Shown one piece after another: positions 1 through 64,000 of a stretch of DNA of 64,000 nucleotides. The position numbers and the translations under genes are program-made. The notes beneath the pieces are model-generated. The model saw only the letters and a list, made by a program, of their open reading frames with translations. It had not been told where the DNA came from and searched no databases. Positions within the stretch are counted from its first letter, which is position 1. Each line of letters opens with the position of its first letter. Origin of the DNA: Clostridia bacterium (GTDB lineage Bacteria; Bacillota; Clostridia; RGIG6154); NCBI GenBank assembly GCA_045648505.1, contig JAZROD010000044.1, forward strand, positions 80,995 to 144,994. The letters run 5' to 3'.

Positions 1-539
1 CTTGCTTGAAAATTTCAACGGTACTTATGGGAAAATCAGGTTTTGCTATAAGTACAGGGCATTTTTTCATAGGTTTCAGAGGTGTAAGAATTTCGCCTAT
101 ACCTTCACAAAGCACAGTTCCGCCCATAATACAGAATGGAACATCCGCGCCCACTTTTTCACCGATTTTTGCAAGAGTTTCCACCGGTGCTTTTACTCCA
201 CAAAGCTCATTTAAAGCTTTTATTACCGCCGCACCGTCTGTACTTCCCCCTGCCATACCTGCAGAAACAGGAATGTTCTTTTTAATATAGATTTCAGCAC
301 CACACTCAAGACCGAAGTGGTCAAAAAATGCTTTTGCCGCTTTATATGCAATATTACTTTTATCACTTGGCAGATAACTTAAACTGCTTCTGACCGATAT
401 ATCTTTTTCCGTTAGTTCAATATCAACCTCATCGGCAAGCTCAAGGCTTTGCATAATGGTTTTTAAAAGATGATACCCGTTTTCTTTCTTGCCTACTATA
501 TCCAATGTTAAATTGATTTTTGAATATGCTTTTACTTTC
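1..539 (-). CDS. ispE: 4-diphosphocytidyl-2-C-methyl-D-erythritol kinase (partial; C-terminus lies beyond the left window edge)
   Basis: Minus-strand translation from ATG at 537-539 gives MKVKAYSKINLTLDIVGKKENGYHLL...PVSAGMAGGSTDGAAV, the GHMP-kinase IspE signature. Not in the ORF track because there is no stop inside the window. Confidence 0.8.
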
Positions 540-541
540 AT

Positions 542-988
542 TTATTCATCCTCTGTTGGTTCTACAAAAATAAAAATCAACTGCCCTACCTTAATAAGAT
601 CACCTGTTTTAAGGGCACAGGGTTCTGCTCCTATTCTTTCACCATTTACAAATGTTCCGTTTGTACTGTTGTTATCTGCTATGGTAAACATATCCCCTTC
701 TTTTTTAAATACCGCATGCACAGTTGACATAAAGGGGTCGGAAATAATTATACTTGCTTTCGCTCCTCGCCCGATAACACTTCCGTCTTTTATGTTATAG
801 GTTTCTTCCACCATAAACGGCACAGTATGTCTTTTGTTCATAAGCTTTATATACACACTGTCGTCTATAACAGAACCAAGTCTGCTCTGCTTTATGTCAA
901 GGTAAATAAGCCTGATTATGCTGAACATAAAGAAATATATGATGGTTATAAACACATATTTAAGCAATGTTGATATAAGTTCAAACAT
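542..988 (-). CDS. FHA-domain protein with N-terminal transmembrane helix
   Basis: Track ORF 542..1096. The FHA core reads GRGAKASIIISDPFMSTVHAVFKKEGDMFTIADNNSTNGTFVNGERI. Probable true start is the internal MFELIS; the stop abuts the ispE start. Confidence 0.6.
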   Translation of the reverse strand: MFELISTLLKYVFITIIYFFMFSIIRLIYLDIKQSRLGSVIDDSVYIKLMNKRHTVPFMVEETYNIKDGSVIGRGAKASIIISDPFMSTVHAVFKKEGDMFTIADNNSTNGTFVNGERIGAEPCALKTGDLIKVGQLIFIFVEPTEDE

Positions 989-1127
989 AATCTCACCTCC
1001 AATTTTTAGTATAACATTTCTTGCAAAATAAATCAATAAAAAAAAGGAATTTAAGATTTTACATAGAATTATATATCTGTAATACTTTTGTAACAATTTA
1101 CATAAGCTATACTACGGAGGAAATCTT

Positions 1128-2594
1128 ATGCGAAAAAAGATAGCCGGCTCAAATGACGGCATAAACAAGCAGGAACAATCCGCAAGCACAAATACCCAAA
1201 ACAAAAAGAATATCTTTAGCCGTTTATTTGCGTGGTTTAAAGGTAAGACAAACAAATATATACTCAAATTCAAAGCCAACAAGAAAACAGCAATTGCTTA
1301 TATTTCTGGGCTTTGTACTTTTGGAATTTGCATTTTTATTCTTTCTAACATACAAATAGGATATGCGGTTGTTTTCAACAACGAAACCATTGGTTATGTT
1401 TCAGAAAAATATGCAACAGAGCTTGCGCTTGATACTATTTATTCTGATATAGAAACATACGCATCTGAAGAAGACAATATAAATATCACAACATCCTTAA
1501 AACCATCGGTTGCTCCTGATTTATTTTTTAAATCAGAAACAGAAATTGCAGACATAATCAAATCAAGCCTTGATTTTTATGTTGAGGCCTGTTGCATTTA
1601 TATTGACGGACAGCCTGCACTTTCCACAAAGGATAAAGCAGATGCACAAAAAGCAATTGAGGAATATAAAAATTCCTGCATTGGCGGTGACGGTGAGGTT
1701 TTAAACCTTACTGTGAAAGAAAATATTGAATACAAAAACACAAGAGTTGTTCTGGCAACAGTTTTATCTGTTGAAGATGCGGTTAAAACCCTTCACGGTA
1801 CTATGGCTAAAGAAGGTCTTTACACAGTTGTTGAAGGTGATACTCTATGGAGCATCGGTATTGAAAACAATATGCCTACAGACTATCTTATGGAGCTCAA
1901 CAACCTTGACAGCGAATTTCTCAGCATCGGTGATGTTCTTCGTGTAACTCATCCTGTTCCTCTTCTTACCGTAACGGTAGAAAAGCGAATCAATTATACC
2001 GAATATATCCCTTACGAAACAGAGCAGATTTATGACTCAAAGCTTACAAAGGGTACTAACAAAACCGTACAGAAAGGTCAGAATGGTGAAAACAAGATTA
2101 CTGCGGTTGTAACGATGGTAAACCTTCAGGAAACTGACCGTATTATTGAAAACACAGAGCATATTTGTGACCCTGTTAAAGAAATAATCAGAATCGGAAC
2201 AAAACCGAAGCCAAAAACAGCGGCAACCGGCAGATTCGGCAGACCTATCAACGGCGGATATGTTTCTTCTGCATACGGTAACAGAAGCAGAGGCTATCAC
2301 ACAGGTATAGACTATGCCCTTTCTTATGGTTCACCTATTTATGCATCCGACGGTGGTACTGTAACATATTCAGGATGGAGTGGTGGATACGGATATATGA
2401 TTAAAATCAACCACGGCAACGGTTATGAAACAGTTTACGCTCATTGCAGTAAGCTTGCGGTTTCATCAGGTAAAAAAGTTGCAAAGGGTCAGGTTATTGC
2501 TTATGTAGGAAGTACCGGTAACAGTACAGGTCCACATCTTCACTTTGAAATAAGAAAAAATGGGTCATATATGAACCCATCCAATTATTATTAA
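1128..2594 (+). CDS. LysM- and G5-domain M23 family metallopeptidase
   Basis: LysM (YTVVEGDTLWSIG...GDVLRV), a G5-like segment, and the M23 motifs HTGIDYA...GYGYMIKINHGNGYETVYAHCS...GSTGNSTGPHLHFEI. Confidence 0.8.
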   Translation: MRKKIAGSNDGINKQEQSASTNTQNKKNIFSRLFAWFKGKTNKYILKFKANKKTAIAYISGLCTFGICIFILSNIQIGYAVVFNNETIGYVSEKYATELALDTIYSDIETYASEEDNINITTSLKPSVAPDLFFKSETEIADIIKSSLDFYVEACCIYIDGQPALSTKDKADAQKAIEEYKNSCIGGDGEVLNLTVKENIEYKNTRVVLATVLSVEDAVKTLHGTMAKEGLYTVVEGDTLWSIGIENNMPTDYLMELNNLDSEFLSIGDVLRVTHPVPLLTVTVEKRINYTEYIPYETEQIYDSKLTKGTNKTVQKGQNGENKITAVVTMVNLQETDRIIENTEHICDPVKEIIRIGTKPKPKTAATGRFGRPINGGYVSSAYGNRSRGYHTGIDYALSYGSPIYASDGGTVTYSGWSGGYGYMIKINHGNGYETVYAHCSKLAVSSGKKVAKGQVIAYVGSTGNSTGPHLHFEIRKNGSYMNPSNYY

Positions 2595-2623
2595 AAAAAT
2601 AAGCCTTCGGGCTTATTTTTTTA
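2594..2623. terminator. bidirectional intrinsic terminator
   Basis: aaaaaaat-AAGCCTTCGGGCTT-attttttt hairpin between the convergent M23 and spoIID genes. Confidence 0.6.
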
Positions 2624-3530
2624 ATTCTGTTCCTGGGTAGTAGTGCTTTAATATTTCTTCGTAGCTATACCCTGCTTTTGCATAATGATTTGCCCCGTAC
2701 TGACTCATTCCCACTCCGTGTCCATAGCCATAGACGGTGAAGATGTATTCTCCGTCTTTTTCTTCTATATTAAAATTTGCCGAGCGCAAATCAAACAGTT
2801 CTCTTATTTTCGCACCTGTATATTCTTTTTCGCAAAGGGTTATTGTTTTTACCGTTCCCGCATCCGTTCTTGCTATCTCCCCTATTACTTTTTCAAAGTC
2901 CTTTGCTCCCAGTTTTTCTACAAGTTGATGATAACCTACCGAAACCTTTGTTTCATAACCTTTTACAGTCTTATCACCTTCGCTTTCAACGCTCACAAGG
3001 TAAGGCAGCTGTCCGCCCCATATATCTGCCGAGCTTTCTGTTTTTCCTGAAGAAATCGCGTGAAACACCGTTGATGCATATTCATCTTCATACATAAGAG
3101 CTTCGCCCTTTGTTTCCATTACTGCTTCCTGAAGCTTTTGCTGATATTTTTCTTCAAGTTCTTCATTACTATATGCCATACAATGATTACTGTCTGTGCA
3201 AACCGAAGCCTTTGGATGCTTTTCATTCTTCACTTTAAGTTTTTTCAATGTATATGTTCTTACTGCAACTGCCTGAGCTTTAAGTGCTTCTTTTTCAAAA
3301 GACGCAGGCATTTCTTTTGCCACCGCATTAAACACATATTCCTCCAAAGGAATATAAAAGACCTCTTCTTTTTCAAAGTCATACACGCTTATTTTTTCAC
3401 CTTCTGAAATTTTCTTTTCTTTTTTTGTAATAAGTGTGCTGACAGGTATAATATATATTAGTATTATAAACACCAGCCCCATACTAATCATCTTTTTCAC
3501 TCTTGTCCCCCCGTTTTCCATATATTTCAT
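2613..3530 (-). CDS. spoIID: stage II sporulation protein D (SpoIID/LytB domain lytic transglycosylase)
   Basis: VFHAISSGKTE...ADIWGG..PYL and YGYGHGVGMSQYGAN motifs plus an N-terminal membrane anchor. The start may be the internal MISMGL. Confidence 0.7.
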   Translation of the reverse strand: MKYMENGGTRVKKMISMGLVFIILIYIIPVSTLITKKEKKISEGEKISVYDFEKEEVFYIPLEEYVFNAVAKEMPASFEKEALKAQAVAVRTYTLKKLKVKNEKHPKASVCTDSNHCMAYSNEELEEKYQQKLQEAVMETKGEALMYEDEYASTVFHAISSGKTESSADIWGGQLPYLVSVESEGDKTVKGYETKVSVGYHQLVEKLGAKDFEKVIGEIARTDAGTVKTITLCEKEYTGAKIRELFDLRSANFNIEEKDGEYIFTVYGYGHGVGMSQYGANHYAKAGYSYEEILKHYYPGTELKK

Positions 3531-3623
3531 TATATGAGGTTGACAAAACTTTTAGAAACAGTTATAATATATAAATATAATCCATAAAAAAATGTTATAA
3601 TTCAACATTGGAAAGGAGACATA

Positions 3624-4997
3624 ATGCACGAAGCAATTTTAAACAAAAACAGAGAGTTTCTGGACAGCGTTGACAATCTTATTGAAATTGTCAGCAAAAT
3701 GGACAGAATCGACCCTGAACTTTATATGCAATACAATGTTAAGAGAGGTCTGAGAAACGCTGACGGCACAGGTGTGCTTGTAGGTCTTACAGCTATCGGT
3801 GAGGTTCACGGTTACTATATTGAAGACAATGATAAAATTCCAACAGAAGGAAAGCTTTTATACAGAGGTATAAGACTTAAAGATCTTATTGAAGGAAGCA
3901 GAGCAGAGGGAAGATTTGGTTTTGAGGAAATTTGTTTCCTTATTCTTTTCGGAAAGCTCCCCACAAAGGAAGAGCTTGACACCTTCACAAAGCTTCTCAT
4001 TTCTTTGAGAACGCTTCCACAAAATTTTGTTGAAGATATGATTAAAGCGCCAAGTCCTAACATTATGAACAAGCTTGCAAGAGCAATTCTTACTCTTTAT
4101 TCATACGACTCAAGCGCAGACGATTTATCTCTTCACAATGTACTTATGCAATCCATAAGCTTAATTGCTAAAATGCCTATTATGGTTGCAAATTCATATT
4201 CAATCAAAAAATATGCATACGATAACGAAAGTCTGGTTATTCACACACATAACCCGAATCTTTCAACTGCAGAAAACTTTCTTTATATGTTAAGACCTGA
4301 CAGACAATTCACAAAAGAAGAAGCAGAAATCATCGACCTTTGCCTGATTATTCACGCAGAACACGGTGGTGGTAACAACTCTGCATTTACAACACATGTG
4401 GTTTCTTCGTCAGGAACAGATACTTATGCCGCAATTTCTGCTGCAGTAAGTTCTCTCAAAGGACCTCTTCACGGTGGTGCTGCAACAACAGTGTCTAAAA
4501 TGTTTACCGAAATAAAGGAAAATGTCAAGGACTGGGAAAACGAAGAAGAAATAAGAGCTTATGTAACAAAAATATTAAAAAAGGAAGCCTTTGACAAATC
4601 AGGCCTTGTTTACGGAATGGGTCACGCTATATACACCCTTTCTGACCCAAGAGCCGTTCTTCTTAAAGAAAAAGCCAAAGAACTTGCTAAAATTAAAGGT
4701 GCAGAAAAAGAATTTAACCTTTACGATACAGTTGAAAGAGTTACTCCTGAAATTTTCTGTGCACTGAAAAACACAAAAAAACCTATCTGTGCAAATGTTG
4801 ATTTCTATTCAGGCTTTGTATATAACCTTTTAGGTATAAACGAAGAACTTTTCACACCTTTATTTGCAATGTCAAGAACAGTTGGATGGTGTGCACACAG
4901 AATTGAAGAAATTGTTTCAGGAGGCAGAATTATCCGTCCTGCATACAAAAGCATCACATCAAAACAGCACTACATTCCACTTAATGAAAGAGAATAA
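3624..4997 (+). CDS. citrate synthase
   Basis: Citrate synthase family motifs HAEHGGGNNSAFTTHVVSSSGTD and GMGHAIYTLSDPRA; 457 aa. Confidence 0.8.
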   Translation: MHEAILNKNREFLDSVDNLIEIVSKMDRIDPELYMQYNVKRGLRNADGTGVLVGLTAIGEVHGYYIEDNDKIPTEGKLLYRGIRLKDLIEGSRAEGRFGFEEICFLILFGKLPTKEELDTFTKLLISLRTLPQNFVEDMIKAPSPNIMNKLARAILTLYSYDSSADDLSLHNVLMQSISLIAKMPIMVANSYSIKKYAYDNESLVIHTHNPNLSTAENFLYMLRPDRQFTKEEAEIIDLCLIIHAEHGGGNNSAFTTHVVSSSGTDTYAAISAAVSSLKGPLHGGAATTVSKMFTEIKENVKDWENEEEIRAYVTKILKKEAFDKSGLVYGMGHAIYTLSDPRAVLLKEKAKELAKIKGAEKEFNLYDTVERVTPEIFCALKNTKKPICANVDFYSGFVYNLLGINEELFTPLFAMSRTVGWCAHRIEEIVSGGRIIRPAYKSITSKQHYIPLNERE

Positions 4998-5031
4998 AAA
5001 AATTCCGCAGTACAAACTGCGGAATTTTTTT
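4995..5031. terminator. bidirectional intrinsic terminator
   Basis: aaaaaa-ATTCCGCAGTacaaaCTGCGGAAT-ttttttt between the convergent citrate synthase and yabR genes. Confidence 0.6.
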
Positions 5032-5443
5032 ATCTGCTTCTTCTTGTGCCTCTTTTTGATTCAAAATTTCTTTTAAGCGCAAGCATTCTTTCATCACTGT
5101 CTTGCTTGAATCTGTTCATCTTATCTTCAAAAGAAAGATTTTCTTCCTTTGGTTTTTCAAATATCGCAATATCTGCAGGTCTTGAAGCTTTTTTCGCTCT
5201 TTCTTCTTCAATGACTTTTTTGGCAGAAAGACTTACTTTCCCTTTTTCACAGGAAATAACTTTAACCTTCAGCACATCTCCCACTTTAACAAAATCTTCA
5301 ATATTCTTAACAAAGTCAACTGCGATTTCAGAGATATGTATAAGTCCGGTCTTTCCTCCCTCAATCTGAGCAAACGCACCAAAATTAGTAATACCAGTAA
5401 TCTTGGCTTCCACAACACTTCCAACTTCAAGCTGCATAAACAA
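5030..5443 (-). CDS. yabR: S1 RNA-binding domain protein (YabR-like)
   Basis: S1 domain (VGSVVEAKITGITNFGAFAQIEGGKTGLIHISEI) with a basic C-terminal tail, in the conserved position downstream of divIC. Confidence 0.55.
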   Translation of the reverse strand: MFMQLEVGSVVEAKITGITNFGAFAQIEGGKTGLIHISEIAVDFVKNIEDFVKVGDVLKVKVISCEKGKVSLSAKKVIEEERAKKASRPADIAIFEKPKEENLSFEDKMNRFKQDSDERMLALKRNFESKRGTRRSR

Positions 5444-5460
5444 AAAATCCTCCCAATAGC

Positions 5461-5754
5461 TTACTTTTCAGCAGAGTCAACGAATAAAATTTCGTCATTT
5501 TTAAGGAAGCCGAGCTTGTCCCTTGCGATTTCTTCCACACGCTTGTTGTAGTTATCCTTTTTGAGCTGCTCTTTAATTTCGTTGTCCTTTTGAGTTGCCA
5601 TCAGGATTTCCGCTTCTACGGCTTTCTTATTATTTTTCAAATGAATAATTTTTATTTCCTGTGTAACAAACATTGTGCAGAAATAAACGGTAAGTGCTGC
5701 AACTAAAAATATTTTACCAAGTTTTGATACTTTTTTCTTATTATTTCTTTTCAA
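5461..5754 (-). CDS. divIC: septum formation initiator (DivIC/FtsB family)
   Basis: Small protein with a single TM helix followed by a coiled coil (KEQLKKDNYNKRVEEIARDKLGF), lying between yabQ and yabR. Confidence 0.6.
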   Translation of the reverse strand: MKRNNKKKVSKLGKIFLVAALTVYFCTMFVTQEIKIIHLKNNKKAVEAEILMATQKDNEIKEQLKKDNYNKRVEEIARDKLGFLKNDEILFVDSAEK

Positions 5755-5827
5755 TTGCTACACCTCCCCACTATTCACTAACTCTAGTCTATTTTATTAT
5801 ATTTATTTTAAAAAGTCAATATTTTTC

Positions 5828-5857
5828 ACAAAAAAAAGCAACATCACCGTTGCTTTT
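5828..5857 (-). terminator. intrinsic terminator after yabQ
   Basis: Minus strand reads AAGCAACggtgatGTTGCTT followed by a U-run. Confidence 0.45.
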
Positions 5858-6251
5858 TAATGATTCTTTTTATAAATTGCCTCCAACTGTTATTTTTACT
5901 GCCCAAGGCAAGCTTTTTAAAAGGAATTGTGATTACTTTAAAAAGAGCAAAAACTTTGTCCCATAAATATATAAACAAAGAGCTTAACAACCATCTGTAA
6001 ATGGAAAAACCGAAAAGGGTGAAGAAAAATTCGTACCATCTCAACACACCGTTATTGGCAAAAAAAAGAGCAGAATATATAATCACCGTTTCCCCAAGCC
6101 AGAACAAAACATCTTCAATGGCAACCATCAGATATGAATTAAAGCCGTTTTTTCTTAATGTCTTGAAAAAATCATACCATACACCGCTTATACAACCGCA
6201 CACTATACACCAGCCAACAACCAGAAGCTCCCCTGAAAGTGTATTCTTCAT
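5844..6251 (-). CDS. yabQ: spore cortex biosynthesis membrane protein YabQ
   Basis: Small polytopic membrane protein immediately downstream of yabP; the yabP-yabQ-divIC order is conserved. Confidence 0.55.
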   Translation of the reverse strand: MKNTLSGELLVVGWCIVCGCISGVWYDFFKTLRKNGFNSYLMVAIEDVLFWLGETVIIYSALFFANNGVLRWYEFFFTLFGFSIYRWLLSSLFIYLWDKVFALFKVITIPFKKLALGSKNNSWRQFIKRIIKKQR

Positions 6252-6547
6252 TTAAACAACCCTGACCAGAAACCGCCTCTGCCGTTTGTTTCCTCCCGGT
6301 AGGCTACCGAATCTATGTTTCCGTCTATTATCAATTCTCCGTCTGCTGTGTTAAACTTATTTATGTGCATATTGCTTCCCTTAACCACAAGCTCTCCCAT
6401 TACAGTTGAAAGCTCCACCAACTCTTCATTATACACACCAATGTCCTTCACTCCGCTTATTAAAAGTTTTTCTCTTTTTTCCAGTATTATGTTATGTAAT
6501 TTATTTTCTTCCATAAATTTGTCCCCCTTTTTAACATTATATTTCAA
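6248..6547 (-). CDS. yabP: sporulation protein YabP
   Basis: YabP-like beta-rich sequence (LLISGVKDIGVYNEELVELSTVMGELVVKGSNMHINKFNTADGELIIDGNIDSV); its stop overlaps the yabQ start. Confidence 0.65.
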   Translation of the reverse strand: MKYNVKKGDKFMEENKLHNIILEKREKLLISGVKDIGVYNEELVELSTVMGELVVKGSNMHINKFNTADGELIIDGNIDSVAYREETNGRGGFWSGLFK

Positions 6548-6563
6548 GGGGGACTAAAATATT

Positions 6564-6809
6564 CTAATCAAACTGTCTGTACATCAAAGGAGCATCGTCT
6601 TTTGTTATATGCTTATCGTCAACTTTCAGGATTTCAACTTTAATAATTTTTTCTCCGATGGTAATTTCCATTATATCTCCCACATTAACTTGTGCAGAGG
6701 CTTTTACAACTTTACCGTTTATGGCTATTCTTCCTTTATCACAGGCTTCATTTGCCACAGTTCTTCTTTTTATTATTCTTGAAACCTTCAGAAATTTATC
6801 AACTCTCAT
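6564..6809 (-). CDS. yabO: S4-domain RNA-binding protein (YabO/Hsp15-like)
   Basis: S4 domain MRVDKFLKVSRIIKRRTVANEACDKGRIAINGKVVKASAQVNVGD. Confidence 0.65.
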   Translation of the reverse strand: MRVDKFLKVSRIIKRRTVANEACDKGRIAINGKVVKASAQVNVGDIMEITIGEKIIKVEILKVDDKHITKDDAPLMYRQFD

Positions 6810-6825
6810 TTATATGCCTTTCCTG

Positions 6826-6858
6826 AAAAAAAGAAGCAACCTTGAAAAAGGTTGCTTT
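6826..6858. terminator. intrinsic terminator downstream of hup
   Basis: AAGCAACCTTgaaaaAGGTTGCTT hairpin flanked by A/T runs. Confidence 0.5.
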
Positions 6859-6877
6859 TTTTCTCAAAGTGTTATTA

Positions 6878-7150
6878 TTATTTAATAGCATCTTTGAATG
6901 CTTTACCAGCTTTGAATGCAGGTGCTTTTGAAGCTGGGATTTTCATAGCAGCGCCAGTAGCAGGGTTTCTGCCTTCTCTTGCAGCTCTTTCTTTAACTTC
7001 AAATGTACCGAATCCAACTAACTGAACTTTGTCGTTAGCTTTTAAAGCTCCTTCGATGCTTTCGATAACTGCGTTTAATGCTTTTTCAGCGTCCTTTTTT
7101 GACAATTCAGCTTTTGCAGCAATTGCAGCAACTAATTCTGTTTTATTCAT
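6878..7150 (-). CDS. hup: DNA-binding protein HU
   Basis: [11 protein letters not shown]...[23 protein letters not shown] is the canonical HU/IHF fold signature; 90 aa. Confidence 0.85.
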
Positions 7151-7221
7151 TATATATTCACCTCCTAAGTGATTTAAACTTTCTTTAGTACGGGCAAACC
7201 GCCCTTACAAGTTACAAATTC

Positions 7222-7250
7222 ATTATACATAATAATTTTGATTATTTCAA
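7222..7250 (-). promoter_or_regulatory. sigma-A-type promoter for hup
   Basis: Minus strand reads TTGAAA-17 nt-TATAAT. A GGGCGGTTTGCCCG stem-loop lies in the 5' UTR. Confidence 0.5.
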
Positions 7251-7307
7251 GTGTTTTTATTAAAATTTTTACAATTTTGATTAAAATTAGCGCTTTTTTA
7301 TGGGTTT

Positions 7308-8891
7308 TTAAAGAAATCTGCCTATGATTTTATTGATTTTTTCTGCTCCGGGCATTGAACTTACATCTTCTTTTGTTATTCCTTTAAAGAGAATAAGCCC
7401 TGCAAAATATAAAACAACCGCAAGACCAATGGCAACAACAAGGGCAATTTTATAATCTGTAACGCCCTTTGTAAGGTCATAAACAAAGTATGTTGCCACA
7501 CCCATAACCAGGGCAGAGCCACCTATCTTTAAAACATTTCCCATTCCTACAGATGTATCAAGATATTTTTTAAGAGCAAGAAGGTTTAATCCTGCAGTTA
7601 CCAGATAGCAAAGGTCTGTTCCGATTGGTGCACCGTGAATATTAATAGCCGGATTCCCCACTAAAATATAATTTACAATAACCTTTACTGCCGCACCTAT
7701 TGCCATATGAACAATTGGTACCCACACTTTACCTATTGACTGCAGAATTGAGTTTGTAACCATAACAAGGCTCAAAAAGATAATTCCGTATGCAAGAATA
7801 GATAAAAGCTTTGCTCCACCAAAATCACCCATAAGAAGATTAAGTATAGGCGCAGAAAGTATTGACATTCCCACCGCACAAGGAACTGCAAAAATAAGTG
7901 TAAGTCTTAAAGCAGTTGCGGCGGTAAGGCGTGCTTCTTTTTTATTGCCAAGTGCAATAGCACCTGCAATTGCAGGAACAACACTTACACTCATACCCGT
8001 TATTACAACATTGGGCATATTGAACATTGTAACCGCATCTCCTGCATAATATCCGTAAAGCTGAATTCTTGTTGCTTCATCAAAGCCTATTGCTTCAAGC
8101 TGACGCATAATCATTCCAAGATCAATAAATGTTGCCATAGTGAAAACTGTTGCACCAAGAGTAATAGGGACTGCCAGTTTCAAAAGCTTTACAAGAATTT
8201 CTTTTGAACTTCTCACCTGTTCTTCAACAGAAGTTCCCATAAGCTTTTTAATTTCTTTTTTATTTCTGGTGTTGTAGATAAACATATACACAGCACCTAT
8301 AAAGGTTCCTGTTGAAACACCAAGAATTGCTCCTGCTGCAGAAAACTGTTTTCCCATTGGAAGCATTACTGCCGCAAGTGCAAGTCCAAGTACAAGCTTA
8401 CCCAGTGCTTCAATTATTTCTGAAACCGCAGTGGGAAGCATATTACCAAGTCCCTGATTAAAGCCTCTGTATATACTCATAACGCAAACAAAAAACAAGC
8501 TTGGCGAAAGTGCCATTATGGCATAAGCCGCAGGTTCTGCACGGATAAATGAAGCAAATGTCTGTGCACCAAAAAACATTATTGAGCTTCCTACAAGACC
8601 TATAATGGTTAAAAGAACCTTTGCAACGCTATATATTTTGTTTGTTTCTCTGTAGTTTTTCGTTGCCACGCTTTCTGCAACCATTTTTGAAATGGCAACA
8701 GGAATACCTGCAGTTGCAACTATGAACAACACATTATATATGGTATATGCGGCGGTGTATATTCCGATACCGTCCGCCCCTAAAATAAACTTTCTTAACG
8801 GGATTTTATAAACTGCACCTATAATTTTAACAAGTATGCCTGCTATGGCAATTATAAGTGCTCCCTGAACAAAGCCTTGTTTTTTCTTCAA
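7308..8891 (-). CDS. MOP-superfamily polysaccharide/PG-precursor flippase (SpoVB/YabM-like)
   Basis: 527 aa, about 14 TM helices, N-terminal ALIIAIAGILVKIIGAVYKIPL typical of SpoVB/MurJ-like proteins. Its position next to the yab cluster matches yabM. Confidence 0.6.
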   Translation of the reverse strand: MKKKQGFVQGALIIAIAGILVKIIGAVYKIPLRKFILGADGIGIYTAAYTIYNVLFIVATAGIPVAISKMVAESVATKNYRETNKIYSVAKVLLTIIGLVGSSIMFFGAQTFASFIRAEPAAYAIMALSPSLFFVCVMSIYRGFNQGLGNMLPTAVSEIIEALGKLVLGLALAAVMLPMGKQFSAAGAILGVSTGTFIGAVYMFIYNTRNKKEIKKLMGTSVEEQVRSSKEILVKLLKLAVPITLGATVFTMATFIDLGMIMRQLEAIGFDEATRIQLYGYYAGDAVTMFNMPNVVITGMSVSVVPAIAGAIALGNKKEARLTAATALRLTLIFAVPCAVGMSILSAPILNLLMGDFGGAKLLSILAYGIIFLSLVMVTNSILQSIGKVWVPIVHMAIGAAVKVIVNYILVGNPAINIHGAPIGTDLCYLVTAGLNLLALKKYLDTSVGMGNVLKIGGSALVMGVATYFVYDLTKGVTDYKIALVVAIGLAVVLYFAGLILFKGITKEDVSSMPGAEKINKIIGRFL

Positions 8892-8967
8892 AACCTAACG
8901 CCTCCTGACTTTTTAATTATAGCAAAACTTTTTTCTTTTTTCAAGTACACATATATTTTATATATTG

Positions 8968-8996
8968 CAATAAAGCACAGTTTATGGTACAATATA
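8968..8996 (+). promoter_or_regulatory. sigma-A-type promoter (extended -10) for a small Cys-rich ORF
   Basis: TTGCAA-17 nt-TGgTACAAT. Confidence 0.4.
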
Positions 8997-9023
8997 CAAA
9001 AATGTGTCGAAAGGAGCTACATT

Positions 9024-9194
9024 ATGGAAACAGTACCTATGTGTGAAACCTGTATATTCGGAAATAAAATTATATGTACTGAAAATATTATATGTAAAAA
9101 GTATGGCGTTTTAGAAGCAGACGCTCCCTGCAAGCACTATAAATTTGACCTTACAAAAAAACAAGTCCGCAAAAAAAGAACAATTAAATTATAA
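9024..9194 (+). CDS. small cysteine-rich hypothetical protein (56 aa, zinc-ribbon-like)
   Basis: Encodes METVPMCETCIFGNKIICTENIICKKYGVLEADAPCKHYKF... with an AAAGGAG RBS, its own promoter and a downstream terminator. Confidence 0.4.
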   Translation: METVPMCETCIFGNKIICTENIICKKYGVLEADAPCKHYKFDLTKKQVRKKRTIKL

Positions 9195-9228
9195 AAAACA
9201 GAAGTTGCACTGCAACTTCTGTTTTTTG
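9193..9228 (+). terminator. intrinsic terminator
   Basis: CAGAAGTTGCActgCAACTTCTG followed by tttttt. Confidence 0.6.
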
Positions 9229-9249
9229 TTTATCATCAATAACTTTTAG

Positions 9250-10170
9250 TCATATCTCTGCATTGTCAGCCTTGTTTTTCTCAAAGCTGTCAAGTGCCTT
9301 TTCAACCTCGTTATACAAAGGAATTGACGGTGCTGCACCCATTCTTGAAACAGCTATTGCCGATGCTGTTGCCGCTATCTGCAACGACTTTTTAACACTG
9401 CTTCCTTTTGCTATTTCCGAAACAAAGTAGCCTGTGAATGTATCTCCTGCCGCAGTTGTATCTTTAACCTCAACTCTGTATGCTGACTGATATATTTTAT
9501 TTTCTCCGTCGAAATAAACACTTCCGTTTTTGCCCAATGTCAGAACTATTTTAAGGTGCGGATATTTGTTTTTCAAAACAACAAGTGCCTCTTCCGGCTC
9601 ACTGCATCCTGATATTCCTTTTGCTTCCACTTCATTAAGGATAACATAAGAAATCATATTATAGTCTATATTCATAAGCCTTTCATCAAAAGGAGACGGA
9701 TTTAAAACTATGCACATATTTTTCTCGTATGCTTTTTTTATAATATAATCTATGTTACTTATTTCATTCTGTAAAACTATGATATCTTTTTCTGTAAAAT
9801 CACAAAGGACTTCATCTATCATCTTTTTTGTTATTTTTTCATTTGAGCCCGGGAAAAGAAAAATTGAGTTTTCTCCCTTTGCGCTTACCTGAATTATGGC
9901 GTGACCATTTTTAATATCTGTTTTTTTAAGATAAGATACATCAACTCCGCTTTCCGCTAAAATATCAGAAAGCAACTGTCCGTCATTTCCTATACAGCCT
10001 GCGTGATATACCTTTGCTCCCGCCCTTGCAAGAGCTATAGACTGATTAAGTCCTTTTCCGCCCGGAAATATATCAAAGGCGTATGTTGTTTCTGTTTCTC
10101 CCGGACTTACTATGTGGTCAAGAGAATACACAAAATCAATATTACAAGATCCAAAATTCAATATTTTCAT
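9250..10170 (-). CDS. rbsK: ribokinase (PfkB family carbohydrate kinase)
   Basis: Ribokinase signatures GGKGLNQSIALARAGAKV and DTTAAGDTFTG. Confidence 0.65.
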   Translation of the reverse strand: MKILNFGSCNIDFVYSLDHIVSPGETETTYAFDIFPGGKGLNQSIALARAGAKVYHAGCIGNDGQLLSDILAESGVDVSYLKKTDIKNGHAIIQVSAKGENSIFLFPGSNEKITKKMIDEVLCDFTEKDIIVLQNEISNIDYIIKKAYEKNMCIVLNPSPFDERLMNIDYNMISYVILNEVEAKGISGCSEPEEALVVLKNKYPHLKIVLTLGKNGSVYFDGENKIYQSAYRVEVKDTTAAGDTFTGYFVSEIAKGSSVKKSLQIAATASAIAVSRMGAAPSIPLYNEVEKALDSFEKNKADNAEI

Positions 10171-10255
10171 TTATTTCACCCCAATACCATTATATTATTT
10201 TTTCTCATAATAATCAAGGTCTGTTTTATTAAAAAACAGACCTTTAACAATATAT

Positions 10256-11185
10256 TTACTTTTGTATAAGTTCACTGTCTCTTGTAAAAGGCTCGTTGAA
10301 AATAAGATGAATAAACACATCTTTTTTCTGCCCTTCTATAAGAAACTGTACTCTTTCTACTCCTTCTACTTCTGTAAGGGAGTTAACGATTGAATAAACC
10401 GTCATCATTTCACCGGCAGAACCGCCTGTGTGCCTGTTTTTAAATTCCTGAGAAAGATTTACAAAACATACGCCTTCTTTGGTTTCAACCGAAAGAATTT
10501 TAGTTTCGGCAGGTATTGTTTTCATAAGCTTTGGATTTACAGGACCTTTTATAAGTTCCTTAAGAACTCTCATTTCCATTGTTTCCTTTTCAGAAACAGT
10601 TATCTCTCTTGCTTCTGCAATAAGCTTTTCTGATTTTAAATCGGAGAAATAAAGTTTTATATATTTCTTTTCTTCTGTTTCAGGTTCTGTATCATATACC
10701 ACATCTTCCTTACCGAGAATGCCGATTTCTTCACCGTCGCTGTCCACCATTGGCTCGCCATCAACCAGAAGCTTCACGCCTGTTATTTCGTTCATCATTG
10801 TCATTGTTTTTACAAGAGAGGTTCTTATTAAAATATTTTCACTTTCTTCAGGCGTATATATTTCTTCTGAAAAATCCAGGGTTAATATGCCTTCTGAAAA
10901 TTTCACTGATAAAAGCTTTGTTTCTGCAGGAATTAATCTTACAAGGTTCTGGGAAGACGGACCTTTAAGCAGTTCATTTACTACAGTTTCATATATCTCG
11001 TCTATTGTTGTAACATAAACCTTTACTGTTTCTGACGCAAGCCCGGTTTTTCCTGCACCTGCAAAGAAGAGTTCAGTTTCGTATTCTATTAATCCCTTGT
11101 TTTCCTTTGAGCAGGCACAAATGCCCATCATCAATGCTATACTTAAAATTACGCAAATTATCTTTTTCACTTTTTTCAGCTCCAA
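10256..11185 (-). CDS. lipoprotein with tandem GerMN domains (GerM-like)
   Basis: Lipobox LMMGICACS, then two repeats of the LLKGP...TKILSV...G...L.LDFS..F GerMN pattern. Confidence 0.6.
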   Translation of the reverse strand: MELKKVKKIICVILSIALMMGICACSKENKGLIEYETELFFAGAGKTGLASETVKVYVTTIDEIYETVVNELLKGPSSQNLVRLIPAETKLLSVKFSEGILTLDFSEEIYTPEESENILIRTSLVKTMTMMNEITGVKLLVDGEPMVDSDGEEIGILGKEDVVYDTEPETEEKKYIKLYFSDLKSEKLIAEAREITVSEKETMEMRVLKELIKGPVNPKLMKTIPAETKILSVETKEGVCFVNLSQEFKNRHTGGSAGEMMTVYSIVNSLTEVEGVERVQFLIEGQKKDVFIHLIFNEPFTRDSELIQK

Positions 11186-12556
11186 TCATCCCAATCTTTT
11201 AGGAATGGTTATTTTCATTTTTGTTCCGCTATCCACAATACTTTCAACATCAATTTCTCCGCCGTGCATAAGCACAAGTTCTTTAACAATTGAAAGTCCA
11301 AGCCCTGTTCCACCACTTTCTCTGGACCTTGCTTTATCAACTCTGTAGAATCGGTCAAAGATTTTATTTATATCATTTTCAGGAATACCCACTCCGTTAT
11401 CTGCAACTTCTATTCTGCAGTTTTTGCCTTCATCATACACCCCTACTTCAACCTTGCCACCGCTTTGAGTATATTTTATGGCGTTATCGGTTATGTTATA
11501 AACCACCTGCCACAGTTTTTCTCTGTCCGCCATAGCAATTATTTCGCCTTCTGTTATATGAGTCATTTCAATACCTCTGCTTTCGGCAACAGGTGTTAAG
11601 CTTTTTACAATTCTCTGGCTCATTTCATTTATGTCCGTAACTTTAAGGCTTAAAGGCTCTGCTTCTGTATCTATTTTTGTCAAAGACAACAATCTTTCAA
11701 TAATTTTGTTAAGTCGATCAATTTCGCCTGTTATGTCCACCATAAATTCTCTTATGGTTTCGCCGTCTATTTCAGGCATAGAAAGTACAGATTCCGAAAG
11801 AAGCTTAATAGAGCTTAATGGTGTTTTAAGCTCGTGAGAAGCATTTGAAACAAAGGTTCTTCTTTTCTCCTCCATTTCACTCAATCTGCCCGAAAGCGTA
11901 TTAAATGCTTCCGCAAGGCTTTCAAGTTCTGCGCTTCCTTTGAATTTAACAAGTTCTCTTTCATTTTCAAATTCTGCCCGTGTAAGTCTTGATGTGAGTT
12001 TTTCAATAGGACTTACGATAATATCCGCCATAGCGGCACTTAAAATACCGATAAGAATACAAACCACAATGGAAATAACATATAAAAGCCATTTTATGTC
12101 TTTTATAAAATCATCTGTTGCACTTGCAACATTTGTTATATAAACAACACCCACAATTTCAGAATTTGAAATAACCGAAACCGCAGTCTGAACAACTGTT
12201 CCCACATCTTTTTCCTTATAGTTTGAAACAACGTCCTTACCTTTAACGGCGTTTATGATTTCATCCTTTACGAAGATTTTTCCTTCGATATTGTTATTTA
12301 TTCCGCTGTCAAAAATAACTCTCGCATGGATATCGGAAACTATAACACGCATTGAAGACGGAAGATTAAGGTCTTCCACCACATTTTCTATTTGCTTTGG
12401 TCTTGCTTTAATATCTTCAGCAATTAAGTTTGCCACAATGTTTGCATTTGCCATAAGCTCCACTTCTTCTCTGTTATAAAGATAGTTGCCTATGGATGCA
12501 GTTACATAAGTTGATATAAACAAAAGGGCTAAAACTATAATTCCAAGATATGTCAT
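11186..12556 (-). CDS. sensor histidine kinase (two TM helices, extracellular loop, HisKA and HATPase_c)
   Basis: H-box ASHELKTPLSSIK; N, G1 and G2 boxes (DNAIKYT, DNGVGIP, GGTGLGLSIV). Confidence 0.8.
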   Translation of the reverse strand: MTYLGIIVLALLFISTYVTASIGNYLYNREEVELMANANIVANLIAEDIKARPKQIENVVEDLNLPSSMRVIVSDIHARVIFDSGINNNIEGKIFVKDEIINAVKGKDVVSNYKEKDVGTVVQTAVSVISNSEIVGVVYITNVASATDDFIKDIKWLLYVISIVVCILIGILSAAMADIIVSPIEKLTSRLTRAEFENERELVKFKGSAELESLAEAFNTLSGRLSEMEEKRRTFVSNASHELKTPLSSIKLLSESVLSMPEIDGETIREFMVDITGEIDRLNKIIERLLSLTKIDTEAEPLSLKVTDINEMSQRIVKSLTPVAESRGIEMTHITEGEIIAMADREKLWQVVYNITDNAIKYTQSGGKVEVGVYDEGKNCRIEVADNGVGIPENDINKIFDRFYRVDKARSRESGGTGLGLSIVKELVLMHGGEIDVESIVDSGTKMKITIPKRLG

Positions 12557-12590
12557 TACAAGTCTTACCCTTGTTTTTCTGAACCAGTTT

Positions 12591-13268
12591 TTAATTTTCT
12601 TTGAAGTAATAACCTACACCCCATTTTGTAAGAATATATTTAGGCTGAGCAGGATTTTCCTCAACCTTTTCTCTTAATCTTCTCATATGAACATCAACTG
12701 TTCTTACATCGCCTGATTTATTTGCACCCCAGATCAAATCAAAAAGGTCATCTCTTGAATAAACTCTGCCGGGATTTGAAAGGAAAAGGTCAATAATATT
12801 ATATTCTTTAACCGTAAGCTCAACAACTCTTCCGTCAACAATCATCTGTCTTGTTCGGCGGTCAAGCTTAACACCTGATGTTTCCTGCGCCTCTTCTGCC
12901 TGTTGCGGTTTTGCTCTTCTTCTTAAAATCGCCTTCACTCTTGCTTTAAGCTCAAGAATGTTAAAAGGCTTGGTAAGATAATCATCCGCACCATATTCAA
13001 GGCCCATAATTTTATCCATATCATCACTTTTAGCTGTAAGCATAATGATTGGAACAGAGGAGGTTTCTCTGACTTTCTGGCACACCTCAAGACCATCCAT
13101 TTTAGGAAGCATAAGGTCAAGAATAATAAGGTCTATGTCCTTGGTTTTTGCAATTCTTACGGCTTCTTCACCGTCGCCTGCAGTTTCAACTTCATAGCCA
13201 TCCTGTTCAAAATTAAATTTAAGTCCCTTAACCAAAAGTCTTTCGTCATCTACAATTAAAAGTTTCAT
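12591..13268 (-). CDS. OmpR-family response regulator
   Basis: Receiver domain KLLIVDDE...DLMLPKMDG followed by a winged-helix C-terminus (VHMRRLREKVE). GGAGGA RBS sits before the MKLL start. Confidence 0.85.
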   Translation of the reverse strand: MKLLIVDDERLLVKGLKFNFEQDGYEVETAGDGEEAVRIAKTKDIDLIILDLMLPKMDGLEVCQKVRETSSVPIIMLTAKSDDMDKIMGLEYGADDYLTKPFNILELKARVKAILRRRAKPQQAEEAQETSGVKLDRRTRQMIVDGRVVELTVKEYNIIDLFLSNPGRVYSRDDLFDLIWGANKSGDVRTVDVHMRRLREKVEENPAQPKYILTKWGVGYYFKEN

Positions 13269-13404
13269 ATTATCCTCCACTACTTTACTACTTTAAATGA
13301 TACATCAAAATCAAAATAATTGCAATATTTTTTATGATTTTATTTGAATTTATATGGCTTTTATGTTAGAATATAATTACTATATAATATGCGGTGATAA
13401 TTGT

Positions 13405-14694
13405 ATGAAAAAAACTTTAAGTTTTATACTGATTTTTATTATAATATTCTCTTTCACAAGCCCTGTTTCAGCAAATATCGACAAGGTTGCGGCATCTACC
13501 TATTACCTAGTTGCCCCTGATACAGGAAGCGTTCTTGCGGAAAAGAACTGTTCCGGTAACCTTGACCCCGGAGATTTCTCAAAGATAATGACGGCAATCA
13601 TTGCCATTGAAAAACTAAACAAGGATTCATACCTTGCTTTCTCTGCCGAAAGTCTTTCTTTTAAAAACAATTTCGGCAACATTATGAGCGTAAAAGAAGG
13701 CTACAGCATCAAAGTTTATGAGCATCTTCAGAATATGCTTCTTCTCTTTTCGGATGCAAGTGCCAATCAGCTTGCCATTTCCATCAGTGAAAACAAAGAC
13801 AATTTCGTTAAAGAGATGAACAAAAAAGCTCTTGCCCTTGATATGAAGGATACCACCTTTACTTCTCCGTCAGGCTTTGATGGTGAAAGTGGTAAAACAA
13901 CGGTTTACGACCTTGTCAAGCTTGCACAGTATGCTATGGACCTTCCGCTTTTTGCAGAAATTTCTGCAACAGATGTTTTTTATGTTAACTTAAACGGTGA
14001 AGAAAAGAAATTTTCAAGCAGAAATCACCTTATAAGCAAATACACCTATTCCGATTACACCTACAAGGCTGCACTTGGAATAATGCCTTCTTATTTTACT
14101 GATAATGCAAATTTTATTGCATATAGCGAAAAAAATTCATCAAAACTTATTGCGGTTGTGGTAAACAGTCCCAGCGATTCAAACCTTACTGTTTACAGAG
14201 ATGTTATAAACCTTCTTTCTTACGGATACAATAATTTTCATTATTCTGTCATCTGCAGAGAAGGTGAAATAATTGACCAGATTCCCGTAATCGGCGGAAG
14301 AGCAGATGCCGTTACACTGCAATGCGACTCTTCGGTCCGTGCACCTTTACCCAACGGATATGACCACGAGCTTTTAGAGGTTAATGTCCGTAAAAACAAT
14401 GAAAAAGTGCGAGCACCAATAAGAAAGGGTACAATTCTTGGTTATGCCGATTATAAGTATGGCGAAAATCACATTGCAACCATTCCTTTAGTTGCAGATA
14501 AAGATATTGGCTTCAGCCTTTTATCCTTTATACATGACACCCTTTTCGGTTCAATCAACACAACATTTTTATTTATACTTATACTTTTGATTTTTATCTG
14601 GTGTATTCTTTCTTCAAAATCAAAAGCACAGAAGGCAAAGCGTGCCAGAAAAAGAAAAGAAATTATTGAGAAAATAGACAGAGAAAGGAAATAA
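13405..14694 (+). CDS. D-alanyl-D-alanine carboxypeptidase (S11/PBP5) homolog with non-canonical active-site motifs
   Basis: Signal peptide, overall PBP5/DacB-like sequence and a C-terminal TM anchor. The SxxK position reads DFSK (LDPGDFSKIMTAIIAIEKL versus canonical LAPASMTKIMT). Confidence 0.65.
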   Translation: MKKTLSFILIFIIIFSFTSPVSANIDKVAASTYYLVAPDTGSVLAEKNCSGNLDPGDFSKIMTAIIAIEKLNKDSYLAFSAESLSFKNNFGNIMSVKEGYSIKVYEHLQNMLLLFSDASANQLAISISENKDNFVKEMNKKALALDMKDTTFTSPSGFDGESGKTTVYDLVKLAQYAMDLPLFAEISATDVFYVNLNGEEKKFSSRNHLISKYTYSDYTYKAALGIMPSYFTDNANFIAYSEKNSSKLIAVVVNSPSDSNLTVYRDVINLLSYGYNNFHYSVICREGEIIDQIPVIGGRADAVTLQCDSSVRAPLPNGYDHELLEVNVRKNNEKVRAPIRKGTILGYADYKYGENHIATIPLVADKDIGFSLLSFIHDTLFGSINTTFLFILILLIFIWCILSSKSKAQKAKRARKRKEIIEKIDRERK

Positions 14695-14698
14695 ACAA

Positions 14699-15757
14699 AT
14701 GATTTTAAAACAGACAGAAGAAAATTTAAAAGAGCTTGACGCTTTTATGCAATCTTCCTTAAAAAGCAATTTTGCTCAGTCAAAAATGTGGGCAAATTTA
14801 AAAGATAACTGGAAAAACGAAATCGTTGTAAGCCGTGATGAAGACGGTAAAATCAACGGTGCTATGAGCATTCTCATCAGAAAAGTTCCTTTCTTTAAAA
14901 ACACTCTTATGTATGCTCCTAGAGGTCCTGTTTGTGACATTCACAACAAAAAAATTCTTTTTGAGCTTTTTGACTCAACAAAAGAACTTGCAAAAGAGCA
15001 TAAAGCCTATGTTTTAAAAATTGACCCTGATATTAAAATAGATGATGAAGAATTCAAAGCAATTGTAAAGGAATATGGTTTTAAAATCCAGAAGCCTACA
15101 AAGAACTTTGAAGGAATTCAGCCAAGATTTGTTTTCAGACTTGATGTTGAAAATAAAACAGAGGACGAGGTTTTTGCATCATTCCACAACAAGACAAGAT
15201 ATAATGTGCGTGTTGCACTTAAAAACAATGTTACTGTTACAATCGGCAACCGTGACGACCTTAAAAGATTCCACGAAATTATGGTTGAAACAGGTGCAAG
15301 AGATGAATTCGTTATAAGAAATCTTGCATACTTTGAAAAAATGTATGATATGATGGCACCAACAGATAATTTAAGACTTTACCTTGCCCACTATGAAGGA
15401 AACATTGTTGCAGGTACTATTGCAATCAAATATGGCGACAAGGTGTGGTATCTTTACGGTGCAAGCTCAAACGCTTCAAGAAATGTTATGCCAAACTATC
15501 TTCTTCAGTGGGAAATGATTAAATGGGCAATTAAAGAAAAATGCAGAGTTTATGACTTCAGAGGCGTTTCAGGTGATTTAAGCGAAGATAATCCTTTATA
15601 TGGTCTTTACCGTTTCAAAAAAGGCTTCAGCGGTGAATTTACTGAATTTATCGGCGATATTGACCTGGTTTACTCTCCACTTATGAAATTTGCAATTGAC
15701 AAAGGTGAAAGACTTTACAGAAACTTGAGAAGAAAGGTTATGCTCCGCAAGAAATGA
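14699..15757 (+). CDS. FemAB-family peptidoglycan interpeptide aminoacyltransferase
   Basis: FemABX family similarity (MWANLKDNWK...YAPRGPV...YLYGASS); 352 aa. Confidence 0.65.
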   Translation: MILKQTEENLKELDAFMQSSLKSNFAQSKMWANLKDNWKNEIVVSRDEDGKINGAMSILIRKVPFFKNTLMYAPRGPVCDIHNKKILFELFDSTKELAKEHKAYVLKIDPDIKIDDEEFKAIVKEYGFKIQKPTKNFEGIQPRFVFRLDVENKTEDEVFASFHNKTRYNVRVALKNNVTVTIGNRDDLKRFHEIMVETGARDEFVIRNLAYFEKMYDMMAPTDNLRLYLAHYEGNIVAGTIAIKYGDKVWYLYGASSNASRNVMPNYLLQWEMIKWAIKEKCRVYDFRGVSGDLSEDNPLYGLYRFKKGFSGEFTEFIGDIDLVYSPLMKFAIDKGERLYRNLRRKVMLRKK

Positions 15758-16830
15758 ATAAATTAGTTATTGAAAAAGAACTTTTAAAGCATAATGTTGA
15801 AACAATAAAAGCTCACGCAGGCAACACTCCCGTTATGGGCATTGTAAAATGCAACGGCTACGGTCTGGGACTTGTTGAATATTCAAAGCTTCTTCTTGAA
15901 TACGGCATTGACCTTCTTGGTGTTTCCTGTTTTGATGAGGCAATCGCCTTGAAAGACAATGGTATTAACTGCGAAATTGTGCTTTTAACACCCTATTCAG
16001 ACGAAGATGTTTTAAAAGAAATTGTTAAAAGAGATATTATTGCAACCGTTGGCTCTACAACTTCTGCAAAAGCACTTGAAAATGCAGGTGTTGTCCTTGG
16101 GAAAACACCAAGAGCAAATATAGAAATAGATACAGGTATGGGAAGATGCGGTTTTTCGGTGGAAAAGCTTGATGAAATCCTTTCCGTTAAAGACCTGCTT
16201 ATTGATTATTGCGGTACATTTTCTCATTTTTCTTTCAGCTTTGCAGACAAGGATGTTTATGTTTTAAATCAGCTTGAGAAATTTGAAAAAGCAATCACCT
16301 ACTTAAACAATAACGGCTTTAAAACAGGTGTTCTTCATATTGCGAACTCATCTGCTTTTATGAAATACAAAGAAACTCACCTTGATATGGTGAGAGTGGG
16401 TTCTGCACTCCTTGGAAGAGTTGAAGGGGCAGAAAGCTTCGGCCTTAAAAAAATCGGATATCTTGAAACAAGAGTTATTGAAACAAACCTTTTGAAAAAA
16501 GGTTCAAATGTTGGCTATGCGAACACCTTCAAAGTGAAAAAAGATACCGAAACAGCCATAATTCCAATAGGTTATGCAGATGGTTTCTTAACCGAGAAAA
16601 AGAGAGACACATTCCGTTTTTTCGACACTTTAAGATATATCAAAGAAGCAATTTTACCCGGGAAATATTTTGTTAAAATCAATAACACCCCTGCAAAAAT
16701 AATCGGCAGAGTTGGGATGTTCAATATCATCTGCGATGTTACTGGTATGAATGTTGTTCCCGGTGACAAGGTTACTGCAAATGTAAACCCTATACTGCTT
16801 GATAATTCTGTCACAAGAGAATATATTTAA
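15754..16830 (+). CDS. alanine racemase family PLP enzyme
   Basis: PLP-lysine motif PVMGIVKCNGYGLG and catalytic-Tyr motif PIGYADG. Start overlaps the femAB-like stop (ATGA). Confidence 0.65.
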   Translation: MNKLVIEKELLKHNVETIKAHAGNTPVMGIVKCNGYGLGLVEYSKLLLEYGIDLLGVSCFDEAIALKDNGINCEIVLLTPYSDEDVLKEIVKRDIIATVGSTTSAKALENAGVVLGKTPRANIEIDTGMGRCGFSVEKLDEILSVKDLLIDYCGTFSHFSFSFADKDVYVLNQLEKFEKAITYLNNNGFKTGVLHIANSSAFMKYKETHLDMVRVGSALLGRVEGAESFGLKKIGYLETRVIETNLLKKGSNVGYANTFKVKKDTETAIIPIGYADGFLTEKKRDTFRFFDTLRYIKEAILPGKYFVKINNTPAKIIGRVGMFNIICDVTGMNVVPGDKVTANVNPILLDNSVTREYI

Positions 16831-16860
16831 AAGAAGAGCCTTACAGGCTCTTCTTTAATT
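16829..16860. terminator. bidirectional intrinsic terminator
   Basis: AAGAAGAGCCttacagGCTCTTCTT. Confidence 0.55.
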
Positions 16861-18388
16861 TAGGTATAATAAGTCTTGTTCCTTTTTTGGCTTTATTGTC
16901 CGAAAGCTTATTCAACTCTTTTATAACCTCAACCGATGCACCGTATTTTTTTGCAATATTCCACACATCTTCCCCTTCGTCTGCAAAATAAATCGTCAAA
17001 GATGGCTTTTTTTCTGTTGCTTCAGACAAGGAAACATCTGTTACAGGACTGATTATCTTTTCATCATAAACTATTCCCTCTGCTCCGATATTTACACTTA
17101 CTTCCACACTGTTTTCATTAACCTGACTGCAGGAAACTTTAAGTGCCGATAAATCAATATCACACACAGACTCACTGTTTATATTTGAGCATTTGATTTT
17201 TTCATTTATTTTTACTTCCTTGTGAAGATTGTTTACAGGAAGTTCATTGTCCTGTGAAATATAAAGCACATAAATTTCTGCGGTTGCGCTTATGGTAATT
17301 CCTGATGAATCTGCAGATATTTCGTCTAAAAAAACATCACATTGAGTGTTGTATACCTTGCTTATGGAAGGTGCATCCCCTTCTGTATACAAAACTTCTT
17401 TCAGAGCTATCTGTTTTGAAACACTTTCTGCCACAGAACTGATTTTAACCTTTTCTTTAACAAGCTCCGCATTTTTATCTGTGGAATATCCGTCACTGAT
17501 AAGGCTTTGTTTTTCTTCTCTTATTCCTCTTATTTTTGCATTTATGTCCGCCTTTAAATTAACTGCATTGATGTTTCCTGCATCATCGCCCTTAATATCA
17601 TATTCCACAAACATTGGTGAAAGTGCAACAGAGCTTTTCATATTTTCTTCAAGACCTTCCGCTTCCACCACCTCTGTGAAGGGAATTTCACTTGAAAACA
17701 CATTAAGCTCATTTTCACCTGAAACTGCATAAACCACAGAAGCTGTAAGAGTTCCTTTTAAAACCACTTTGTTGTTTATAGGTTTTGCAGAGAAACTGTC
17801 AACGCTCACATTCACCTTTACCACATCTTCTGCCAAAGGCTCGGAAACAGGAATTGCAATAATATCTGAAACCGAAAATTTTCTGTTTACGGTTTTATCA
17901 AAACTTATGTAGCTTACCTCATCGCATTTAAGTTCAAGACTGTGGTTTTCCACATTGCACACAACTTCCTGTTCGTTAAAGCTGTATACCTTTATTTTAG
18001 TCAGTATTTCTGCTTTTACATTAACCTTTCTTCCGTTCACAACACGAAAGCTTACGCTTTCTGTTTCACATTCTGCAACAGAAATCATATTTTCATCCAC
18101 ACCGCTTATTTCTTTAACATCCGTAAAATCACAGGTGCAATGCATACTTTTTATACATCCGCTTCCTTTTTCAGGCATATAAAGTATGCAAAAATCAACT
18201 TTACCACTATTTATAACTCTGTCATTTTTAACTTCGCTTGACAAAATATGAGAACTTGCATCAACCTGAAGAATCTTGCCAATATCCGGTTTATTCTGGG
18301 GAACAACCGCATCATTTTCAACCAGTGTTCTCTGATTGCCTGAAAAATATCTGTTTTCAGTTTTAAGTGTATTTCTTATTAACTCCAT
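16841..18388 (-). CDS. sporulation-associated protein with C-terminal LysM domain (SipL-like)
   Basis: 515 aa; C-terminal LysM (TIYFADEGEDVWNIAKKYGASVEVIKELNKL). Size and architecture resemble clostridial SipL. Confidence 0.4.
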   Translation of the reverse strand: MELIRNTLKTENRYFSGNQRTLVENDAVVPQNKPDIGKILQVDASSHILSSEVKNDRVINSGKVDFCILYMPEKGSGCIKSMHCTCDFTDVKEISGVDENMISVAECETESVSFRVVNGRKVNVKAEILTKIKVYSFNEQEVVCNVENHSLELKCDEVSYISFDKTVNRKFSVSDIIAIPVSEPLAEDVVKVNVSVDSFSAKPINNKVVLKGTLTASVVYAVSGENELNVFSSEIPFTEVVEAEGLEENMKSSVALSPMFVEYDIKGDDAGNINAVNLKADINAKIRGIREEKQSLISDGYSTDKNAELVKEKVKISSVAESVSKQIALKEVLYTEGDAPSISKVYNTQCDVFLDEISADSSGITISATAEIYVLYISQDNELPVNNLHKEVKINEKIKCSNINSESVCDIDLSALKVSCSQVNENSVEVSVNIGAEGIVYDEKIISPVTDVSLSEATEKKPSLTIYFADEGEDVWNIAKKYGASVEVIKELNKLSDNKAKKGTRLIIPKLKKSL

Positions 18389-18421
18389 ATCTCATTCTCC
18401 TTATTCTTTTTATTAAATAAT

Positions 18422-20017
18422 ATGAATGATAAAACAAAATATGCAGATAATAGCAGTATGAAAAATTTATTGAAATTATTATTTACAGACACAGATAAAA
18501 ATTCTTTTGTTCTTGATGAACATCCTGCAGGAGAAGTTGCATATCCTCCCATACCTGAATATATTTTCCCATCATGGCGTCACAATTTAGATACTGTTAC
18601 TGCTGTTTTCAACAAGGATTTAAGCAGTGATATAAAAATCAGGGAATTCAGCTGCGGAGGTAAAAATGCATTTATTGTTTTTATTGAAAGTATGGTTGAT
18701 TCCAACCGAATAAACACCCATATTTTAGCACCTATGATGCTTATTCCAAGTAATGCCACAGAAGAAGACATAACAAATTCTCTTATTGTGGTAAATCAGC
18801 TTACAGTCACAGATAAGTTTGAAGATGCTTTTTACAGTCTTTCTCTCGGTGATTGTGTAATTTTTGTTGACGGCGTTGAAAAAGCCTTTATGTGTGATGT
18901 TAAAAGTTGGGAGCGAAGAGGGGTTGAACCACCTGTTTCGGAAGCAGTTATCTATGGTCCTCACGAAGGTTTTACCGAAAATTTCAAAACAAATGGTGCT
19001 CTTATAAGAAAAAATGTTCATTCTCCCGACCTCATAAGCGAAATGCTTACAGTTGGCAAGGTCAGTAAAACACCCATTTCTGTTCTTTATATGAAAAACA
19101 TTGCAAACGAAAGCCTTGTAAAAGAGGTTAAACGCAGAATTGAGAACTTAAACAGTGACTATATTTTTCAACTTGGTCAGCTTGAACAGTTTCTGGAAGA
19201 TAAGACCTTCACTCTCATTCCCCAGTTCCTCACAACAGAAAGACCTGACAGAGCGTGCGAGTGTCTTATTGAAGGTAAGGTTGTTATTTTAATGCACGGA
19301 AGTCCCTTTGCACTTATCTGCCCTGTCACATTAACTGAATTCTTCACCACAGTTGAAGATAAATATATCCGTTTTCCCTTTTCAAACTTTTTAAAGGTAA
19401 TAAGACTTATCGCAATTCTGTCTTCTTTTCTTTTACCCGGACTTTATATTGCACTTGTTACCTTTCATATAGAAATGATTCCCTCAAGCCTTTTGTTTGC
19501 CATTGAAGCATCAAGAGAAGCAGTCCCCTTTCCTGCTTTGATAGAGCTTCTGATAATGGAAACCGCCTTTGATATTATAAGAGAAGCAAGCCTTCGTGTG
19601 CCCTCATCAATCGGCTCAACACTTGGTATTATAGGCGGTCTTATTATAGGTCAGGCGGCAGTTGAAGCAAGCCTTGTAAGTCCTATCAGTATTATTATTG
19701 TGGCAATCACAGGTATCGGCTCTTTTGCAACGCCAAACTATGCACTCAATATGAGCTTCCGCCTTTTAAGATATTTCTATATTCTTGCAGGAGCTTTGGC
19801 AGGCTTTGGTGGAGTTGCCCTTTGTATGTTCATACACACTTGCATTTTATCAAATGCCAAGTCTGTAGGTGCACCTGTTTTTAACGGTTTTTCTTCATCT
19901 GTTTTTCGCAATCTTTTTGATTTTCCTGTATGGAAAAACGAAGAAAGACACACAACCGCAAACCCCAAGCAAACACAGCTTCAGGGGAAAATCAGCAGAA
20001 GGTGGGTGAAAAAATGA
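18422..20017 (+). CDS. spore germination protein, GerA family A subunit
   Basis: N-terminal soluble region plus a C-terminal membrane domain (LIGGLIIGQAAVEA...), typical of GerAA/GerKA. Confidence 0.75.
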   Translation: MNDKTKYADNSSMKNLLKLLFTDTDKNSFVLDEHPAGEVAYPPIPEYIFPSWRHNLDTVTAVFNKDLSSDIKIREFSCGGKNAFIVFIESMVDSNRINTHILAPMMLIPSNATEEDITNSLIVVNQLTVTDKFEDAFYSLSLGDCVIFVDGVEKAFMCDVKSWERRGVEPPVSEAVIYGPHEGFTENFKTNGALIRKNVHSPDLISEMLTVGKVSKTPISVLYMKNIANESLVKEVKRRIENLNSDYIFQLGQLEQFLEDKTFTLIPQFLTTERPDRACECLIEGKVVILMHGSPFALICPVTLTEFFTTVEDKYIRFPFSNFLKVIRLIAILSSFLLPGLYIALVTFHIEMIPSSLLFAIEASREAVPFPALIELLIMETAFDIIREASLRVPSSIGSTLGIIGGLIIGQAAVEASLVSPISIIIVAITGIGSFATPNYALNMSFRLLRYFYILAGALAGFGGVALCMFIHTCILSNAKSVGAPVFNGFSSSVFRNLFDFPVWKNEERHTTANPKQTQLQGKISRRWVKK

Positions 20018-20994
20018 ACAAGCTTTCTTCTAAAGAAGCAATCGCAGTTATTACCAATTTAATTTGTGCAAAAACCTTTTTAATGGTGCCCATTTATTTT
20101 AAAAGAATTACAGAAAGCGGAAGCATTGTAACTGTTTTATATATTTTTCTGCTTGCATTTATTTTTCTTTTACTCAAAAATTTTACACCGAAAGCAAAAA
20201 TCAAAGCTTTATACCCACCTATAGCTTTAATAATGCTTGTTGTTTGCAGTATAAATCTTTTTGAATACTCCATGACCATTTCTTCTCTTTTCTTTAAAAA
20301 CACGCCACTTTTATTGATTTTTCTTTTCTTTTGTGTTGCAATGGTTTTTGGTGCATACTCAAACATAGGCAAGCTTAACTTGTTTTTTACACCCATTATT
20401 TATTCAGTTGTATTTTTAATGCTTATTTTTACTTTTTCGGGCGGAAATTATTATTATCTGTTCCCCATTTTCGGCAAAGGTTTTGATTCAGTATTTAAAG
20501 ATGGTTTTTTTATGCTTTCATCTCTTTTTGAGCTTGTTGTTTTGATTTTTATTCCCGATTTGCTGAAAAATAAGAAAGATATGAAAAAAGTTTCTGCATT
20601 TTCTTTGATTTTTTCTTTAATAATTTTTCTGGTTATAACCTCTGCGTGCCTTGTGACGGTGCACACAGACCTGCCTGAAAACTGTTTTTCTCCATTGTTC
20701 TTAATTTTACGACAAATAAAAATAGGCACTTATTTTCAGCACCCCGATACTGCATTTCTTATAATCTATTTCATCTCTGCATTTTTGTATCTTTCAACTA
20801 TGCTTTACTTTTCGGCACATATCTTTGCACTTTCAGGTCGAAAATTGTCGAAAAAGATGTTTATTATTCCTTTTTCGCTTATTGTTTTGATTCTTGGAAT
20901 TAATGCGGGTGCATTTATAGAAGCTTCATCAATTTTAAATATGCTTTTATGGATTTTTCCCTTTGTTGTGCCTTTGTTTTTAAGGAGGTCTTAA
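20014..20994 (+). CDS. spore germination protein B subunit (spore permease family)
   Basis: About 10 TM helices; start MNKLSSKEAI overlaps the A-subunit stop by ATGA. Confidence 0.7.
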   Translation: MNKLSSKEAIAVITNLICAKTFLMVPIYFKRITESGSIVTVLYIFLLAFIFLLLKNFTPKAKIKALYPPIALIMLVVCSINLFEYSMTISSLFFKNTPLLLIFLFFCVAMVFGAYSNIGKLNLFFTPIIYSVVFLMLIFTFSGGNYYYLFPIFGKGFDSVFKDGFFMLSSLFELVVLIFIPDLLKNKKDMKKVSAFSLIFSLIIFLVITSACLVTVHTDLPENCFSPLFLILRQIKIGTYFQHPDTAFLIIYFISAFLYLSTMLYFSAHIFALSGRKLSKKMFIIPFSLIVLILGINAGAFIEASSILNMLLWIFPFVVPLFLRRS

Positions 20995-20995
20995 T

Positions 20996-21982
20996 ATGAA
21001 AAAATTTTTACTTGCCGTTTTAGTATTTTCAACATTTCTTTTAACTTCGTGTTTTGACGGTGCTGAAACAGAAAACCGCGCTTATGTGGTTGCTATCGGT
21101 ATTGACAAAACACAGACCAAAGAATTAAGCTACACATTTCAGTACGCCCTGCCCCTTAACATTGACAGTACAGAAGATGAATCACTTAAATGCGAAACGA
21201 TAAATGCAACAAACATATACAGTGCATCTGATATTTTCAACTCTCATATTTCCAGGGAAATAAATTTTTCTCATTTAAAGCTTATAGTTTTCAATGAAAA
21301 TGTGGCATCTGACGGACTTGAACGCTTCAAGCCCATGCTTTTAAGCAATACCGATATTCTCCCCTCTGCCTGTATTACCATTTCAAAAGAGCCTGCACAG
21401 GAATATCTTGAAAATGTATTTTCACCCCTTGAGCTCAACCCTGCCAAATACTACAACTTTGCATTTGATGAAAAAAATTCGCCTTTTTCCGAAGCCTTTT
21501 ATATAAAGAACTTCTTTGAAAAAACTGACTATGTTATCCCCTTCACCAAAGAAGGGGCAGTTGTTTTTAAAGACCATAAAGCCGTCTCAACTCTTGAAGA
21601 CAATGAAATTCCATACTATAAGCTTCTGGCAGGCACAATGAACAAATTTACCATAGACTTCACAGGTCAGGGTTTTTCCTGTGTTGCAGTTCAGGAAAAG
21701 AAGCCTTCCATCCGAATTGACAAAAACAACTTAAATGTTTTTATCACCCTTCACCTTAAACTTTCTTTTTACGGTAATCCGCCAAAAAACGCCAAAGCCT
21801 TAACAGAAACCAAAATAAAACAAAAGTGCCTTAATATTATAAATAAGGCACAAAACAAAAACACCGATATATTAAACATAGCCACCGCCTTCAGACCGCA
21901 CTTTTCAACACTCCATCAATACGAAGCCTTTAATTTTCAAGAAAAATATCAGGAAATTTATTTTGATATTATAATAAAATAA
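20996..21982 (+). CDS. spore germination protein C subunit (GerAC-family lipoprotein)
   Basis: Lipobox LLTSCF and a YVVAIGIDKT start typical of Ger(x)C; third gene of the operon. Confidence 0.7.
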   Translation: MKKFLLAVLVFSTFLLTSCFDGAETENRAYVVAIGIDKTQTKELSYTFQYALPLNIDSTEDESLKCETINATNIYSASDIFNSHISREINFSHLKLIVFNENVASDGLERFKPMLLSNTDILPSACITISKEPAQEYLENVFSPLELNPAKYYNFAFDEKNSPFSEAFYIKNFFEKTDYVIPFTKEGAVVFKDHKAVSTLEDNEIPYYKLLAGTMNKFTIDFTGQGFSCVAVQEKKPSIRIDKNNLNVFITLHLKLSFYGNPPKNAKALTETKIKQKCLNIINKAQNKNTDILNIATAFRPHFSTLHQYEAFNFQEKYQEIYFDIIIK

Positions 21983-22239
21983 TATTTGTCTAATTTTGTC
22001 GAACAATTTTTATAGACAAATTTGTCATTTTATGCTAATATAATAATTGCCAAGCATAAGTTAATATAATTTCAAAAAAGCTATGCGTTTTTGCTTCGTG
22101 TAAAAACGTATGGGCTCTTATTAATGTATAGCTTTTGGCGATTATATTAACATTCTTGTGCTTGGCGGTTCAAGTGAGTCTGTCGTTTTTCGTGCGTCAG
22201 CCTCGCTGACGCATTTTTTAATTAAAAGGAGAAATTATT

Positions 22240-22368
22240 ATGGAAAACTATAAAGAAATGTACCTAGCATTATTTAACGGCATAACAGATGAAATCAAAA
22301 GACTCAAAGAACTTCAGAAAAAAGTAGAAGAAATGTACATAAATTGTGAAGATAAATCTTCACAGTGA
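22240..22368 (+). CDS. hypothetical small protein (42 aa)
   Basis: AAAAGGAG RBS 8 nt before the ATG. Encodes MENYKEMYLALFNGITDEIKRLKELQKKVEEMYINCEDKSSQ and is preceded by a GCGTCAGCctcGCTGACGC-attttttaa hairpin. Confidence 0.2.
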   Translation: MENYKEMYLALFNGITDEIKRLKELQKKVEEMYINCEDKSSQ

Positions 22369-22564
22369 TATTGATTACTAATGTAATCAGTTATATTACC
22401 TGCGTAGTTATATTGCCCTGCAGTGATATTCGACTTCGTCGAGTGGTGGACAAATTGCTACGCAATTTTTTATTTAAAATACTATAGCAGAACCCCAAAA
22501 TCGGAGGTATATTTTGATAAAGCCAACCCGTAGTGTATGTGTTATACATGAGTGGTTGGCTTTA

Positions 22565-22603
22565 TTAAAAAACAAGACCTTAAGCTAACGCTTAAGGTCT
22601 TGT
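22565..22603 (-). terminator. intrinsic terminator of the rpsF-ssb-rpsR operon
   Basis: Minus strand reads CAAGACCTTAAGCgttaGCTTAAGGTCTTG-tttttt. Confidence 0.6.
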
Positions 22604-22629
22604 GGTAGAACCCGATTTTGGAGTTCTTA

Positions 22630-22884
22630 TCAATCATTAGAATATGGCAATAAAGCAATATGTCTTGCTCTTTTAATAGCCTCTGTAAGCTGTCTCTGGT
22701 GCTTTGCGCAAGTACCTGTGATTCTTCTAGGAAGGATCTTTGATCTTTCTGATACGAATCTCTTAAGCTTAGCTGTATCTTTATAGTCGATATGTTCAAC
22801 TTTATCAAGACAGAACTGACAAACCTTTTTCTTAGGTCTTCTCATTCTCATCTTGTCTTTGAAATTTTCTTTCATTTCTGACAT
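22630..22884 (-). CDS. rpsR: 30S ribosomal protein S18
   Basis: CQFC...[29 protein letters not shown]. Confidence 0.9.
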
Positions 22885-22905
22885 TTTCGTTACACCTCCA
22901 ATTGG

Positions 22906-23352
22906 TTAAAATGGTAAATCATCTTCATCAGGCACAACCTGGAATCCGTCTGATACGGGTGGCTGTGTCTGCTGCGGAGCTGACTGTGCAGGCGCAGTTG
23001 TGTAGGTAGCAGGCTGCTGTGAGCCGCCATCTCTTTTGCTTTCGGTGAATGAAACCTCGTCTGCAACAACTTCTGTTACATAAACGCGTTTTCCATCCTT
23101 ATCGTCGTAGTTTCTTGTCTGAATTCTACCAACTACTGCAATCATCTGTCCCTTAACAAAATATTTAGAAACAAACTCTGCAGTTGATCTCCATGCAACG
23201 ATGCTGATAAAGTCTGCCTGTCTTTCTTCTCCCTGACGGACATAACCTCTGTCAACTGCGATGCTGAATGTGCATACATTTGCACCTGTTGGTGTTGTTC
23301 TGAGTTCTGGGTCACGAACGAGTCTGCCCATTAAAATAACTTTGTTCAACAT
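22906..23352 (-). CDS. ssb: single-stranded DNA-binding protein
   Basis: OB-fold MLNKVILMGRLVRDPELR...IVAWR and an acidic C-terminal DDLPF tail. Confidence 0.9.
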   Translation of the reverse strand: MLNKVILMGRLVRDPELRTTPTGANVCTFSIAVDRGYVRQGEERQADFISIVAWRSTAEFVSKYFVKGQMIAVVGRIQTRNYDDKDGKRVYVTEVVADEVSFTESKRDGGSQQPATYTTAPAQSAPQQTQPPVSDGFQVVPDEDDLPF

Positions 23353-23373
23353 TCTTTTTTACCAACCTTTCAA

Positions 23374-23667
23374 TTATTTTGCCTGATTGATAACGATGTA
23401 TCTTAAGATACCATCTGTGATTTTGAACTGTCTGCATAATTCTGCAGGGAACTCAGGTGCTGCAGTGAATTCAACTAAAACATAATATCCTTCGGTTAAA
23501 TCGTCGATTTCGTAAGCAAGTCTTCTTTTGCCCCAATCGTCAACCTTTGAGATTTCACCGTTAGCGGAAATTAATGATTTGAACTTTTCAACCAAAGCTG
23601 TAACCTGTTCTTCACCTCTTGAAGAATCAACAATAAAAATTGTTTCGTAGTTATGAGTTTTAACCAT
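23374..23667 (-). CDS. rpsF: 30S ribosomal protein S6
   Basis: DWGKRRLAYEIDDLTEGYYVL. Its 5' UTR contains a CTTACGCACAGAGCGTAAG stem. Confidence 0.9.
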   Translation of the reverse strand: MVKTHNYETIFIVDSSRGEEQVTALVEKFKSLISANGEISKVDDWGKRRLAYEIDDLTEGYYVLVEFTAAPEFPAELCRQFKITDGILRYIVINQAK

Positions 23668-23784
23668 CTCTTTACACCTCCTTCTGGACTCTGACTTACG
23701 CTCTGTGCGTAAGTAAGGATAAAAATATATATGAACTTTTATTCATACCAAACTATTATAACAAGACTTTTCTATAATGTCAAG

Positions 23785-24825
23785 TTAATTTTTTGCAAAC
23801 TGTGCTCTTGCAAGTGAGCCAAGGTCATCAATATGCTCTAATGCCTTACCTGTACCGATTGCAACACAAGAAATTGAGTCTGCCGCAACTTCAACCTTGA
23901 TACCTGTTTCTCTCTGGAGAAGTTTATCAAGACCGTAAATAAGGCTTCCGCCACCTGTTAAGATAATACCTCTTGTTGAGATATCACCGATAAGTTCAGG
24001 CGGAGTTTTTTCCATTACATTATGGATAGCTTCGCAAATCTGTGAAACCGGTTCTTCTAAAGCTTCAAATGTTTCTTCTGAAGAAATTGTAATTGTCTGT
24101 GGAAGACCTGTAATCAAGCTTCTTCCCTTAACCTGACATGTAACAACTTCATCTCTTAAATAAACACTACCAACCTGAATTTTAACTTCTTCTGCAGTTC
24201 TTTCACCGATTGCAACATTATATTTCTTTCTGATATATTTAACGATAGCTTCGTCAAACTTATCACCGCCAACCTTGATTGATTCAGATGTAACAATACC
24301 GCCAAGAGAAATAACAGCGATATCTGTTGTACCACCACCGATATCAACAACCATTGAACCATAAGGCTTGTCTATTTCAATACCTGAACCAATAGCTGCT
24401 GCAATAGGTTCTTCGATAATGAATACAGATCTTGCACCTGCGTGAACTGTTGCATCAATAACGGCTCTCTGTTCAACTTCAGTAACACCGCTTGGTACAC
24501 AAACAATAACACGTGGCTTGAAAAGCTTTGAAGGATTTACTTTAGAGATAAAATATTTAAGCATTTTTTCTGTTGTTTCGTAGTCAGAAATTACGCCCTC
24601 CTTCATTGGTCTGATAGCTCTGATATTGCCTGGTGTTCTTCCAAGCATTTCCTGTGCTTCAATACCAACTTTAACAACCTGCTTTGTTGCACTGTCAATT
24701 GCAACTACAGAAGGTTCTCTGATAACAATACCCTTATCCTTCACATAAACAAGAACAGATGCAGTACCAAGGTCGATACCGATATCAGTTCCGAATCCAA
24801 ATAATCTTTTGAAAAAATCGAACAA
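23785..24825 (-). CDS. mreB: rod shape-determining protein MreB/Mbl
   Basis: Actin-fold motifs IGIDLGTASVLVYV and DIGGGTTDIAVISLGGIV; 346 aa. Confidence 0.85.
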   Translation of the reverse strand: MFDFFKRLFGFGTDIGIDLGTASVLVYVKDKGIVIREPSVVAIDSATKQVVKVGIEAQEMLGRTPGNIRAIRPMKEGVISDYETTEKMLKYFISKVNPSKLFKPRVIVCVPSGVTEVEQRAVIDATVHAGARSVFIIEEPIAAAIGSGIEIDKPYGSMVVDIGGGTTDIAVISLGGIVTSESIKVGGDKFDEAIVKYIRKKYNVAIGERTAEEVKIQVGSVYLRDEVVTCQVKGRSLITGLPQTITISSEETFEALEEPVSQICEAIHNVMEKTPPELIGDISTRGIILTGGGSLIYGLDKLLQRETGIKVEVAADSISCVAIGTGKALEHIDDLGSLARAQFAKN

Positions 24826-24862
24826 TTTTTACAACTCCTTACTATTATATCCTAATTATTTT

Positions 24863-24900
24863 ACCTTATTTTCGTCAAAAAAGCAAGCCACTATATATTG
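24863..24900 (-). terminator. intrinsic terminator of the surface-protein gene
   Basis: AAGCAAGCCActatatatTGGCTTGCTT with a U-run on the minus strand. Confidence 0.5.
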
Positions 24901-24938
24901 GCTTGCTTTTCCATTTATGCACAAAATATTCCCTTTGC

Positions 24939-27900
24939 TTATAAATTTCCGTTTATAGGCGAATAAACAGGTTTAATATTTGCGAGTCCGCTAAAGAACA
25001 ACAGTTTATATCCTGTTGCTCCCTCACACTGAAGGGTAACTGTATCGCTGTATGCAGATGTAACAGGAATTGCTTTTGATGCAAGCTGAACCCCTCTCTT
25101 GTTGTATGCTTTTACAATCATAAGGGCACTGTCTTTAACAACCTGTTCGTTAAGATTGATTTCAAGACTTACACCGCTATCTGTCTTTGTTGCCGAAACA
25201 ACCTCTGTTGATGCTAAAGAATATACAGAGAACTTTTTAGCACAGATTATAATACTGTCGCTGTTTACTATGAAATATTCACCATCTGCATTAGGTGTTG
25301 TTGTAAGAGCATCAACACTTCCTTCGTGCATTCTAAAAACTATATAAGAAGCTCTTCCTTTGCTTTCAGCGGGAAGTGCAACCTCAAATTCAAGAAGTCC
25401 TTCTGTTTCGGTTACCTCTTTAGCATTCAGACCTTGCTGCTTTTCGATTTTTATGTCTATATTCTGCACGACCTCATAATCTGTATAGTTTTTCGCCACT
25501 TCATTAGTTATTTCTTCCGGTTGTTCTGCACTTCTTACCAATACATTAACCGTTACCGAATTTACAGTTGTATCTATATAATTTTTATCTTCCTGATCAA
25601 AAGCATTTTCAAGTCCTGCAACTGAAGAAATCAAATTAGTTGAGTCTGCAACTGTGGTTTCCATACGGGTAAAATCAACCGTGCCCAAATCAAAGGTTCT
25701 TCCTGTTAAATCAAGATATACCGATTTTGATAAATAATTGCTGACAAGGGTAGTCATTTGTTTAATACCGCTTCTATAGGTAAACCAAAAGTTTCCGTCT
25801 GCGTCTGTGGTGTATGTACTACCAAGTACATAAACTTCTTTATTTGCGGCAACCTCTCCGTTATATGTAATTTTACCTGTAACTGTAGTGTATGGTGTAA
25901 ATTTAGCATATACTGTAACATCTTCGTCAGGCATAACAGCAGGCGGTAATGGTTCCCAGCCGTTAAACCAATGACCCTCAATAGATGGAGTTTGAGTAAG
26001 GTATCCTATTTTTTCCCCACAACCCACCATCATACTTGCAAACTCTTTTCCGTCTACCATATAGGTTAACTTATGCATATTGATGAAATCAATGCTGTCG
26101 GATACTGTTTGTGTTCTTGTTTCATCATCATTTGCAAAAGTAACATTAACCGACTGATATCCGTGGTTTACAGACGGCAGTACATATGAAACTTTTGGTG
26201 TTATTGGGAAATATGCTCCGTCTTCTATTTTATATTTTGTATAGCCGTTTGCATTAAGAGTTAATGTAACATTTCTGTTTGTTGTCTCAGCATCGCTGTT
26301 GTTAATTACAACACTTGCACTGTAATTTAAAAGTCCGCAAAGTGCCTTGCCGTCCTTTACATAGTATGTTGCATCTTTGCCGTTTAATGCAAGAATATCA
26401 TAATCCCAGTTTTCAAGTTCAAGTTCTGTTACTTCAATACCTTTAAGGTTGTCTATATCTTTAAGTGTTCCACTATCTATGGTAAGAGTATTTTCGTCGG
26501 CATATCCAATGCCTGTAATCTTACTGTAGCCGTTTTTGAATAAAAGTGTTTTGTCTGTTTTTTTATATACAGGTCCGTTCACAGTCCACTCTGTCTGTTC
26601 ATAAAGCTTTACTTCAACTGTATTTGCAGTAAGCAGTGCCATCTGTTCTCTTGTGACGGTACTGTCGTAATCCATAACTATACCCTTCAAAATGCCTGCA
26701 CCGCTTGCTGCTGCCATATATGCTGTAGGGTAATAACCACCATAGTTTTGTGCAACAATTTCATATCCCGTTATTGAAACCAAAACCTTTGCAATCTGTG
26801 CATAGGTCATTTCTGTTTCAACGCCGAATACGCCTGCGCCGTCACCATTTATAACACCTTTGTTGCAAAGATACATAACATATCCGTTAAGGTCTGTTCC
26901 TGTTTGCACATCGCTGAAGTGAGAAGTTGTACTGTTCAATGATTTCGCATATTCTTCTCCACCCGTCATTTTTACAACGATTTCGCAAAGTTCGCCTTTT
27001 GTTATATTGGCTTTAGGGTTATCATAGACATTTGTCATTAAGCCTAAATCGTATGCAATTTTGGCAGACTCCACATATCTTGCATCTGTTATACTGCTTC
27101 TTTCTACCTTTGTAAGCTCTTTTTTGCCCATTAACATACAAAAGTCAGACTTACTCATTTCCTTATTGTTTCTGTTTGAAGGAACTGAATAAACTGCAGC
27201 AACCATCTTTGCTTTTTCTTTATCGTACTTGTTGCTGTTCGAATTGTGCCAGCTTTCTATTGTTGAATTGAAATAATCAATATCAGACTGGTCAACATAT
27301 ATTTTATCGCCTGTGCTGTATTCAACAAGAAGCTGATGATATTCTTTTTCATCATAAGTCAAATAGTATGCAACTGCATAAGATGCAACATTTGAGTCAG
27401 TATTTGTCCATCTTAAAATGTTATCTCCATATGAAAGGTTTGTTGCCTTTGCAACTGTTGGTTTCTTATTGTAATAATATGGACTGCTGTATTGGATATC
27501 ATTGTTAAAATCAAGGTTATCGTCAACAGAGCAAACAGAGAAACGATATTCACCGCTTCCGTGATCTACCATTGAATAAATGAAGTTGTTGTATTCAACG
27601 CCCTGCACATTTTCATAAGGCTCTGTAAAATACCATGTACCGTCAATTTCAACATCATCTTTATAAAGCTTTATGTAATATCCGTCTTCATCGCTTGCAG
27701 GCATAAACTTTATTACACCAATTTCATCGCCCCACTGAAGGTCGCCAAACTCTGTTGGCTCTTCCTCTTCAGGTGTTTCAATAACCGAACCATCCAAAGT
27801 TACATAATCTGAATAAGATGGATTTTTTTCATTAATGTCATAAGTCATTGCGTTAACGGAAATACCTATAATTGCATCTTCAGGATCTAATCCCTCATTC

Positions 27901-28499
27901 TCGGCTTCCCACTCAATATCTTCATAAAGCCACTCAAATTCCGAAGGACCGTCTTCAAAGAAATCAAAATAATTGTCATTTCCCACATCATATGTGCAAT
28001 ATGGATTCATACCCTCGTTTATATCAAAAGTATATCCAAGTACAACTTCGTAAAAATCCGCTCCCTGAACTGCATTCCATGTAACAAGATATTTTTTTGC
28101 ATCAAATTTGATATTAGTTGCTTTTGCAAGTGAAACATTAGGTTTTTTATAAACAAAGTTCTCTGATGACTTAAATGTATACTCGCCATTTCCATTACTT
28201 GAGCCTACTTCAACCCTATATGTACCGCTTCCATTATCAAGAATTTCCTCAAGAAGATAAAGATACAGCTCATCTTCATGATAATTGTCCGTATGATGTG
28301 TCCATTCATCTATAATGCGATTGTCTTTATACACATTAATTCTGTATTCATCAACACCATTTACCAATGTGAACATAAATTCACCTGGATATTCTCCTGT
28401 CCAGCAAACTGTTGCCGGTGCTGTTGCCGCAGATACTGTGAATGTAAGCATCTGCATAAGCATCATTACTGCAATTATAAAACTTAATGCTTTTTTCAT
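24939..28499 (-). CDS. large secreted cell-surface protein with internal duplicated domains and central SLH-like domains
   Basis: Signal peptide MKKALSFIIAVMMLMQMLTFTVSA. Two homologous blocks of about 230 aa (YRINVYKDNRIIDEW... and YYIKLYKDDVEIDGTW...). SLH-like motif HFSDVQTGTDLNGYVMYLCNKGVINGDGAGVFGVETEMTYAQIAKVLV. Confidence 0.6.
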   Translation of the reverse strand: MKKALSFIIAVMMLMQMLTFTVSAATAPATVCWTGEYPGEFMFTLVNGVDEYRINVYKDNRIIDEWTHHTDNYHEDELYLYLLEEILDNGSGTYRVEVGSSNGNGEYTFKSSENFVYKKPNVSLAKATNIKFDAKKYLVTWNAVQGADFYEVVLGYTFDINEGMNPYCTYDVGNDNYFDFFEDGPSEFEWLYEDIEWEAENEGLDPEDAIIGISVNAMTYDINEKNPSYSDYVTLDGSVIETPEEEEPTEFGDLQWGDEIGVIKFMPASDEDGYYIKLYKDDVEIDGTWYFTEPYENVQGVEYNNFIYSMVDHGSGEYRFSVCSVDDNLDFNNDIQYSSPYYYNKKPTVAKATNLSYGDNILRWTNTDSNVASYAVAYYLTYDEKEYHQLLVEYSTGDKIYVDQSDIDYFNSTIESWHNSNSNKYDKEKAKMVAAVYSVPSNRNNKEMSKSDFCMLMGKKELTKVERSSITDARYVESAKIAYDLGLMTNVYDNPKANITKGELCEIVVKMTGGEEYAKSLNSTTSHFSDVQTGTDLNGYVMYLCNKGVINGDGAGVFGVETEMTYAQIAKVLVSITGYEIVAQNYGGYYPTAYMAAASGAGILKGIVMDYDSTVTREQMALLTANTVEVKLYEQTEWTVNGPVYKKTDKTLLFKNGYSKITGIGYADENTLTIDSGTLKDIDNLKGIEVTELELENWDYDILALNGKDATYYVKDGKALCGLLNYSASVVINNSDAETTNRNVTLTLNANGYTKYKIEDGAYFPITPKVSYVLPSVNHGYQSVNVTFANDDETRTQTVSDSIDFINMHKLTYMVDGKEFASMMVGCGEKIGYLTQTPSIEGHWFNGWEPLPPAVMPDEDVTVYAKFTPYTTVTGKITYNGEVAANKEVYVLGSTYTTDADGNFWFTYRSGIKQMTTLVSNYLSKSVYLDLTGRTFDLGTVDFTRMETTVADSTNLISSVAGLENAFDQEDKNYIDTTVNSVTVNVLVRSAEQPEEITNEVAKNYTDYEVVQNIDIKIEKQQGLNAKEVTETEGLLEFEVALPAESKGRASYIVFRMHEGSVDALTTTPNADGEYFIVNSDSIIICAKKFSVYSLASTEVVSATKTDSGVSLEINLNEQVVKDSALMIVKAYNKRGVQLASKAIPVTSAYSDTVTLQCEGATGYKLLFFSGLANIKPVYSPINGNL

Positions 28500-28530
28500 A
28501 AAATCACTCCAAATAAGTTATTTGCTTTAT

Positions 28531-28559
28531 TATACTACAGAAAATGTTTATTTTCAAGC
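28531..28559 (-). promoter_or_regulatory. consensus sigma-A promoter for the surface-protein gene
   Basis: Minus strand reads TTGAAA-17 nt-TATAAT, back-to-back with the plus-strand promoter of hairpin-array copy 1. Confidence 0.5.
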
Positions 28560-28561
28560 TT

Positions 28562-28852
28562 TTTATATTTCTTGCATTTTCTATACCTTTGTGATAAAAT
28601 GATATATTGTTCAGGAGTCGGAATTTATCTAAGTAAATTGCCCTTAGGGCATGAATTGAAATCAGTGATTTCATAAATTGGCGTCACCATGAATTGAGGT
28701 CTGCGACCTCATGAATGAATAAAAATCGCAAAGCGATTTTATCCTTAATGCAAACTTGTTTGCAATTCATGTTGCGAATAGCATCAATTTATTGAGCGAA
28801 AGCGAAAATTCATAACAACGAAGTTGTTAATTATTTTTAAGAAGCATATAAA
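28562..28852 (+). repeat. hairpin-array element family 1, copy 1 (promoter plus about 260-bp repeat, followed by terminator)
   Basis: TTGCAT-17-TGaTAAAAT at 28562-28590. The body has short palindromes (GCCCttaGGGC, GAAATCAgTGATTTC, GAGGTCtgcGACCTC, AAAATCGCaaaGCGATTTT, CAAACttGTTTG) joined by ATGAATT linkers. About 96% identical to the copy at 31216-31497. Confidence 0.7.
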
Positions 28853-28888
28853 TAAAGCAGACAGAAATACTGTCTGCTTTATTTATTA
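28850..28888. terminator. bidirectional intrinsic terminator
   Basis: AAAGCAGACAGaaatacTGTCTGCTTT flanked by A/T runs; closes both copy 1 (+) and membrane gene A (-). Confidence 0.6.
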
Positions 28889-29938
28889 TTTAGTCATAAC
28901 CCATAAATCTACTGGTTCCAAAATAATTTCGCAATCTTTAGCAAAGTTTCCTTTTGTACAAACGGCACACAAATTTGTTTTATTTGAAATTCCTTCAACT
29001 GGCAAAACAAAATATGCACTGCCAACCAATGTTTTATTTTGGTAAATCTTTGCTCTTATTGCACCATCCAAAGACGCATTCTTATATTCTTTCAATAATT
29101 TTTCGACTTCAAAATCAGCACTAACTATCATCGCACTATCGGTATATTCAATCGCAGTTATATTCCCTATTTCTACCTTTTCAAATAATTTTTCAGTGTC
29201 TTCGTCCAAAATTTTCACATTCTGATGTAAATTAGTTTTCATCACATCATATTTTTTCAGTTTGCTTTTTTCTTCATTTATTGAAGCATATATGTTATTG
29301 TTTAAAAAGTTTACAATTGGACCATAAACTGCGTTGTGTTCTCTTACTTTTACATTCTCAGCCTCTGTTTCCAATGCCGTCATTATTCCTGCTACAGGAC
29401 CTGCAAGACCGTTAGCTATTCCTCCCCATGTTGCCCAATTATGTTCTTTTTTTAGAAAAGTATTTCTGTTTCGAGCAACATCCAAGTTTAGTTCAGACAT
29501 ATTTATCTTTGTATATTTTATCTTTCTTTCAAGCATTATTTTGCTTTTTTCTAAACCTCGGTATCCATAACCACACATAGTTTCTTCCAATAGGAAGAAT
29601 TGTTTTTGTCTTTCATCGCTGTTTTCGGCATTTCCTTTTATAAACCCTTCATACAAACAATCTTCAGGCCATTTTTTGTCTACATCAAATATCCCAAAAC
29701 CAATTTTACTTATCAAATATTTATTATAGGCATCCACCGTCACACTTATCATAAATATTAGGGGAGCAAAGAAAAGAATAAGCATAACTATTAAAAATCC
29801 ACCCATATCCAAAAACGACTCTATACCATCTTCAACAAGCACCCCAATCATACTTATAATCCAAAGGATTGAAAACCACCATCCACCTATGAAAGCACCT
29901 TTTTTAGTTCTACTGAAAAAGCAATCTATCCTTTTCAT
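28886..29938 (-). CDS. hypothetical membrane-anchored protein (two N-terminal TM helices plus about 270-aa soluble domain)
   Basis: Track ORF 28886..29977; AAAGGAG RBS before the internal MKRIDCFF start. No recognisable family. Contains WATWGGIANGLAGPVAGIMTALE. Confidence 0.5.
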   Translation of the reverse strand: MKRIDCFFSRTKKGAFIGGWWFSILWIISMIGVLVEDGIESFLDMGGFLIVMLILFFAPLIFMISVTVDAYNKYLISKIGFGIFDVDKKWPEDCLYEGFIKGNAENSDERQKQFFLLEETMCGYGYRGLEKSKIMLERKIKYTKINMSELNLDVARNRNTFLKKEHNWATWGGIANGLAGPVAGIMTALETEAENVKVREHNAVYGPIVNFLNNNIYASINEEKSKLKKYDVMKTNLHQNVKILDEDTEKLFEKVEIGNITAIEYTDSAMIVSADFEVEKLLKEYKNASLDGAIRAKIYQNKTLVGSAYFVLPVEGISNKTNLCAVCTKGNFAKDCEIILEPVDLWVMTK

Positions 29939-29983
29939 GTGCAACTCCTTTACTACTAAAATATCATTATGCATCAATATAAC

Positions 29984-30880
29984 TTAATCATTATCCCCAT
30001 AATATTGTTTATAATGTTCTTTTGTAGCTATAGCATTTATTTTGTGTTGTATTATAATTGCAGGTATAAAAATCCCTAAAAAGATCGAAAGTATAAGTAC
30101 CAGTGCTTTAATATCAGACTGTACTTTCTTTTGGAATGCCAATGTTTCTGTTAATTCCGCTGTTTTATACATCCAATATATGCTATAAAAAGGTACAAAC
30201 CAACACAATAACATTTTTTTAATAGGTGTTCTGTACTCTTTTCCAGTTATATTTAAAAAATATGTAGTTTTGTAAATCCACACACTATAATATATAAAAC
30301 CGAATAACAACCAAAGAATAACAAAGCTAACAAGACTTCTTGAACCACTTTTTATATTCTCCGGTCTGTCAGTGCGTTTAAAATCATTAACCAATGCTAA
30401 AACTGCAGAAATTATTCCGTTTACAATAGTAACAATTGCATCAATTATCACTGGTATAGAAAACACAAATGCAACTATGGCCAATACACAAGATAAAACC
30501 AATGCAACTATTGACAAATTGCTAATCTGATATACGGGCACTAACATATACTGAACTACCGCAATCACACCGCACACAAGACCTAACAAAGGAACCGCGT
30601 TATTATTTCTTTTCCATATTCCAAACACAATTGCTACAATCCCCACAAAGAAAAACAAAACCGGTGTTAAAATTATTTCATTTATATCTGTCATATTTAC
30701 AGTTCTGAAAATGCTCATAACTTGTGAATTTTTTGCCGGAAACCATACATACTGTGCTATAGAAACAGTTTTTCCATTTGCCATTTGCCAAAAAGGCAAA
30801 AACTGAAGAATTATAAGCGCTAAAACCAACCCTGCACAACTTACACTTCCTACCCACATACATTTTTTTAATTTGTTCAT
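29984..30880 (-). CDS. hypothetical polytopic membrane protein with C-terminal DUF4234-like YW repeats
   Basis: GGAGGG RBS before MNKLKK; about 7 TM helices. C-terminal duplicated motif FGFIYYSVWIYKTTYF / FVPFYSIYWMYKTAEL. Confidence 0.5.
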   Translation of the reverse strand: MNKLKKCMWVGSVSCAGLVLALIILQFLPFWQMANGKTVSIAQYVWFPAKNSQVMSIFRTVNMTDINEIILTPVLFFFVGIVAIVFGIWKRNNNAVPLLGLVCGVIAVVQYMLVPVYQISNLSIVALVLSCVLAIVAFVFSIPVIIDAIVTIVNGIISAVLALVNDFKRTDRPENIKSGSRSLVSFVILWLLFGFIYYSVWIYKTTYFLNITGKEYRTPIKKMLLCWFVPFYSIYWMYKTAELTETLAFQKKVQSDIKALVLILSIFLGIFIPAIIIQHKINAIATKEHYKQYYGDND

Positions 30881-30993
30881 AATTACCCTCCGTCTGCGTA
30901 TTACTTTTGTATTACATTCACACATCTTATTGTATCATATAAAACCATTTTATGTCAAGATATAATTTATTACATAATGGAAGGTGTGATAAT

Positions 30994-31176
30994 ATGTTAA
31001 ATGAACCATTAAAAATTAAAAAACGCGGAGAAGATGGAACTAAAATCATTTCTTTAAGAATACGAGAAGACACTCTTGCAGAACTAGATAGACTTTCTAA
31101 CGAATGTAATTATTCACGAAATGAACTTATAAATCTCATAATTAACCACGGAATTAAAAACATTATTATAGAATAA
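30994..31176 (+). CDS. ribbon-helix-helix (CopG/Arc/MetJ-like) DNA-binding protein
   Basis: GGAAGGTG RBS. Encodes MLNEPLKIKKRGEDGTKIISLRIREDTLAELDRLSNECNYSRNELINLIINHG (beta-strand, helix, helix pattern). Divergent from the two membrane genes. Confidence 0.55.
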   Translation: MLNEPLKIKKRGEDGTKIISLRIREDTLAELDRLSNECNYSRNELINLIINHGIKNIIIE

Positions 31177-31215
31177 TTACACAAAGGGCAGTGTTTAAGG
31201 CTGTCCTTTTTTTAC

Positions 31216-31497
31216 TTGCATTTCATATTTATATATGATAAAATATTGTATTATTCAGGAGACGGAATTTATCTAAGTGAACTGCCCTTAGGGCATGAAT
31301 TGAAATCAGTGATTTCATGAATTGGTTTCACCATGAATTGAGGTCTGCGACCTCATGAATGAATAAAAATCGCAAAGCGATTTTATCCTTAATGCAAACT
31401 TGTTTGCAATTCATGTTGCGAATAGCATCAATTTATTGAGCAAAAGCGAAAATTCATAACAACGGAGTTGTTAATTCATTTTATGAAAGGAGTACAT
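31216..31497 (+). repeat. hairpin-array element family 1, copy 2 (promoter plus repeat, directly abutting the yggS RBS)
   Basis: TTGCAT-17-TGaTAAAAT at 31216-31244. Body about 96% identical to copy 1 (about 8 mismatches in about 225 nt). Ends ...AATTCATAACAACGGAGTTGTTAATTCATTTTATGAAAGGAG, then TTG of yggS. Confidence 0.7.
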
Positions 31498-31500
31498 AGT

Positions 31501-32142
31501 TTGAGTATAAAAAGTAATCTTGAAAAGATAAAAAGCACTTTAAACAACGATACTACACTTGTTTGCGTAAGTAAGTATCACACCGAAGAGGAAATTATGG
31601 AGGCTTACAATGAGGGCGTTCGTGATTTTGGTGAAAACAAGGTGCAGGATATGGTTAAAAAGGCGGAAAATCTGCCAAAGGATATAAGATGGCATCTTAT
31701 CGGACACTTGCAGACAAACAAGGTTAAATATATTGTGGGCAAAACCCATCTTGTGCAGTCGGTTGACAGAATTGAACTTGCAGAAGAGCTTAACAAAAGA
31801 TTTGAAAAAGAAAATCTGGTTTGCGACTGTTTAATACAGATAAATTCAACGGGCATTGATTCAAGATTCGGTTGCACACCTGAAACTGCAACAGAATTTG
31901 CAGAAAAATTAAGAGAATTCAAAAGCCTTAATGTTAAGGGAATTATGGGTATGGCTCCAATCTGCGATGACCCTACCGAAAACTTTAAGCTTTTAAAAGA
32001 TATTTATGAAAATTTAAAAGAAAAAGGTATGCTAAACGGTAACATACTCTCTATGGGTATGAGTGATGACTACGAATTTGCACTTAAGTGCGGAAGTAAT
32101 ATGGTAAGAATAGGAAGTAAAATATTCAAGGATGCTGAATAA
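31501..32142 (+). CDS. yggS: YggS-family pyridoxal-phosphate-binding protein (PLP homeostasis; YlmE-like)
   Basis: LSIKSNLEKIK...VCVSKYHTEEEI...GENKVQ...HLIGHLQTNK is the COG0325 signature. TTG start with AAAGGAG RBS preferred; ATG at 31483 is possible. Confidence 0.75.
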   Translation: MSIKSNLEKIKSTLNNDTTLVCVSKYHTEEEIMEAYNEGVRDFGENKVQDMVKKAENLPKDIRWHLIGHLQTNKVKYIVGKTHLVQSVDRIELAEELNKRFEKENLVCDCLIQINSTGIDSRFGCTPETATEFAEKLREFKSLNVKGIMGMAPICDDPTENFKLLKDIYENLKEKGMLNGNILSMGMSDDYEFALKCGSNMVRIGSKIFKDAE

Positions 32143-32250
32143 AATTATTCAGATTGTGCTGATTTGCGACTGTCGTGTACTTTGTGTACATAAAGGAGCA
32201 AAACAGTGCAAGGTGGGCAATTTTATACCAGCATATAAGGAGGAAGAATA

Positions 32251-33456
32251 ATGAAATATATAGTATTTTTAGGGGACGGTATGGCAGACTATAAAGTAGA
32301 CGAGCTTGGCGGTAAAACTCCCCTTGATGTGGCAAATAAACCAAACATTGATGAAATCGCATCAAAATCAGTTGCAGGTATTGTTACAACAGTTCCCGAA
32401 GGTTTAAAACCGGGAAGCGATGTTGCAAACCTTTCTGCAATGGGTTATGACCCGAACAAATATTACACAGGCAGATCACCACTTGAAGCAGTTTCTGTTG
32501 GTGTGCCTTTAAATGACGATGATATTACATTCAGAGTTAATCTTGTAACTCTTTCAGATGAAGAAAATTATGAAGATAAAACAATGATTGATTACAGCTC
32601 TGATGAAATCACAACACCTGAAGCACACCAGCTTATCAAAGCTATTGCAGAAAACCTTGACAATGAAGAATATCAGTTCTTCCCCGGTTTTTCATACAGA
32701 CACGTTTTAGTAAGAAGAAAGGGCAAGCTTACATATCAGCTTACTCCACCTCACAGTATTTCAGGCAGAAAGGTTACAGACTACCTTCCAAAGGGCGAAA
32801 ATTCAGACATTATTTTAGACTTTATGAAAAAGAGTGTTGAAATTTTAAAAGACCATCCTGTTAACCTTGACAGAATTAAAAGAGGCTTAAGACCTGCCAC
32901 ATCTATCTGGGTATGGGGCGAAGGCTCAAAAGCAGTTCTTCCAACCTTTGAAAGTATGAGAGGTATTAAAGGCGGTGTTGTTTCTGCAGTTGACCTTATT
33001 AAAGGCATTGCCATAAGCGCAAAGCTTGAAAGCGTTGATGTTGAAGGTGCAACCGGCAACATTCACACAAACTTTGAAGGCAAAGCTCAGGCATCAATTG
33101 ACCTTTTAAAGAGAAATGATTTTGTTTACATTCACGTTGAAGCTGCAGACGAATGCGGACACAGAGGCGAAATTGAAAACAAGGTTAAATCAATTGAACT
33201 TATCGATGAAAAAATCGTAAAACCTGTTATGGATTACATAAAGAGCACAGGCGAAGACTACAAGGTTTTAATTATGCCTGACCATCCTACACCTCTTGCA
33301 CTTAAAGACCACGTTATGGACCCTGTTCCTTTTGTTATGTTTGACAGCAGAAAAGAAGAAAAGGGCGTTGAAAAGTACAACGAGGACAACTGCAAGGCTA
33401 CAGGTCTTCACATAACAGAGGGATATAAATTAATGGAAAAATTTATCGAGGAGTAA
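32251..33456 (+). CDS. apgM: cofactor-independent phosphoglycerate mutase, archaeal type (ApgM family)
   Basis: MKYIVFLGDGMADY...VANLSAMGYDP...RHVLV...IHVEAADECGHRG...LIMPDHPTP. Confidence 0.75.
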   Translation: MKYIVFLGDGMADYKVDELGGKTPLDVANKPNIDEIASKSVAGIVTTVPEGLKPGSDVANLSAMGYDPNKYYTGRSPLEAVSVGVPLNDDDITFRVNLVTLSDEENYEDKTMIDYSSDEITTPEAHQLIKAIAENLDNEEYQFFPGFSYRHVLVRRKGKLTYQLTPPHSISGRKVTDYLPKGENSDIILDFMKKSVEILKDHPVNLDRIKRGLRPATSIWVWGEGSKAVLPTFESMRGIKGGVVSAVDLIKGIAISAKLESVDVEGATGNIHTNFEGKAQASIDLLKRNDFVYIHVEAADECGHRGEIENKVKSIELIDEKIVKPVMDYIKSTGEDYKVLIMPDHPTPLALKDHVMDPVPFVMFDSRKEEKGVEKYNEDNCKATGLHITEGYKLMEKFIEE

Positions 33457-33460
33457 TATT

Positions 33461-34555
33461 ATGACAAAAATTGATATTTTTTCAGGCTTTTTAGGTGCAG
33501 GAAAAACTACACTTATCAAAAAACTTATTAACGATTCATTCAAAGGCGAAAAGCTTGTTTTGATTGAAAACGAATTTGGCGAAATCGGTATTGACGGTGG
33601 ATTTTTAAAAGAAGCAGGTATTGAAATAACTGAAATGAATTCAGGTTGTATCTGTTGCTCACTTGTGGGTGATTTCAGTAAAGCTCTTGCTGAAGTTCTT
33701 GAAAAATTCACACCTGACAGAATTTTAATCGAACCATCAGGGGTTGGAAAATTAAGTGATGTTAAAAAGGCAGTTGAAGGTATTGAAGGTGCAAAAATCA
33801 ACAGTGCAACTGCAGTTGTTGACGCCACAAAGTGCAAAATGTATATGAAAAACTTCGGCGAATTTTTCAATGACCAGATTGAAAATGCATCAACCATTAT
33901 TTTAAGCCACGCAGACAAAGCATCAGAAGAAAAAATTAAAGAATGTATTCATCTTATAAAAGAACATAATGAAAAAGCCGTTCTTGTTACAACTCCTTTT
34001 ATGGAGCTTGACGGCAAGGTGCTTAAAGATGCTATTGAAAACACATCAACTCTTGAAAAAGAAATGGAAGAACTTGAGCATCATCACCACCATCACGGTC
34101 ACGATTGCCATTGTCACGAGCATGAACACGAGCATCATCACCACCATGATGAAGAATGTACTTGTGGTTGCCATGAACACGAACATCACCACCACGATGA
34201 ATGCGATTGTGGTTGTCATGAACATCATCACGAACACGGTGAAGAATGCTCCTGCGGATGTGGCGGACATCATCACCACCACGCTGATGAAGTTTTCACA
34301 AGCGTTGGTATTGAAACTGCAAAGAAATTCACTAAAGAAGAAATGGAAAGTATTCTCGAAAAACTTTCAAAAGAATCTGAATACGGACTTGTGCTTCGTG
34401 CAAAGGGTATTGTTGCCGGTGAAGAAGATTGGATTCACTTTGACTATGTTCCCGGCGAAGCAGATGTTCGATTCGGCTCAAAAGATGTAATCGGCAGAAT
34501 TTGTGTTATCGGTTCTGAAATTAACAAAGAAAAAATTCAAAAATTATTTGACTGA
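33461..34555 (+). CDS. COG0523 (CobW/ZigA-type) G3E GTPase metallochaperone with long His/Cys-rich insertion
   Basis: Walker A GFLGAGKTTLI, CxCC motif GCICCS, and a 75-aa insert HHHHHHGHDCHCHEHEHEHHHHHDEECTCGCHEHEHHHHDECDCGCHEHHHEHGEECSCGCGGHHHHH. Confidence 0.8.
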   Translation: MTKIDIFSGFLGAGKTTLIKKLINDSFKGEKLVLIENEFGEIGIDGGFLKEAGIEITEMNSGCICCSLVGDFSKALAEVLEKFTPDRILIEPSGVGKLSDVKKAVEGIEGAKINSATAVVDATKCKMYMKNFGEFFNDQIENASTIILSHADKASEEKIKECIHLIKEHNEKAVLVTTPFMELDGKVLKDAIENTSTLEKEMEELEHHHHHHGHDCHCHEHEHEHHHHHDEECTCGCHEHEHHHHDECDCGCHEHHHEHGEECSCGCGGHHHHHADEVFTSVGIETAKKFTKEEMESILEKLSKESEYGLVLRAKGIVAGEEDWIHFDYVPGEADVRFGSKDVIGRICVIGSEINKEKIQKLFD

Positions 34556-34566
34556 GGATTGATTAT

Positions 34567-35520
34567 ATGTTTAAACCAAAAGAAATTCCCGTTTACCTTT
34601 TCACAGGCTTTTTAGAATCAGGTAAAACTTCAGGTATTCAGGGAACTCTTCAGGACGAAAGATTTTACGAGGGCAACGAAAAAACTCTTCTCCTTGTTTG
34701 TGAAGAGGGTGAAAAAGAATTTGACCTTAAAAAAATCCCAAGTGCCTATATGAGTATTGAATATATTGAAAACAAAGAAGACTTAACTGCAAAATATCTT
34801 ACGGGTCTTGAAAAGAAATATAAAATAGACAGAGTTGTTATTGAATACAACGGTATGTGGAATATTGATGATTTATACAACAACCTTCCAAACAACTGGT
34901 TTGTTTATCAGGAAATGATGTTTGCAGACTGCACAACCTTCCTTGTTTACAATCAGAATATGAGAAGTCTTATGTATGACAAAATCAAAGGCTGTCAGAT
35001 GCTTGTTTTCAACAGACCTGAAAATGCAGATAAAGAGCAGTTCCACAAGATTGTCCGAGGTATTTCAAGAAACTGTATTATTGCTTATGAATATGCAGAT
35101 GAGCATCTTGAATATGACGAAATTGAAGACCCATTGCCATTTGACATTAATGCAGATGTGATTGAAATTGCAGACAGAGATTATGCACTCTGGTACCGAG
35201 ATTTTTCAGAGGATATGTCTAAATATTCAGGCAAGAAAATCAAATTCAAAGGAATAACAGGACTAAACAGAAAATTCCCTGAAAATACAATTTTAATCGG
35301 CAGACACGTTATGACCTGCTGTGTTGATGATATTGAATTTAAAGGACTTTTATGTGTTCTTCCTGAAGAACACGACGAAATCAAAAATCGTGACTGGGCA
35401 ACGGTTACGGGATGTATAAACATTCAGTATCACCCACTCTACACTCAGGAAGGTCCAATTCTTTTTGCAGAAGAAATAGAAAAATCCCTTCCACCTGAAG
35501 AAGAGATTGCAACATTTTAA
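34567..35520 (+). CDS. divergent COG0523-like paralog lacking the CxCC motif
   Basis: N-terminus parallels the upstream gene (IPVYLFTGFLESGKTSGI, LLLVCEEGEKEF) but has no GCxCC; C-terminus has MTCCVDD. Confidence 0.45.
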   Translation: MFKPKEIPVYLFTGFLESGKTSGIQGTLQDERFYEGNEKTLLLVCEEGEKEFDLKKIPSAYMSIEYIENKEDLTAKYLTGLEKKYKIDRVVIEYNGMWNIDDLYNNLPNNWFVYQEMMFADCTTFLVYNQNMRSLMYDKIKGCQMLVFNRPENADKEQFHKIVRGISRNCIIAYEYADEHLEYDEIEDPLPFDINADVIEIADRDYALWYRDFSEDMSKYSGKKIKFKGITGLNRKFPENTILIGRHVMTCCVDDIEFKGLLCVLPEEHDEIKNRDWATVTGCINIQYHPLYTQEGPILFAEEIEKSLPPEEEIATF

Positions 35521-35556
35521 AAGAAACGGTTGAGAATTTTCTCAACCGTTTTTTGT
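35521..35556. terminator. bidirectional intrinsic terminator
   Basis: AACGGTTGAGAattttCTCAACCGTT-ttttt. Confidence 0.6.
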
Positions 35557-36933
35557 TATATTGGAAATCCACACTTCTTTTTTGACAAGTATTGCTCCAA
35601 CAATACATTTTACAATTTCCATTGAGTGACATATAAAATAAACCGTAAAAATATTAAGCTCTGTAAATCTTGACAAACAGTATGCAACCGGTACTGCAAC
35701 ACCCCATGTATAACCCGAATCAAACAAAAATGTTATACCTGTTTTACCGCCTGAACGGATGGTAAAATATGTTGAGTGACACATTCCATACAAAGGCATA
35801 CATATTGCCGACATCAGAATAAACACTCTTGCAAGATTTTTCACTTCTTCTGTTGTGTTATAAGCTCTCGGGAAAACCGATGAAAGCAGTGCCATTATAA
35901 TGCCTATTGCCACGCAAAGAGCTGTGGAAAATGCAATAAGCTTTGGTGCACTTTCTTTTGCTTCTTCAAATTTTTCTGCCCCAAGCATCTGCCCAAGCAG
36001 AACTGCAATTCCCGAACCAAGTGCTATAAAGGTAACATTAAAAAGATTTACTACTGTTGTTGAAATGTTAAGTCCTGCCACAACATCAATTCCTCTTAAT
36101 GAATAACATTGTGTAAGCATAGCCATACCTGCTGCCCATAATGTTTCATTTAAAACAAGAGGAACAGTCCCTTTTAAAAGCATTCTTTTTGCAAGGGCAG
36201 ACGGTATCTTCATACTGCGGTAAAGTCCTTTGGGGAATATAAGTTTATTTCTGTTTATATGTGTCCATCCGATTACAATAAAAATCTGTATGTATCTTGA
36301 AATAACGGTTGCAATCGCCGCACCCACAACACCCATTTCAGGGAATAATCCCACACCGAAAATAAGCATCCAGTTTAAAAATGTGTTTGTTATAACCGCA
36401 ACAATACCCGCAATCATAGGCAGAGTTGTGTTTCCGCTTTCTCTCAATGTGCTTGAATACGCCTGCTCAAAAGCAAATGCAAGATTACCTATAAGCATTA
36501 CCCCCATATAGCTTTTGGCACTTTCAAAGGTTTTCGCAAGGTCTATCCCTTTTTCCGCATCGTGAAGGTATGAACTTATGAGTCCGTCTCCCAAAGTGAG
36601 AAACAAAACCGTACCTGCAATTGTTATTGTTATTGCGGAAATTATCTTAAAACGGAAAGAGTTTCTTACTCCTTCATTATCACCCCTGCCAAAAAACTGT
36701 GCACAAAATATTCCTGCACCTGAAACTGCACCAAATACAGCTAAATTAAACACTAAGAATATCTGATTTATTATGGCAACGCCGGACATCTGCTCTGTCC
36801 CTACCTGCCCCACCATAATATTATCTATCATAGCAACAAAGTTTGTTATTAAGTTTTGTATCAGTACAGGTATGGCAATCATCAATATTTTCTTATACAG
36901 TGATTTTGTACCTATCAAGCTTTTCACATTCAT
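35542..36933 (-). CDS. MATE-family efflux transporter
   Basis: 12-TM protein with N-terminal ILMIAIPVLIQNLITNFVAMIDNIMVGQVG. Start taken at MNVKSL. Confidence 0.8.
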   Translation of the reverse strand: MNVKSLIGTKSLYKKILMIAIPVLIQNLITNFVAMIDNIMVGQVGTEQMSGVAIINQIFLVFNLAVFGAVSGAGIFCAQFFGRGDNEGVRNSFRFKIISAITITIAGTVLFLTLGDGLISSYLHDAEKGIDLAKTFESAKSYMGVMLIGNLAFAFEQAYSSTLRESGNTTLPMIAGIVAVITNTFLNWMLIFGVGLFPEMGVVGAAIATVISRYIQIFIVIGWTHINRNKLIFPKGLYRSMKIPSALAKRMLLKGTVPLVLNETLWAAGMAMLTQCYSLRGIDVVAGLNISTTVVNLFNVTFIALGSGIAVLLGQMLGAEKFEEAKESAPKLIAFSTALCVAIGIIMALLSSVFPRAYNTTEEVKNLARVFILMSAICMPLYGMCHSTYFTIRSGGKTGITFLFDSGYTWGVAVPVAYCLSRFTELNIFTVYFICHSMEIVKCIVGAILVKKEVWISNITKNG

Positions 36934-36980
36934 ATTAACACCCTTAAAAAAGTTGTGCAACAAAAGTTGCACAACTTCAA

Positions 36981-37172
36981 TCAGTCTATTTTTTCAATTT
37001 TAATTCTTCCGTTATTATAATCAAATTCATTAACTGTTTTAAGGTATGCAGGGCCTTTATAAGTTAAGAAATATTTGCCAACATATTCAATTACGCCTTC
37101 TTCAACAGAGGCTCCGTTGCCTTTTACGATAACCTTATCGCCTTTTTGTAATTTAATATTAAATTCTGCCAT
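36981..37172 (-). CDS. small hypothetical protein (63 aa)
   Basis: AAAGGAG RBS before MAEFNIKLQKGDKVIVKGNGASVEEG...; terminator GTTGTGCAACttttGTTGCACAAC downstream. Confidence 0.35.
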   Translation of the reverse strand: MAEFNIKLQKGDKVIVKGNGASVEEGVIEYVGKYFLTYKGPAYLKTVNEFDYNNGRIKIEKID

Positions 37173-37237
37173 ATTGCATTTCTCCTTTTGTCTGAATTTA
37201 TTTGACAATAATATTTTAGCATAGTGTTTTTTTGTAG

Positions 37238-37744
37238 TCAAGACTCTAATGCATATAAAATTTCACTTATATACATTCTGTGAAGATTTCCGCCTTCATA
37301 TATTTTTTCGCCAAAGGGCATATCTGTGAAATTCTCCATTTCAATATCGTCTTTATAAAGTTTTCTGCAAACAAGCACATACTTTGCTTCATCAAAATAT
37401 GAAATGTCACCGTCATTTACCACAGTTAAACCCATTTTACCGATTTTATCTTCATCTCTTCCTGAAACCTTGCCAAGGTATGCAAGCTTTTCTCTGTATT
37501 CTTCATCAAAGAATGAAAGAGTGAAAAGGTCATTGTTTTCCACAAACTCATAAGTATATCTTGTTGGTCTTATAAAAGTAAATGTAACATTTTTGTTCCA
37601 GAGTTCACCAACTCCGCCCCAGCTTGCAGTCATTGTATTTACTTTATGGTCTTTACTTGCAGTTATAAGCATCCATTTTTTGCCTATAAGTTCAATAAAA
37701 TTTTCATTTATTTCTGTTGCATTGATTTTTGCGAATTCTTTCAT
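37238..37744 (-). CDS. flavin reductase-like (FMN-binding split-barrel) family protein
   Basis: 168 aa; MLITASKDHKVNTMTASWGG...FTFIRPTRYTYEF resembles the flavin reductase-like domain. Confidence 0.45.
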   Translation of the reverse strand: MKEFAKINATEINENFIELIGKKWMLITASKDHKVNTMTASWGGVGELWNKNVTFTFIRPTRYTYEFVENNDLFTLSFFDEEYREKLAYLGKVSGRDEDKIGKMGLTVVNDGDISYFDEAKYVLVCRKLYKDDIEMENFTDMPFGEKIYEGGNLHRMYISEILYALES

Positions 37745-37772
37745 TTAAACAACTCCTTTTCTTTAATATATG

Positions 37773-39359
37773 TCAGCAAATATGGCTTAATACATTAGGT
37801 GTTACCACTCTTCCCCATGATGTATGCCATACTGGTTCATCCAGAACAGGCTCGTCAAGTTCAGGGATTTCTACTATTTCACCACTTATAAGCATTTCAA
37901 GTCGCTTCATACAGCTTTCTGTTCTCTGAAGAAGTGCTCCCATTCTTATGTCCTGAATATCAAAACCGTGAGGCTTATAGTCTTTAAACCATCTTGCCTG
38001 ATGTGTATTGTGGAAATTCTTTATTCTTTTTATAAGTTCCTTGCAGTCTGCAACAATTTCTTTAAGCTTGTCCATATCACGGTTTTGGTATGCCTCTCTT
38101 GTGCGGATACCGATGGTACTCTTTATTTCAAGCACTTCTGCCAAAGCCTGACAAACATCAAAAATATATTTATATTCTCCTTTGCCTTCCGCATTTTTAA
38201 TTTCTTCCGCAAGAGCTTTATAATAATCTGCATCTTCAGGTGAACACATATAATCTCTCATACCCATAAACATATCGTTATAAAGAATATATCTGTCTGC
38301 TGTACCCCGATGCTTACCGCCCGGAGTTGCAACCTTGTCAAGCATTAAAAAGCTATCAAAATCACAACCTGTAATTTCTCTGAACTTTTCTTTTATGCTT
38401 TCCATATCTTTGTTGCCTTTTGCACATTCTGATGCATACATAAGCGAAGGAAGGATAGCAAAAGGAGAACACTCGTTTCCGTCATCACCCCATACAGTAA
38501 TCAATATTCCGTCAATACCTTCATTTAAGCAGGCATCAACTGCAGCCTTTGTTGCATCTATAGAGAACTGATTTCTTGGGGCAAATCCGCTCCATGTCCA
38601 CGCACCGCCTGCAAAATAAACCTTTCTGCCGAAAAGCTTATTTGTTTTTAACATTCTTGTATAGTGGTCATAATCTGTTGAATAATAATCCCAGTAAACA
38701 AGTGAAATATTTTCAGGCAGACTTGCTTTTTCTTTTATGGCAGATGTATCCACATCTGCGTACTGATTTTCTGTATCCATTGCAAGCTTACAGAACATAT
38801 CACTCCATATCATAGGCTCAAAACCGTATTTATCACCTATTTCACAAACCTTGTGAAGATGTTTGTTGATTATATCAAATCTGTCTGCAGGTCCGTGAAG
38901 CTGGAAATATTTTCCAAGACCTACACGATATGCCTCATCCATACCTATATGGATTTTTCTTGTTGAAAAACATTCTGAAAGAGATGCAAACATATCCTCA
39001 ATAAGGGCATAGGTTTTTTCTTCTTCACAAAGAAGAATATCATCACAATCTTTAACCTCGCCGTACTGAGCCTCCCATTTAAACATACAGTTAAGGTGTG
39101 CCAGTGTCTGAATGCAAGGCACAAGCTCAATTCCTATTTCGTTGCAATATTTATCAAGCTCTTTCATTTCAGCCTTACTGTATCTTCCTCTTAAATGACC
39201 GAAATACGGATTGTTGTTTATTTCGTATGTATCTTCTGTGTATAACATAAGGGTATTATAACCCATCTTTTTAATTATCTGTGCATATCTTTTTACGGCA
39301 TCAACTGTAAGCACACCATTTCGTGAACAGTCAACCATAACACCCATCATTTTTTCCAT
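37773..39359 (-). CDS. glycoside hydrolase family 20 beta-N-acetylhexosaminidase
   Basis: GH20 catalytic region IHIGMDEAYRVGLGKYFQ (H-x-G-x-D-E) and TIM-barrel layout. Confidence 0.7.
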   Translation of the reverse strand: MEKMMGVMVDCSRNGVLTVDAVKRYAQIIKKMGYNTLMLYTEDTYEINNNPYFGHLRGRYSKAEMKELDKYCNEIGIELVPCIQTLAHLNCMFKWEAQYGEVKDCDDILLCEEEKTYALIEDMFASLSECFSTRKIHIGMDEAYRVGLGKYFQLHGPADRFDIINKHLHKVCEIGDKYGFEPMIWSDMFCKLAMDTENQYADVDTSAIKEKASLPENISLVYWDYYSTDYDHYTRMLKTNKLFGRKVYFAGGAWTWSGFAPRNQFSIDATKAAVDACLNEGIDGILITVWGDDGNECSPFAILPSLMYASECAKGNKDMESIKEKFREITGCDFDSFLMLDKVATPGGKHRGTADRYILYNDMFMGMRDYMCSPEDADYYKALAEEIKNAEGKGEYKYIFDVCQALAEVLEIKSTIGIRTREAYQNRDMDKLKEIVADCKELIKRIKNFHNTHQARWFKDYKPHGFDIQDIRMGALLQRTESCMKRLEMLISGEIVEIPELDEPVLDEPVWHTSWGRVVTPNVLSHIC

Positions 39360-39583
39360 AATATACTCCTTTTTCTTTTTTCTTTAATTATAGCACAACA
39401 TATCTAAATTACAATATAAATTGAAAATAAAATCAGGTGCCATACCAAACTTTCTGATATATTAAGCATTTCCCTTTATTCGCTGATGTATGTTCCACGG
39501 ACTTTATCTGCTGTAAATATTATGTAAACCTGACATTTTTTCACCCTTGATTTTCCCCATAAAATCGCGACTCTTTTTGACAC

Positions 39584-39682
39584 TTTTCCACAGTTTTCAA
39601 CCATAAATTCCAAAAATGACTTGTGGATAATGTGGATAACTTTGTTGAAAAGTCCGTTTTAACAACTTTTTCCTGTGGAAAA
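39584..39682. promoter_or_regulatory. cluster of four DnaA-box-like 9-mers
   Basis: TGTGGATAA at 39622-39630 and 39631-39639 (perfect reverse complement of TTATCCACA); TTTTCCACA at 39584-39592; TGTGGAAAA at 39674-39682. Lies in the AT-rich spacer between the divergent GH20 and tcdA genes. Confidence 0.5.
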
Positions 39683-39843
39683 CTTTTTCCGGTAGTTTTT
39701 ATACATATTTTATTATGTAAACTAGATTTTTTGTTACAATTTCACTCAGAATATAACACATTTTCACACTTTTCCTCTTCTTTCTGTTCACAATTCTCTT
39801 GCTATTTTTGTTCCTTTATTGTAAAATAGATACGGGTGAAATT

Positions 39844-40545
39844 ATGGAAAGAATTTTTATCAGAAGTGAAATGCTTTACGGCGAAAACTCCACCGCCATT
39901 CTTAACAATTCCAAAGTTGCAATCTTCGGCATTGGCGGAGTTGGTTCTTATGTGTGCGAAGCTCTGGCAAGATGTGGTGTTGGTTCTTTAACACTTATAG
40001 ACAACGACACCGTAAGCTATTCAAATATAAACAGACAGCTTGTTGCTCTGCACAGCACAGTGGGTAAATACAAAACAGAGGTTATGGCAGAAAGAATAAA
40101 AGACATTAACCCTTCCTGCAATGTTACAACGCTTAATATGTTTTACACTGCCGAAAGTGATTTTGATATAAGCTATTTTGATTATATCGTTGATGCCATA
40201 GATACTGTTTCTTCAAAAATACATCTTGCAGTTTTGTGTCAGGAGAAAAACATTCCCCTTATAAGCTGTATGGGTGCAGGAAATAAGCTTGACCCTACTG
40301 CATTTAAAGTGGCAGATATTTTTGAAACATCAGGTTGCCCCTTAGCAAGAGTTATGAGAAAAGAACTTAAAGCAAAAGGTGTTAAAAAGCTTAAAGTTGT
40401 TTATTCAACAGAAGCACCTTTAACCCCTCTCCCTCTTGAAACAACCGAAGGAAGACGGCAGACTCCCGGCAGTTGCGCCTTTGTTCCGTCAGTTGCAGGA
40501 CTTGTTGCAGCAGGTGAAGTGGTTAAGGATATTGTCGGAATATGA
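39844..40545 (+). CDS. tcdA: tRNA threonylcarbamoyladenosine dehydratase (ThiF/MoeB/HesA family, TcdA/CsdL-like)
   Basis: Rossmann motif VAIFGIGGVGSYVCEALARCGVGSLTLIDNDTVSYSNINRQ. Confidence 0.7.
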   Translation: MERIFIRSEMLYGENSTAILNNSKVAIFGIGGVGSYVCEALARCGVGSLTLIDNDTVSYSNINRQLVALHSTVGKYKTEVMAERIKDINPSCNVTTLNMFYTAESDFDISYFDYIVDAIDTVSSKIHLAVLCQEKNIPLISCMGAGNKLDPTAFKVADIFETSGCPLARVMRKELKAKGVKKLKVVYSTEAPLTPLPLETTEGRRQTPGSCAFVPSVAGLVAAGEVVKDIVGI

Positions 40546-40706
40546 CTTAATATTTTTGTTGCAAACAATACTTAACTGTGTTATACTTATAGCAGTTGAG
40601 TATGTTCGGTTTTGAGATGCACAACAGTGCATCTCTTTTTTATGAGAGCCTTTTTTATTGTTCGGACTTTTGGCTCTTATTTTACATATTTAAAAGGAGG
40701 TATATT

Positions 40707-42446
40707 TTGGATAAGAAAACAAACACAAAAAAATATTATGTACGAAAAAAACCGCTTAAACCAAGGGTTCAGAAGAAGCCTTCTCAGCCACTTGGAAATC
40801 TTAAAATTATTCCACTTGGCGGTTTCGAGGAAATAGGTAAAAACTTAACGGTTTTTGAATATGAGGACGATATTGTTATTTTAGACTGTGGCGTTGCATT
40901 CCCTGATGAGGAAATGCTTGGAGTTGACCTTGTTATCCCCGATATGACTTATCTTTACAAAAACAGGGATAAAATCAGAGGTCTTATTATAACTCACGGT
41001 CACGAGGACCATATCGGCGCAATTCCTTATCTTTTAAAAGATATAAATGTTCCTATTTATGCAACAAAGCTTACACTTGGAATTTTAACTCACAAGCTTG
41101 ATGAACACGGACTTTTAAAAACTGCAAAATTAAATGTTACCAAGCCGGGACAGATTGTTAAGCTTGGAAACATCAAAGCAGAATTTATCAGAACAAACCA
41201 CAGTATTGCAGATGCAGTTGCAATTGCTTTCCACACTCCTGTGGGAGTTGTTCTTCACACCGGTGACTTTAAAATTGACTCAACTCCAATAGATGGCGAA
41301 ATGCTGGACTTCGCCAGAATCGGTGAGCTTGGCAAAAAAGGAATTTTAGCACTTCTTTCAGACAGTACAAATGTTGAACGACCGGGCTACTCAATGTCTG
41401 AAAGAAAAGTTGGCGATACTTTAGAAGAAATCTTCTCAAAAACCAATTCAAGAATAATTGTTGCAACCTTTGCTTCAAACATTCACAGAGTTCAGCAGAT
41501 TATAAATATTGCGGCAAAATATAAAAGAAAAGTTGCAGTTTCAGGCAGAAGTATGGAAAGTGTTGTTACTTCCGCCCGTGAGCTTGGTTATCTTAAAGTG
41601 CCCAAAGGTACTTTGATTGATATTTCCGAAATTGACAAATATAAGCCAAGAAACCTTGTTATTGTAACAACAGGCAGTCAGGGTGAACCTATGGCGGCTC
41701 TTGCAAGAATGGCAAGCAACGGACACAAAATGGTTGAAATCACAAAGGATGACCTTGTTATTCTCTCATCAAGTCCTATTCCCGGCAACGAAAAGCTTAT
41801 TGCAAGGGTTATTGATGAACTTTGCAAAAAAGGTGCAGAGGTTATTTATAAATCTCTTGCGGATGTTCATGTTTCAGGTCACGCCTGTCAGGAAGAGCTT
41901 AAAATTATGCTTTCAATAGCAAAGCCTAAATTCTTCATTCCTGCCCACGGCGAATACCGTCATCTTATGATGCACGCTAAACTTGCCCAGAAAATAGGTA
42001 TGAAAGAAGAAGATACTTTCATTATGAAAATCGGTCAGGTACTTGAGCTTAACAGACAAACCGCAAAAATCAACGGAAATGTTCAGTCAGGCAGAGTTTT
42101 TGTTGACGGCAGTGGCGTAGGCGATGTTGGTAATATTGTTATAAGAGACAGAAAAGTTCTTTCAGAAGAAGGTCTTATTGTTGTTGTGGTTGGGATTTCA
42201 AGCCACACCAAGGAAATCGTATCAGGTCCTGATGTTATTTCAAGAGGCTTTGTTTATGTAAGAGAGTCTGAAGAACTGATGGAAAACATCAAAGCACACG
42301 CAAAAGAAGCTTTAATAATCGCAGGAAGCAAAAAGCACAGTGACTGGAACTCTATGAAAACTGCAGTTAAAAACAGCTTAAGTCAGTATATTTTCAGTGA
42401 AACAAAGAGAAGTCCTGTAATACTTCCCGTAATTCTTGAAATATAA
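40707..42446 (+). CDS. rnj: ribonuclease J (metallo-beta-lactamase/beta-CASP)
   Basis: LKIIPLGGFEEIGKN, HxHxDH motif ITHGHEDHIGAIPYL, beta-CASP and C-terminal domains. TTG start 6 nt after an AAGGAGG RBS. Confidence 0.85.
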   Translation: MDKKTNTKKYYVRKKPLKPRVQKKPSQPLGNLKIIPLGGFEEIGKNLTVFEYEDDIVILDCGVAFPDEEMLGVDLVIPDMTYLYKNRDKIRGLIITHGHEDHIGAIPYLLKDINVPIYATKLTLGILTHKLDEHGLLKTAKLNVTKPGQIVKLGNIKAEFIRTNHSIADAVAIAFHTPVGVVLHTGDFKIDSTPIDGEMLDFARIGELGKKGILALLSDSTNVERPGYSMSERKVGDTLEEIFSKTNSRIIVATFASNIHRVQQIINIAAKYKRKVAVSGRSMESVVTSARELGYLKVPKGTLIDISEIDKYKPRNLVIVTTGSQGEPMAALARMASNGHKMVEITKDDLVILSSSPIPGNEKLIARVIDELCKKGAEVIYKSLADVHVSGHACQEELKIMLSIAKPKFFIPAHGEYRHLMMHAKLAQKIGMKEEDTFIMKIGQVLELNRQTAKINGNVQSGRVFVDGSGVGDVGNIVIRDRKVLSEEGLIVVVVGISSHTKEIVSGPDVISRGFVYVRESEELMENIKAHAKEALIIAGSKKHSDWNSMKTAVKNSLSQYIFSETKRSPVILPVILEI

Positions 42447-42537
42447 CCTTTAATCAACTCCCGTAGGGAATATCTCTGTGCGTAGCACAATATCTCTGCA
42501 AAGTAATATCTCTGATTTCATCAGAAATCAATATCGT

Positions 42538-42582
42538 TGGCCGAGTTTTATAAAAAACTCGGCCTTCGGTGTCTTTTTTTAT
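42538..42582 (+). terminator. intrinsic terminator after rnj
   Basis: GGCCGAGTTttataaaaAACTCGGCC followed by a T-run. Confidence 0.6.
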
Positions 42583-42656
42583 ATTTTCTTTGTCTATTTA
42601 TATATTTACAATATTAAAAGATAGTGCTATACTATCTTTAGTTTGGAGGTGTATGT

Positions 42657-43646
42657 ATGTATAATATAGTTCTTATTGGATGCGGACATATGGGAATGGT
42701 CCATCTTGATGACATATATACTATGGATAATGTTAATATAAGCGCAGTTGTTGATACTGACATTGAAAGAGCGAAAAATTTCGCTAAAAAATATAACGCA
42801 GATAATTTCGGTACAGACTATCATAAGTTTGTTGCTGACGAAAAAACAGACATTGTTATCTGTACTACATATCCACACTCCCATCTTGAAATTTTAAAAG
42901 AATGTGTAAAATACGGCAAGCATCTTCTGTGCGAAAAGCCCATAACTCCCGACCTTGAATCTGCAAAAGAATTTATAGACATTGTGGAAAATTCAAATAT
43001 CAAAGTGCAGACAGGTTATATTTTAAGATTTAACGAAACCTACAGAAAAGTTGCCGAGCTTATACAGAGCGGTATCATCGGAAGTCCGCTTGTTATAAGA
43101 ATGTCCCACAATCAGCATATAATGAACTGGGAAAAATATGGTGCTTTAATGAAAGACACATCCCCTCTTGTTGATTGCGGTGTTCATTATTTTGACCTTA
43201 TAAGATGGTACACAGGTGAAGAAATTGTTGATGTTTCAGGTATTTCTGCAACTCTTGACGAAAAAACACCTGAAAATTCATACAACTACGGCATAGCCAC
43301 AATGAAGCTTTCAGGCGGAAGCGTGGCATTTTATGAAGCAGGCTGGGGAAACACTATGGCATCTGCTCATATAAATGAATTTATCGGTCCTAAAGGCAGA
43401 ATTTCTATTACAGAAAGAGAATACAGAATCGGATGTCAGGAGGAAGGAGATTTAATTTCTCATTTTGACTACGAAACAAATACATATAATACCATAAATG
43501 TTAACTGCAAAAGAAGACCAATGGGAAAACAGCTTGAAAGACTTATAGAAATGATAGAAAAAGATGTTAAGTCTTTCCCTGATAACGATGATGTTTTAAA
43601 AAGCTTTGAAACTGCTATCAGGGCACATAAAGCAATACAAAATTAA
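42657..43646 (+). CDS. Gfo/Idh/MocA family NAD(P)-dependent oxidoreductase
   Basis: IVLIGCGHMGMVH...CEKP Rossmann and EKP motifs. Confidence 0.8.
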   Translation: MYNIVLIGCGHMGMVHLDDIYTMDNVNISAVVDTDIERAKNFAKKYNADNFGTDYHKFVADEKTDIVICTTYPHSHLEILKECVKYGKHLLCEKPITPDLESAKEFIDIVENSNIKVQTGYILRFNETYRKVAELIQSGIIGSPLVIRMSHNQHIMNWEKYGALMKDTSPLVDCGVHYFDLIRWYTGEEIVDVSGISATLDEKTPENSYNYGIATMKLSGGSVAFYEAGWGNTMASAHINEFIGPKGRISITEREYRIGCQEEGDLISHFDYETNTYNTINVNCKRRPMGKQLERLIEMIEKDVKSFPDNDDVLKSFETAIRAHKAIQN

Positions 43647-43670
43647 AAAACGGGCTTATGCCCGTTTTTA
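43643..43670. terminator. bidirectional intrinsic terminator
   Basis: AAAAAACGGGCttatGCCCGTTTTT. Confidence 0.6.
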
Positions 43671-44135
43671 GTTTGGATAAGAAAATCTTCTATTCTCTTC
43701 TAATTCTTTTTTGTACTTTTTAATATAAAATTTTGCCATATTAAGATTCTGTTCAGAGTAGTTTCCGCACTGCTCTGGTGCTGCACCTGGAATTTCGCCC
43801 TCATAATTTATGATAAAGTCGCACATTTTTATAACAAAATCATAAATATCTTCAGGATTTAAGTCACCGAACATCAGAAGATAACAACCTGTTCTGCAAC
43901 CCATAGGTCCGAAATACACAATTTCATCTTTTCTTTCTGTGTTTCTTAAATATGTTGCACCTAAATGCTCAATTGTATGAAGAGCAGGAACATCAATAAC
44001 AGGCTCGTGGTTTGGCGCAGTTATTCTCATATCAAAGGTTGTTATAACAACCCCTTCTCTTTCGTCCCTTCTTGAAACATAAAGTCCGGGATAAAGCTCT
44101 AAATGGTCTATTGTAAAACTAGCAATTCTTTCCAT
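43668..44135 (-). CDS. luxS: S-ribosylhomocysteine lyase
   Basis: HTIEHLGATYLRN...GPMGCRTGCY motifs. GGAGG RBS before the internal MERIASF start; the track ORF is N-terminally over-extended. Confidence 0.8.
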   Translation of the reverse strand: MERIASFTIDHLELYPGLYVSRRDEREGVVITTFDMRITAPNHEPVIDVPALHTIEHLGATYLRNTERKDEIVYFGPMGCRTGCYLLMFGDLNPEDIYDFVIKMCDFIINYEGEIPGAAPEQCGNYSEQNLNMAKFYIKKYKKELEENRRFSYPN

Positions 44136-44188
44136 ATTCTCAACCTCCGTTTTGTCTATTATAATATTGTTCTTAACATCTGTCAACC

Positions 44189-44217
44189 TTGACAAAAACG
44201 CTTTATTATGATAAAAT
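44189..44217 (+). promoter_or_regulatory. consensus sigma-A promoter for the OPT transporter, overlapped by a palindrome
   Basis: TTGACA-17-TGaTAAAAT; the -35 element sits inside the TGTCAAccTTGACA inverted repeat. Confidence 0.5.
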
Positions 44218-44265
44218 TTTAAGGTCTGTATAAAATAGATATAAATAAATGAATGGAGAAAGACA

Positions 44266-46173
44266 ATGGACAACAAAAACAACTTTCAGCCATATATTCC
44301 GGCAAGCAAAGTAATTCCTGAAATTACTGTTACATCTATTATTATGGGTGTTCTTCTTGCTGTTATATTCGGTGCGGCTAACGCATATCTCGGTCTTCGT
44401 GTTGGTATGACTGTTTCTGCTTCTATTCCTGCAGCAGTTATAGCAATGGGCGTTATCAGAGTTATTATGCGTAAAAACTCAATACTTGAAAGCAATATCG
44501 TGCAGACTATAGGTTCTGCAGGTGAATCTTTAGCTGCGGGTGCAATCTTCACAATGCCTGCTCTCTTCCTTTGGGCAGCAGAAGGCGTTATGGACAAGCC
44601 TGGTATTATTGAAATCACTTTAATCGCTTTAATCGGCGGTCTTCTCGGTGTTTTCTTTATGGTGCCACTGAGAAATGCACTTATCGTTAAAGAACACAAT
44701 ACACTTCCATATCCTGAAGGAACTGCTTGTGCAGAAGTTCTCCTTGCAGGCGAAGAAGGCGGCGCAAATGCATCAACAGTATTTGCAGGTATGGGCTTTG
44801 CGGCACTCTTTAAGTTTATTATTGACGGACTTAAAGCAGTTCCGGGCGAAATCTCATTAAGATTCAAAGGCTTTGCAGGTGAAATCGGTACACAGATTTA
44901 TCCTGCAGTTATGAGCGTTGGTTATATTTGCGGACCAAGAATTTCTTCTTATATGTTCGCAGGTGGTGTGTTAAGCTGGATGGTTCTTATTCCTTTAATC
45001 GTGCTTTTCGGTGAAAATATAATTTTAGCACCGGGCACAGCACCAATCGGTCAGCTCTTTGCTGAAGGTGGTGCATCAGCTATCTGGGGAACATACATCA
45101 GATACATCGGCGCAGGTGCTTTGGCAGCAGGCGGTATCATAAGCCTTATCAAATCACTTCCACTTATCGTTACAACATTCAGAGATGCTATCAAAAGTAT
45201 GTCTGCTGGTTCTGAAATTTCAACAGAGCGTACAGGCAAAGACTTGAATATGGTAACTGTTATTGTTGCAATTGTTATTTTAACACTTCTTGTATGGCTT
45301 GTTCCTGCAATTCCTGTTAACCCAATTGGTGCAATCATTGTTGTTGTGTTCGGCTTCTTCTTTGCAACTGTTTCATCAAGAATGGTTGGTTTAGTTGGAA
45401 GCAGTAACAACCCTGTTTCAGGTATGGCTATCGCAACACTTCTTATTGCAACAATTATTCTTAAATCAACAGGCAGTGAAGGTGCAGGCGGTATGCAGGC
45501 TGCTATTGCAATCGGTTCTATCATCTGTATTGTTGCCGCTATTGCAGGCGATACATCACAGGACCTTAAAACAGGCTTCCTTTTAGGCTCAACACCTAAA
45601 AAACAGCAGATTGGTGAAATCATTGGTGTTGTTGCTTCTGCTTTTGCTATCGGCGGAACACTTTATCTTTTAGATTCTGCCTGGGGTTTTGGTTCAGAAG
45701 AACTTGCTGCTCCACAGGCAACACTTATGAAAATGATTATTGAAGGCGTTATGAATGCACAGCTTCCTTGGACACTTGTTATCACAGGTGCTTGCATTGC
45801 AGTTGTTGTTGAAGTTTTAGGTATTCCTGTACTTCCATTTGCAATCGGCGTTTACCTTCCTGTTCAGCTTAATGCTTGTATTATGATTGGTGGTATTGTT
45901 CGTCTTATTCTTGACAAAAAGAAAATGGCTGACGAAAAGAAAAAGACTGCAATTGTTAACGATGGTATTTTATTCTGTTCAGGTATGATTGCCGGCGAAG
46001 GTCTTGTTGGTATTGCTCTTGCAGTTCTTGCAATCTTCGGCCTTGACAAGGTTATTGACCTTTCCGGAATGCTTAATCTTTCACCTGTTCTTTCAGACAT
46101 CGGTGGACTTGTAGTATTCGGACTTGTTATTCTTTCACTTCTTAAATTCTCTGTATGGAAGAAGAGAGCATAA
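44266..46173 (+). CDS. OPT-family oligopeptide transporter
   Basis: 635 aa, about 16 TM helices; the N-terminus IPEITVTSIIMGVLLAVIFGAANAYLGLRVGMTVSASIPAAVI is typical of the bacterial OPT clade. Confidence 0.75.
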   Translation: MDNKNNFQPYIPASKVIPEITVTSIIMGVLLAVIFGAANAYLGLRVGMTVSASIPAAVIAMGVIRVIMRKNSILESNIVQTIGSAGESLAAGAIFTMPALFLWAAEGVMDKPGIIEITLIALIGGLLGVFFMVPLRNALIVKEHNTLPYPEGTACAEVLLAGEEGGANASTVFAGMGFAALFKFIIDGLKAVPGEISLRFKGFAGEIGTQIYPAVMSVGYICGPRISSYMFAGGVLSWMVLIPLIVLFGENIILAPGTAPIGQLFAEGGASAIWGTYIRYIGAGALAAGGIISLIKSLPLIVTTFRDAIKSMSAGSEISTERTGKDLNMVTVIVAIVILTLLVWLVPAIPVNPIGAIIVVVFGFFFATVSSRMVGLVGSSNNPVSGMAIATLLIATIILKSTGSEGAGGMQAAIAIGSIICIVAAIAGDTSQDLKTGFLLGSTPKKQQIGEIIGVVASAFAIGGTLYLLDSAWGFGSEELAAPQATLMKMIIEGVMNAQLPWTLVITGACIAVVVEVLGIPVLPFAIGVYLPVQLNACIMIGGIVRLILDKKKMADEKKKTAIVNDGILFCSGMIAGEGLVGIALAVLAIFGLDKVIDLSGMLNLSPVLSDIGGLVVFGLVILSLLKFSVWKKRA

Positions 46174-46175
46174 TG

Positions 46176-46511
46176 AAAAACAAGCAGAAAGAAAATTACC
46201 TTGAAAAAATCCCTGCCCGTCCCGATTTTAAGTGGACATTAGATGAAGAAGGCATTGTGACCTTTGAAATTGAAAACACAGGATTTTTCAATACCATAGC
46301 ACAAAAATTCTTTAAGCGACCAAGAATAAGTTATATTCACCTTGATGAATACGGAAGCTTTATATGGCAAATCATCGACGGTGAGAAAAACATAATTGAG
46401 CTTGGGGAAGAAGTGAAAAATCACTTTGGCGACAAAGCCGACCCTTTATACGAAAGACTTGCAAAATTCTTTCAGATTCTTGATAGCTATGGCTATATAA
46501 TATGGAAATAA
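46176..46511 (+). CDS. PqqD-family (RiPP recognition element-like) small protein
   Basis: IHLDEYGSFIWQIIDGEKNIIELGEEVKNHF...LAKFFQILDSYGYI matches the PqqD/RRE pattern (LN..G..IW.LLDG..T..EI...L...F..L...G.I). Confidence 0.5.
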   Translation, partial: KNKQKENYLEKIPARPDFKWTLDEEGIVTFEIENTGFFNTIAQKFFKRPRISYIHLDEYGSFIWQIIDGEKNIIELGEEVKNHFGDKADPLYERLAKFFQILDSYGYIIWK

Positions 46512-46513
46512 AA

Positions 46514-46550
46514 ATAAGAAGCTGTTTTAAAACAGCTTCTTATTTTTTGT
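46514..46550. terminator. bidirectional intrinsic terminator
   Basis: AAGAAGCTGTTTTAAAACAGCTTCTT-atttttt. Confidence 0.6.
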
Positions 46551-46575
46551 GTTCTGGAGCATTTTAACATTCCGT

Positions 46576-46998
46576 TCACTTTTCTTCTTTTTCGTATTTC
46601 TTATATTGTTTGAAATAGTACTGCACTATGTCTTTTCTTGTTATAATTCCAATGAACTTGTTTTCGTAATCCACAACAGGCACGAAGTTCTGATTTATTG
46701 CTTTTATGAATAAATCATCCATTTTAGATGTTATGCTTACAGGTTCATTTCTTGACTTTCTTTTAACATCTCTTATATAAGTTGTTTCTGCAAGCCTCAT
46801 ATCAAAGTTCATTTCGTTTTTTATATGCCACAAAATGTCGCCTTCTCTTATGGTTGAGATGTATTCACCTTGCTTATTTATTACAGGTATTGCGGCATAA
46901 CGATGATGCTCCATTTTTTCAAGTGTCTGCCTTACCGTGTAGTCATCATAAACATAAGCTAGTTCATTTTTTGGCTTTATGAAATATAATATATTCAT
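46576..46998 (-). CDS. CBS-domain pair protein
   Basis: Two CBS motifs (RYAAIPVINKQGEYISTI and NFVPVVDYENKFIGIITRKDI). Confidence 0.7.
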   Translation of the reverse strand: MNILYFIKPKNELAYVYDDYTVRQTLEKMEHHRYAAIPVINKQGEYISTIREGDILWHIKNEMNFDMRLAETTYIRDVKRKSRNEPVSITSKMDDLFIKAINQNFVPVVDYENKFIGIITRKDIVQYYFKQYKKYEKEEK

Positions 46999-47000
46999 TA

Positions 47001-47894
47001 TTATCCTCTTAACTTAATTATTATTTCTTCAAATTCTTCAGGAAGTTTGCTTTCAAACTCCATATATTCGTTGGTCACAGGATGAACAAAACCTAAAACA
47101 CCTGCATGAAGCATCTGATGTGAAATGCCCATTTTGTTTCTGTCACCATATATTGAGTCACCCAGAAGGGGATGTCCGGTAAAGGACATATGTACTCTTA
47201 TCTGGTGTGTTCTGCCTGTTTCAAGCTTACATTTTACAAGGCTGTAGCCTTCAAATTCTTCAATAACCTGAAAATGAGTGACTGCCCTTTTTGAATTCTT
47301 GGCAGTTACCGCCATTTTCTTTCGGTCACCGCCGTGTCTGCCTATTGGTGCATCCACCATACCCTGACCGTTTTTGAAATGTCCGTTAACAATTGCAGTA
47401 TAAACCCTTGTTATGCTATGTACTGCAAACTGCTCTGCAAGTCCCTGATGTGCTTCATCGCTTTTTGCAACCACCAGAAGTCCCGATGTGTCTTTATCTA
47501 TTCTATGCACAATACCAGGTCTTATTACCGAATTTATTGTTGAAAGTCTGCCACTACAATGGCTCATAACCGCATTAACAAGAGTGTTATCAGGGTTTCC
47601 CGGCGCAGGGTGCACCACCATTCCCACAGGCTTATTGATAACAAGAAGATGGTCATCTTCATAAACAATATCAAGTGGTATGTCCTGTGGCTCTGCATTA
47701 AGCTCCTTTATTTCAGGAAGCTCGTAGCTTATTTCATCGCCGTTTTTCACCTTGTAGCTTGCTTTGGGACTTTTACCGTTAACAGTGAGTTGACCTTCGT
47801 CAAATATTTTTTTAACAAAGGCTCTGGATGCATCAAGTTTTTCTGCAAGGTAAGCATCAAGTCTTACACCGTCTTTGTCACATATCAGTATCAT
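47001..47894 (-). CDS. rluD: 23S rRNA pseudouridine synthase, RluA family (RluD-like, with S4 domain)
   Basis: HRIDKDTSGLLVVAKSD catalytic-Asp motif plus an N-terminal S4 domain. Confidence 0.8.
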   Translation of the reverse strand: MILICDKDGVRLDAYLAEKLDASRAFVKKIFDEGQLTVNGKSPKASYKVKNGDEISYELPEIKELNAEPQDIPLDIVYEDDHLLVINKPVGMVVHPAPGNPDNTLVNAVMSHCSGRLSTINSVIRPGIVHRIDKDTSGLLVVAKSDEAHQGLAEQFAVHSITRVYTAIVNGHFKNGQGMVDAPIGRHGGDRKKMAVTAKNSKRAVTHFQVIEEFEGYSLVKCKLETGRTHQIRVHMSFTGHPLLGDSIYGDRNKMGISHQMLHAGVLGFVHPVTNEYMEFESKLPEEFEEIIIKLRG

Positions 47895-48360
47895 CTGCTT
47901 TTCCTTCCGCTTCTTTCTTTTTGTCAGAGAAAAATAAAATATAAATTATAAGTAACGCCGCTCCTGAACAAACGCTGATATCTGCCACATTGAAAACAGG
48001 GAAATCCATAAACTCAAAGTTTATAAAATCCACAACGAATCCACGGCTTATTTTGTCCATAACATTTCCGATTGCACCTGTTATGATAAGAAGCATTGCA
48101 TAGTCAAAGCATTTGCTCTGCCCTCTGTTTTTCAGGTAAATAAAAATACAGATACCAATAACCGCAATGGTTATGGGCAACATAACATAAAGCTTATCGG
48201 AAAGCATACCAAAAGCCACGCCTGTATTTTCCACATAAATAAGATTAACAAAGCCTTTGATAAAATCCACAAAGCCTTTTCCGTTAAGTACATTAACCGC
48301 CCATACTTTTGTGACTCTGTCAATCAGGAGCACTAAAGCGCATAAAATATATTTTATCAT
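47878..48360 (-). CDS. lspA: lipoprotein signal peptidase II
   Basis: NTGVAFGM, GAIGNVMDKISRG and FNVADISV motifs. Confidence 0.85.
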   Translation of the reverse strand: MIKYILCALVLLIDRVTKVWAVNVLNGKGFVDFIKGFVNLIYVENTGVAFGMLSDKLYVMLPITIAVIGICIFIYLKNRGQSKCFDYAMLLIITGAIGNVMDKISRGFVVDFINFEFMDFPVFNVADISVCSGAALLIIYILFFSDKKKEAEGKADDTDM

Positions 48361-48797
48361 TCTATTCCCTCAAGAATCTTCTTCTGTGCTTCCATAATGC
48401 CTTCAAGCTGTGCTTTATAGTTTGCAATCTGGCTTTTGATTTCGTTTAACTTTCTTTCTGCTTCGAAAACTTTACTGTCTGCTTCTATTACCATTTTTTC
48501 TGCCTGTGCTTTTGCTTCAGCTATGGTTATTTCTGCTTTTTCTTTTGCATTTTTCTTAACATCTTCTGCAGTATTTTGTGCAAACATAAGAGTATTTTTC
48601 AACGCATCTTCCATACCCTTGTAGTTTTTAATTGCTTCGTTCATAATATTGATTTTATCTTTATATTCAATATTTTCTTTGTAAAGCTTTTCGTATTCTG
48701 CAGCAACAGTTTCAACAAACTCTTCTACCTCTCCTTTGTTGTAACCAAAAGTTGCCTTTGAAAACTCCATATTAGAAATATCAATAGGTGTAAGCAT
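48357..48797 (-). CDS. divIVA: DivIVA-domain cell-division protein
   Basis: MLTPIDISNMEFSKATFGYNKGEVEEFVETV followed by a coiled coil. Confidence 0.75.
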   Translation of the reverse strand: MLTPIDISNMEFSKATFGYNKGEVEEFVETVAAEYEKLYKENIEYKDKINIMNEAIKNYKGMEDALKNTLMFAQNTAEDVKKNAKEKAEITIAEAKAQAEKMVIEADSKVFEAERKLNEIKSQIANYKAQLEGIMEAQKKILEGIE

Positions 48798-48812
48798 ATA
48801 AATTCATCCTTT

Positions 48813-49100
48813 CTAAATAAAAATATAATTTACAAATGTTATAAGTGCGGGAACTATAAAAGAATCCACCAGAATCCAGGCAATTAAAAGAGAAAAATCA
48901 AACATCATATTTCCCTTTGAAAGCCTCATTATAATATTTCTTACAGGTGCAATAAAAGGTTCTGTAAGGGAAGAAATGAAGTAATACATCCCATTATTTC
49001 TTCCCGGTTGCACAAACCACGACATTATTGCTCTCACTAAAAACAAATTACTTATAATCTCTCCAAGAACTCTGATTGAAATGCTTAATATCTCTGCCAC
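48813..49100 (-). CDS. yggT: YggT-family membrane protein
   Basis: FLVRAIMSWF motif. The track ORF overlaps sepF, so a GTG start just after the sepF stop is more likely. Confidence 0.5.
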   Translation of the reverse strand: MAEILSISIRVLGEIISNLFLVRAIMSWFVQPGRNNGMYYFISSLTEPFIAPVRNIIMRLSKGNMMFDFSLLIAWILVDSFIVPALITFVNYIFI

Positions 49101-49101
49101 T

Positions 49102-49569
49102 TTAAATTCCCTTTCCAAAACCAAACGGGTCAAAACCACCGTTTAAAAGTTCAGTTTTAATATCTCCCATAACCTTAACGCTGTTAGGTGTTGCAAGAAG
49201 TATGCCCTTTGAAATTTTCTGTATGCTTCCGTCAAGTGCATAAGTAACACCGCCTAAAAAATCCACAACACGCTGACATTCTTCTTCACTGATTTTTTCA
49301 ATATTTACAACAACAGGTTTTTTTGCTTTTAAATGGTCTGAAATAAAAGAAACATCTTCAAATCTTTCCACAACTGTAACCATAACCTGAAACTGTGTTG
49401 TTGTATTTATGTCCACAATTTTGCTTCTTTTGTTGTTGGTTGGGTGGTGAGTTACATTTGAAACATTGCGGGATCTTACTTTTGTTTCAACAACCTCTTC
49501 CACTTCTTCCTCTTCGTCCTCATAGTCAAAGCCTATAGAGTTAAATATTTTTCCCATTATGTCTTTCAT
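49102..49569 (-). CDS. sepF: cell division protein SepF
   Basis: Acidic N-terminal linker and a DUF552 core (PVVVNIEKISEEECQRVVDFLGGVTYALDGSIQKIS). Confidence 0.75.
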   Translation of the reverse strand: MKDIMGKIFNSIGFDYEDEEEEVEEVVETKVRSRNVSNVTHHPTNNKRSKIVDINTTTQFQVMVTVVERFEDVSFISDHLKAKKPVVVNIEKISEEECQRVVDFLGGVTYALDGSIQKISKGILLATPNSVKVMGDIKTELLNGGFDPFGFGKGI

Positions 49570-49586
49570 CTATTCATTCTCCTTTC

Positions 49587-50774
49587 TTATTCTCCCGAAT
49601 AACCGTGCACTATAACTTCATCATAAAGTGCAAGGTGCGGTTTATCGGTTGAAAGTTCTCTTTCTATAACCACATACTCGTCATTTGATGTAAGAATCTT
49701 TACCTCTCTGAAAGCATAGGTGCCTTTTTTGATAATATAAACGCCCTTAACACCGTCAACAACCTTAACTGCATCTTTGGAAACTTTAAGACCTCTGCTG
49801 CTGTCTAAAATTATTTCCGCCTTATGCTTATTTTTTAGGAACAACTGTTTTTCATAGCTTGTTCCCATTAAAACCATTGTGCATTTTCCCTTTTCTTCAG
49901 GTGATATGCTGACGATTTCAACCTCGATATTTGTATCGCTTCCCTCATCAAGTCTTAAATAAACCTTGTTGCCGGGTTTTTCTGCCGTGATTTTTTTACT
50001 GTCCACATTTGCGGCAAAATACCATCCGAAATTATCTGCAATTTTAACTGCACTGCCTGAGCTTTGTTTTGCAACAACGCCATCCGCTTCTTTAAGCTTT
50101 GAAGGTGTTAATTCTTTTACTTTTGTATAGTCAAAGATACCTTCGTAGCCGTCAAAGGTTGTCATAAAAACACCTGCTTTGGTTGAGTACACATTTTTCT
50201 TTTCCCCTGCAGTACTCTGCTCTATTGCATTTTTTTCTTCCTTGAGCTGTGCTATTGCACTGTTTATGTCCTCACTTTTTGAAGCAAGCTTTGCAGAAAA
50301 CGCATCTTCAAGCTGAACAGTTGCTTCATAAAGCCCTGCGCTTGTGCTTTTATGGGTTTTAACAATAAGATTTCCCACATAAGTTTTGATTTTTGCTTCA
50401 AACTTACCTGCACTGTCACTTGTGTTGCTTTCCTGACGGAGTTCTTCCAGTTTTTCTATCTGCTGATTAAGTGCAGAAAGCTTTGCTCTTGTTTCATAGT
50501 CTACTTCTGCTTCGTAAACTGTTGCCACAAGCTCGCCCACAGAAACTCTTTCTCCGTTTGTTTTAACAGAGCTTATAACCTGACCGTTATCAGGAACAAG
50601 CACAGCTTCATCACGGATAACATATCCTGTAACAGAAATCTTGTTTTCTATTTCACCCATAATCGCAAGTTGAGTTTTATCTTTGGTATCAAAATGCATA
50701 TATATGTTGTAAACGAACAACAAAATCAGAGCAGTACCCATAATCCAGGCAACTACTTTGTTGAGATTTTTCAT
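49587..50774 (-). CDS. membrane-anchored HlyD/membrane-fusion-like protein
   Basis: N-terminal TM helix, a long coiled coil, and C-terminal beta-barrel-like segments (VYLRLDEGSD...GVYIIKKGTYAFREVKIL). Confidence 0.4.
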   Translation of the reverse strand: MKNLNKVVAWIMGTALILLFVYNIYMHFDTKDKTQLAIMGEIENKISVTGYVIRDEAVLVPDNGQVISSVKTNGERVSVGELVATVYEAEVDYETRAKLSALNQQIEKLEELRQESNTSDSAGKFEAKIKTYVGNLIVKTHKSTSAGLYEATVQLEDAFSAKLASKSEDINSAIAQLKEEKNAIEQSTAGEKKNVYSTKAGVFMTTFDGYEGIFDYTKVKELTPSKLKEADGVVAKQSSGSAVKIADNFGWYFAANVDSKKITAEKPGNKVYLRLDEGSDTNIEVEIVSISPEEKGKCTMVLMGTSYEKQLFLKNKHKAEIILDSSRGLKVSKDAVKVVDGVKGVYIIKKGTYAFREVKILTSNDEYVVIERELSTDKPHLALYDEVIVHGYSGE

Positions 50775-51017
50775 TTATTCCTCTCCGTCATTTAAAATCT
50801 TATCAATTCTGACATTTTTACCCGGAACAACAGTTGAAACTGCATGCTTGTAAATCATCTGCTGTCTTCCGTCACAATCCAAAATAATCACAAAGTTATC
50901 AAAGCCGATAACATTGCCTTTAAAATGGAGGCCTGATGTAAGATAAATAGAAACAAAAGCTTTTTCCTTTCTCACATAGTTTAAAACTGCATCCTGTAAA
51001 TTCATATTTTTGCTCAT
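50775..51017 (-). CDS. hfq: RNA chaperone Hfq
   Basis: Sm motifs [25 protein letters not shown] and [10 protein letters not shown]. Confidence 0.85.
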
Positions 51018-51034
51018 AATAACGCTCCTTTTTA

Positions 51035-51946
51035 TTATATCTTTTTTATCAGTATTTCATCTATCCTTTTAAAATCTGCGGGAACAAAGCTTGTGTTTTC
51101 TTCTCTTTTAAACCAGGTTATCTGTCTTTTTGCATATCTTCTTGTTCCCTGCTTTATAATATCCTTTGTTTCTTCAAGGGAAATGTGGCCGTCAAGATAC
51201 GGAAAAACTTCTTTGTATCCAATGCCCTGCATAGAAGTATGCTTTGATTTTACTCCCATATCCCTTATTTTTTGTACTTCCTCTTCAAGCCCCATATCAA
51301 ACATAATGTCAACTCGTTTGTTTATTCTTTCATAAAGGACTTCTCTGTCCCAGGAAAGACATATTTTTGTTAAATCATAGGGTGAATTTTTAACTGTGTT
51401 TTTTATATGGTCGCTTTGCTTTACGCCTGTTGTTTTATAAAACTCAATTGCTCTTATAACTCTTTTTACATTGTTTTTGTGTATGGTTTCGCAGGAAGCA
51501 GGGTCAACCTCTCTTAACATTTCAAAAAGCTTGTCTTCTCCCTGATTCTTCGCAATTTCATAAAGCTCATTTCTCAAGGCTTCGTCCTTATCGCCATCGC
51601 TTAATGCAATATCTGAAATAAGAGTATCTATATAAAGACCTGTTCCCCCTGCAAGTACAGGAAGCTTTCCCCGCATATAGATTTCTTCAATAACCTTTTT
51701 TGCAGTGGTCACATAGTCCGCAAGGCTATATTCCTCTGTTGGCTCTACAAGGTCTATCATATGATGCTTTATGCCCTGCATTTCTTCAATGGTTGGCTTT
51801 GCAGTTCCTATATCCATATACTTATAAACCTGCATAGAATCGGCAGTTACAACTTCACCGCCATACTTTTTACAGATTTCAACCGCCATAGAGGTTTTCC
51901 CCGATGCAGTAGGTCCCATAAGAACAATAAGTGGTATTTTACTCAT
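51035..51946 (-). CDS. miaA: tRNA dimethylallyltransferase
   Basis: [19 protein letters not shown]...[21 protein letters not shown]. Confidence 0.85.
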
Positions 51947-53749
51947 TTAAACAATCCTTTTAAATTCTTTTTCAATGTATTTCTTGCTGAATGAAATAAT
52001 AACAGGTCTGCCGTGTGGACAGGTTCTTACACTATCATAATACAAAACCTTTTCCACAAGTGCTTTTATTTCTATGTCACTTAATTTGTGATTAGCTTTT
52101 ATTGCGCTTTTGCAGGCTATTGAAAACACTGCAGAGCTGTAAATATCTTCAGGGTCTTTTTTCTCTTTTATAAGAGATACAATTTCTGTCACAGAGCTTT
52201 CTATGTCCTCCGCTTTCATATCTGCAGGTGCCTGTCTTACAATATAATCTCCGCCACCGAACTGTTCAATTAAAAAGCCCAGTTTTTCAAAGGTTTCAAT
52301 ATTTTGCTCCAGTGTATCTGCTTCAAGTGCAGAAAGCTTTAAAGTTTCAGGGAACAAAAGGGTCTGACTTAAAACTCTTTTATCTTCCATTATTTTTTCA
52401 TAGTTAATTCGCTCGTGTGCGGCGTGCTGGTCTATAAGAAGGAGCTTTTCGTCCTTTTCAATAAGAATATAGGTATCAAAAAGCTGACCGATTACCTTGA
52501 ATTCTTCCGCTTTTATTTCAGCAGGTTTATGCTCCACATCATATATAAACTCGTCAGGCTCGGGAGTTTTGAAAACTGCAACCTTTTCATAAACCTTTTC
52601 ATCAGGCTTTCTGAAAATATCAAGCATTTCTTTTGTGAAGAAATCTTCTTTTTCAGGTTTAAGCTGATAGTTGCTTTCAAAGGTCTTTGCAGGCTTTGGT
52701 TTTACTTCAGGTGTGTATGTGCTTTTGATTTCTGCTTTAACTTCAACCTCTTTTTCTTTCTGTGAAGAAAAGAGAGCATTCTGCACACCCCAGTATACTG
52801 CACTGTGAACAATATTTTCATCCGAGAACTTTATTTCAAGCTTCTGAGGATGAACATTAACATCTGTCATATTTGAAAGCATTTCTATGTTAAGAAGAAG
52901 CACAGGGAATTTTCCTGTCATAAGCATTGTCTTATAGGCACTTTCTGCACCGTGAATTATGGTTTTTGACTTAACCCATCTTTTGTTAACATAGAAATTC
53001 TGCATATTTCTGTTGGGTCTTGAAGAGTATGGTGTTCCCGCAAGTCCGAAAACTCTCACACCTTCTTTTGTATAATCAACATCAAGCATAGATGCTGCAA
53101 GTTCGTTTCCGTAAACCGCAGAGAACGCATCTCTTAAACTGCCGTTGCCTGAAGAAAAGAGCGCTTCTCTTCCGCTGTTTATAAACTTAAAGGAAATTGA
53201 AGGATAACCAAGTATCATTCTTTCCACAACTTCTTTAATGTGTGCCCCTTCGGTTACATCTTTTTTAAGAAAATTCATTCTTGCAGGAGTGTTGAAGAAC
53301 AAATCCTTAACAACAATAGTTGTTCCGTCAGGTGCACCTGCCTCTGATTTTGAAATTATTTTTCCGCCTGAAAGACTCATTGCCGTTCCCAGAGTTTCTT
53401 CTTTTGATTTAGTTATAAGCTCCACATTTGAAACTGCCGAAATACTGGCAAGAGCTTCTCCTCTGAAACCCATTGTGTATAGGGTGGTCAAATCATCAAT
53501 CGACATAATTTTGCTTGTACTGTGCGGAAGGAATGCTTTTTCAACATCATCAGATGCAATTCCGCATCCATTGTCTGTTATTCTTATATATGTATTTCCG
53601 CCGTTTTTGATTTCAACAACAATCTTGTCCGCACCTGCATCTATAGAGTTTTCAATAAGCTCTTTAACTGCAGCGGCAGGGCGTTCTACTACCTCGCCTG
53701 CGGCTATTTTATTGACTGTATCAATATCAAGTACATTTATGCGTCCCAT
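51947..53749 (-). CDS. mutL: DNA mismatch repair protein MutL
   Basis: GHKL ATPase N-terminus (AAGEVVERPAAAVKELIENSIDAGA...DNGCGI) and a C-terminal dimerisation domain. Confidence 0.9.
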   Translation of the reverse strand: MGRINVLDIDTVNKIAAGEVVERPAAAVKELIENSIDAGADKIVVEIKNGGNTYIRITDNGCGIASDDVEKAFLPHSTSKIMSIDDLTTLYTMGFRGEALASISAVSNVELITKSKEETLGTAMSLSGGKIISKSEAGAPDGTTIVVKDLFFNTPARMNFLKKDVTEGAHIKEVVERMILGYPSISFKFINSGREALFSSGNGSLRDAFSAVYGNELAASMLDVDYTKEGVRVFGLAGTPYSSRPNRNMQNFYVNKRWVKSKTIIHGAESAYKTMLMTGKFPVLLLNIEMLSNMTDVNVHPQKLEIKFSDENIVHSAVYWGVQNALFSSQKEKEVEVKAEIKSTYTPEVKPKPAKTFESNYQLKPEKEDFFTKEMLDIFRKPDEKVYEKVAVFKTPEPDEFIYDVEHKPAEIKAEEFKVIGQLFDTYILIEKDEKLLLIDQHAAHERINYEKIMEDKRVLSQTLLFPETLKLSALEADTLEQNIETFEKLGFLIEQFGGGDYIVRQAPADMKAEDIESSVTEIVSLIKEKKDPEDIYSSAVFSIACKSAIKANHKLSDIEIKALVEKVLYYDSVRTCPHGRPVIISFSKKYIEKEFKRIV

Positions 53750-53768
53750 TTTTACTCCTTAATTATTC

Positions 53769-56384
53769 TCAATTAAGCTTTTCAGCTTTGTTTTTAAGCT
53801 CAAATAATTTGTTCATTGCTTCGATTGGTGTTAAAACCTCAAGTGAAATATTTTTAAGCTCGTCTATAATTTCGTTTTTAGGTCCGTCAAACATATTGAA
53901 CTGCATTGGCATTTCAACCGCTTCTTCAACAGGCTTTGCGGTTAAAACTTCTTTGTTTTTCTGCTTTTGTCCGCCCATTTCAAGCTGACCTAAAATCTTT
54001 TTGGCTTTCTTCACAACACTGTCTGAAATTCCTGCAAGCTTTGCTACTTCAATACCGTAGCTTTCGTCTGCTCCGCCTCTTATGATTTTTCTTAAGAAAA
54101 CAATATCATCTTCTCTCTTTTTGGCGGTTATGCAGTAGTTTTTAACCTCTTTGATTTTATCTTCAAGAACGGTAAGTTCGTGATAATGTGTTGCAAAAAG
54201 TGTTCTTGCTCCGATTTTCTTTTTGTCGGTAATATGTTCAACTATCGCCCACGCTATTGCAAGACCGTCAAAGGTTGATGTGCCTCTGCCGATTTCGTCA
54301 ATAATTAAGAGTGATTTTGCAGTTGCGTTGTTTATGATGTTTGCCATTTCATTCATTTCCACCATAAAGGTACTCTGTCCTGATGCCAGATCGTCTGATG
54401 CACCTATTCTTGTGAAAATTTTATCAACAACGCCAATTCTTGCAGATTTTGCAGGAACAAAGCATCCCATCTGCGCCAGAACAACGATTATTGCAATCTG
54501 TCGCATATATGTGGATTTACCTGCCATATTAGGGCCTGTGATAATTGAAAACATATTTTCATCACAGTCTAAAAGCGTATCGTTTGGAACAAAGAGAGAA
54601 TCTCTCATAAAATGCTCAACAACTGCGTGTCTGCCATCTTTAATATCAATAATATCACTTGCATCAATTTCAGGCATAACATAAGCATTTTTAACAGAAA
54701 CTTCCGCAAGGCTTGCCAGAACATCCATTGTTGCAATAACTCTTGCGGTTTTCTGAATTTTCTGACTCTGTGCCTTTATCTGTTCTCTTATTTCGCAGAA
54801 AAGCTTATACTCTCTGTCCACAATCTTTTCATCCGACCTTAAAACAAGGTCTTCAATCTCTTTAAGTTCAGGAGTTATATATCTTTCTGCATTTGTAAGA
54901 GTCTGTTTTCTGATGTAATAATCAGGCACAAGCTCCTGATAAGACCTTGTTACTTCAAGGAAGTATCCGAAAACCTTGTTAAAGCCAATCTTAAGATTTT
55001 TAATGCCCGTTTTTTCTTTTTCTTCTGCTTCTAACGCCTTTAATCTGTCTTTACCGTGATCTCTGCCGTAAATCCATTCATCAAGCTGTGTATCATAGCC
55101 TCTTTTGATAATTCCGCCCTCTCTTACAGAAAAAGGTGCTTCATCATCAATAGCATCATCTATAAGACCGTAAATATCGCCAAGCAGGTCAAAATCTGTG
55201 TAAAGCTCAAGCAACAGACTGCTTTTGAACTTTGTTGCAAGACTTGCAATAAGAGGAAGCTTTCTGATTGTGTTTTTAAGGGCAATTAAGTCCTTACCGT
55301 TAACTGTCTGATACTCTATTTTTGAAACAAGTCTTTCAATATCATTTATATCTTTAAGAGCAGTTCTTAAATTATCTCTTAACGCAGTTTCGTTATAGAG
55401 TTCTTCAACTGCTTTGTTTCTTCTTTTGATGTTTGTAACAGAAACAAGAGGCTGTTGCACCCAGTTTGAAATCATTCTTCCGCCCATAGGTGTGCAGGTT
55501 CTGTCAATTACACTTAAAAGAGAACCTCTCTTATTGCCGTCACGCATGGTTTTAACAAGCTCAAGATTTGCTCTTGCAGTTGCATCAAGTGAAAGGAACT
55601 GAACACTGTCATACACCTGAACAGGTTTCATATGTGAAAGGTCTGTCATCTGTGTCTGTTCAAGATAATCAAAAAGCATTGCAGTTGCACAAAGAGCAAG
55701 CTCTTTTGCAAATATTTCTTTATTATCGCCATAATGTTTGTTAAGCATTTGCTGTGCGTTTTCTTTTTCAGAGCATACAGACTCTATGCTCTGCACATAG
55801 GCATTGTATTTTTCTTTTAAAACTCTTTTTAAGAACTTATCCCCTTCAACCTCTTTGTTGAATATAATTTCTGACGGTGAAAACTTTGCTATTTCGCTTA
55901 AAATATCAGATTTTGCACCTGCCTGATTAAACTCTGTTGCATACACTTCGCCTGTTGAAGCATCTGTTACTGAAAAACCATATTTTCCGCCTTTTGCGAA
56001 AAGACACACAAGAAAGTTGTTTTTAGTTTCTTCAACCGCGTCTGAAAGAGTTATTGTTCCGGGTGTTACAACTCTTACGATTTCTCTTTTAACTATGCCT
56101 TTTGCTTCTTTAGGGTCTTCAACCTGTTCGCAGATACCAACTTTATATCCCGCCGCAACAAGCTTTGTTATGTATGGGTCACAACTGTGAAAAGGTACAC
56201 CGCACATAGGTGCTCTCTCTTCCATACCACAATCTCTGCCTGTTAAAGTAAGACCAAGTATCTGTGATGCAGTTTTTGCATCTTCAAAGAACATCTCATA
56301 AAAGTCACCAAGACGGTAAAATATAATCGTGTCCTGGTTTTTTTCTTTTATTTCCATGTATTGTTGCATCATGGGGGTAAGCAT
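53769..56384 (-). CDS. mutS: DNA mismatch repair protein MutS
   Basis: TPMMQQYMEIKEKN...FYRLGDFYEMF N-terminus; Walker A GPNMAGKSTYMRQ. Confidence 0.9.
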   Translation of the reverse strand: MLTPMMQQYMEIKEKNQDTIIFYRLGDFYEMFFEDAKTASQILGLTLTGRDCGMEERAPMCGVPFHSCDPYITKLVAAGYKVGICEQVEDPKEAKGIVKREIVRVVTPGTITLSDAVEETKNNFLVCLFAKGGKYGFSVTDASTGEVYATEFNQAGAKSDILSEIAKFSPSEIIFNKEVEGDKFLKRVLKEKYNAYVQSIESVCSEKENAQQMLNKHYGDNKEIFAKELALCATAMLFDYLEQTQMTDLSHMKPVQVYDSVQFLSLDATARANLELVKTMRDGNKRGSLLSVIDRTCTPMGGRMISNWVQQPLVSVTNIKRRNKAVEELYNETALRDNLRTALKDINDIERLVSKIEYQTVNGKDLIALKNTIRKLPLIASLATKFKSSLLLELYTDFDLLGDIYGLIDDAIDDEAPFSVREGGIIKRGYDTQLDEWIYGRDHGKDRLKALEAEEKEKTGIKNLKIGFNKVFGYFLEVTRSYQELVPDYYIRKQTLTNAERYITPELKEIEDLVLRSDEKIVDREYKLFCEIREQIKAQSQKIQKTARVIATMDVLASLAEVSVKNAYVMPEIDASDIIDIKDGRHAVVEHFMRDSLFVPNDTLLDCDENMFSIITGPNMAGKSTYMRQIAIIVVLAQMGCFVPAKSARIGVVDKIFTRIGASDDLASGQSTFMVEMNEMANIINNATAKSLLIIDEIGRGTSTFDGLAIAWAIVEHITDKKKIGARTLFATHYHELTVLEDKIKEVKNYCITAKKREDDIVFLRKIIRGGADESYGIEVAKLAGISDSVVKKAKKILGQLEMGGQKQKNKEVLTAKPVEEAVEMPMQFNMFDGPKNEIIDELKNISLEVLTPIEAMNKLFELKNKAEKLN

Positions 56385-57565
56385 TATAAGTTTTCTCCTG
56401 TTATCTTAATTTCATTATTTTTCTTTATTATTACTTTCTTTATGTTTATATCTTCATCAAAGAACACAAGGTCTGCATCATAGCCTTCTTTAATCTGTCC
56501 CTTGTTTTCAATACCGTGGGCAACTGCAGGTGTTTTGGTCATCATTTTAACCGCTTCAGGAAGAGATATGCCCACCTGCTTTGTCATAACTCTCACAAGT
56601 CTGTCACAGGTTGCAACAGAGCCTGCAAAACAAGATTTATCAGGCATTTTTGCAATTCCGTCTTCTATAAAGCACTCAAAATTATTTTTAAGGCTTCCCA
56701 GAACAGAAGGACCTTCAGGCATATCTGCCCCGCGCATTGCATCTGTTATAAGACAAATTCTGTCCGCACCCTTGATTTTGTAAATAATCTTCAGAAGTTC
56801 AGGCGGAAGATGGCATCCGTCTGCAATTACTTCTGTATACATATCATCAAAATAGTAGGCAGATTCAATTGCTCCAAGAATTCTGTATCCGTCTTTTCTG
56901 GTTATGGTGGACATTGCAGAGAAAAGATGTGTGAACATATTAAGACCTTCTTCTCTGCAGATTCTTATATGGTCAATGGTTGCCTCTGTATGTCCTGCAG
57001 AAGCAATTACATTTTTTTCTTTCAGATATGTGCAAAGCTCTTTTGCACCCTTAAGTTCAGGGGCAAAGGTAATCTTTTTTATGAAACCGTCATATTTTGA
57101 AATAAGAGCTTCATACTCTGCTTTATCAGGATTTTTTATGTATTTCGGGTTAATTGCACCCTTCTGACTCATTGCAATATAAGGGCCTTCAAGATGAACA
57201 CCGAAAATATTTGCACCCTCTGTATTTTTTTCGGCAACATTTTTAATAAAACCTATGCATTCATCAATTGCCTCAAAGCTGTCAGCAACAGTGGTTGGAA
57301 TAATGGTTGTTGTACCGTGCTTCAAGTGTGCTTTTATTGCAGTTTCAACGCATTTTTCATCACCGTCTGTAAAATCTGCACCGCCTCCTCCGTGAACGTG
57401 GGTATCTATAAAACCTGCAGAAATATATAAGCCTTCTGCGTCTATAATTTCATCACAAGGAATCGGCTCATCTGTAACGGCATAAATGAGTCCGTCTTTG
57501 ATATAAATATCTTTATTTTCAATTTTATCAGCAACAATTTTTGCATTTGTTATTTTAAGCAACAT
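56384..57565 (-). CDS. nagA: N-acetylglucosamine-6-phosphate deacetylase
   Basis: GFIDTHVHGGGGADF metal-binding motif. Start taken at the internal MLLKITNAKIV; the track ORF is 5'-extended. Confidence 0.8.
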   Translation of the reverse strand: MLLKITNAKIVADKIENKDIYIKDGLIYAVTDEPIPCDEIIDAEGLYISAGFIDTHVHGGGGADFTDGDEKCVETAIKAHLKHGTTTIIPTTVADSFEAIDECIGFIKNVAEKNTEGANIFGVHLEGPYIAMSQKGAINPKYIKNPDKAEYEALISKYDGFIKKITFAPELKGAKELCTYLKEKNVIASAGHTEATIDHIRICREEGLNMFTHLFSAMSTITRKDGYRILGAIESAYYFDDMYTEVIADGCHLPPELLKIIYKIKGADRICLITDAMRGADMPEGPSVLGSLKNNFECFIEDGIAKMPDKSCFAGSVATCDRLVRVMTKQVGISLPEAVKMMTKTPAVAHGIENKGQIKEGYDADLVFFDEDINIKKVIIKKNNEIKITGENL

Positions 57566-57646
57566 AATCGCCCCACTCATTATAATATTCCTGATTATAT
57601 TATACTCCAAACACCGTTTTTTTTCAATATCTTTTATAAAAATACT

Positions 57647-57675
57647 TGCATTTAAAGGCAAATTTATATATAATA
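57647..57675 (+). promoter_or_regulatory. consensus sigma-A promoter for the ispD-ispF-proS operon
   Basis: TTGCAT-17-TATAAT. Confidence 0.5.
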
Positions 57676-57699
57676 GACTAGATAGAATGTGAGGTAACA

Positions 57700-58443
57700 A
57701 TGGCTAAAATAATTAAAGGGATTTTTCCCACCTTTGAGCAAAAAGAAAATATGGTAACCGCCATAATAGCTGCAGGCGGAAGCGGCACAAGAATGGGCAT
57801 TGATTTTAACAAGCTTTTCTTAAGCATTGAAGAAAAACCAATCATTGCATACACCCTTGATGCTTTCGAAAACTGCCGTAGTGTTGATAACATTGTTATC
57901 GTTGCTTCTGAAAAGGACTTTAAGTTTATCAAGGAAATCGTTGAAGCATTTGAATACGAAAAGGTTTCAGATATTGTAATCGGCGGTGCAACAAGACAGG
58001 AAAGCGTGAGAAAAGGTCTTATGGCACTTTCCGATGACTGTGACATTGTTTTAATCCACGATGGTGCAAGACCGCTTGTTACAGAACAATCCATTTTAAA
58101 CTGTATTGAAGAAACAATTAAAAACGGTGCAGCCGCACTTGGAACTCCTGTTAAGGACACAATTAAATCTTCAGATAATGACGGTTATATTAAAGACACC
58201 GTTCCAAGAGACGGACTTTATCTTATACAAACACCTCAGGGCTTTGACAGAAACTTAATTATTGATGCACACAACTATGCCATCGAAAACAACCTTGATG
58301 CAACAGACGATTGCAAGCTTGTGGAAACAATGGGCAAAAAGGTTGCAATTGTGCCATCAGAAAGCTCAAACATTAAATTAACAACCCCCGATGATTATTT
58401 TATGATTTCAGCACTTTTAGCATACAGAGGTGATTTTGAATGA
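57700..58443 (+). CDS. ispD: 2-C-methyl-D-erythritol 4-phosphate cytidylyltransferase
   Basis: [15 protein letters not shown] and [11 protein letters not shown]. Confidence 0.85.
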
Positions 58444-58901
58444 GAATAGGACACGGAATTGATTTTCACAGACTTGTGGAAGGAAGAGACCTTTACCTTG
58501 GCGGTGTAAAGATTTCCTATGAAAAAGGTCTTTTAGGTCACTCGGATGCAGATGTTCTTCTTCACGCAATCTGCGATGCACTCCTTGGTGCGGCGGCAAA
58601 AAGGGATATTGGTTATCACTTCCCTGACAGTGATGCAAAGTTTAAAGGTATTTCAAGCCTTAAGCTTTTAGAACTTACAAAAGAAATCATCTTGCCTTTA
58701 AAGGTTGTAAATATTGATGCAACAGTGATTGCACAGGCACCAAAGCTTATGCCACACATTGAAAAAATGAGAGAAAATGTTGCAAAAGCACTTGATACAG
58801 ATATAAATAATATTAACATAAAAGCTACGACATCAGAGCATATGGGCTACTGCGGAAGCGGTGAAGGAATGGAAGCCCACGCTGTTTGTATTGTAGATTA
58901 G
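58440..58901 (+). CDS. ispF: 2-C-methyl-D-erythritol 2,4-cyclodiphosphate synthase
   Basis: [12 protein letters not shown]...[19 protein letters not shown]. Confidence 0.85.
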
Positions 58902-58912
58902 GAGGAAACACA

Positions 58913-60352
58913 ATGGCTAAAGATTCAAAAAAATTCGTTGAAGATATTACATCTATGGATGTAGACTTCGCAAAATGGTACACAGATATTGTTAAAAAAG
59001 CAGAACTTGTTGATTATTCAAGAGTTCGCGGTTGTATGATTATCAAGCCTTATGGCTATGCTATCTGGGAAAACATCCAGAAAACACTTGATAAAATGTT
59101 CAAGGATTTAGGACACGAAAATGTTTATATGCCTATGTTCATCCCTGAAAGCTTACTCCAGAAGGAAAAAGACCATGTTGAAGGCTTTGCTCCTGAAGTT
59201 GCCTGGGTAACACACGGTGGTCTTGAACCATTAACAGAAAGACTTTGCGTTCGTCCTACATCAGAAACACTTTTCTGCGACCACTATAAAGATATTATTC
59301 ATTCATACAGAGACCTTCCAAAGCTCTACAATCAGTGGTGTAGCGTTGTAAGATGGGAAAAAACAACAAGACCTTTCTTAAGAAGCCTTGAATTCTTATG
59401 GCAGGAAGGCCACACAGCCCACGCAACTGCAGAAGAAGCTCAGGAAGAAACAATCAGAATGTTAAATGTTTACGCAGATTTCTGTGAAAACGTTTTAGCT
59501 ATGCCTGTTGTTAAAGGTCAGAAAACAGACAAAGAAAAATTCGCAGGTGCAGAACAGACATATACAATCGAAGCTTTAATGCACAGTGGTATTGCTCTTC
59601 AGTCAGGTACATCACACAACTTTGGTGACGGCTTTGCAAAAGCATTTGAAATTCAGTTTGCAGATAAAGACAATCAGCTTAAATATGTTCATCAGACATC
59701 ATGGGGTGTTACAACAAGACTTATTGGTGCAATCATTATGGTTCACGGTGATGATAACGGACTTGTTCTCCCACCAAGAATTGCACCAACTCAGGTTATG
59801 ATTATTCCAATCGCACAGCATAAAGAAGGCGTTTTAGATAAAGCAGACGAGCTTTATAACACTCTTAAAGACACAGTAAGAGTTAAAGTTGATGCATCTG
59901 ACAAGAGCCCTGGATTTAAGTTCAGCGAACAGGAAATGAGAGGTATTCCACTCAGAATTGAAATCGGACCTAAAGACATTGAAAACAATCAGGCAGTTAT
60001 TGCAAGAAGAGATAACGGTGAAAAGGTTGTTGTATCTCTTGACAACATAAAAGAAGAAGTTGAAAAACTTTTAGATGTGGTTCAGAATGCAATGCTTGAA
60101 AAAGCAAGAGCACACAGAGAAGAAAGAACCTACAAAATGACCGACATAGACGAAATGAAGAAACAGCTTGACGAAAACCCGGGCTTCATCAAAGCTATGT
60201 GGTGCGGTGAGCAGGAATGCGAACTTAAAATTAAAGAACTTACAGGCGCAACCTCAAGATGTATCCCATTTGAGCAGGAAGAAATTTCAGATAAATGTAT
60301 CTGCTGCGGAAAGAAAGCAACAAAGATGGTTTACTGGGGAAAAGCATATTAA
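58913..60352 (+). CDS. proS: proline--tRNA ligase (class II, archaeal/eukaryotic type with C-terminal zinc ribbon)
   Basis: AGGAGG RBS before MAKDSKK. Class II motifs and C-terminal [18 protein letters not shown]. Confidence 0.85.
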
Positions 60353-60380
60353 AAAATGCCCTTCGGGGCATTTTTTAATA
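60353..60380 (+). terminator. intrinsic terminator after proS
   Basis: AAAATGCCCTTCGGGGCATTTT followed by tt. Confidence 0.6.
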
Positions 60381-60385
60381 AATGA

Positions 60386-60562
60386 AGCATTCTTTCAGAA
60401 TATGAAGTCGCTTCGCTTATGAAGTGCCTTCGCCATGATGCGTTGCTTCGCAACATTCTTTTGAATGCTTCGCATCATAAACGAGCAAAGCAAGTTTGCT
60501 TCATGCAGGCTTTGCCTGTACTTCATATCGGCAACGCCGATGCTTCATAACAACATTAAGAG
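60386..60562 (+). repeat. hairpin-array element family 2, copy 1 (upstream of the four-helix-bundle gene)
   Basis: Left half has TTATGAAG linkers; right half has GCTTCAT linkers joining GTTGCttcGCAAC, ATGCttcGCAT, CAGGCtttGCCTG and ATCGGCaaCGCCGAT. Ends GCTTCATAACAAC, then RBS and start codon. Confidence 0.6.
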
Positions 60563-60571
60563 GTGATAAAA

Positions 60572-60931
60572 ATGAAAAACGACAAACTTTCAAATCTATC
60601 TATGGATTTTTCTATTAAGATAATTAATTTAGTAAAACATCTTAAAAGCAACAAAGAAACACTTATTTCAAACCAAATAGGCAGAAGCGGAACTTCAATA
60701 GGAGCAAATATTCGTGAAGCTCAATACGCACAAAGCAGAAATGATTTTATTTCTAAACTTCAAATCTCACTTAAAGAAGCAAACGAAACCGACTATTGGC
60801 TTGAATTGTTATACAAAACAAACTACATAACTGAAAATGTATACAAGGACTACACATCTCTCTGCACAGAAATAAGAGTTACTCTTATTGCATCAATAAA
60901 AACAGCCAAACAAAACGCAGAAAGTAAGTGA
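60572..60931 (+). CDS. four-helix-bundle protein (23S rRNA intervening-sequence protein / DGR Avd-like family)
   Basis: QIGRSGTSIGANIREAQYAQSRNDFISKLQISLKEANETDYWLELL matches the TIGR02436-type four-helix-bundle signature. ATG at 60572 after an AAGAGG RBS; track coordinate 60563 is a GTG. Confidence 0.6.
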   Translation: MKNDKLSNLSMDFSIKIINLVKHLKSNKETLISNQIGRSGTSIGANIREAQYAQSRNDFISKLQISLKEANETDYWLELLYKTNYITENVYKDYTSLCTEIRVTLIASIKTAKQNAESK

Positions 60932-60954
60932 AGTTTTTCTGCGGAATATAAATT

Positions 60955-61079
60955 CAATCAAACGCAAGGCGTTTGTACCTTAATAGAACCCACAAGGTTC
61001 GCTTCATAGACGAGCATAGCGAGTCTGCTTCATACAGGCTTTGCCTGTGCTTCATATTTCGCAAAGCGAAATTCTTCAT
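60955..61079 (+). repeat. hairpin-array element family 2, copy 2 (downstream of the four-helix-bundle gene)
   Basis: AAACGCaagGCGTTT, AACCcacaaGGTT, then CGCTTCAT, GCTTCAT-CAGGCtttGCCTG-GCTTCAT-ATTTCGCaaaGCGAAAT-TCTTCAT. The 32-nt core matches copy 1 at 30 of 32 positions. Confidence 0.6.
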
Positions 61080-61112
61080 AAAAAAGACTTGCAATTTGCA
61101 AGTCTTTTTCTT
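61079..61112. terminator. bidirectional intrinsic terminator
   Basis: aaaaaAGACTTGCAAtttGCAAGTCTttttt. Confidence 0.6.
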
Positions 61113-61449
61113 ATTGTTTAGTTTTTCCACAAGCACAGGTACCTGTGTAGCTATTGTTTACTCTTCCGCATTCATCGCAAACCCATCCGTCTTTAACATT
61201 TTTAGGGTCGTTTTTGCTGTATTTATGGTCGGTTTCTATAAGCTTGCATTTTATGTACTGTATATCATCCGCCATATCAAGAAACGCAAAAATAAAACCT
61301 GCATAAAACAAAGTAACTGCAATACCAACAATCAAATAGAGTATTCCTGCTATAACACTCTCACCAAACATGGCAAAACTTCCAAGTACCACAAGCAAAA
61401 TCGCAAGAACAAGCACAACAATACTTGCTTTTCTTAACATTTCAATCAT
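61111..61449 (-). CDS. small membrane protein with C-terminal zinc-ribbon (CxxC...CxC)
   Basis: Two TM helices, then WVCDECGRVNNSYTGTCACGK. Confidence 0.45.
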   Translation of the reverse strand: MIEMLRKASIVVLVLAILLVVLGSFAMFGESVIAGILYLIVGIAVTLFYAGFIFAFLDMADDIQYIKCKLIETDHKYSKNDPKNVKDGWVCDECGRVNNSYTGTCACGKTKQ

Positions 61450-61921
61450 TTAAAACACTCCTTTTTCTTATTAGTTTTATTATTGCTATTATTATCAGTA
61501 TTCCAACAAGCGCCCCTGCGGTGTCTATTAAAACATCGTACCACCTGCAGGCTCGCCCTTTTACAAAAAGCTGATGTATTTCATCAGTAATTGCGTAAAT
61601 AAAGCAAAGAGTTGTTGCAGAAAATGCAATCTTTTTCTTTTTGTGCAACAAAAATGCAATATATGTGAGTATTCCAAGAATTGCATATTCTGTTAAATGT
61701 GCAATCTTTCTTATTGCGGTTTGATATGGTTCAACCTTTTTCTTCTGTTTTTCTGGCGGAAGCTTTTTAAAGTCCTTTGAAATAGTTGATGCGATTTTTA
61801 CAAGGGTTTTGCCGCTTGTTTTTTTGGATGCAGTTGCTTCCTGTTCGGAAAATGCAAATATAACGCACATCCACAAAACGACCAAAGTCCACGCTATTAT
61901 TTTTTTGAGCATTTTCCTCAC
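61442..61921 (-). CDS. VanZ-family membrane protein
   Basis: VanZ-like motifs (KIAHLTEYAILGILTY...ITDEIHQLFVKGRACRWYDVLIDTAGA). Confidence 0.6.
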   Translation of the reverse strand: MRKMLKKIIAWTLVVLWMCVIFAFSEQEATASKKTSGKTLVKIASTISKDFKKLPPEKQKKKVEPYQTAIRKIAHLTEYAILGILTYIAFLLHKKKKIAFSATTLCFIYAITDEIHQLFVKGRACRWYDVLIDTAGALVGILIIIAIIKLIRKRSVLND

Positions 61922-61927
61922 CGCCTT

Positions 61928-62380
61928 TTAGCAAATTGTTTTCTCTGATATTTCCACAAAATTTTTAAGCACCGCTTTAACCTGATAAGACTCAGAAATA
62001 CCTGTTTTGCACCATATTGCAAAATGTTCGCAATTGTTAAGTGCCAGATTATATTTGGTTTCTCCAAGTCTGCTTTTTGCTCTTTCCACCGTTTCTTCGG
62101 GACTATACAAAAAATACTCTGTACTTTGTGTTTCGTATCTTTTTTCTTTCAGGGGTTTTAAGTGAACATTCTGAAAGGCAAGCTCAAAAAACTCTTTTTT
62201 ACCGCCTAAAAAATCCTTCATTGTTCCGTATCGGACTCTTTTTGTCCCCTTAAAATCTCCCTTATCTCCCGCATAGTGGATTACCGTATTTTCTCCCACA
62301 TAAACTGCATAATGAGAGTATAAAAATCGTTTAACTCCTATAATATCTCCATACTCCAGATGTTTGTACATAAATACCAC
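61928..62380 (-). CDS. LRAT/NlpC-P60 superfamily (NC-domain) protein
   Basis: His-box GDIIGVKRFLYSHYAVYVG and catalytic Cys motif YNLALNNCEHFAIWC. Confidence 0.6.
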   Translation of the reverse strand: MVFMYKHLEYGDIIGVKRFLYSHYAVYVGENTVIHYAGDKGDFKGTKRVRYGTMKDFLGGKKEFFELAFQNVHLKPLKEKRYETQSTEYFLYSPEETVERAKSRLGETKYNLALNNCEHFAIWCKTGISESYQVKAVLKNFVEISEKTIC

Positions 62381-62441
62381 CTCATTATATGATATTATGT
62401 ATATAAAGAACTTAATATTCGATAGCGATACTTATACTTCT

Positions 62442-63554
62442 TTATTTTGATACTATTTTTTTGAATTTTTCCATATAGTCTTTTATTTTGATGCCCTGCG
62501 GACAGTTTCCTTCACACTTTCCGCACAAAACACATTTTTCAATTTTATCTTTAAATTCCAAAAGTCTTTCTTTGTTTTCATCCCTTGAAATTTCTGCTCC
62601 AAGGAACTTGTTGAAAACAACAAAAATATCAGAAATCTTAATATCACTTGGGCAAACATCTTTGCAATAGTTACATTTTGTGCAAGGAATGAGCTTTTGT
62701 TCTCTTATTATCGCTCTTAATTTGTCAAAAACCTGTAATTCTTCTTCTGTGACAGGCTCAAAATCTGTAAATGTTTTTATATTGTCATTTATCATATCCA
62801 TATTGCCCATTCCTGAAAGTACCATAAACACTTCAGGAAAGCTTCCTGCATAACGAAGTGCATAAGATGCCTGACTGTTGTTTCCAAGCTTTTTCAGCTC
62901 ATTTTCTGCCTCTTTGGGAAGATTAACAAGTGCACCGCCCTTAACAGGCTCCATAACAATAACTTTTTTACCGTGCTTAACTGCAACATCATAACAAGCC
63001 TTGCTCTGCACGGTAGGGTCGTCATAATCAAGATAGTTAATCTGCAGTTGAACAAATTCAAGATATGGTTGCTCCGTTAAAACCTTATCAAGAAACTCTG
63101 CACTGTCGTGGAAAGACATTCCAAGATGCTTGATTTTTCCTTCTTCTTTAAGCTTTTTTATAATATCAAAGGTGTTATATTTTACGTGTTTTTCGTAGCC
63201 TTCCTTGTTAATACAATGAAACAGATAAAAATCAAAATATTCAACACCACAAATCTGAAGTTGTTTTTCAAAAAGAGGCAAAACATCCTTATCCGTTTCA
63301 AAAGTCCAGTAAGAAAGCTTATCTGCAAGAACATAGTCTTCTCTGTTATATCTTGATGTAAGGCACTCCTTAATGGCCTTTTCGCTTTTACCTTCAATAT
63401 ATCCGTGAGCAGTATCAAAATAATTGAATCCTGCTTTGATGTAGGTGTCAATCATATTTTTAAACTGGTTTTTGTCAACTTCGTTGTCAACCATAGGAAG
63501 TCTCATACATCCAAAGCCAAGCTTACCTTTAATTTTTTCGTTAAACATTTTCAT
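62442..63554 (-). CDS. aldo/keto reductase fused to a C-terminal 2x[4Fe-4S] ferredoxin domain
   Basis: AKR N-terminus (GFGCMRLP...GFNYFDTAHGY). C-terminal CTKCNYCKDVCP and CVLCGKCEGNCP. Confidence 0.7.
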   Translation of the reverse strand: MKMFNEKIKGKLGFGCMRLPMVDNEVDKNQFKNMIDTYIKAGFNYFDTAHGYIEGKSEKAIKECLTSRYNREDYVLADKLSYWTFETDKDVLPLFEKQLQICGVEYFDFYLFHCINKEGYEKHVKYNTFDIIKKLKEEGKIKHLGMSFHDSAEFLDKVLTEQPYLEFVQLQINYLDYDDPTVQSKACYDVAVKHGKKVIVMEPVKGGALVNLPKEAENELKKLGNNSQASYALRYAGSFPEVFMVLSGMGNMDMINDNIKTFTDFEPVTEEELQVFDKLRAIIREQKLIPCTKCNYCKDVCPSDIKISDIFVVFNKFLGAEISRDENKERLLEFKDKIEKCVLCGKCEGNCPQGIKIKDYMEKFKKIVSK

Positions 63555-64000
63555 CCCTCAATTCAAATTTAAAAACTGTCATTTCTCTGTTCTTTACTTT
63601 TTCAATAAATTCTGTTATATCTTCTATAGGTGTTTCTGAACACATTCCCGCCAGACGACCTTTCTTCGCTGCACTATGCTTATCAGACCCTGCAAATTCA
63701 ATCAAATCATAATATTTTGCATAAGTTTTCGCCAACTCATTCTCTTCATCTTTTCTTCCTGCATTAATTATCTCAACACCGTGCACATTTCTTGGAAACA
63801 ATCTTATATGGTCAATATATGACGCCTCCCTGAATGGATGTGCCTGAATCACAAGAGCTCCGTTATCCATAAAGAACTTAAGCTGTTCACTTTTTTTCAT
63901 ATCCATAATCTGTGGATTTGAAAGAAACCACTCTTTATCAAGTCCGTAAATTAAAAAATCCGTACCACCATAAGTGCTTTCAATTCCTAAGAATACTTTT
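63541..64000 (-). CDS. PHP-domain phosphoesterase (partial; N-terminus beyond the right window edge)
   Basis: C-terminal PHP motifs (VIQAHPFRE...HGVEIINAG...GSDKHS). The frame stays open upstream of the annotated Met to the window edge. Confidence 0.5.
   Translation of the reverse strand, partial: KVFLGIESTYGGTDFLIYGLDKEWFLSNPQIMDMKKSEQLKFFMDNGALVIQAHPFREASYIDHIRLFPRNVHGVEIINAGRKDEENELAKTYAKYYDLIEFAGSDKHSAAKKGRLAGMCSETPIEDITEFIEKVKNREMTVFKFELRDENV

Follow-up and report, generated by a model that had tools for sequence, protein, structure and literature searches.

The gene at positions 13405–14694 of the window (the whole 64,000-nucleotide stretch of DNA analyzed here) encodes a homologue of the D,D-carboxypeptidase PBP5 in which all three catalytic motifs of the S11 peptidases have been replaced, and the same replacements recur throughout a family confined to uncultured gut Clostridia. 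Pseudo-enzyme status is well supported, and the motif changes suggest that carboxypeptidase activity has been lost. We put the probability at about one half that the protein, hereafter pseudo-PBP5, serves as a non-catalytic extracytoplasmic pseudo-enzyme in cell-wall homeostasis, together with a divergently encoded response regulator (RR), sensor histidine kinase (HK), and GerM-type protein.

By definition, low-molecular-weight penicillin-binding proteins (PBPs) count as enzymes. A conserved clade devoid of all three catalytic motifs would give S11 its own equivalent of the degenerate LytM factors, and its recurrent placement beside a system that resembles WalRK and MtrAB-LpqB raises the hypothesis that wall status is fed into a clostridial envelope two-component system (TCS). 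The database names found for the family are all "D-alanyl-D-alanine carboxypeptidase"; gut-microbiome annotation should list its genes neither as carboxypeptidases nor as β-lactam targets. Since all carriers are uncultured, heterologous expression will be needed for tests.

Architecture and catalytic motifs

The open reading frame, confirmed in the window, spans 13354–14694 on the plus strand. We place its start codon at 13405 (MKK...), which is conserved across aligned homologues, carries a GGTGA ribosome-binding site, and lies downstream of a predicted promoter; TTGnnn/TAnAAT pairs equivalent to that promoter are also found upstream of the orthologues. The ATG at 13354, which would give the 446-aa database form (P0001), was rejected: only the closest relatives share the 17 extra residues, which would leave the signal peptide internal, and the added stretch runs into the predicted −10 element. 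The features of the gene are:

13344–13372, plus strand: predicted sigma-A-type promoter of the pseudo-PBP5 operon (TTGAAT, 17 nt, TAGAAT, with TG before the −10; consensus match only)
13405–14694, plus strand: pseudo-PBP5 coding sequence, 429 aa plus stop
13405–13473, plus strand: putative signal peptide, residues 1–23, MKKTLSFILIFIIIFSFTSPVSA (...VSA/N), read from the sequence
13573–13584, plus strand: degenerate SxxK motif, D57-F58-S59-K60 (PGDFSK aligned with PASxTK)
13747–13755, plus strand: degenerate SxN motif, F115-S116-D117 (LLLFSDASA aligned with LxxSGNDAA)
14017–14052, plus strand: family-specific conserved loop, S205-R-N-H-L-I-S-K-Y-T-Y-S216 ("srnhli" aligned with "nrngll" of 5tr7)
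14083–14091, plus strand: degenerate KTG motif, M227-P228-S229 (GIMPSY aligned with GxKTGxT)
14251–14508, plus strand: PBP5_C β-sandwich domain, residues 283–368 (Pfam PF07943; all-β in the AF2 model)
14560–14691, plus strand: predicted C-terminal transmembrane helix (residues ~386–404) and Lys/Arg-rich cytoplasmic tail (405–429)

The initial annotation had recognized an S11/PBP5 homologue that retains a signal peptide and a membrane anchor, and both points are borne out. The Pfam profiles Peptidase_S11 (PF00768; E=5.4e-28, 98.5 bits against a cut-off of 27.6) and PBP5_C (PF07943; E=1.6e-11, 44.6 bits against 21.2) both match, and an AF2 model (pLDDT 87.9, pTM 0.78) displays a confident two-domain PBP5 fold whose best Foldseek matches are E. 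coli PBP6 and PBP5 (E ~1e-27, target-normalised TM 0.78–0.84). A helix spans residues 386–428 of the model, and the C-terminal helix and basic tail are present in all aligned family members. None of the NCBIfam equivalogs DacA, DacD, PBP3 (streptococcal), PBP4 (staphylococcal), and VanY-D scores above its cut-off; the best, strep_PBP3, reaches 79.6 bits against 490, and the rest fall far below theirs. The 64-kb window holds no second S11 gene. Scanned against Rfam at gathering thresholds, the entire window yielded no RNA family, and thus no riboswitch or leader at the pseudo-PBP5 operon.

The catalytic motifs were placed through pairwise HMMER alignments to the solved S11 enzymes 5tr7, 3mfd (B. 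subtilis DacB), 4rye, and 4ppr, and through two MAFFT alignments with canonical S11 proteins; all placements agree. Every alignment to S11 enzymes puts D57 at the position of the acylating Ser, as had been proposed, and multiple alignment with canonical S11 proteins places no Ser there, while Lys60 of the motif is retained. Among 48 family representatives, the nucleophile column holds Asp in 33, Asn in 10, Glu in 5, and Ser in none; K60 is present in all 48. The SxN position reads [FY]-S-D in 48/48, its Asn being replaced by Asp each time, and is embedded in the invariant block H107-L-x-N-M-L-L-L-[FY]-S-D-A-S-A120. At the position of the KTG Lys, the family carries M, I, L, F, or V, hydrophobic throughout, and the residues that take the place of the KTG triad as a whole vary and are for the most part hydrophobic. 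The assertion that all three motifs are altered therefore stands, with one relocation: the KTG motif had been assigned to KYTYS (residues 212–216), whereas its true position lies 11–15 residues further on. The KYTYS residues instead form part of the loop that corresponds to the conserved NRNGLL of 5tr7, whose "RN" aligns with R206-N207 of pseudo-PBP5 and which we take to be Arg198-Asn199 of PBP5.

In PBPs, the Lys and Thr of the KTG motif hold the substrate carboxylate. Both are gone from pseudo-PBP5, and the strand that carried them is as variable as the signal peptide, so the substrate-binding role initially ascribed to the protein is not well supported, and any binding in the old cleft would probably be non-canonical.

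Could the protein nonetheless be an enzyme that acts on a peptidoglycan-related substrate by another mechanism, employing a carboxylate/Lys pair, or S116 or S211? Polar residues are conserved near the former site (K60, D/E/N57, S116, D117, R206, N207, H208, S211, and T214), and conserved cleft blocks are equally expected of an active site. However, with Asn at the nucleophile position in 10 of the 48 representatives, a catalytic carboxylate is not conserved there. The only invariant Ser residues in the family alignment are S116, S119, S154, and S211; S59 is Ala in one clade, the one bearing Asn, and S116 occupies the "x" of SxN. Our literature searches found no S11 fold that works without the Ser-Lys dyad, and we know of no such precedent. 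Retained catalysis by these means is accordingly improbable.

Family conservation and selection

The pseudo-PBP5 family comprises approximately 48 sequence clusters from 16 species-level genomes (GTDB), set apart from the catalytically intact clostridial S11 proteins of the same branch by a distinct score gap (E<=1e-65 within the family, E>=1e-46 for the intact proteins). Identity within the family ranges from 35 to 100%, and the recurrence of the same motif substitutions across this range indicates more than chance. Conservation is concentrated in three putatively cleft-lining blocks, with entropies of 0.67–0.91, against 2.20 for the strand that formerly bore KTG (residues 224–233) and 2.28 for the signal peptide, the least conserved block of the family. 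The most conserved block is 104–124 (entropy 0.67, 52% invariant); in the loop 205–216 (entropy 0.91), R206, N207, H208, S211, and T214 are invariant.

A gene in decay, or a carboxypeptidase relic without function, would be expected to lose all catalytic motifs, as has happened here, and to evolve faster than its neighbors, as pseudo-PBP5 does (35–72% identity, vs. 73–93% for the RR). Yet its reading frame is intact at every locus, 34 columns are invariant across 46 aligned sequences, and the family is maintained in 16 species-level genomes. Its dN/dS against three orthologues, ~0.09, compares with 0.10–0.13 for the neighboring alr and 0.12 for the HK gene. On the strength of this ratio and of the conservation, the pseudogene reading was rejected; it is almost certainly wrong. 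Given such purifying selection, the protein is best read as a pseudo-enzyme that lacks catalysis but has a function, in agreement with the inactive pseudo-carboxypeptidase suggested at the outset. Approximately 8–17% of the nearest S11 clusters outside the family also have no nucleophile Ser, and the phenomenon is thus wider than a single gene.

Genomic neighborhood

Pseudo-PBP5 stands between an RR-HK-GerM operon on the opposite strand and two downstream genes, femX and alr:

10256–11185, minus strand: GerM-type protein with two GERMN (Germane) domains (Pfam Germane, 1.8e-49, two stretches)
11186–12556, minus strand: sensor histidine kinase (Pfam HAMP-HisKA-HATPase; two transmembrane segments and an extracytoplasmic loop of ~140 aa)
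12591–13268, minus strand: OmpR-family response regulator (Pfam Response_reg/Trans_reg_C), divergent from pseudo-PBP5
14699–15757, plus strand: FemAB-family aminoacyl-tRNA-dependent peptidoglycan transferase, FemX-like (Pfam FemAB, 1.5e-67)
15754–16830, plus strand: alanine racemase-family enzyme (Pfam Ala_racemase_N/C), overlapping femX by 4 nt
16832–16857, no strand assigned: hairpin AAGAAGAGCC-TTAC-AGGCTCTTCTT between the convergent alr and sipL, read from the sequence

The downstream genes were the partners favored by the initial annotation, which regarded pseudo-PBP5 as co-transcribed with them and as a possible stem-peptide sensor or scaffold dedicated to the FemAB-type transferase and the alanine racemase. 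Co-transcription is plausible from the layout: femX follows after 4 nt and has an AGGA ribosome-binding site, alr overlaps femX, and the one hairpin, located after alr, is likely a bidirectional terminator that ends the operon, although it is absent from the output of a simple terminator scan. The Alr protein scores above the TIGR00492 cut-off (197 bits vs. 168), and the FemX-like protein scores below that of NCBIfam FemX (204 bits vs. 500). The pseudo-PBP5-femX-alr trio recurs at loci L001/L017, L007, L008, L009, L014, L016, and L019, and the pair follows pseudo-PBP5 in 7/16 species in addition to the window; at L001/L017/L019, alr additionally has a canonical S11 gene next to it, which makes the locus look like a stem-peptide island.

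Partnership with the two enzymes is nevertheless weakly supported. Both are cytoplasmic, whereas the S11-like domain is exported and only ~25 tail residues could reach the cytoplasm; moreover, the carboxylate-binding KTG residues are gone and their strand is unconstrained. The trio is absent in at least 7 of the 16 species (LepA follows in L005 and TatD in L003), with no FemX or Alr match in the downstream DNA examined at L010–L013, L015, and L021–L022; L018 and L020 do not extend far enough to tell. Its spacing varies as well, from 128 nt in L001 to ~800 nt in L014. A scaffold dedicated to FemX and Alr is therefore unlikely.

The RR-HK-GerM operon is the most constant neighbor of pseudo-PBP5. 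It adjoins the gene in 10/16 GTDB species, in addition to the window (where a contig ends within the operon, the portion present was counted), and its gene order is kept in family loci. The RR most likely starts at the ATG at 13268, which has a GGAGG ribosome-binding site, and not at the GTG at 13280. Its best NCBIfam matches are RpaB, YycF, VanR, and MtrA, all below cut-off; the HK best matches WalK, at 276 bits, below cut-off and over the catalytic core only. The GerM-type gene, last of the operon, finds GerM (6gzb) and a lipoprotein (5j7r) among PDB structures. The wider region (yabP-yabQ-divIC and a MurJ-like gene) is syntenic across relatives too.

Relative to the RR of the window, the RRs are 73–93% identical in family loci and 61–65% in outgroup loci. 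Among the outgroup genes, a canonical S11 gene (P0048) faces an RR (65% identical) and an HK, a Ser-less one (P0112) faces an RR (61%), and another Ser-less one (P0131) faces a gene with a GerM domain; the closest canonical representative (P0110) resides in an ftsEX-M23-S41 operon without a TCS beside it. No TCS neighbor is found in 5/16 species (the P0016–P0028 clade), where the gene follows polysaccharide-synthesis genes, and the linkage is hence frequent but not obligatory. Adjacency to RR-HK-GerM can also reflect shared ancestry of the chromosomal region and not function.

The RR and pseudo-PBP5 genes have back-to-back predicted promoters ~20 bp apart. When 12 orthologous intergenic regions were compared by eye, these two promoters were the only common elements, with no other conserved repeat; a conserved TGCAA is the minus-strand −35 element of the RR promoter. 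The WalR-type direct repeat TGTWAH-N5-TGTWAH (<=1 mismatch) does not occur in the intergenic region 13269–13404, and its frequency in the whole window is not above chance (31 vs. 25.5 expected with <=1 mismatch; 2 vs. 0.8 for exact matches).

The region also invites a sporulation-specific interpretation, with pseudo-PBP5 as a degenerate counterpart of DacB or DacF that shapes or marks the spore cortex. Sporulation genes abound nearby (sipL, a gerA operon, SpoIID, the GerM-domain protein, and a SpoVB/MurJ-like gene), and B. subtilis DacB (3mfd) ranks second among the PDB sequence matches. That match is weak, however (73 bits, E=1.7e-19), and on par with Gram-negative PBP5s. The predicted promoter is sigma-A-like, of a type conserved across orthologues; neither spmA/spmB nor spoIIA is adjacent; and the adjacency of sipL was seen only in the close relatives L007 and L009. 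We thus hold a sporulation-specific role to be very unlikely.

Proposed role and comparison with known systems

The reading that we prefer, a non-catalytic partner of the RR-HK-GerM system, can be framed as follows. Pseudo-PBP5 is a predicted secreted protein with the full two-domain fold and a C-terminal membrane anchor, and is probably unable to form an acyl-enzyme; purifying selection would keep it for a non-catalytic role. The α2 helix, the SxN loop, and the Arg198-equated loop probably represent two walls of the former cleft, rebuilt with new invariant residues (K60, H107, N110, S116-D117-A-S-A, R206-N-H, S211, T214, and Y220). Walls rebuilt in this manner would suggest more than a scaffold, namely a binding surface that has been kept in altered form, and hence to binding of a ligand or partner, which we infer along with the link to the TCS. 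The protein would serve cell-wall homeostasis from the outer side of the membrane, jointly with the divergent system, whose gene layout resembles those of WalRK and actinobacterial MtrAB-LpqB, either as a regulated output of the TCS or as an auxiliary partner that binds or senses. Other degenerate cell-wall hydrolases turned regulators follow the same logic.

A more specific, and doubtful, version casts pseudo-PBP5 as an extracytoplasmic co-sensor whose cleft reads a peptidoglycan feature without cleaving it, for instance uncross-linked or FemX-modified stem peptides, and relays the signal to the adjacent WalRK/MtrAB-like kinase. The relay might proceed via the transmembrane helix or the GerM-domain protein, giving a four-component circuit for cell-wall homeostasis. 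If this were true, the repeated, independent loss of Ser in neighboring clostridial S11 clades would represent repeated recruitment as wall sensors or regulators.

Literature searches on S11/PBP5 pseudo-enzymes and on PBPs without SxxK in Clostridia yielded nothing relevant, and one on WalRK and GerM produced a single lead, C. difficile dacJRS. Known systems nonetheless provide instructive comparisons. Pseudo-PBP5 shares its fold and domain order with the class-C low-molecular-weight PBPs (MEROPS S11) PBP5 and PBP6 (DacA/DacC) of E. coli and, like them, is predicted to be exported and tethered to the membrane by its C-terminus; it also retains the SxxK Lys and the residues equated with Arg198-Asn199 of PBP5. 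At 20–22% identity, it differs in the replacement of the nucleophile Ser, the Ser and Asn of SxN, and the entire KTG motif, in a two-residue insertion, and in the new conserved motif RNHLIS(K/R)YTY. The E. coli anchor is an amphipathic helix, as opposed to the true hydrophobic helix with a basic tail found here.

Closer at hand, intact clostridial S11 proteins of the same branch (such as P0048, P0253, and P0129) are 30–34% identical to pseudo-PBP5, of its length, and equipped with a C-terminal anchor. Some carry the N-H-L-I-S-x-Y insertion, and P0048 has a similarly divergent RR-HK neighbor; unlike pseudo-PBP5, they keep PAS(T/L/I)TK, S(A/G)N, and KTG. The dacB-spmA-spmB context and sporulation-sigma promoter of B. 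subtilis DacB (PBP5*) are not encountered at the pseudo-PBP5 locus. In the dLytM factors, EnvC/NlpD and SpoIIQ, a hydrolase fold has shed its catalytic residues, kept its groove, and come to bind or activate envelope partners. Pseudo-PBP5 has only the concept in common with them, as the folds (M23/LytM and S11) are unrelated.

Two systems offer parallels at the level of gene organization. In C. difficile, the DacRS system switches on dacJ, a D,D-carboxypeptidase gene that lies next to it and is transcribed separately (PMC11326576). The layout is analogous to the present one, in which a carboxypeptidase-family gene with its own predicted promoter adjoins an RR-HK operon, although no GerM-type third gene is described there. 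DacJ, whose peptidase family the paper does not name, is functionally active: its action depletes D-Ala-D-Ala and increases the vancomycin MIC (PMC11326576).

In Actinobacteria, the operon of MtrA, MtrB, and LpqB, like that beside pseudo-PBP5, unites an OmpR-type RR, an HK, and a GERMN-domain protein, there a lipoprotein; LpqB is encoded beside mtrAB (PMC2732212). The phylum is different, and the GerM-type protein beside pseudo-PBP5 carries a pair of GERMN domains, with no match to the GMAD1 β-propeller and no Pfam domain besides Germane. The neighboring TCS has MtrA and MtrB among its better matches in NCBIfam, with scores below the equivalog cut-offs (224 bits vs. a cut-off of 300 for MtrA; 195 vs. 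450 for MtrB). In M. tuberculosis, MtrA binds the dacB1 promoter, so that this gene is under direct control of the system (PMC6265350), and the Rv3330 chain 4ppr, a meropenem complex, is among the PDB matches of pseudo-PBP5. DacB1 is an active PBP encoded apart from mtrAB, in contrast to pseudo-PBP5, which lies directly beside RR-HK-GerM.

Gene start and protein build

The pseudo-PBP5 gene, which encodes an S11/PBP5-type protein without catalytic motifs, lies in an open reading frame confirmed at 13354-14694 (+). The start codon chosen in the initial annotation, at 13405, is upheld because the MKK at residue 18 of the long frame aligns with the start of homologues beyond the closest relatives, and because a GGTGA site and a predicted promoter precede it. 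The database form (P0001, 446 aa) is probably 17 residues overlong, and its start is probably a start-codon mis-call. With its upstream ATG (13354-13404, +), 17 extra residues precede the signal peptide, and the added stretch runs across the predicted −10 box.

Start region of pseudo-PBP5
13344-13372, +: predicted sigma-A-like promoter, TG-extended (TTGAAT-17-TAGAAT), upstream of the ATG at 13405
13405, +: start ATG of pseudo-PBP5, with a GGTGA ribosome-binding site 8 nt upstream

In Pfam, the 429-aa product matches Peptidase_S11 (98.5 bits, E = 5.4e-28) and PBP5_C (E = 1.6e-11); in NCBIfam, it falls far under the cut-off of every named-carboxypeptidase equivalog. Residues 1-23 form a typical signal peptide, and a hydrophobic helix (residues ~386-404) precedes a Lys/Arg-rich tail, in agreement with the earlier observation that both signal peptide and C-terminal membrane anchor are kept. 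The AlphaFold2 model built from the family alignment is confident (pLDDT 87.9, pTM 0.78), and E. coli PBP6 and PBP5 head the list of its structural matches, covering both domains (E ~1e-27, 20-22% identity, target-normalised TM ~0.8).

A PBP5 fold without Ser, SxN or KTG

Motifs were placed by HMMER alignments to four solved S11 proteins and by two multiple alignments with canonical S11 proteins, all of which are concordant and confirm that all three catalytic motifs are altered. The acylated Ser position is D57 (P-G-D-F-S-K60 vs P-A-S-x-T-K, with the Lys retained), the Asp that had been assigned there from the outset; the SxN position is F115-S-D117 (LLLFSDASA vs LxxSGNDAA), and the KTG position is M227-P-S229 (GIMPSY vs G(I/V)KTG(Y/H/S)T). 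The initial annotation had put the KTG at KYTYS, which is the wrong place: this stretch sits in the preceding loop, S205-R-N-H-L-I-S-K-Y-T-Y-S216, where R206-N207 line up with the 'RN' in the 'NRNGLL' stretch of 5tr7, a Vibrio enzyme; we equate these two residues with Arg198-Asn199 of E. coli PBP5. Pseudo-PBP5 is an exported, membrane-tethered PBP5 fold that lacks Ser, SxN and KTG.

Rather than an accident of one gene, these replacements belong to a family. A word-indexed search returned a tight group (P0001-P0046; E ≤ 1e-67, 35-100% identity), the next match being a single canonical protein at 1e-41, with the ordinary S11 proteins starting at 1e-25; in an exhaustive search of 1.84 billion representatives, no more than six 50%-identity clusters reached E ≤ 1e-65, with a continuum from 1e-46. 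Across 48 family representatives, the nucleophile column holds Asp (33), Asn (10) or Glu (5) and never Ser, and Lys60 is retained in all 48. Phe or Tyr takes the place of the SxN Ser, Asp replaces the SxN Asn in every one of the 48, and the KTG Lys position is occupied by Met, Ile, Leu, Phe or Val. Scanning one genome per GTDB species located the family in 16 species, whose genomes were all assembled from gut metagenomes of goat, sheep, water-deer and human (Hadza, Nepal) hosts and are labelled 'Clostridia' or 'Eubacteriales'. Wherever a source name was found for a family member, it reads 'D-alanyl-D-alanine carboxypeptidase', and no S11 pseudo-enzyme was described in the literature searched.

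The nucleophile Ser is also absent from 25 of the next 144 representative clusters (P0110-P0253) and from 9 of 119 relatives (P0254-P0372) of the Ser-less protein P0112, in several small clades (PGGLTK, PGTL[VTA]K, others). As judged from these sequences, nucleophile loss is recurrent in the Clostridial S11 branch and not unique to the pseudo-PBP5 clade. Outside the family, Ser-less clusters have G, A, D, E, T, Y, H, P or Q at this position, and SxN or KTG is often damaged too; further S11 clusters keep the Ser and have 'xNAG' replacing KTG. Dead wall hydrolases have been re-used as binders or regulators in other folds, as in the dLytM factors.

Selection and the former active-site cleft

Pseudo-PBP5 is under purifying selection, and new invariant polar residues occupy the old cleft elements. 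Three orthologues of 72-83% identity yield dN/dS of 0.092-0.096, compared with 0.10-0.13 for alr (the alanine-racemase-family gene), 0.12 for the kinase, 0.05 for the regulator and 0.05-0.06 for femX (the FemAB-family transferase gene), ratios that are approximate because dS is near saturation, with dN still far below dS. Decay of the gene, to which we assign hardly any probability, is excluded.

Within the 46 aligned family sequences, 34 columns are invariant. When entropy was calculated by block for 20 family sequences with pairwise identity below 75%, most conservation fell in three blocks: the alpha2 helix with DFSK (0.90), the helix and loop with [FY]SDASA (0.67; 52% invariant) and the R-N-H-L-I-S loop (0.91). 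The former KTG strand (2.20), by contrast, varies as freely as the signal peptide (2.28). In catalytic S11 enzymes, as PBP5 structures show, the three conserved elements line the active-site cleft, making up two of its walls and its rim. We read this pattern of sequence conservation as a cleft rebuilt for another use, not abandoned.

It is thus highly probable that pseudo-PBP5 is non-catalytic but functional: it presumably cannot be acylated, and its rebuilt surface would bind a ligand or partner. That the protein instead uses a new catalytic mechanism is quite improbable, because one and the same clade has Asn at 57 and Ala at 59. The KTG Lys and Thr normally hold the terminal carboxylate; their loss, together with the gain of Asp, Glu or Asn at 57 and of Asp at 117, suggests that D-Ala-D-Ala is no longer recognised in the canonical way. 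An amine, such as that of a cross-bridge or diamino-acid side chain, might fit a more acidic pocket; Asp57 may also pair with Lys60, simply filling the site.

Genomic neighbourhood and related systems

Pseudo-PBP5 is frequently syntenic with an envelope-type two-component system, here the RR-HK-GerM operon (response regulator, histidine kinase and GERMN-domain protein genes), and less often with femX-alr.

Genes flanking pseudo-PBP5
10256-13268, −: RR-HK-GerM operon, divergent from pseudo-PBP5
13268, −: probable start ATG of the OmpR-type regulator gene, with a GGAGG site; divergent, upstream of pseudo-PBP5
within the operon, −: sensor kinase gene; extracytoplasmic loop of ~140 aa
within the operon, −: GerM-type protein gene; two GERMN domains
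4 nt after pseudo-PBP5, +: FemAB-family transferase gene, with an AGGA ribosome-binding site
15754-16830, +: alanine-racemase-family gene, overlapping the transferase gene by 4 nt
16832-16857: hairpin closing the pseudo-PBP5-femX-alr unit against convergent sipL

The femX-alr pair follows pseudo-PBP5 in 7/16 species and the window, with LepA or TatD elsewhere. A role as a scaffold for FemX and Alr, as raised in the initial annotation, is unlikely: co-occurrence is patchy, and the two enzymes are cytoplasmic whereas the S11-like domain is exported. At 197 bits the racemase clears the cut-off of 168 for the alanine racemase equivalog, and its score with the VanT-G serine racemase catalytic-subunit model is nearly as high (189.6 bits, under that model's cut-off of 460). 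In the PNEFSK clade (loci L001, 11560-12735 (−); L017; L019, 11386-12570 (−)), a catalytically typical S11 gene, for which Pfam reports Beta-lactamase2 too, is convergent to alr, so that dead and presumably live carboxypeptidase genes flank femX-alr.

Comparison of 24 loci, by ORF-level phmmer and by called genes, found the RR-HK-GerM operon (or the part reached by the contig) in the same divergent position in 10/16 species and the window, one locus being incomplete; five species of one subclade are without this neighbour. Regulators are 73-93% identical within the family loci. At L003 (6645-9281) and L004 (protein P0021), pseudo-PBP5 starts 13 nt after the Bac_transf gene ending a Wzy_C-GT2-Bac_transf polysaccharide cluster, with TatD next; L010-L012 and L015, of the same subclade, are also without two-component and femX-alr neighbours.

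Among outgroups, the nearest motif-intact relative (P0048; PASTTK, SAN, KTG) faces a kinase and a regulator 65% identical to the window's. A ComEA-like gene faces each of two Ser-less relatives, accompanied by a regulator of 61% identity at the independently Ser-less P0112 (PGGLTK) and by a GerM-domain gene at P0131 (PAGLTK). Because these outgroups have similar neighbours, the pairing of this S11 branch with this signalling operon seems to predate the loss of catalysis, though it has exceptions: P0110, which came out of the exhaustive search as the closest canonical representative, sits in an ftsE-ftsX-M23-S41 operon. At least two Ser-less clades (P0112, P0131) adjoin a response-regulator or GerM-domain gene.

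Pseudo-PBP5 would be placed in cell-wall homeostasis, as an output of, or accessory to, the RR-HK-GerM system. A working link with that system is tentative, and we give the combined reading, a non-catalytic but functional protein so linked, a probability of roughly 0.5. The intergenic region 13269-13404 holds no recognisable regulator-binding repeat and no WalR-type repeat; the elements shared by 12 orthologous regions are two back-to-back promoters only. L008 and L009 do not conserve the tandem 8-mer (ACTACTTT x2, 13279-13294) that lies directly upstream of the regulator's GGAGG site, in the regulator's leader on the opposite strand. Elsewhere, a perfect WalR-type direct repeat, TGTAATACTTTTGTAAC, occurs at 1078-1094 (+), 34 nt upstream of a LysM-G5-M23 peptidase ORF (1128-2594), a position suggestive of a wall-hydrolase regulon; exact repeats of this type number 2 in the window vs 0.8 expected, a count that is not significant.

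A sporulation-specific, DacB/DacF-like role has the sporulation-rich neighbourhood as its sole pointer; promoter type and operon context give no support, and we consider it improbable. Envelope and sporulation genes are dense at 1128-3530, 7308-8891, 16841-21982 and 23785-28499, among them an M23-LysM-G5 peptidase, SpoIID, a MurJ/SpoVB-like flippase, SipL, a GerA/GerAB/GerAC germinant receptor operon, MreB and a 1186-aa SLH-domain protein. Between the MurJ/SpoVB-like and GerM genes, L001 (4603-4785) and L005 (4584-4769) carry a small ORF of 60-61 aa with no Pfam match; the corresponding region of the window has an ORF at 8877-9194 (+) with a Cys-rich stretch of ~56 aa (METVPMCETC...), separated from gerM by a PfkB kinase gene.

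The regulator's top NCBIfam matches are YycF/RpaB/VanR/MtrA and the kinase's are WalK/PnpS, all under curated cut-offs. MtrA-MtrB-LpqB of Actinobacteria shares the three-gene layout with a GERMN-domain protein, and the operon at 10256-13268 (−) may be a Clostridial counterpart of this 'three-component system' or of WalRK-YycHI. LpqB, which carries a GERMN domain proposed as a peptidoglycan binder, is nearly always encoded beside mtrAB (PMC2732212); in M. tuberculosis the promoters bound by MtrA include that of dacB1 (Rv3330), which encodes a septum-localised protein (PMC6265350); and in C. difficile DacRS is an activator of its neighbour dacJ, a D,D-carboxypeptidase gene with a transcript of its own (PMC11326576). 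Taken as an analogy, the likeness to MtrA-MtrB-LpqB and DacRS-dacJ is one of layout and logic, not orthology.

What the first reader, a model, noticed from the sequence alone, without database searches (positions are those of the whole stretch)
28562..31497. Two about 96%-identical direct copies of a promoter-bearing hairpin-array element bracket a 2.4-kb gene block
The 28562-28852 and 31216-31497 copies share a TTGCAT-N17-TGaTAAAAT promoter and an about 225-nt body with roughly 8 mismatches. The body is not a single long stem but a string of short, unrelated perfect palindromes (GCCCttaGGGC, GAAATCAgTGATTTC, GGTttcACC, GAGGTCtgcGACCTC, AAAATCGCaaaGCGATTTT, CAAACttGTTTG, CAACggaGTTG) joined by a constant ATGAATT linker. 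The left half carries the ATGAA form and the right half the TTCAT form. Copy 1 runs into an intrinsic terminator and so looks like a free-standing small RNA of about 270 nt; copy 2 runs straight into the yggS RBS and so acts as a 5' leader. The segment between the copies has no integrase or transposase and carries a terminator, two membrane-protein genes and an RHH regulator. Such high identity within one window points to recent duplication or recombination, or to strong selection on an RNA or DNA function.
Basis: seen in the sequence. Interest (0 to 1): 0.75.

Follow-up and report, generated by a model that had tools for sequence, protein, structure and literature searches.

The report
Dispersed hairpin-array repeats flanking gene block
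The two repeats are copies of a widespread, apparently undescribed family of insertable DNA modules in gut Clostridia and their phages, built from short perfect hairpins joined by one repeated 7-letter word; one module landed in the yggS leader and was later duplicated around a 2.4-kb accessory gene block.

Summary
In detail: 28563-28843 and 31207-31487 are direct repeats, 91% identical overall and 95.5% in the hairpin-array body. They are not a private duplication. A covariance model built from 18 arrays in unrelated genomes hits both copies (E 1e-16 and 2e-18). The same architecture occurs in at least 115 stretches from 69 uncultured gut Clostridia genomes and in phage contigs. The architecture is 3-4 copies of [word + hairpin], a centre, then 3-4 copies of [reverse-complement word + hairpin]. 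Five word classes exist, and the right-half word is always the reverse complement of the left-half word. No Rfam family matches, and I found no paper describing it. Close relatives show the same yggS locus empty (L246, L247), filled once (L242), or filled twice around the block (window, L245). The array is therefore an insertion into the yggS 5' UTR, and the promoter is the native yggS promoter, not part of the element. The high identity of the two bodies reflects gene conversion. A third array of another class lies at 60.4 kb, directly upstream of a PF05635 four-helix-bundle gene, which is a recurrent partner of these arrays. Perfect Watson-Crick stems and arrays lying upstream of promoters favour a DNA-level, mobile-element role over a dedicated RNA. 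The function has not been demonstrated.

The parts
28563..28843 (+). Direct repeat copy 1: duplicated yggS promoter and 5' UTR start (28563-28620) plus class A hairpin array (about 28621-28843)
   Evidence: the repeat finder D1. Covariance model R1 hit 28631-28841, 70.9 bits, E 1e-16. Alignment with empty and filled alleles.
28572..28600 (+). TTGCAT-N17-TGATAAAAT extended -10 promoter: the native yggS promoter, orthologous to that of L242, L246 and L247
   Evidence: Sequence. Conserved at empty sites L246/L247 directly upstream of yggS. 88% identical to the L242 promoter part.
28613..28617 (+). AGGAG, the former yggS ribosome-binding site, now separated from any start codon
   Evidence: At empty sites the sequence reads TTCAGGAG-N8-ATG yggS.
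28848..28886 (.). Bidirectional intrinsic-terminator-like hairpin (17-bp perfect stem). It ends the copy 1 transcript and the convergent 350-aa gene
   Evidence: the repeat finder I6. Terminator scan on both strands. Conserved in L245.
28886..29938 (-). 350-aa predicted membrane protein of the accessory block, no Pfam family
   Evidence: ORF. Pfam gives nothing above cut-off. Only 3 homologues among 5.8 billion proteins.
29984..30880 (-). DUF4234 membrane protein of the block, absent from the L245 version of the block
   Evidence: Pfam DUF4234 E 3.7e-06. L245 lacks it.
30994..31176 (+). 60-aa ribbon-helix-helix-like protein of the block
   Evidence: Pfam RHH_1 E 0.02, below cut-off. Conserved next to the element in L245.
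31183..31209 (+). Terminator-like hairpin after the RHH gene
   Evidence: Terminator scan.
31207..31487 (+). Direct repeat copy 2: second, diverged copy of the yggS promoter region (TTGCAT 31216-31221, TGATAAAAT 31236-31244, AGGAG 31257-31261) plus class A hairpin array (about 31265-31487)
   Evidence: the repeat finder D1. R1 hit 31275-31485, 77.6 bits, E 2e-18. Promoter part 89.8% identical to L245 but 72% to copy 1.
31486..32142 (+). Ribosome-binding site AAAGGAG at the array's 3' end (31486-31492) and yggS (TTG 31501 to 32142)
   Evidence: Sequence. Pfam Ala_racemase_N E 4e-25. Filled alleles have TTG, empty alleles have ATG.
60351..60548 (+). Third family member in the window: terminator-like hairpin (60351-60378) followed by a class E array with word ATGAAG[C/T] (x3) and [G]CTTCAT (x3)
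   Evidence: R1 hit 60376-60550, 46.9 bits. Sequence. Generic scan.
60572..60931 (+). PF05635 (23S rRNA intervening-sequence protein, four-helix bundle) gene, starting about 24 nt after the class E array
   Evidence: Pfam E 8.3e-28. Homologues elsewhere are all preceded by class E or F arrays.

Best explanation
SHOWN. The two repeats are members (class A, word ATGAATT) of a large superfamily of dispersed, insertable 'hairpin-array' DNA modules of uncultured gut Clostridia and their phages.

A module has four parts in order:
- a leading hairpin (H0);
- 3-4 units of [constant 7-8-nt word + short perfect hairpin];
- a centre;
- 3-4 units of [reverse-complement word + hairpin].

At this locus one array was inserted into the yggS 5' UTR, between the native ribosome-binding site and the start codon. 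It supplies a new ribosome-binding site at its 3' end. Later the whole segment 'yggS promoter + array' came to exist twice, bracketing an accessory block (RHH, 350-aa protein, with or without DUF4234). Gene conversion keeps the two array bodies 95.5% identical.

INFERRED (mechanism).
- The arrays act primarily as DNA. When a strand is single, the hairpins snap back and the left words zip to the right words. This gives a compact ladder of four-way junctions that brings the two ends of the module together.
- This folded or iterated-word structure is the cis site used by an unknown trans-acting factor for insertion, excision and unit gain or loss.
- Arrays attached to a PF05635 four-helix-bundle gene are the complete cassettes. 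Solo arrays such as those at yggS are gene-less derivatives.
- Because arrays sit in leaders and intergenic spacers, they are co-transcribed passively. They are tolerated because they carry an outward ribosome-binding site, and often a promoter.
- The direct repeats here allow the block to be lost or gained by homologous recombination.
For: Family membership.
- Model R1, built from 18 arrays of other genomes, hits both copies full-length.
Of these, 115 are true arrays from 69 Clostridia MAGs.
- Phage contigs carry the arrays between terminase, portal and capsid-like genes.

Architecture.
- LLLLRRRR is the dominant arrangement. Left words almost always precede right words; there is only one RRRRLLL case.
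- There are five word classes, and the right word is always the reverse complement of the left word. ATGAAGC/GCTTCAT versus GTGAAGC/GCTTCAC differ by a single compensated base.

Insertion.
- The yggS site is empty in L246 and L247, filled once in L242 and filled twice in the window and L245.
- A relative that lacks the array at yggS (L243) has one elsewhere in the same MAG (L199).
- Eleven [array + PF05635 gene] units lie in unrelated genomic contexts.
- The same class E cassette lies behind tmRNA in L250 and behind another gene in L254.

PF05635 link.
- 12 of 13 PF05635-like ORFs in the fetched DNA are directly preceded by an array.
- All contexts of homologues found by protein similarity alone also have an array upstream.

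DNA level rather than RNA.
- Stem pairs are 1869 Watson-Crick, 8 G-T and 15 A-C.
- In L250-type loci the array lies between a terminator and the promoter.
- Only 44% of class A arrays have an upstream -10 element.

Unit gain and loss.

Gene conversion: the array bodies are 95.5% identical against 72% for the promoter parts, while orthologues show the reverse pattern.
Against: - No transposase, integrase or HUH enzyme was found next to any array.
- No target-site duplication is seen at the yggS junctions, so mobility is inferred only from presence/absence and varied contexts.
- Elements are biased towards the orientation of flanking genes: 40 co-oriented with both neighbours against 11 opposed. 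About 46 lie within 100 nt of a co-oriented start. This is what an RNA-level function would predict.
- Within left-right word pairs, wobble-compatible variants (49) outnumber mismatch-type variants (24).
- Stems are almost invariant in sequence while loops are saturated with change. Neutral decay of selfish DNA does not predict this.
- PF05635 proteins have no known catalytic activity. Part of the association comes from loci that were selected for having class A arrays.
- The ladder fold is a model. Minimum-free-energy folds show left-right helices, but in shifting registers.
Confidence: 0.55

Rival explanations
1. The arrays are functional structured RNAs, either a free-standing RNA of about 270 nt (copy 1) or cis-acting 5' leaders (copy 2). 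The multi-hairpin or ladder fold would stabilise the mRNA, tune translation, or bind a protein through the repeated single-stranded AUGAAUU words. On this view their spread reflects recruitment of a useful expression module (promoter, leader, ribosome-binding site).
For: - A consensus extended -10 promoter lies directly upstream in 37-50 of 114 class A arrays.
- Arrays are co-oriented with flanking genes 40:11, and about 46 lie within 100 nt of a co-oriented start.
- The array's 3' end supplies the ribosome-binding site for unrelated genes.
- Copy 1 has both a promoter and a terminator, and this arrangement is conserved in L245.
- Hairpins are kept through double changes: 6 pairs, with 0 of 500 shuffles reaching that.
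- The RNA fold z-score is -6.2 for copy 1 and -2.7 for copy 2.
- In phages the arrays sit inside late operons just before ribosome-binding sites.
- Word variants lean towards G-U-compatible ones, 49:24.
Against: - G-U pairs in stems are as rare as A-C (8 against 15 in 1913 pairs), which is unlike known structured RNAs.
- In class A the H0 hairpin starts 0-2 nt after the -10 box, so a transcript from that promoter would lack its 5' arm.
- L250-type class E arrays lie between a terminator and the promoter.
- The array is not conserved upstream of yggS in relatives.
- Flanking genes share no function.
- Four identical rungs invite misfolding.
- No Rfam match.
Confidence: 0.25
2. The arrays are double-stranded DNA binding-site arrays: eight class-specific 7-8-bp sites, four in each orientation. 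A small DNA-binding protein would use them as an operator, a centromere-like platform or a nucleoprotein platform. The protein could be the adjacent PF05635 four-helix-bundle protein or, at this locus, the RHH protein. This would resemble the iterated heptads bound by RHH omega/ParR proteins, or the multiple subterminal motifs of IS607 ends.
For: - Words are identical within an array and change in concert between classes.
- Both orientations are present.
- A PF05635 gene lies directly downstream in 12 of 13 cases, and in all homologue contexts sampled.
- An RHH gene abuts copy 2 and is conserved in L245.
- IS607-family ends use four directly repeated 9-bp motifs without terminal inverted repeats or target duplication (PMC6188088).
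- L250-type arrays sit just upstream of the -35 element of the PF05635 gene.
Against: - Spacers between words are always snap-back palindromes whose loop length varies from 3 to 5 nt or more. Word-to-word spacing therefore varies from 16 to 22 bp and is not helically phased. A duplex site array does not need palindromic spacers.
- Most arrays (about 90%) have no PF05635 or RHH gene nearby.
- The RHH assignment is weak (E 0.02).
- No binding data exist.
Confidence: 0.15
3. This is a plain recent segmental duplication of the yggS upstream region, with no family behind it and palindromes that carry no meaning.
For: The two copies are direct repeats that include the native promoter.
Against: - The same architecture is found in 69 other genomes and in phages.
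- The covariance model hits both copies.
- There are empty, single and double alleles.
- The duplication predates the split from L245, and the promoter parts are only 72% identical.
Confidence: 0.02

Closest known systems
REP/BIME and REPIN elements (repetitive extragenic palindromes of Proteobacteria, mobilised by RAYT transposases)
   Same: Short, non-coding, dispersed intergenic palindromic repeats. They occur in clusters with units in both orientations, can fold as single strands, are co-transcribed with neighbouring genes, and occur in many copies per genome.
   Different: In REPs the hairpin itself is the conserved unit and the linkers vary. Here the linker word is constant, the hairpins within one array are all different, and the two halves are complementary only in the words. 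No RAYT or Y1 transposase gene was seen. The host range is Clostridia and their phages.
BOX, RUP and Correia/ERIC-type MITE-like elements (pneumococcus, Neisseria, enterobacteria)
   Same: Modular repeats of 100-250 bp inserted in intergenic regions and 5' UTRs. They have a variable number of internal modules, strong secondary structure, sometimes carry promoters, and can change expression of the neighbouring gene. Most have no linked transposase.
   Different: No sequence relationship could be tested. No target-site duplication is seen at the one site where empty and filled alleles could be compared. The internal logic (iterated word, unique perfect hairpins, class-level switching of the word) has not been described for these elements, as far as I know.
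Integron attC sites
   Same: These are single-strand-folded recombination sites in which conserved, mutually complementary 7-nt core sites (R''/R') flank a variable palindromic interior. They bracket small gene cassettes, often toxin-antitoxin pairs or unknowns. Here, arrays bracket the 2.4-kb block, a HepT/MNT pair (L157) and PF05635 genes.
   Different: There is no integron integrase or attI nearby. There are four rungs instead of two boxes, and no conserved extrahelical bases were identified. Arrays are mostly solitary and dispersed, and gene orientation in the bracketed block is mixed.
IS607-family transposon ends (PMC6188088)
   Same: Several directly repeated short motifs at each end. 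No terminal inverted repeats in the usual sense and no target-site duplication.
   Different: IS607 motifs are 9 bp, helically phased at 10-11 bp and lack hairpin spacers. The elements encode a serine recombinase, and none is seen here.
23S rRNA intervening sequences that carry a PF05635 (S23p) ORF
   Same: The same small four-helix-bundle gene family travels with an inserted, strongly self-complementary non-coding element.
   Different: Intervening sequences sit inside rRNA helices with the ORF inside the stem-loop, and they are excised by RNase III (established knowledge, not tested here). Here the array lies upstream of the gene, at tRNA, tmRNA or intergenic sites.
Putative mobile promoters (Matus-Garcia et al., PMC3488235)
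   Same: Homologous promoter-containing upstream regions found in front of unrelated genes.
   Different: That concept concerns promoter sequence reuse. At the yggS locus the promoter is native and only the array is foreign.

Membership tests
Hairpin-array superfamily, class A (defined here) | Full-length match to a covariance model built from arrays of unrelated genomes | tested here: met
   R1 hits: 77.6 bits (E 2e-18) at 31275-31485 and 70.9 bits (E 1e-16) at 28631-28841. The plus strand scores higher than the minus strand.
Hairpin-array superfamily, class A (defined here) | Three or more ATGAATT-type words separated by snap-back hairpins, followed by three or more AATTCAT-type words | tested here: met
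   Shared hairpins GAAATCnnnGATTTC and AACAACnnnGTTGTT.
Any Rfam 15 RNA family | Score at or above the family's gathering threshold | tested here: not met
   No hits in the window. Only chance-level hits at E up to 10 in 28400-31700. Only a tRNA in 9 related loci.
Conserved cis-regulatory leader or riboswitch of yggS | Presence upstream of orthologous yggS genes across related genomes | tested here: not met
   Absent in L243 and L244 (about 70% YggS identity) and in L246 and L247 (about 90%), which keep the promoter but not the array.
MITE | Small, non-coding, multi-copy and dispersed, with presence/absence polymorphism | tested here: met
MITE | Target-site duplication flanking the insertion | tested here: not met
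   The junctions TTCAGGAGNCG|GAATTTAT... and ...GGAGCAC|ATAAATTGAGC show no duplicated target, only two unrelated AGGAG ribosome-binding sites.
MITE | A related autonomous element encoding a transposase with the same ends | tested here: not met
   No transposase was found beside or between arrays. The only recurrent cargo is PF05635.
REP/REPIN | A conserved imperfect palindrome with a GTAG-type head, and a RAYT gene in the genome | not testable with these tools
   The hairpins here differ within each array and no GTAG head is seen. Whole genomes could not be searched for RAYT genes.
Integron attC | An IntI integrase and attI nearby, with an ordered cassette array | tested here: not met
   The window genes from 23.8 to 37 kb have no integrase, and arrays are mostly solitary.
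Small RNA gene (copy 1) | Own promoter and terminator; a transcript observed | tested here: inconclusive
   The promoter (a duplicated yggS promoter) and the terminator are present and conserved in L245. No expression data are available.
IS607-type ends | Helically phased 9-bp motifs and a serine recombinase TnpA | tested here: not met
   Word spacing is 16-22 bp and variable. No recombinase is present. The feature definition comes from PMC6188088.

The most novel reading that the evidence does not exclude
Hairpin arrays together with the PF05635 four-helix-bundle gene form a previously unrecognised kind of mobile cassette. In this reading a small Avd-like protein with no canonical transposase or integrase fold recognises a class-specific 'word ladder', meaning the array folded as single-stranded DNA into stacked four-way junctions. 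That recognition would promote insertion, excision and unit turnover. The thousands of solo arrays, including the two at yggS, would be its non-autonomous derivatives. They could act as portable recombination sites that capture small gene blocks, in a way analogous to attC sites.
Probability: 0.15. Interest if true: 0.9.

Novelty: new variant of a known kind. Interest (0 to 1): 0.7.

Why it matters
If the reading is right, uncultured gut and rumen Clostridia and their phages carry a large family of insertable structured DNA modules that is not in Rfam and that I could not find described.

- **Unusual design.** One word is iterated in both orientations between unique perfect hairpins, and all copies of the word switch together between classes.
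- **Effect on genes.** The modules sit in promoters, leaders and operon spacers. They can rewire expression, as seen here: a new ribosome-binding site and a changed start codon for yggS, and an orphan promoter-driven transcript.
- **Effect on genomes.** They seed direct repeats that gain or lose gene blocks, and they probably break metagenome assemblies.
- **PF05635.** The tight link to PF05635 genes offers a concrete, testable handle on a protein family whose role outside diversity-generating retroelements is unknown. It may also bear on how PF05635-bearing intervening sequences move.

Tried and rejected
- Rfam at gathering and at E up to 10 found nothing relevant.
- blastn of copy 2 against plasmid and phage records gave no match.
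- The generic pattern ATGAATTG..ATGAATTG..ATGAAT in viral contigs was mostly unrelated tandem repeats. It did, however, lead to L022.
- A pattern specific to the window's variant found nothing in JGI metagenomes.
- Exact-protein look-ups of the window's YggS, phosphoglycerate mutase and 350-aa protein were not on record, so the source genome could not be named.
- A yggS riboswitch or leader was rejected because relatives lack the array.
- Mini-ORFs (AUG-AAU-UGA), or AUG/CAU as the meaningful part of the word, were rejected. The reading frame is not conserved, and classes C and F have no AUG.
- I read the downstream 'module2' by eye as a sigma-54, sigma-H or sporulation-sigma promoter. The spacings do not fit, so its role remains unexplained.
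- A target-site duplication at the yggS junction was not found.
- I looked for a transposase between separated left and right half-arrays. L157 holds a HepT/MNT toxin-antitoxin pair instead, and L165 holds a PF05635 gene.
- The G-U excess test for the transcribed strand showed no excess in stems.
- I first thought arrays pile up at contig ends. I dropped this because the fetched loci are 8-kb chunks of longer contigs.
- Alignment A5 from the model search mixes both strands and was not used for covariation.
- Literature searches found no description of such arrays.


Full report
**1. The observation**

The region contains two direct repeats, 28563-28843 and 31207-31487. They are 281 nt long and 91% identical without gaps. 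The array body is 95% identical by blastn and 213/223 identical in my own alignment.

Each copy starts with TTGCAT-N17-TGATAAAAT, at 28572-28600 and 31216-31244, followed by TTCAGGAG. After that comes a string of short perfect palindromes joined by ATGAATT in the left half and AATTCAT in the right half.

Copy 1 ends at a 17-bp bidirectional terminator-like hairpin, 28848-28886. Copy 2 ends at AAAGGAG-N8-TTG of yggS, 31501-32142.

Between the copies lie:
- a 350-aa protein with no family;
- a DUF4234 membrane protein;
- a 60-aa RHH-like protein (weak, E 0.02);
- a second terminator-like hairpin.

There is no recombinase. A mechanical scan for this kind of architecture finds nothing in 20 shuffles of the window.

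**2. It is a family, not a private duplication**

Rfam has no match, either at gathering thresholds or at E up to 10. Plasmid and phage records have none either.

A loose linker pattern in viral contigs was mostly noise, but it revealed contig L022. That contig has three intergenic elements of the same build. PHROGs shows that L022 is a phage head module, and the arrays sit before the terminase, portal and capsid-like genes.

One hairpin, GAAATCnnnGATTTC flanked by the word, recurs between the window and L022. I used it as a 20-base pattern. Four of the 119 are chance hits without arrays. The other 115 come from 69 uncultured Clostridia, Oscillospiraceae, Eubacteriales and Acutalibacteraceae MAGs from animal and human guts, with up to 8 stretches per MAG.

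The canonical element reads as follows:

[H0 hairpin] CA ATGAATT [GCCnnnGGC] RTGAATT [GAAATCnnnGATTTC] ATGAATT [GAGCCnnnGGCTC] ATGAATT [GCACnnnGTGC] ATTAAAGGCAATTC AATTCAT [hairpin] AATTCAT [GGCnnnGCC] AATTCAT [GACAACnnnGTTGTC] AATTCAT

A covariance model built from 18 such arrays (R1) hits both window copies full-length, at 77.6 and 70.9 bits. It also hits L242, the phage arrays and most loci. Membership of the two copies in the family is therefore tested and met.

**3. Anatomy of the family**

- *Order of halves.* Left-type words almost always precede right-type words. LLLLRRRR and close variants dominate, and there is a single RRRRLLL case. Half-arrays also occur on their own.
- *Words.* Words are about 90% invariant: 389 of 434 left words are ATGAATT and 251 of 281 right words are AATTCAT.
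- *Hairpins.* Of 452 spacers between like words, 406 are hairpins by a strict test. Their stems contain 1869 Watson-Crick pairs, 8 G-T, 15 A-C and 21 other pairs.
- *Stems versus loops.* Stems are nearly invariant in sequence, while loops differ in both sequence and length in almost every copy.
- *Compensatory changes.* Six pairs change on both sides in the 18-sequence alignment, with 0 of 500 shuffles reaching that. The H0 hairpin takes at least six unrelated sequences while always remaining a hairpin. The window and L242 differ by GCAAAC..GTTTGC against GCAAGC..GCTTGC.
- *Unit turnover.* Whole [word + hairpin] units are gained or lost between orthologous arrays (L022, L122 and L149; L260 and L261).

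**4. Other word classes**

The same build exists with other words:

| Class | Left word | Right word | Where seen |
|---|---|---|---|
| A | ATGAATT | AATTCAT | window (two copies), 115 MAG stretches, phage contigs |
| B | TCGATATG | CATATCGA | six loci |
| C | AGCTAAAT | ATTTAGCT | L129, twice |
| E | ATGAAGC | GCTTCAT | window 60382-60548; L248-L259 |
| F | GTGAAGC | GCTTCAC | L260, L261 |

In every class the right word is the reverse complement of the left word. Classes E and F differ by one base, and that base is compensated in all copies. This shows that complementarity of the two halves is a constrained property. It also shows that the words of one array evolve in concert.

Complementarity fits two models. 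One is pairing of left and right words in a single strand, which would give a ladder of four-way junctions. Minimum-free-energy folds do contain such helices, but in shifting registers. The other is one duplex site used in both orientations. Neither model by itself explains why all rungs are identical.

**5. What happened at the yggS locus**

YggS homologues led to five informative contigs.

| Locus | State of the yggS upstream region |
|---|---|
| L243, L244 (about 70% YggS identity) | mreB\|yggS adjacent; no SLH gene, no array |
| L246, L247 (about 90%) | SLH gene, the same upstream sequence and the same TTGCAT-N17-TGATAAAAT promoter, then TTCAGGAG-N8-ATG yggS; no array |
| L242 (92%) | one array inserted after TTCAGGAGGCG; ends ...AATTCATTTTTATGAAAGGAGCACATAAA before TTG-AGC |
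| L245 | array, RHH, 352-aa gene, terminator, array; no DUF4234 gene; 84-91% identical to the window |
| Window | array, three-gene block, array |

Three conclusions follow.

- The array is an insertion into the yggS 5' UTR. The alternative is that the empty alleles are precise losses; either way it is a discrete indel. It brings its own ribosome-binding site, and no target-site duplication is visible.
- The promoter and the first AGGAG are native yggS sequence.
- The unit that is duplicated around the block is 'yggS promoter + array'.

The two promoter parts are 72% identical to each other. Each is 88-90% identical to its orthologue: copy 1 to L242, and copy 2 to L245. The array bodies show the opposite pattern, 95.5% between the two paralogues against 81-90% between orthologues. 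The duplication is therefore older than the split from L245, and the bodies are being homogenised by gene conversion.

The MAG that supplied L243 has a class A array elsewhere in its genome (L199). So the positions of arrays are not conserved between relatives.

**6. Genomic contexts**

I oriented elements by the GAAATC hairpin and used crude ORF calls. The flanking genes are (+,+) in 40 cases and (-,-) in 11. About 46 arrays have a co-oriented ORF start within 100 nt.

Neighbouring genes are otherwise unrelated to one another. The one recurrent neighbour is a 116-aa protein, 17 nt downstream in 11 loci. It belongs to PF05635, the 23S rRNA intervening-sequence protein or four-helix-bundle family (E 1e-23). 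Those 11 units sit in unrelated genomic contexts.

In the fetched DNA, 12 of 13 PF05635-like ORFs are directly preceded by an array. That sample was selected for having class A arrays, so I ran a test free of that bias. I took the window's own PF05635 protein (60572-60931; E 8e-28) and searched by protein similarity. At least 7988 proteins reach E 1e-10 or better among the 8000 candidates scored.

All 12 loci returned for two of these homologues carry a class E array after a terminator-like H0 hairpin. They represent three left contexts:
- behind a tRNA in L248 and L249;
- behind tmRNA and smpB in L250-253 and L256-259;
- behind a different gene in L254 and L255, which carry the same cassette in a different left context.

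Two viral-contig homologues carry a class F array behind a tRNA.

When a PF05635 gene is present, the conserved 'module2' sequence that normally follows solo class A arrays follows the gene instead. Solo arrays therefore look like gene-less derivatives of [H0, array, PF05635, module2] cassettes.

In L157, a HepT/MNT toxin-antitoxin pair lies between a left half-array and a right half-array.

**7. DNA or RNA?**

For an RNA role:
- the orientation bias;
- the position just upstream of ribosome-binding sites;
- consensus promoters (TTGnnn-17-TGnTATAAT) directly upstream of 37-50 of 114 class A arrays;
- the terminator after copy 1;
- a 49:24 excess of wobble-compatible over mismatch-type word variants.

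Against a dedicated RNA:
- stems show no G-U tolerance;
- in class A, H0 begins 0-2 nt after the -10 box, so a transcript from that promoter would lack its 5' arm;
- L250-type arrays lie between a terminator and the promoter TTGAAA-17-TGTTACAAT of the PF05635 gene;
- yggS relatives lack the array;
- the neighbouring genes do not form a coherent regulon.

I therefore favour a DNA-level element that is passively co-transcribed in many places. I cannot exclude that transcripts matter in cis.

**8. Mechanism (inference)**

The shown facts are insertion or indel, dispersal, concerted words, perfect snap-back spacers, unit turnover, the PF05635 partnership and gene conversion. They fit a non-autonomous mobile or recombinogenic module whose cis-acting feature is the iterated word presented between hairpins.

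Folding of a single strand would stack four word helices separated by hairpins and would juxtapose the ends of the module. I propose this fold as the substrate for an unknown trans-acting factor. The enzyme, the intermediate and the target rules are all unknown.

At this locus the practical consequences are:
- an orphan promoter that drives an array RNA of about 270 nt into a terminator;
- a yggS gene translated from a new ribosome-binding site and a TTG start;
- 281-bp direct repeats that can delete or re-acquire the block.

**9. Comparison with known systems, and novelty**

In lifestyle the closest known elements are REP/BIME/REPIN, BOX/RUP/Correia/ERIC and other MITE-like repeats. In logic the closest are integron attC sites (complementary core sites, folded single strand, cassette bracketing) and IS607 ends, which have several direct motifs and no target-site duplication (PMC6188088). 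In cargo the closest are the PF05635-bearing 23S rRNA intervening sequences.

Defining features of each were tested where possible and are not met: target-site duplication, transposase, integrase, phased motifs and Rfam score. I found no paper describing such arrays, but the searchable library is incomplete.

I file this as a new variant of a known kind, namely dispersed structured intergenic repeats. I give a 15% chance that it is a categorically new type of cassette system centred on PF05635.

Noticed in passing
window 60351-60931: A third hairpin array of a different word class (ATGAAG[C/T] / [G]CTTCAT). It is preceded by a terminator-like hairpin and followed after about 24 nt by a PF05635 four-helix-bundle gene.
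   Followed up: yes
L127, L136, L159, L167, L176 (class B); L129 1978-2110 and 4487-4660 (class C); L260/L261 about 990-1200 (class F): Arrays with the same architecture but other words: TCGATATG/CATATCGA, AGCTAAAT/ATTTAGCT and GTGAAGC/GCTTCAC. Different classes can sit in tandem, as with class B followed by class A in L176.
   Followed up: partly
L157 5150-6472: A HepT-like RNase and nucleotidyltransferase toxin-antitoxin pair lies between a left half-array and a right half-array, as if it were cargo inside a split array.
   Followed up: partly
downstream of class A arrays, e.g. L126 5677-5720, L147, L160, L176, L237: A conserved 30-nt 'module2' (GGCATCTAAATCGTTCACTGATTYTATAAT, plus two variants) follows solo arrays. 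When a PF05635 gene is present, module2 follows the gene instead. Its role (promoter, terminator or element end) is unexplained.
   Followed up: partly
L137, L177, L232; L189, L225, L233 (within 100 nt downstream of arrays): Other dispersed repeats sit next to arrays (GCCTTCCCCTTGAGGGGAAGG... and GTAGGG...CCCTAC types). The intergenic regions of these MAGs appear to accumulate several repeat families.
   Followed up: no
window 24939-28499: A 1186-aa protein with an S-layer-homology domain lies between mreB and yggS in the window lineage (also in L242, L246 and L247). In more distant relatives (L243, L244) mreB and yggS are adjacent.
   Followed up: partly
window 31501 compared with L246 and L247: The yggS start codon is ATG at empty sites and TTG at array-filled sites, and the ribosome-binding site is replaced by one at the array's 3' end.
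   Followed up: yes
L260 compared with L261 (about 1000-1200): At the same tRNA / PF05635 locus in two viral contigs, L261 has lost most of the left half of the array. This is unit-level deletion.
   Followed up: partly
window 33461-35520: Two adjacent CobW-family GTPase genes, the second fused to a DUF1980 C-terminal domain, lie downstream of yggS and a phosphoglycerate-mutase-like gene.
   Followed up: no
L250-L253, L256-L259 about 1100-1300; L248 about 1150-1290: Class E array plus PF05635 cassettes sit immediately after tmRNA (next to smpB) or a tRNA gene. These are classic landing sites for mobile DNA, yet no integrase is present within the 1.5-kb flanks.
   Followed up: partly

Follow-up and report, generated by a model that had tools for sequence, protein, structure and literature searches.

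Organization of the block in the yggS leader

The window (the whole analyzed stretch of 64 kb, from an uncultured gut Clostridia bacterium) contains a block of 2,875 nt, at positions 28618 to 31492, in the 5' leader of yggS, a housekeeping gene of the chromosome. The block lies between the AGGAG ribosome-binding site (RBS) and the start codon of yggS, and comparison with related sequences suggests, at moderate confidence, that it is a strain-variable insertion of accessory DNA. Its content is most likely a mobile accessory cargo under the control of a ribbon-helix-helix (RHH) repressor, gained by recombination at a repeat.

The order within the block is core copy 1, terminator, gene A, gene B, divergent promoters, RHH gene, terminator, a second copy of the yggS promoter and RBS, and core copy 2. 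The host yggS promoter and RBS are located directly left of core copy 1, so that a 281-nt direct repeat is found on each side of the cargo. An earlier note on this sequence had described the three ORFs, a divergent promoter (TTGACA-18-TACAAT), and flanking repeats, and all of these were confirmed in the window. It did not include the yggS promoter and RBS copy in each repeat, the position of the insertion between the RBS and the start codon, or the large unannotated family of gene A.

The GC content was 0.31 to 0.32 in the block versus about 0.36 in its surroundings. The block is flanked in the window by housekeeping genes (mreB, ssb, yggS, and apgM), and no tRNA or tmRNA was found by scanning. 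No recombinase, transposase, or relaxase gene was detected in or near the cassette: one resolvase, used as a tblastn query against the whole window, matched nothing, and the annotated or read genes between 1 and 39 kb are housekeeping genes. A 1.45-kb indel at 35537 to 36984, checked as a possible transposase gene, encodes a MatE transporter.

Empty and occupied sites in relatives

For the closest relative, a contig of a metagenome-assembled genome (MAG) designated L015, amino acid identity of YggS was 91% and nucleotide identity of the flanks was 88 to 92%. The site in L015 is empty and reads TTGCAT...TGATAAAAT, TTCAGGAG (containing AGGAG), 8 nt, and the ATG of yggS, with neither core nor cargo. 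Four more distant relatives (L016 to L019) likewise have short yggS leaders that lack both. When core copy 2 and one AGGAG were removed from the window sequence, a leader of AGGAG, 8 nt, and start codon was restored. As far as and including the -10 box, repeat copy 1 is orthologous to the promoter at the empty site of L015 and contiguous with it. Promoter copy 1 is nearest to L015 in its left part, and the L015 stretch past the -10 box is nearer to copy 2; this pattern is weakly consistent with a crossover near the -10 box.

The occupied element was seen in two genomes only. In the second, contig L001 from another sample, the regulator is 100% identical in amino acid sequence, the gene A homologue is 68% identical, both repeat junctions are present, and gene B is missing. 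The junctions in L001 are core-GCATAT-terminator-gene A on one side and RHH gene-terminator-promoter copy-AGGAG-core on the other, and the left part of repeat copy 2 is 93% identical to its L001 counterpart. Positions 29726 to 30928 of the window, covering the 5' untranslated region, gene B, and the N-terminal transmembrane (TM) region of gene A, correspond to 284 nt in L001, and the boundary of this variable segment is the -10 box of the B-A promoter. The outer junctions (promoter copy 1 to core copy 1, and core copy 2 to yggS) were observed solely in this MAG-derived window. An exact protein look-up of gene A, ApgM, and SSB returned no further strains on record.

The empty site of L015, the same repeat junctions in L001, and the lower GC content support the reading of the block as an insertable accessory cassette, which the earlier note had proposed. 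The genes were not encountered in relatives without the repeats; L001 has both. The AGGAG microhomology could also yield the L015 sequence through deletion, as removal of the stretch from the AGGAG at 28613 to that at 31488 gives exactly the L015 leader. However, L016 to L019 have the same short leaders, the GC content of the cargo is below that of its surroundings, and recombination between the long repeats should leave one core, whereas L015 has none. That the cassette is ancestral at this locus, with L015 representing a secondary deletion, is therefore regarded as improbable.

The repeat pair and its core

The two repeat copies (28563 to 28843 and 31207 to 31487) are 281 nt long and 91% identical, with 112 matches in the central 113 nt. 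The 30-mer CATGAATTGAGGTCTGCGACCTCATGAATG was observed twice where zero occurrences were expected, indicating that the repeat pair is not a product of chance. Each copy consists of the yggS promoter and RBS followed by a 226-nt core. On the plus strand, the left part of copy 1 (28563 to 28617) contains TTGCAT at 28572 to 28577, TGATAAAAT at 28592 to 28600, and TTCAGGAG with AGGAG at 28613 to 28617. Core copy 1 (28618 to 28843, plus strand) is followed by GCATAT and then by a bidirectional intrinsic terminator with a 17-bp stem (28848 to 28886), which ends gene A on the minus strand; this junction also occurs in L001. The left part of copy 2 (31207 to 31261, plus strand) contains TTGCAT at 31216 to 31221, TGATAAAAT at 31236 to 31244, and TTCAGGAG with AGGAG at 31257 to 31261. 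Core copy 2 (31262 to 31487, plus strand) now forms the 5' leader of yggS. The end of this leader and the gene itself, which encodes a YggS-family PLP-binding protein (31488 to 32142, plus strand), comprise AGGAG, an 8-nt spacer, and a TTG start at 31501, and belong to the host outside the cassette.

Promoter copy 1 did not appear in the consensus promoter scan, and its elements were read directly from the sequence. Its weak -35 element accounts for the absence from the scan and implies reliance on the extended -10 element. The repeats are overlapped only by short ORFs, such as one of 56 aa at 28504 to 28674 on the minus strand and one of 28 aa in copy 2. Small ORFs within the core were rejected as genes, as they differ between the copies.

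The core is a series of triloop hairpins spaced by CATGAATTG motifs. Across the 64 kb, CATGAATTG or its complement occurs seven times, always inside the two repeats, and the CATGAATTG motifs of the left half of the core are complementary to CAATTCATG motifs of the right half. Folding z-scores were -2.3 for the plus strand and -4.2 for the minus strand. Between the window and L001, the stems are mostly preserved and the loops differ, as judged by eye. These features, together with the plus-strand promoter TTGCAT-N14-TGATAAAAT directly upstream of the core in both window repeats and in L001 and the terminator after copy 1, would fit a functional structured RNA, in which copy 2 acts as a cis-regulatory leader of yggS, copy 1 encodes a small RNA of about 280 nt, and the cargo lies between them incidentally. 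Against this, no Rfam family matched the window at gathering scores, and a permissive search (E up to 10) of positions 31180 to 31520 gave only chance-level matches (E ≥ 0.85). In addition, none of the five relatives examined has the core in its yggS leader; blastn and nhmmer searches of 1.41 Mb of related loci found it in L001 only. An exact core 23-mer had no match in 185,579 species genomes, in JGI metagenomes, or in a viral collection. The three core sequences are too few for covariation, the repeated pairing motifs permit many registers, which is unusual in functional RNA, and folding of the minus strand is no poorer than that of the plus strand. We consider a functional structured RNA possible but rather unlikely. 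A type III toxin-antitoxin system, in which a repeat RNA precedes a toxin gene, was rejected because the genes downstream of the repeat are on the opposite strand.

The three known instances of the core include two in the 64 kb, and both flank one cassette. AGGAG is present on both sides of core copy 2 (31257 to 31261 and 31488 to 31492) and only on the left of core copy 1, and L015 has a single AGGAG. AGGAG also serves as the RBS, and selection instead of target duplication may explain why it is repeated. Terminal inverted repeats are absent, as the first and last 15 to 38 nt of the core share 1 to 8 matches, and the best local inverted alignment of the core ends was equaled by 70 of 500 shuffles. 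With three instances known, the designation of the core as a mobile element depends on the one AGGAG duplication. An integron attC site, IS200/IS605 ends, an oriT, and a plasmid origin were rejected, as the partner gene (integrase, TnpA, relaxase, or Rep) is missing here. The whole element had no blastn match among the PLSDB plasmids or INPHARED phages.

BOX, RUP, ERIC, and REP/BIME are dispersed hairpin-rich intergenic repeats of Firmicutes and enterobacteria. The core resembles them in being short and noncoding, with modular stem-loops, and in lying in a transcribed intergenic leader. It differs in that it shares no sequence similarity with them and in that both copies in the 64 kb flank one cassette. 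Prokaryotic miniature inverted-repeat elements (MITEs) have been reviewed in general (PMC10969869).

The regulator and the divergent promoters

The putative RHH (Arc/CopG-like) regulator is a protein of 60 aa encoded on the plus strand (30994 to 31176), with the RBS GGAAGG and an alternative 74-aa start at 30952. An intrinsic terminator found by the terminator scan follows the gene (31183 to 31209, plus strand). The profile matches of the protein were below curated thresholds: Pfam RHH_1 matched at 15.3 bits (E 0.02), under the cut-off of 20.5, and all NCBIfam matches were under their cut-offs, including a weak BrnA-family antitoxin match (E 1.5e-3) that was far below. PHROG 5118 matched at E 4.6e-6, and Arc-like and CopG-like repressor PHROGs matched at 1e-3 to 1e-4. 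A PDB sequence search returned no match. The assignment as RHH is based on these sub-threshold matches and on the strand-helix-helix pattern KIISLRI / EDTLAELDRLS / SRNELINLIINHG, which fits by eye. The L001 gene has three nucleotide differences, all synonymous.

A sigma-70-type promoter of the B-A operon, TTGACA-18-TACAAT with a preceding TG, was detected by the promoter scan on the minus strand (30958 to 30929); it matches 11 of 12 consensus positions and is conserved in L001. Four [GT][TA]ATTAC heptads (within 30880 to 30973, plus strand) start at 30880, 30898, 30909, and 30967. The four copies lie in 126 nt, compared with 16 on the entire plus strand, for a pattern that was picked after looking, and the heptads are proposed as a candidate RHH operator. 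Like the Arc, Mnt, and CopG repressors, the 60-aa protein has a strand-helix-helix pattern and is encoded beside overlapping face-to-face promoters with short heptads, and the Arc-like and CopG-like repressors are its best profile matches. Compared with those repressors, it falls under the Pfam RHH_1 cut-off.

Gene B

Gene B (29984 to 30880, minus strand; RBS GGAGGG) encodes a polytopic membrane protein of 298 aa with a C-terminal DUF4234 domain. Residues 196 to 241 matched Pfam DUF4234 (PF14018) in two stretches with 27.4 bits against a cut-off of 25.3 (E 3.7e-6), and the duplicated motifs FGFIYYSVWIYKTTYF and FVPFYSIYWMYKTAEL are present in the translation. The C-terminal 100 aa contain the invariant DUF4234 residues W, Y, P, F, Y, Y, W, Y, and K, in columns common to 10 homologues. 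By sequence, the protein can be classified as a DUF4234 protein, consistent with the DUF4234-like character and duplicated YW motifs described previously. The seven TM helices that had been assigned to it were borne out in part: hydropathy gave six clear peaks, and about seven or eight TM segments are reached only with two weaker segments picked by eye. DUF4234 membrane proteins are commonly fused to a SHOCT domain. Gene B lacks the SHOCT tail found on its closest homologues, and its N-terminal TM bundle is idiosyncratic.

Gene A and its family

Gene A (28886 to 29938, minus strand; RBS AAGGAG) encodes 350 aa and sits in a longer ORF with a TTG start that reaches 29977. Two N-terminal hydrophobic helices were found by hydropathy and in the predicted structure, and no Pfam, NCBIfam, PHROG, or PADLOC family matched the protein, in agreement with the description of two TM helices joined to a domain of no recognizable family. 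An AlphaFold model built from 31 sequences was confident (pLDDT 84.3); a model from just 3 sequences was unusable (pLDDT 39.6). The domain is predicted to be cytoplasmic. It carries the motif KEHNWATWGGIANGLAGPVAG and, in the model, a helix some 60 residues long and a beta-sandwich at the C terminus. Structural comparison of the model gave no convincing match, and a PDB sequence search with the family profile found nothing. Profile searches of A and B and the structural comparison of A agree with the earlier statement that neither resembles a known transporter, toxin-antitoxin, or defense family, and no homology of either protein to a housekeeping family was found in these searches. The cargo genes appear to be real because each has an RBS, the nucleotide changes in the RHH gene are only synonymous, the A family has a conserved motif, and the model of A is confident.

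A profile search collected at least 835 cluster representatives (50% identity) of the A family at E ≤ 1e-3 and 576 at E ≤ 1e-10. The conserved C-terminal domain of about 240 aa has E165, W168, a strictly conserved glycine-rich helix (GGIAxGxAGPxAG), N195, R199, N202, DG at 291 to 292, G316, and W346, and gene A conforms to this pattern. In 61 members, no Pfam domain falls on this region. These sequence data place gene A in a large family of membrane proteins that lacks a Pfam model.

Among 38 A-family loci gathered by a metagenome scan and homologue look-ups, resolvase genes were found at 11, divergent Xre regulators at 6, a MobA/MobL relaxase at 1, and a type IV secretion system coupling protein at 1. 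Neither DUF4234 proteins nor known defense genes were recurrent neighbors, and gene B homologues were never seen adjoining A-family genes. The description of the three genes as a module did not hold, since L001 lacks gene B, the homologues of B are not beside the A family, and the A family has other partners; A and B are apparently not an obligate pair. A multi-TM protein is often encoded downstream of A-family genes. It was considered as a remote homologue of B, and the only shared part was a SHOCT tail that is common in the B family and absent from B itself; the idea of a conserved pair of A and a B-like protein was dropped for this reason.

RHH domains are common among antitoxin DNA-binding domains, and the weak BrnA-family match of the regulator together with the strictly conserved glycine-rich helix of A would suit a type II toxin-antitoxin-like system, with the RHH protein as antitoxin and autorepressor, A as a membrane-damaging glycine-zipper toxin, and B as a possible helper. 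We regard this as highly improbable. The 60-aa regulator has no C-terminal toxin-binding extension, and its gene, which ends at a separate terminator, is divergent from A and B, so that no operon is shared. Furthermore, most A-family genes are accompanied by an Xre or other regulator or by none, and A and B match no toxin family.

A membrane-acting stress, abortive-infection, or immunity-like function had also been suggested in the earlier note. A strain-variable accessory cargo that encodes membrane proteins and a small repressor would be in line with a dedicated anti-phage, abortive-infection, or immunity system formed by the three genes, as would the variable or mobile contexts of A-family genes, a few of which are near HEPN-like, MADS, ThsA-like, or PD-T4-6-like genes. 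However, A, B, and the RHH protein had no match in PADLOC-DB 2.0 at E up to 1, the defense matches next to A-family genes were scattered single cases and not recurrent, and IMG/VR yielded no member of the A family. A and B are not conserved together, and the surroundings of the cassette are housekeeping genes and not a defense island. These results did not bear out the suggestion, and such a dedicated system is considered unlikely.

Proposed history and role of the cargo

A history that would account for the present arrangement begins with entry of the noncoding, hairpin-rich core of 226 nt into the yggS leader, duplicating AGGAG. A cargo bearing its own copy of the promoter, RBS, and core would then have integrated by recombination with the resident copy, either by a single crossover with a circular form or by a double crossover with incoming linear DNA. 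This integration would be analogous to that of a translocatable unit entering beside a resident repeat, and the history takes the first repeat-cargo-repeat arrangement as given. The second promoter copy, presumably the present promoter of yggS, would keep the gene transcribed, and the first copy would read core copy 1 into the bidirectional terminator, giving a transcript of about 280 nt. The RHH protein may, probably by way of the ATTAC heptads, repress the two divergent and overlapping promoters and so control the B-A operon. This operon would encode two inner-membrane proteins, with A anchored by its two TM helices and its conserved domain in the cytoplasm. Our best guess for the cargo is a membrane-acting accessory role borne by mobile DNA, with exclusion, competition, or defense as one tentative possibility and another envelope or membrane function as a second, equally tentative one; the remainder is unassigned. 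Taken as a whole, an insertion in the yggS leader with this history and cargo role is a reasonably probable account.

The proposed arrangement can be compared with the pseudo-compound transposons and translocatable units of IS26 (Harmer, Moran and Hall 2014, PMC4196232; PMC4676283). The IS26 cargo lies between two direct copies of the element, and its simplest origin is a circle of one repeat and cargo that enters at a resident copy (PMC4196232; PMC4676283). The cargo described here is likewise located between two direct repeats, and recombination between them could release it. Unlike IS26 units, the repeats are 281 nt long and noncoding, without a transposase or terminal inverted repeats, and each is in part host promoter and RBS.

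TIME-COMPs are composites bounded by two miniature elements derived from Tn3, with cargo between them (PMC4133298; PMC13367494). As in TIME-COMPs, two short nonautonomous copies flank a cargo, the 5-bp AGGAG flanks core copy 2, and resolvase genes recur beside A-family genes elsewhere. Tn3-family elements make 5-bp duplications. In contrast to TIME-COMPs, terminal inverted repeats of the 38-bp Tn3 type are missing from the core, the two copies are in direct orientation with the duplication at just one of them, and no Tn3-family transposase or resolvase was found in the window.

In a broader and unlikely extension, the core would be a nonautonomous mobile element without terminal inverted repeats that targets RBSs, duplicates AGGAG, carries or recruits a promoter, and moves cargo when present as a pair. 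The A family would then comprise membrane effectors of mobile elements in gut Clostridia, silenced by small repressors, which are RHH here and Xre elsewhere.

Implications

The locus is a solid lead and not a discovery, as the element comes from two genomes. If the proposed reading is true, a pair of noncoding, hairpin-rich repeats could move accessory genes in gut Clostridia without an enzyme of its own. The repeats would do so in a translation-initiation region without silencing an essential-type gene, because a promoter copy is brought along and the RBS is preserved. The empty site, the site with the RHH gene and A, and the site with the RHH gene, B, and A would form a natural series of three states. 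Gene A leads to a large membrane-anchored family, without a Pfam model or a solved relative, that recurs beside resolvases and small repressors.

Genes and regulatory signals of the cassette

The strain-variable block in the yggS leader contains the three open reading frames proposed in the earlier note. Gene A (28886-29938, 350 aa, with AAGGAG preceding its ATG) and gene B (29984-30880, 298 aa) are on the minus strand, and the small RHH gene (30994-31176, 60 aa) is on the plus strand. A longer version of gene A with a TTG start, reaching 29977, is less likely, and a 74-aa version of the RHH protein would start at 30952, without a ribosome-binding site and inside the -35 box of the opposing promoter. 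That minus-strand promoter, TTGACA-18-TACAAT with a preceding TG, was also recovered in a consensus scan as the top-scoring site of the region (30958..30929, 11/12 positions). Scanning for terminators located a bidirectional one with a 17-bp stem at 28848-28886 and one on the plus strand at 31183-31209. The GC content of the block is 0.31-0.32 vs about 0.36 in the surroundings.

The product of the small plus-strand gene gave sub-threshold matches to RHH_1 and to Arc-like and CopG-like phage repressors and is probably an RHH protein. The 126-nt control region contains four copies of [GT][TA]ATTAC in the same strand (30880, 30898, 30909 and 30967), compared with only 16 along the entire plus strand of the window; the nominal P for this clustering (4e-8) is inflated because the pattern was picked after looking. 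A separation of 11 nt between two of these copies, both located shortly after the B-A transcription start, would suit cooperative binding of RHH dimers. In L001, a contig from another sample with a variant of the cassette, the shared copy is kept and one copy is inverted. We propose that the RHH protein would repress both divergent promoters.

The assignment of gene B as DUF4234-like is confirmed by a score above the Pfam threshold and by the presence of the duplicated YW motifs. The earlier note counted seven transmembrane helices; the hydropathy scan had six clear peaks, and two weaker segments read by eye would bring the total to about seven to eight. The closest homologues have only the DUF4234 part in common with B and usually carry an extra SHOCT tail, which B lacks. 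DUF4234 is listed for an Enterococcus faecalis gene whose transposon mutant made less biofilm (PMC6753144).

Structure of the repeat pair

The flanking repeat is real, with copies of 281 nt at 28563-28843 and 31207-31487 sharing 91% identity. Each copy consists of two parts. The left 55 nt comprise a promoter and a ribosome-binding site (TTGCAT, 14 nt, TGATAAAAT, about 12 nt, TTCAGGAG), and 41/55 positions match between the copies: 33/46 in the promoter stretch (28563-28608) and 8/9 in the TTCAGGAG stretch (28609-17). The right 226 nt form a core (core1, 28618-28843; core2, 31262-31487) that is 91-99% identical between copies. Identity is graded, from 112/113 in the centre (28688-28800 / 31332-31444) through about 91% in the core flanks to 72% in the promoter parts, pointing to gene conversion, or to a recent crossover, restricted to the 113-nt centre.

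The core is a string of short perfect stem-loops with loops of mostly 3 nt: TGCCC-TTA-GGGCA, AAATCA-GTG-TGATTT, GAGGTC-TGC-GACCTC, AAAATCGC-AAA-GCGATTTT, TGCAAAC-TT-GTTTGCA and AACAAC-GRA-GTTGTT. They are spaced by the motif CATGAATTG in the core's left half and, in its right half, by the complement CAATTCATG; the seven exact copies of this 9-mer that the 64-kb window contains are all inside the two cores. If these motifs pair, the hairpins could branch off from a set of nested helices. Folding predictions for the core come out more stable than those for shuffled sequence (z of -2.3 for the plus strand and -4.2 for the minus strand). The core ends have no terminal inverted repeats. No match to the core was found in Rfam, and an Rfam RNA was rejected as the identity of the repeat. 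The core had no relative in plasmid and phage collections, and a search of 185,579 species genomes, JGI metagenomes and IMG/VR for an exact 23-mer from it gave no match.

Empty site in relatives

Relatives were found by searching genomes with the YggS protein. The closest match (91% aa identity) was on L015, a contig of a Clostridia metagenome-assembled genome, whose flanks share 88-92% DNA identity with the window. L015 has, in order, the 5' end of the SLH gene, the upstream region, the promoter (TTGCAT...TGATAAAAT), TTCAGGAG, ATGATAAA and the ATG of yggS. Its yggS leader contains neither core nor cargo, and the window therefore has 2,875 additional nt (28618-31492) relative to L015, located between the ribosome-binding site and the start codon of yggS. 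The leaders of four more distant relatives (L016-L019) are also short and lack the core.

AGGAG is present on each side of core2 (31257-31261 and 31488-31492), and removal of core2 with one AGGAG restores the L015 leader layout of AGGAG, 8 nt and start codon. The pair looks like a 5-bp target duplication. Since AGGAG is also the ribosome-binding site, selection, or microhomology in a deletion, could yield the same pattern. That L015 is such a deletion derivative rather than the original empty site is argued against by the outgroups and by the GC content. Core1 has AGGAG only on the left; on the right it is bordered by GCATAT and then the gene A terminator.

Beside the cassette is a lineage-specific SLH-domain surface protein (24939-28499, minus strand, 1,186 aa). 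L015 has a diverged version of it (73-83% nt identity), and in L016 and L017 mreB is only about 200 nt from yggS. A second strain-specific indel was observed about 4 kb from the cassette (35537-36984). It carries a MatE-family efflux transporter (35542-36972, minus strand) that is absent from the otherwise collinear L015, and no repeats or mobility genes were seen around it.

A second version of the cassette

Only two close relatives of gene A were found among 5.8 billion protein clusters. One of them, P0002 (68% identity), is encoded on L001, a Logan contig of 1,678 nt. L001 starts with the right part of the core, the identical GCATAT-terminator junction, the gene A homologue and 284 nt. These are followed by the same divergent promoter, the RHH gene and its terminator, and then by a second promoter copy (93% identical), TTCAGGAG and the left part of the core. 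The contig terminates within the core at both ends, the expected outcome if that genome, too, has more than one core copy.

The 284 nt replace 29726-30928, a stretch comprising the operon 5'UTR, gene B in full and ~70 codons at the start of A; the breakpoint coincides exactly with the B-A promoter's -10 box. These boundaries indicate that the exchange which adds or removes B also swaps A's N-terminal membrane anchor, and that the conserved unit is core, A, RHH gene, promoter copy and core, with B optional. The RHH proteins of L001 and the window are 100% identical, with three nucleotide differences, all synonymous. DNA identity is about 85% for A (28886-29725) vs 98.7% for the RHH gene (compared over 30952-31176), which lies in a 93% block with its terminator and the promoter copy. 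This uneven divergence suggests recombination within the cassette, indicating a mosaic history or, alternatively, that the segment with the regulator and promoter is under unusually strong constraint.

The empty site in L015 and the differently loaded copy in L001 support the idea of an insertable cassette. The idea of a three-gene system was not upheld: A and B are not a co-evolving pair, as B is missing from L001 and its homologues occur in unrelated housekeeping contexts.

Origin of the cassette and comparison with known systems

The cassette itself lacks genes for a recombinase, transposase or relaxase, and no resolvase turned up when the whole window was searched. Among the surrounding genes, those annotated or read have housekeeping or sporulation/germination roles (mreB, ssb, yggS, apgM, a COG0523 GTPase and GerA-type proteins, the last recognised from their translations). 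The CobW/COG0523-type GTPase (33461-34555, plus strand) has a His/Cys/Glu-rich insert of about 90 residues (HHHHHHGHDCHCHEHEHEHHHHH...). The next gene is also CobW-like, with a fused DUF1980_C domain, suggesting that the two work as a pair in metal (zinc) homeostasis.

In the simplest path, the core would have entered the yggS leader with duplication of AGGAG. A promoter-RBS-core unit with cargo DNA would then have recombined with the resident copy, leaving direct repeats on both sides. In a three-way comparison, copy 1 was nearest to L015 through the -10 box; after it, copy 2 was nearer (13-14/17 positions vs 10/17 for copy 1). A single crossover near the -10 box would produce this mosaic and is weakly supported by it. 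Judging from the anatomy of the locus, promoter copy 2 and core2 would now provide the yggS promoter and a leader of ~250 nt, and promoter copy 1 would read core1 into the bidirectional terminator.

The cassette is probably repeat-bracketed mobile cargo, a kind already known. It resembles IS26 translocatable units and pseudo-compound transposons in having cargo between direct repeats and a proposed entry at a resident copy (PMC4196232), but its repeats encode nothing, and it is therefore not an IS26-type unit. It resembles TIME-COMPs in its use of short non-autonomous elements and in the apparent 5-bp duplication (PMC4133298, PMC13367494), but the cassette repeat fails the terminal-inverted-repeat test. 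An integron attC site, IS200/IS605 ends, oriT and a plasmid origin were considered for the repeat, and the required partner genes were not seen.

The gene A family and its neighbors

Gene A was described earlier as having no recognisable family, and indeed it had no match in Pfam, NCBIfam, PHROGs or PADLOC. A profile of A, P0002 and a further protein, P0003, was searched against 1.84 billion cluster representatives. With a threshold of E 1e-3 it detected 835 proteins, of which 576 also passed 1e-10; every match was across the C-terminal ~240 residues. None of 61 sampled members had a Pfam domain in this region. Invariant or nearly invariant residues are K131, K164, E165, W168, GG172-173, A175, G177, G180, A183, G184, N195, R199, N202, DG291-292, G306, P313, G316 and W346.

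The hydropathy scan of A had two peaks. The AlphaFold model, built on a 31-sequence alignment (pLDDT 84.3, and >90 across most of the conserved domain), has two N-terminal transmembrane helices, a helical segment, a glycine-rich helix (168-179) kinked at P181, a helix of 60 residues and a beta-sandwich (243-349). By the positive-inside rule, the conserved domain is predicted to be cytoplasmic. Longer family members have a polytopic N-terminus instead of the two helices and share a WPEDC motif with A.

Neighbors of A-family genes were clustered at 38 loci from a metagenome scan and homologue look-ups. They included a small divergent Xre-type HTH gene immediately upstream (6/38), a multi-TM protein with a SHOCT-like tail immediately downstream (9/38), an 86- to 100-aa coiled-coil protein (6/38), a DUF6809 protein (5/38), a MobA/MobL relaxase (1/38) and a T4SS coupling protein (1/38). 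These counts indicate that a small divergent repressor with an A-family gene is a recurrent layout, although the repressor family differs (RHH here, Xre elsewhere). The downstream multi-TM protein is unrelated to B except for the SHOCT tail, itself missing from B. A small serine recombinase (Resolvase, PF00239) was within a few genes at 11/38 loci, often with the Xre, DUF6809 or coiled-coil protein; control of a phase-variable or shufflon-like type could explain this, as could small mobile elements that carry these genes. At one locus (L005, 502-1686), a 394-aa partner gene upstream of the A-family gene ends in GGCYVATAVYGSYDCPEVWTLRRFRD and has no Pfam hit on record.

The suggested role in defence, abortive infection or immunity gained no specific link, as PADLOC matches among 137 neighboring proteins were scattered and the A family was not found in IMG/VR. 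A toxin-antitoxin operon and a PADLOC-listed defence system were tested as identities of the cassette and rejected. Gene A belongs to variable or mobile regions. Its large unannotated family is among the most interesting pieces of the locus, as is the promoter-carrying, hairpin-rich repeat inserted in a translation-initiation region.
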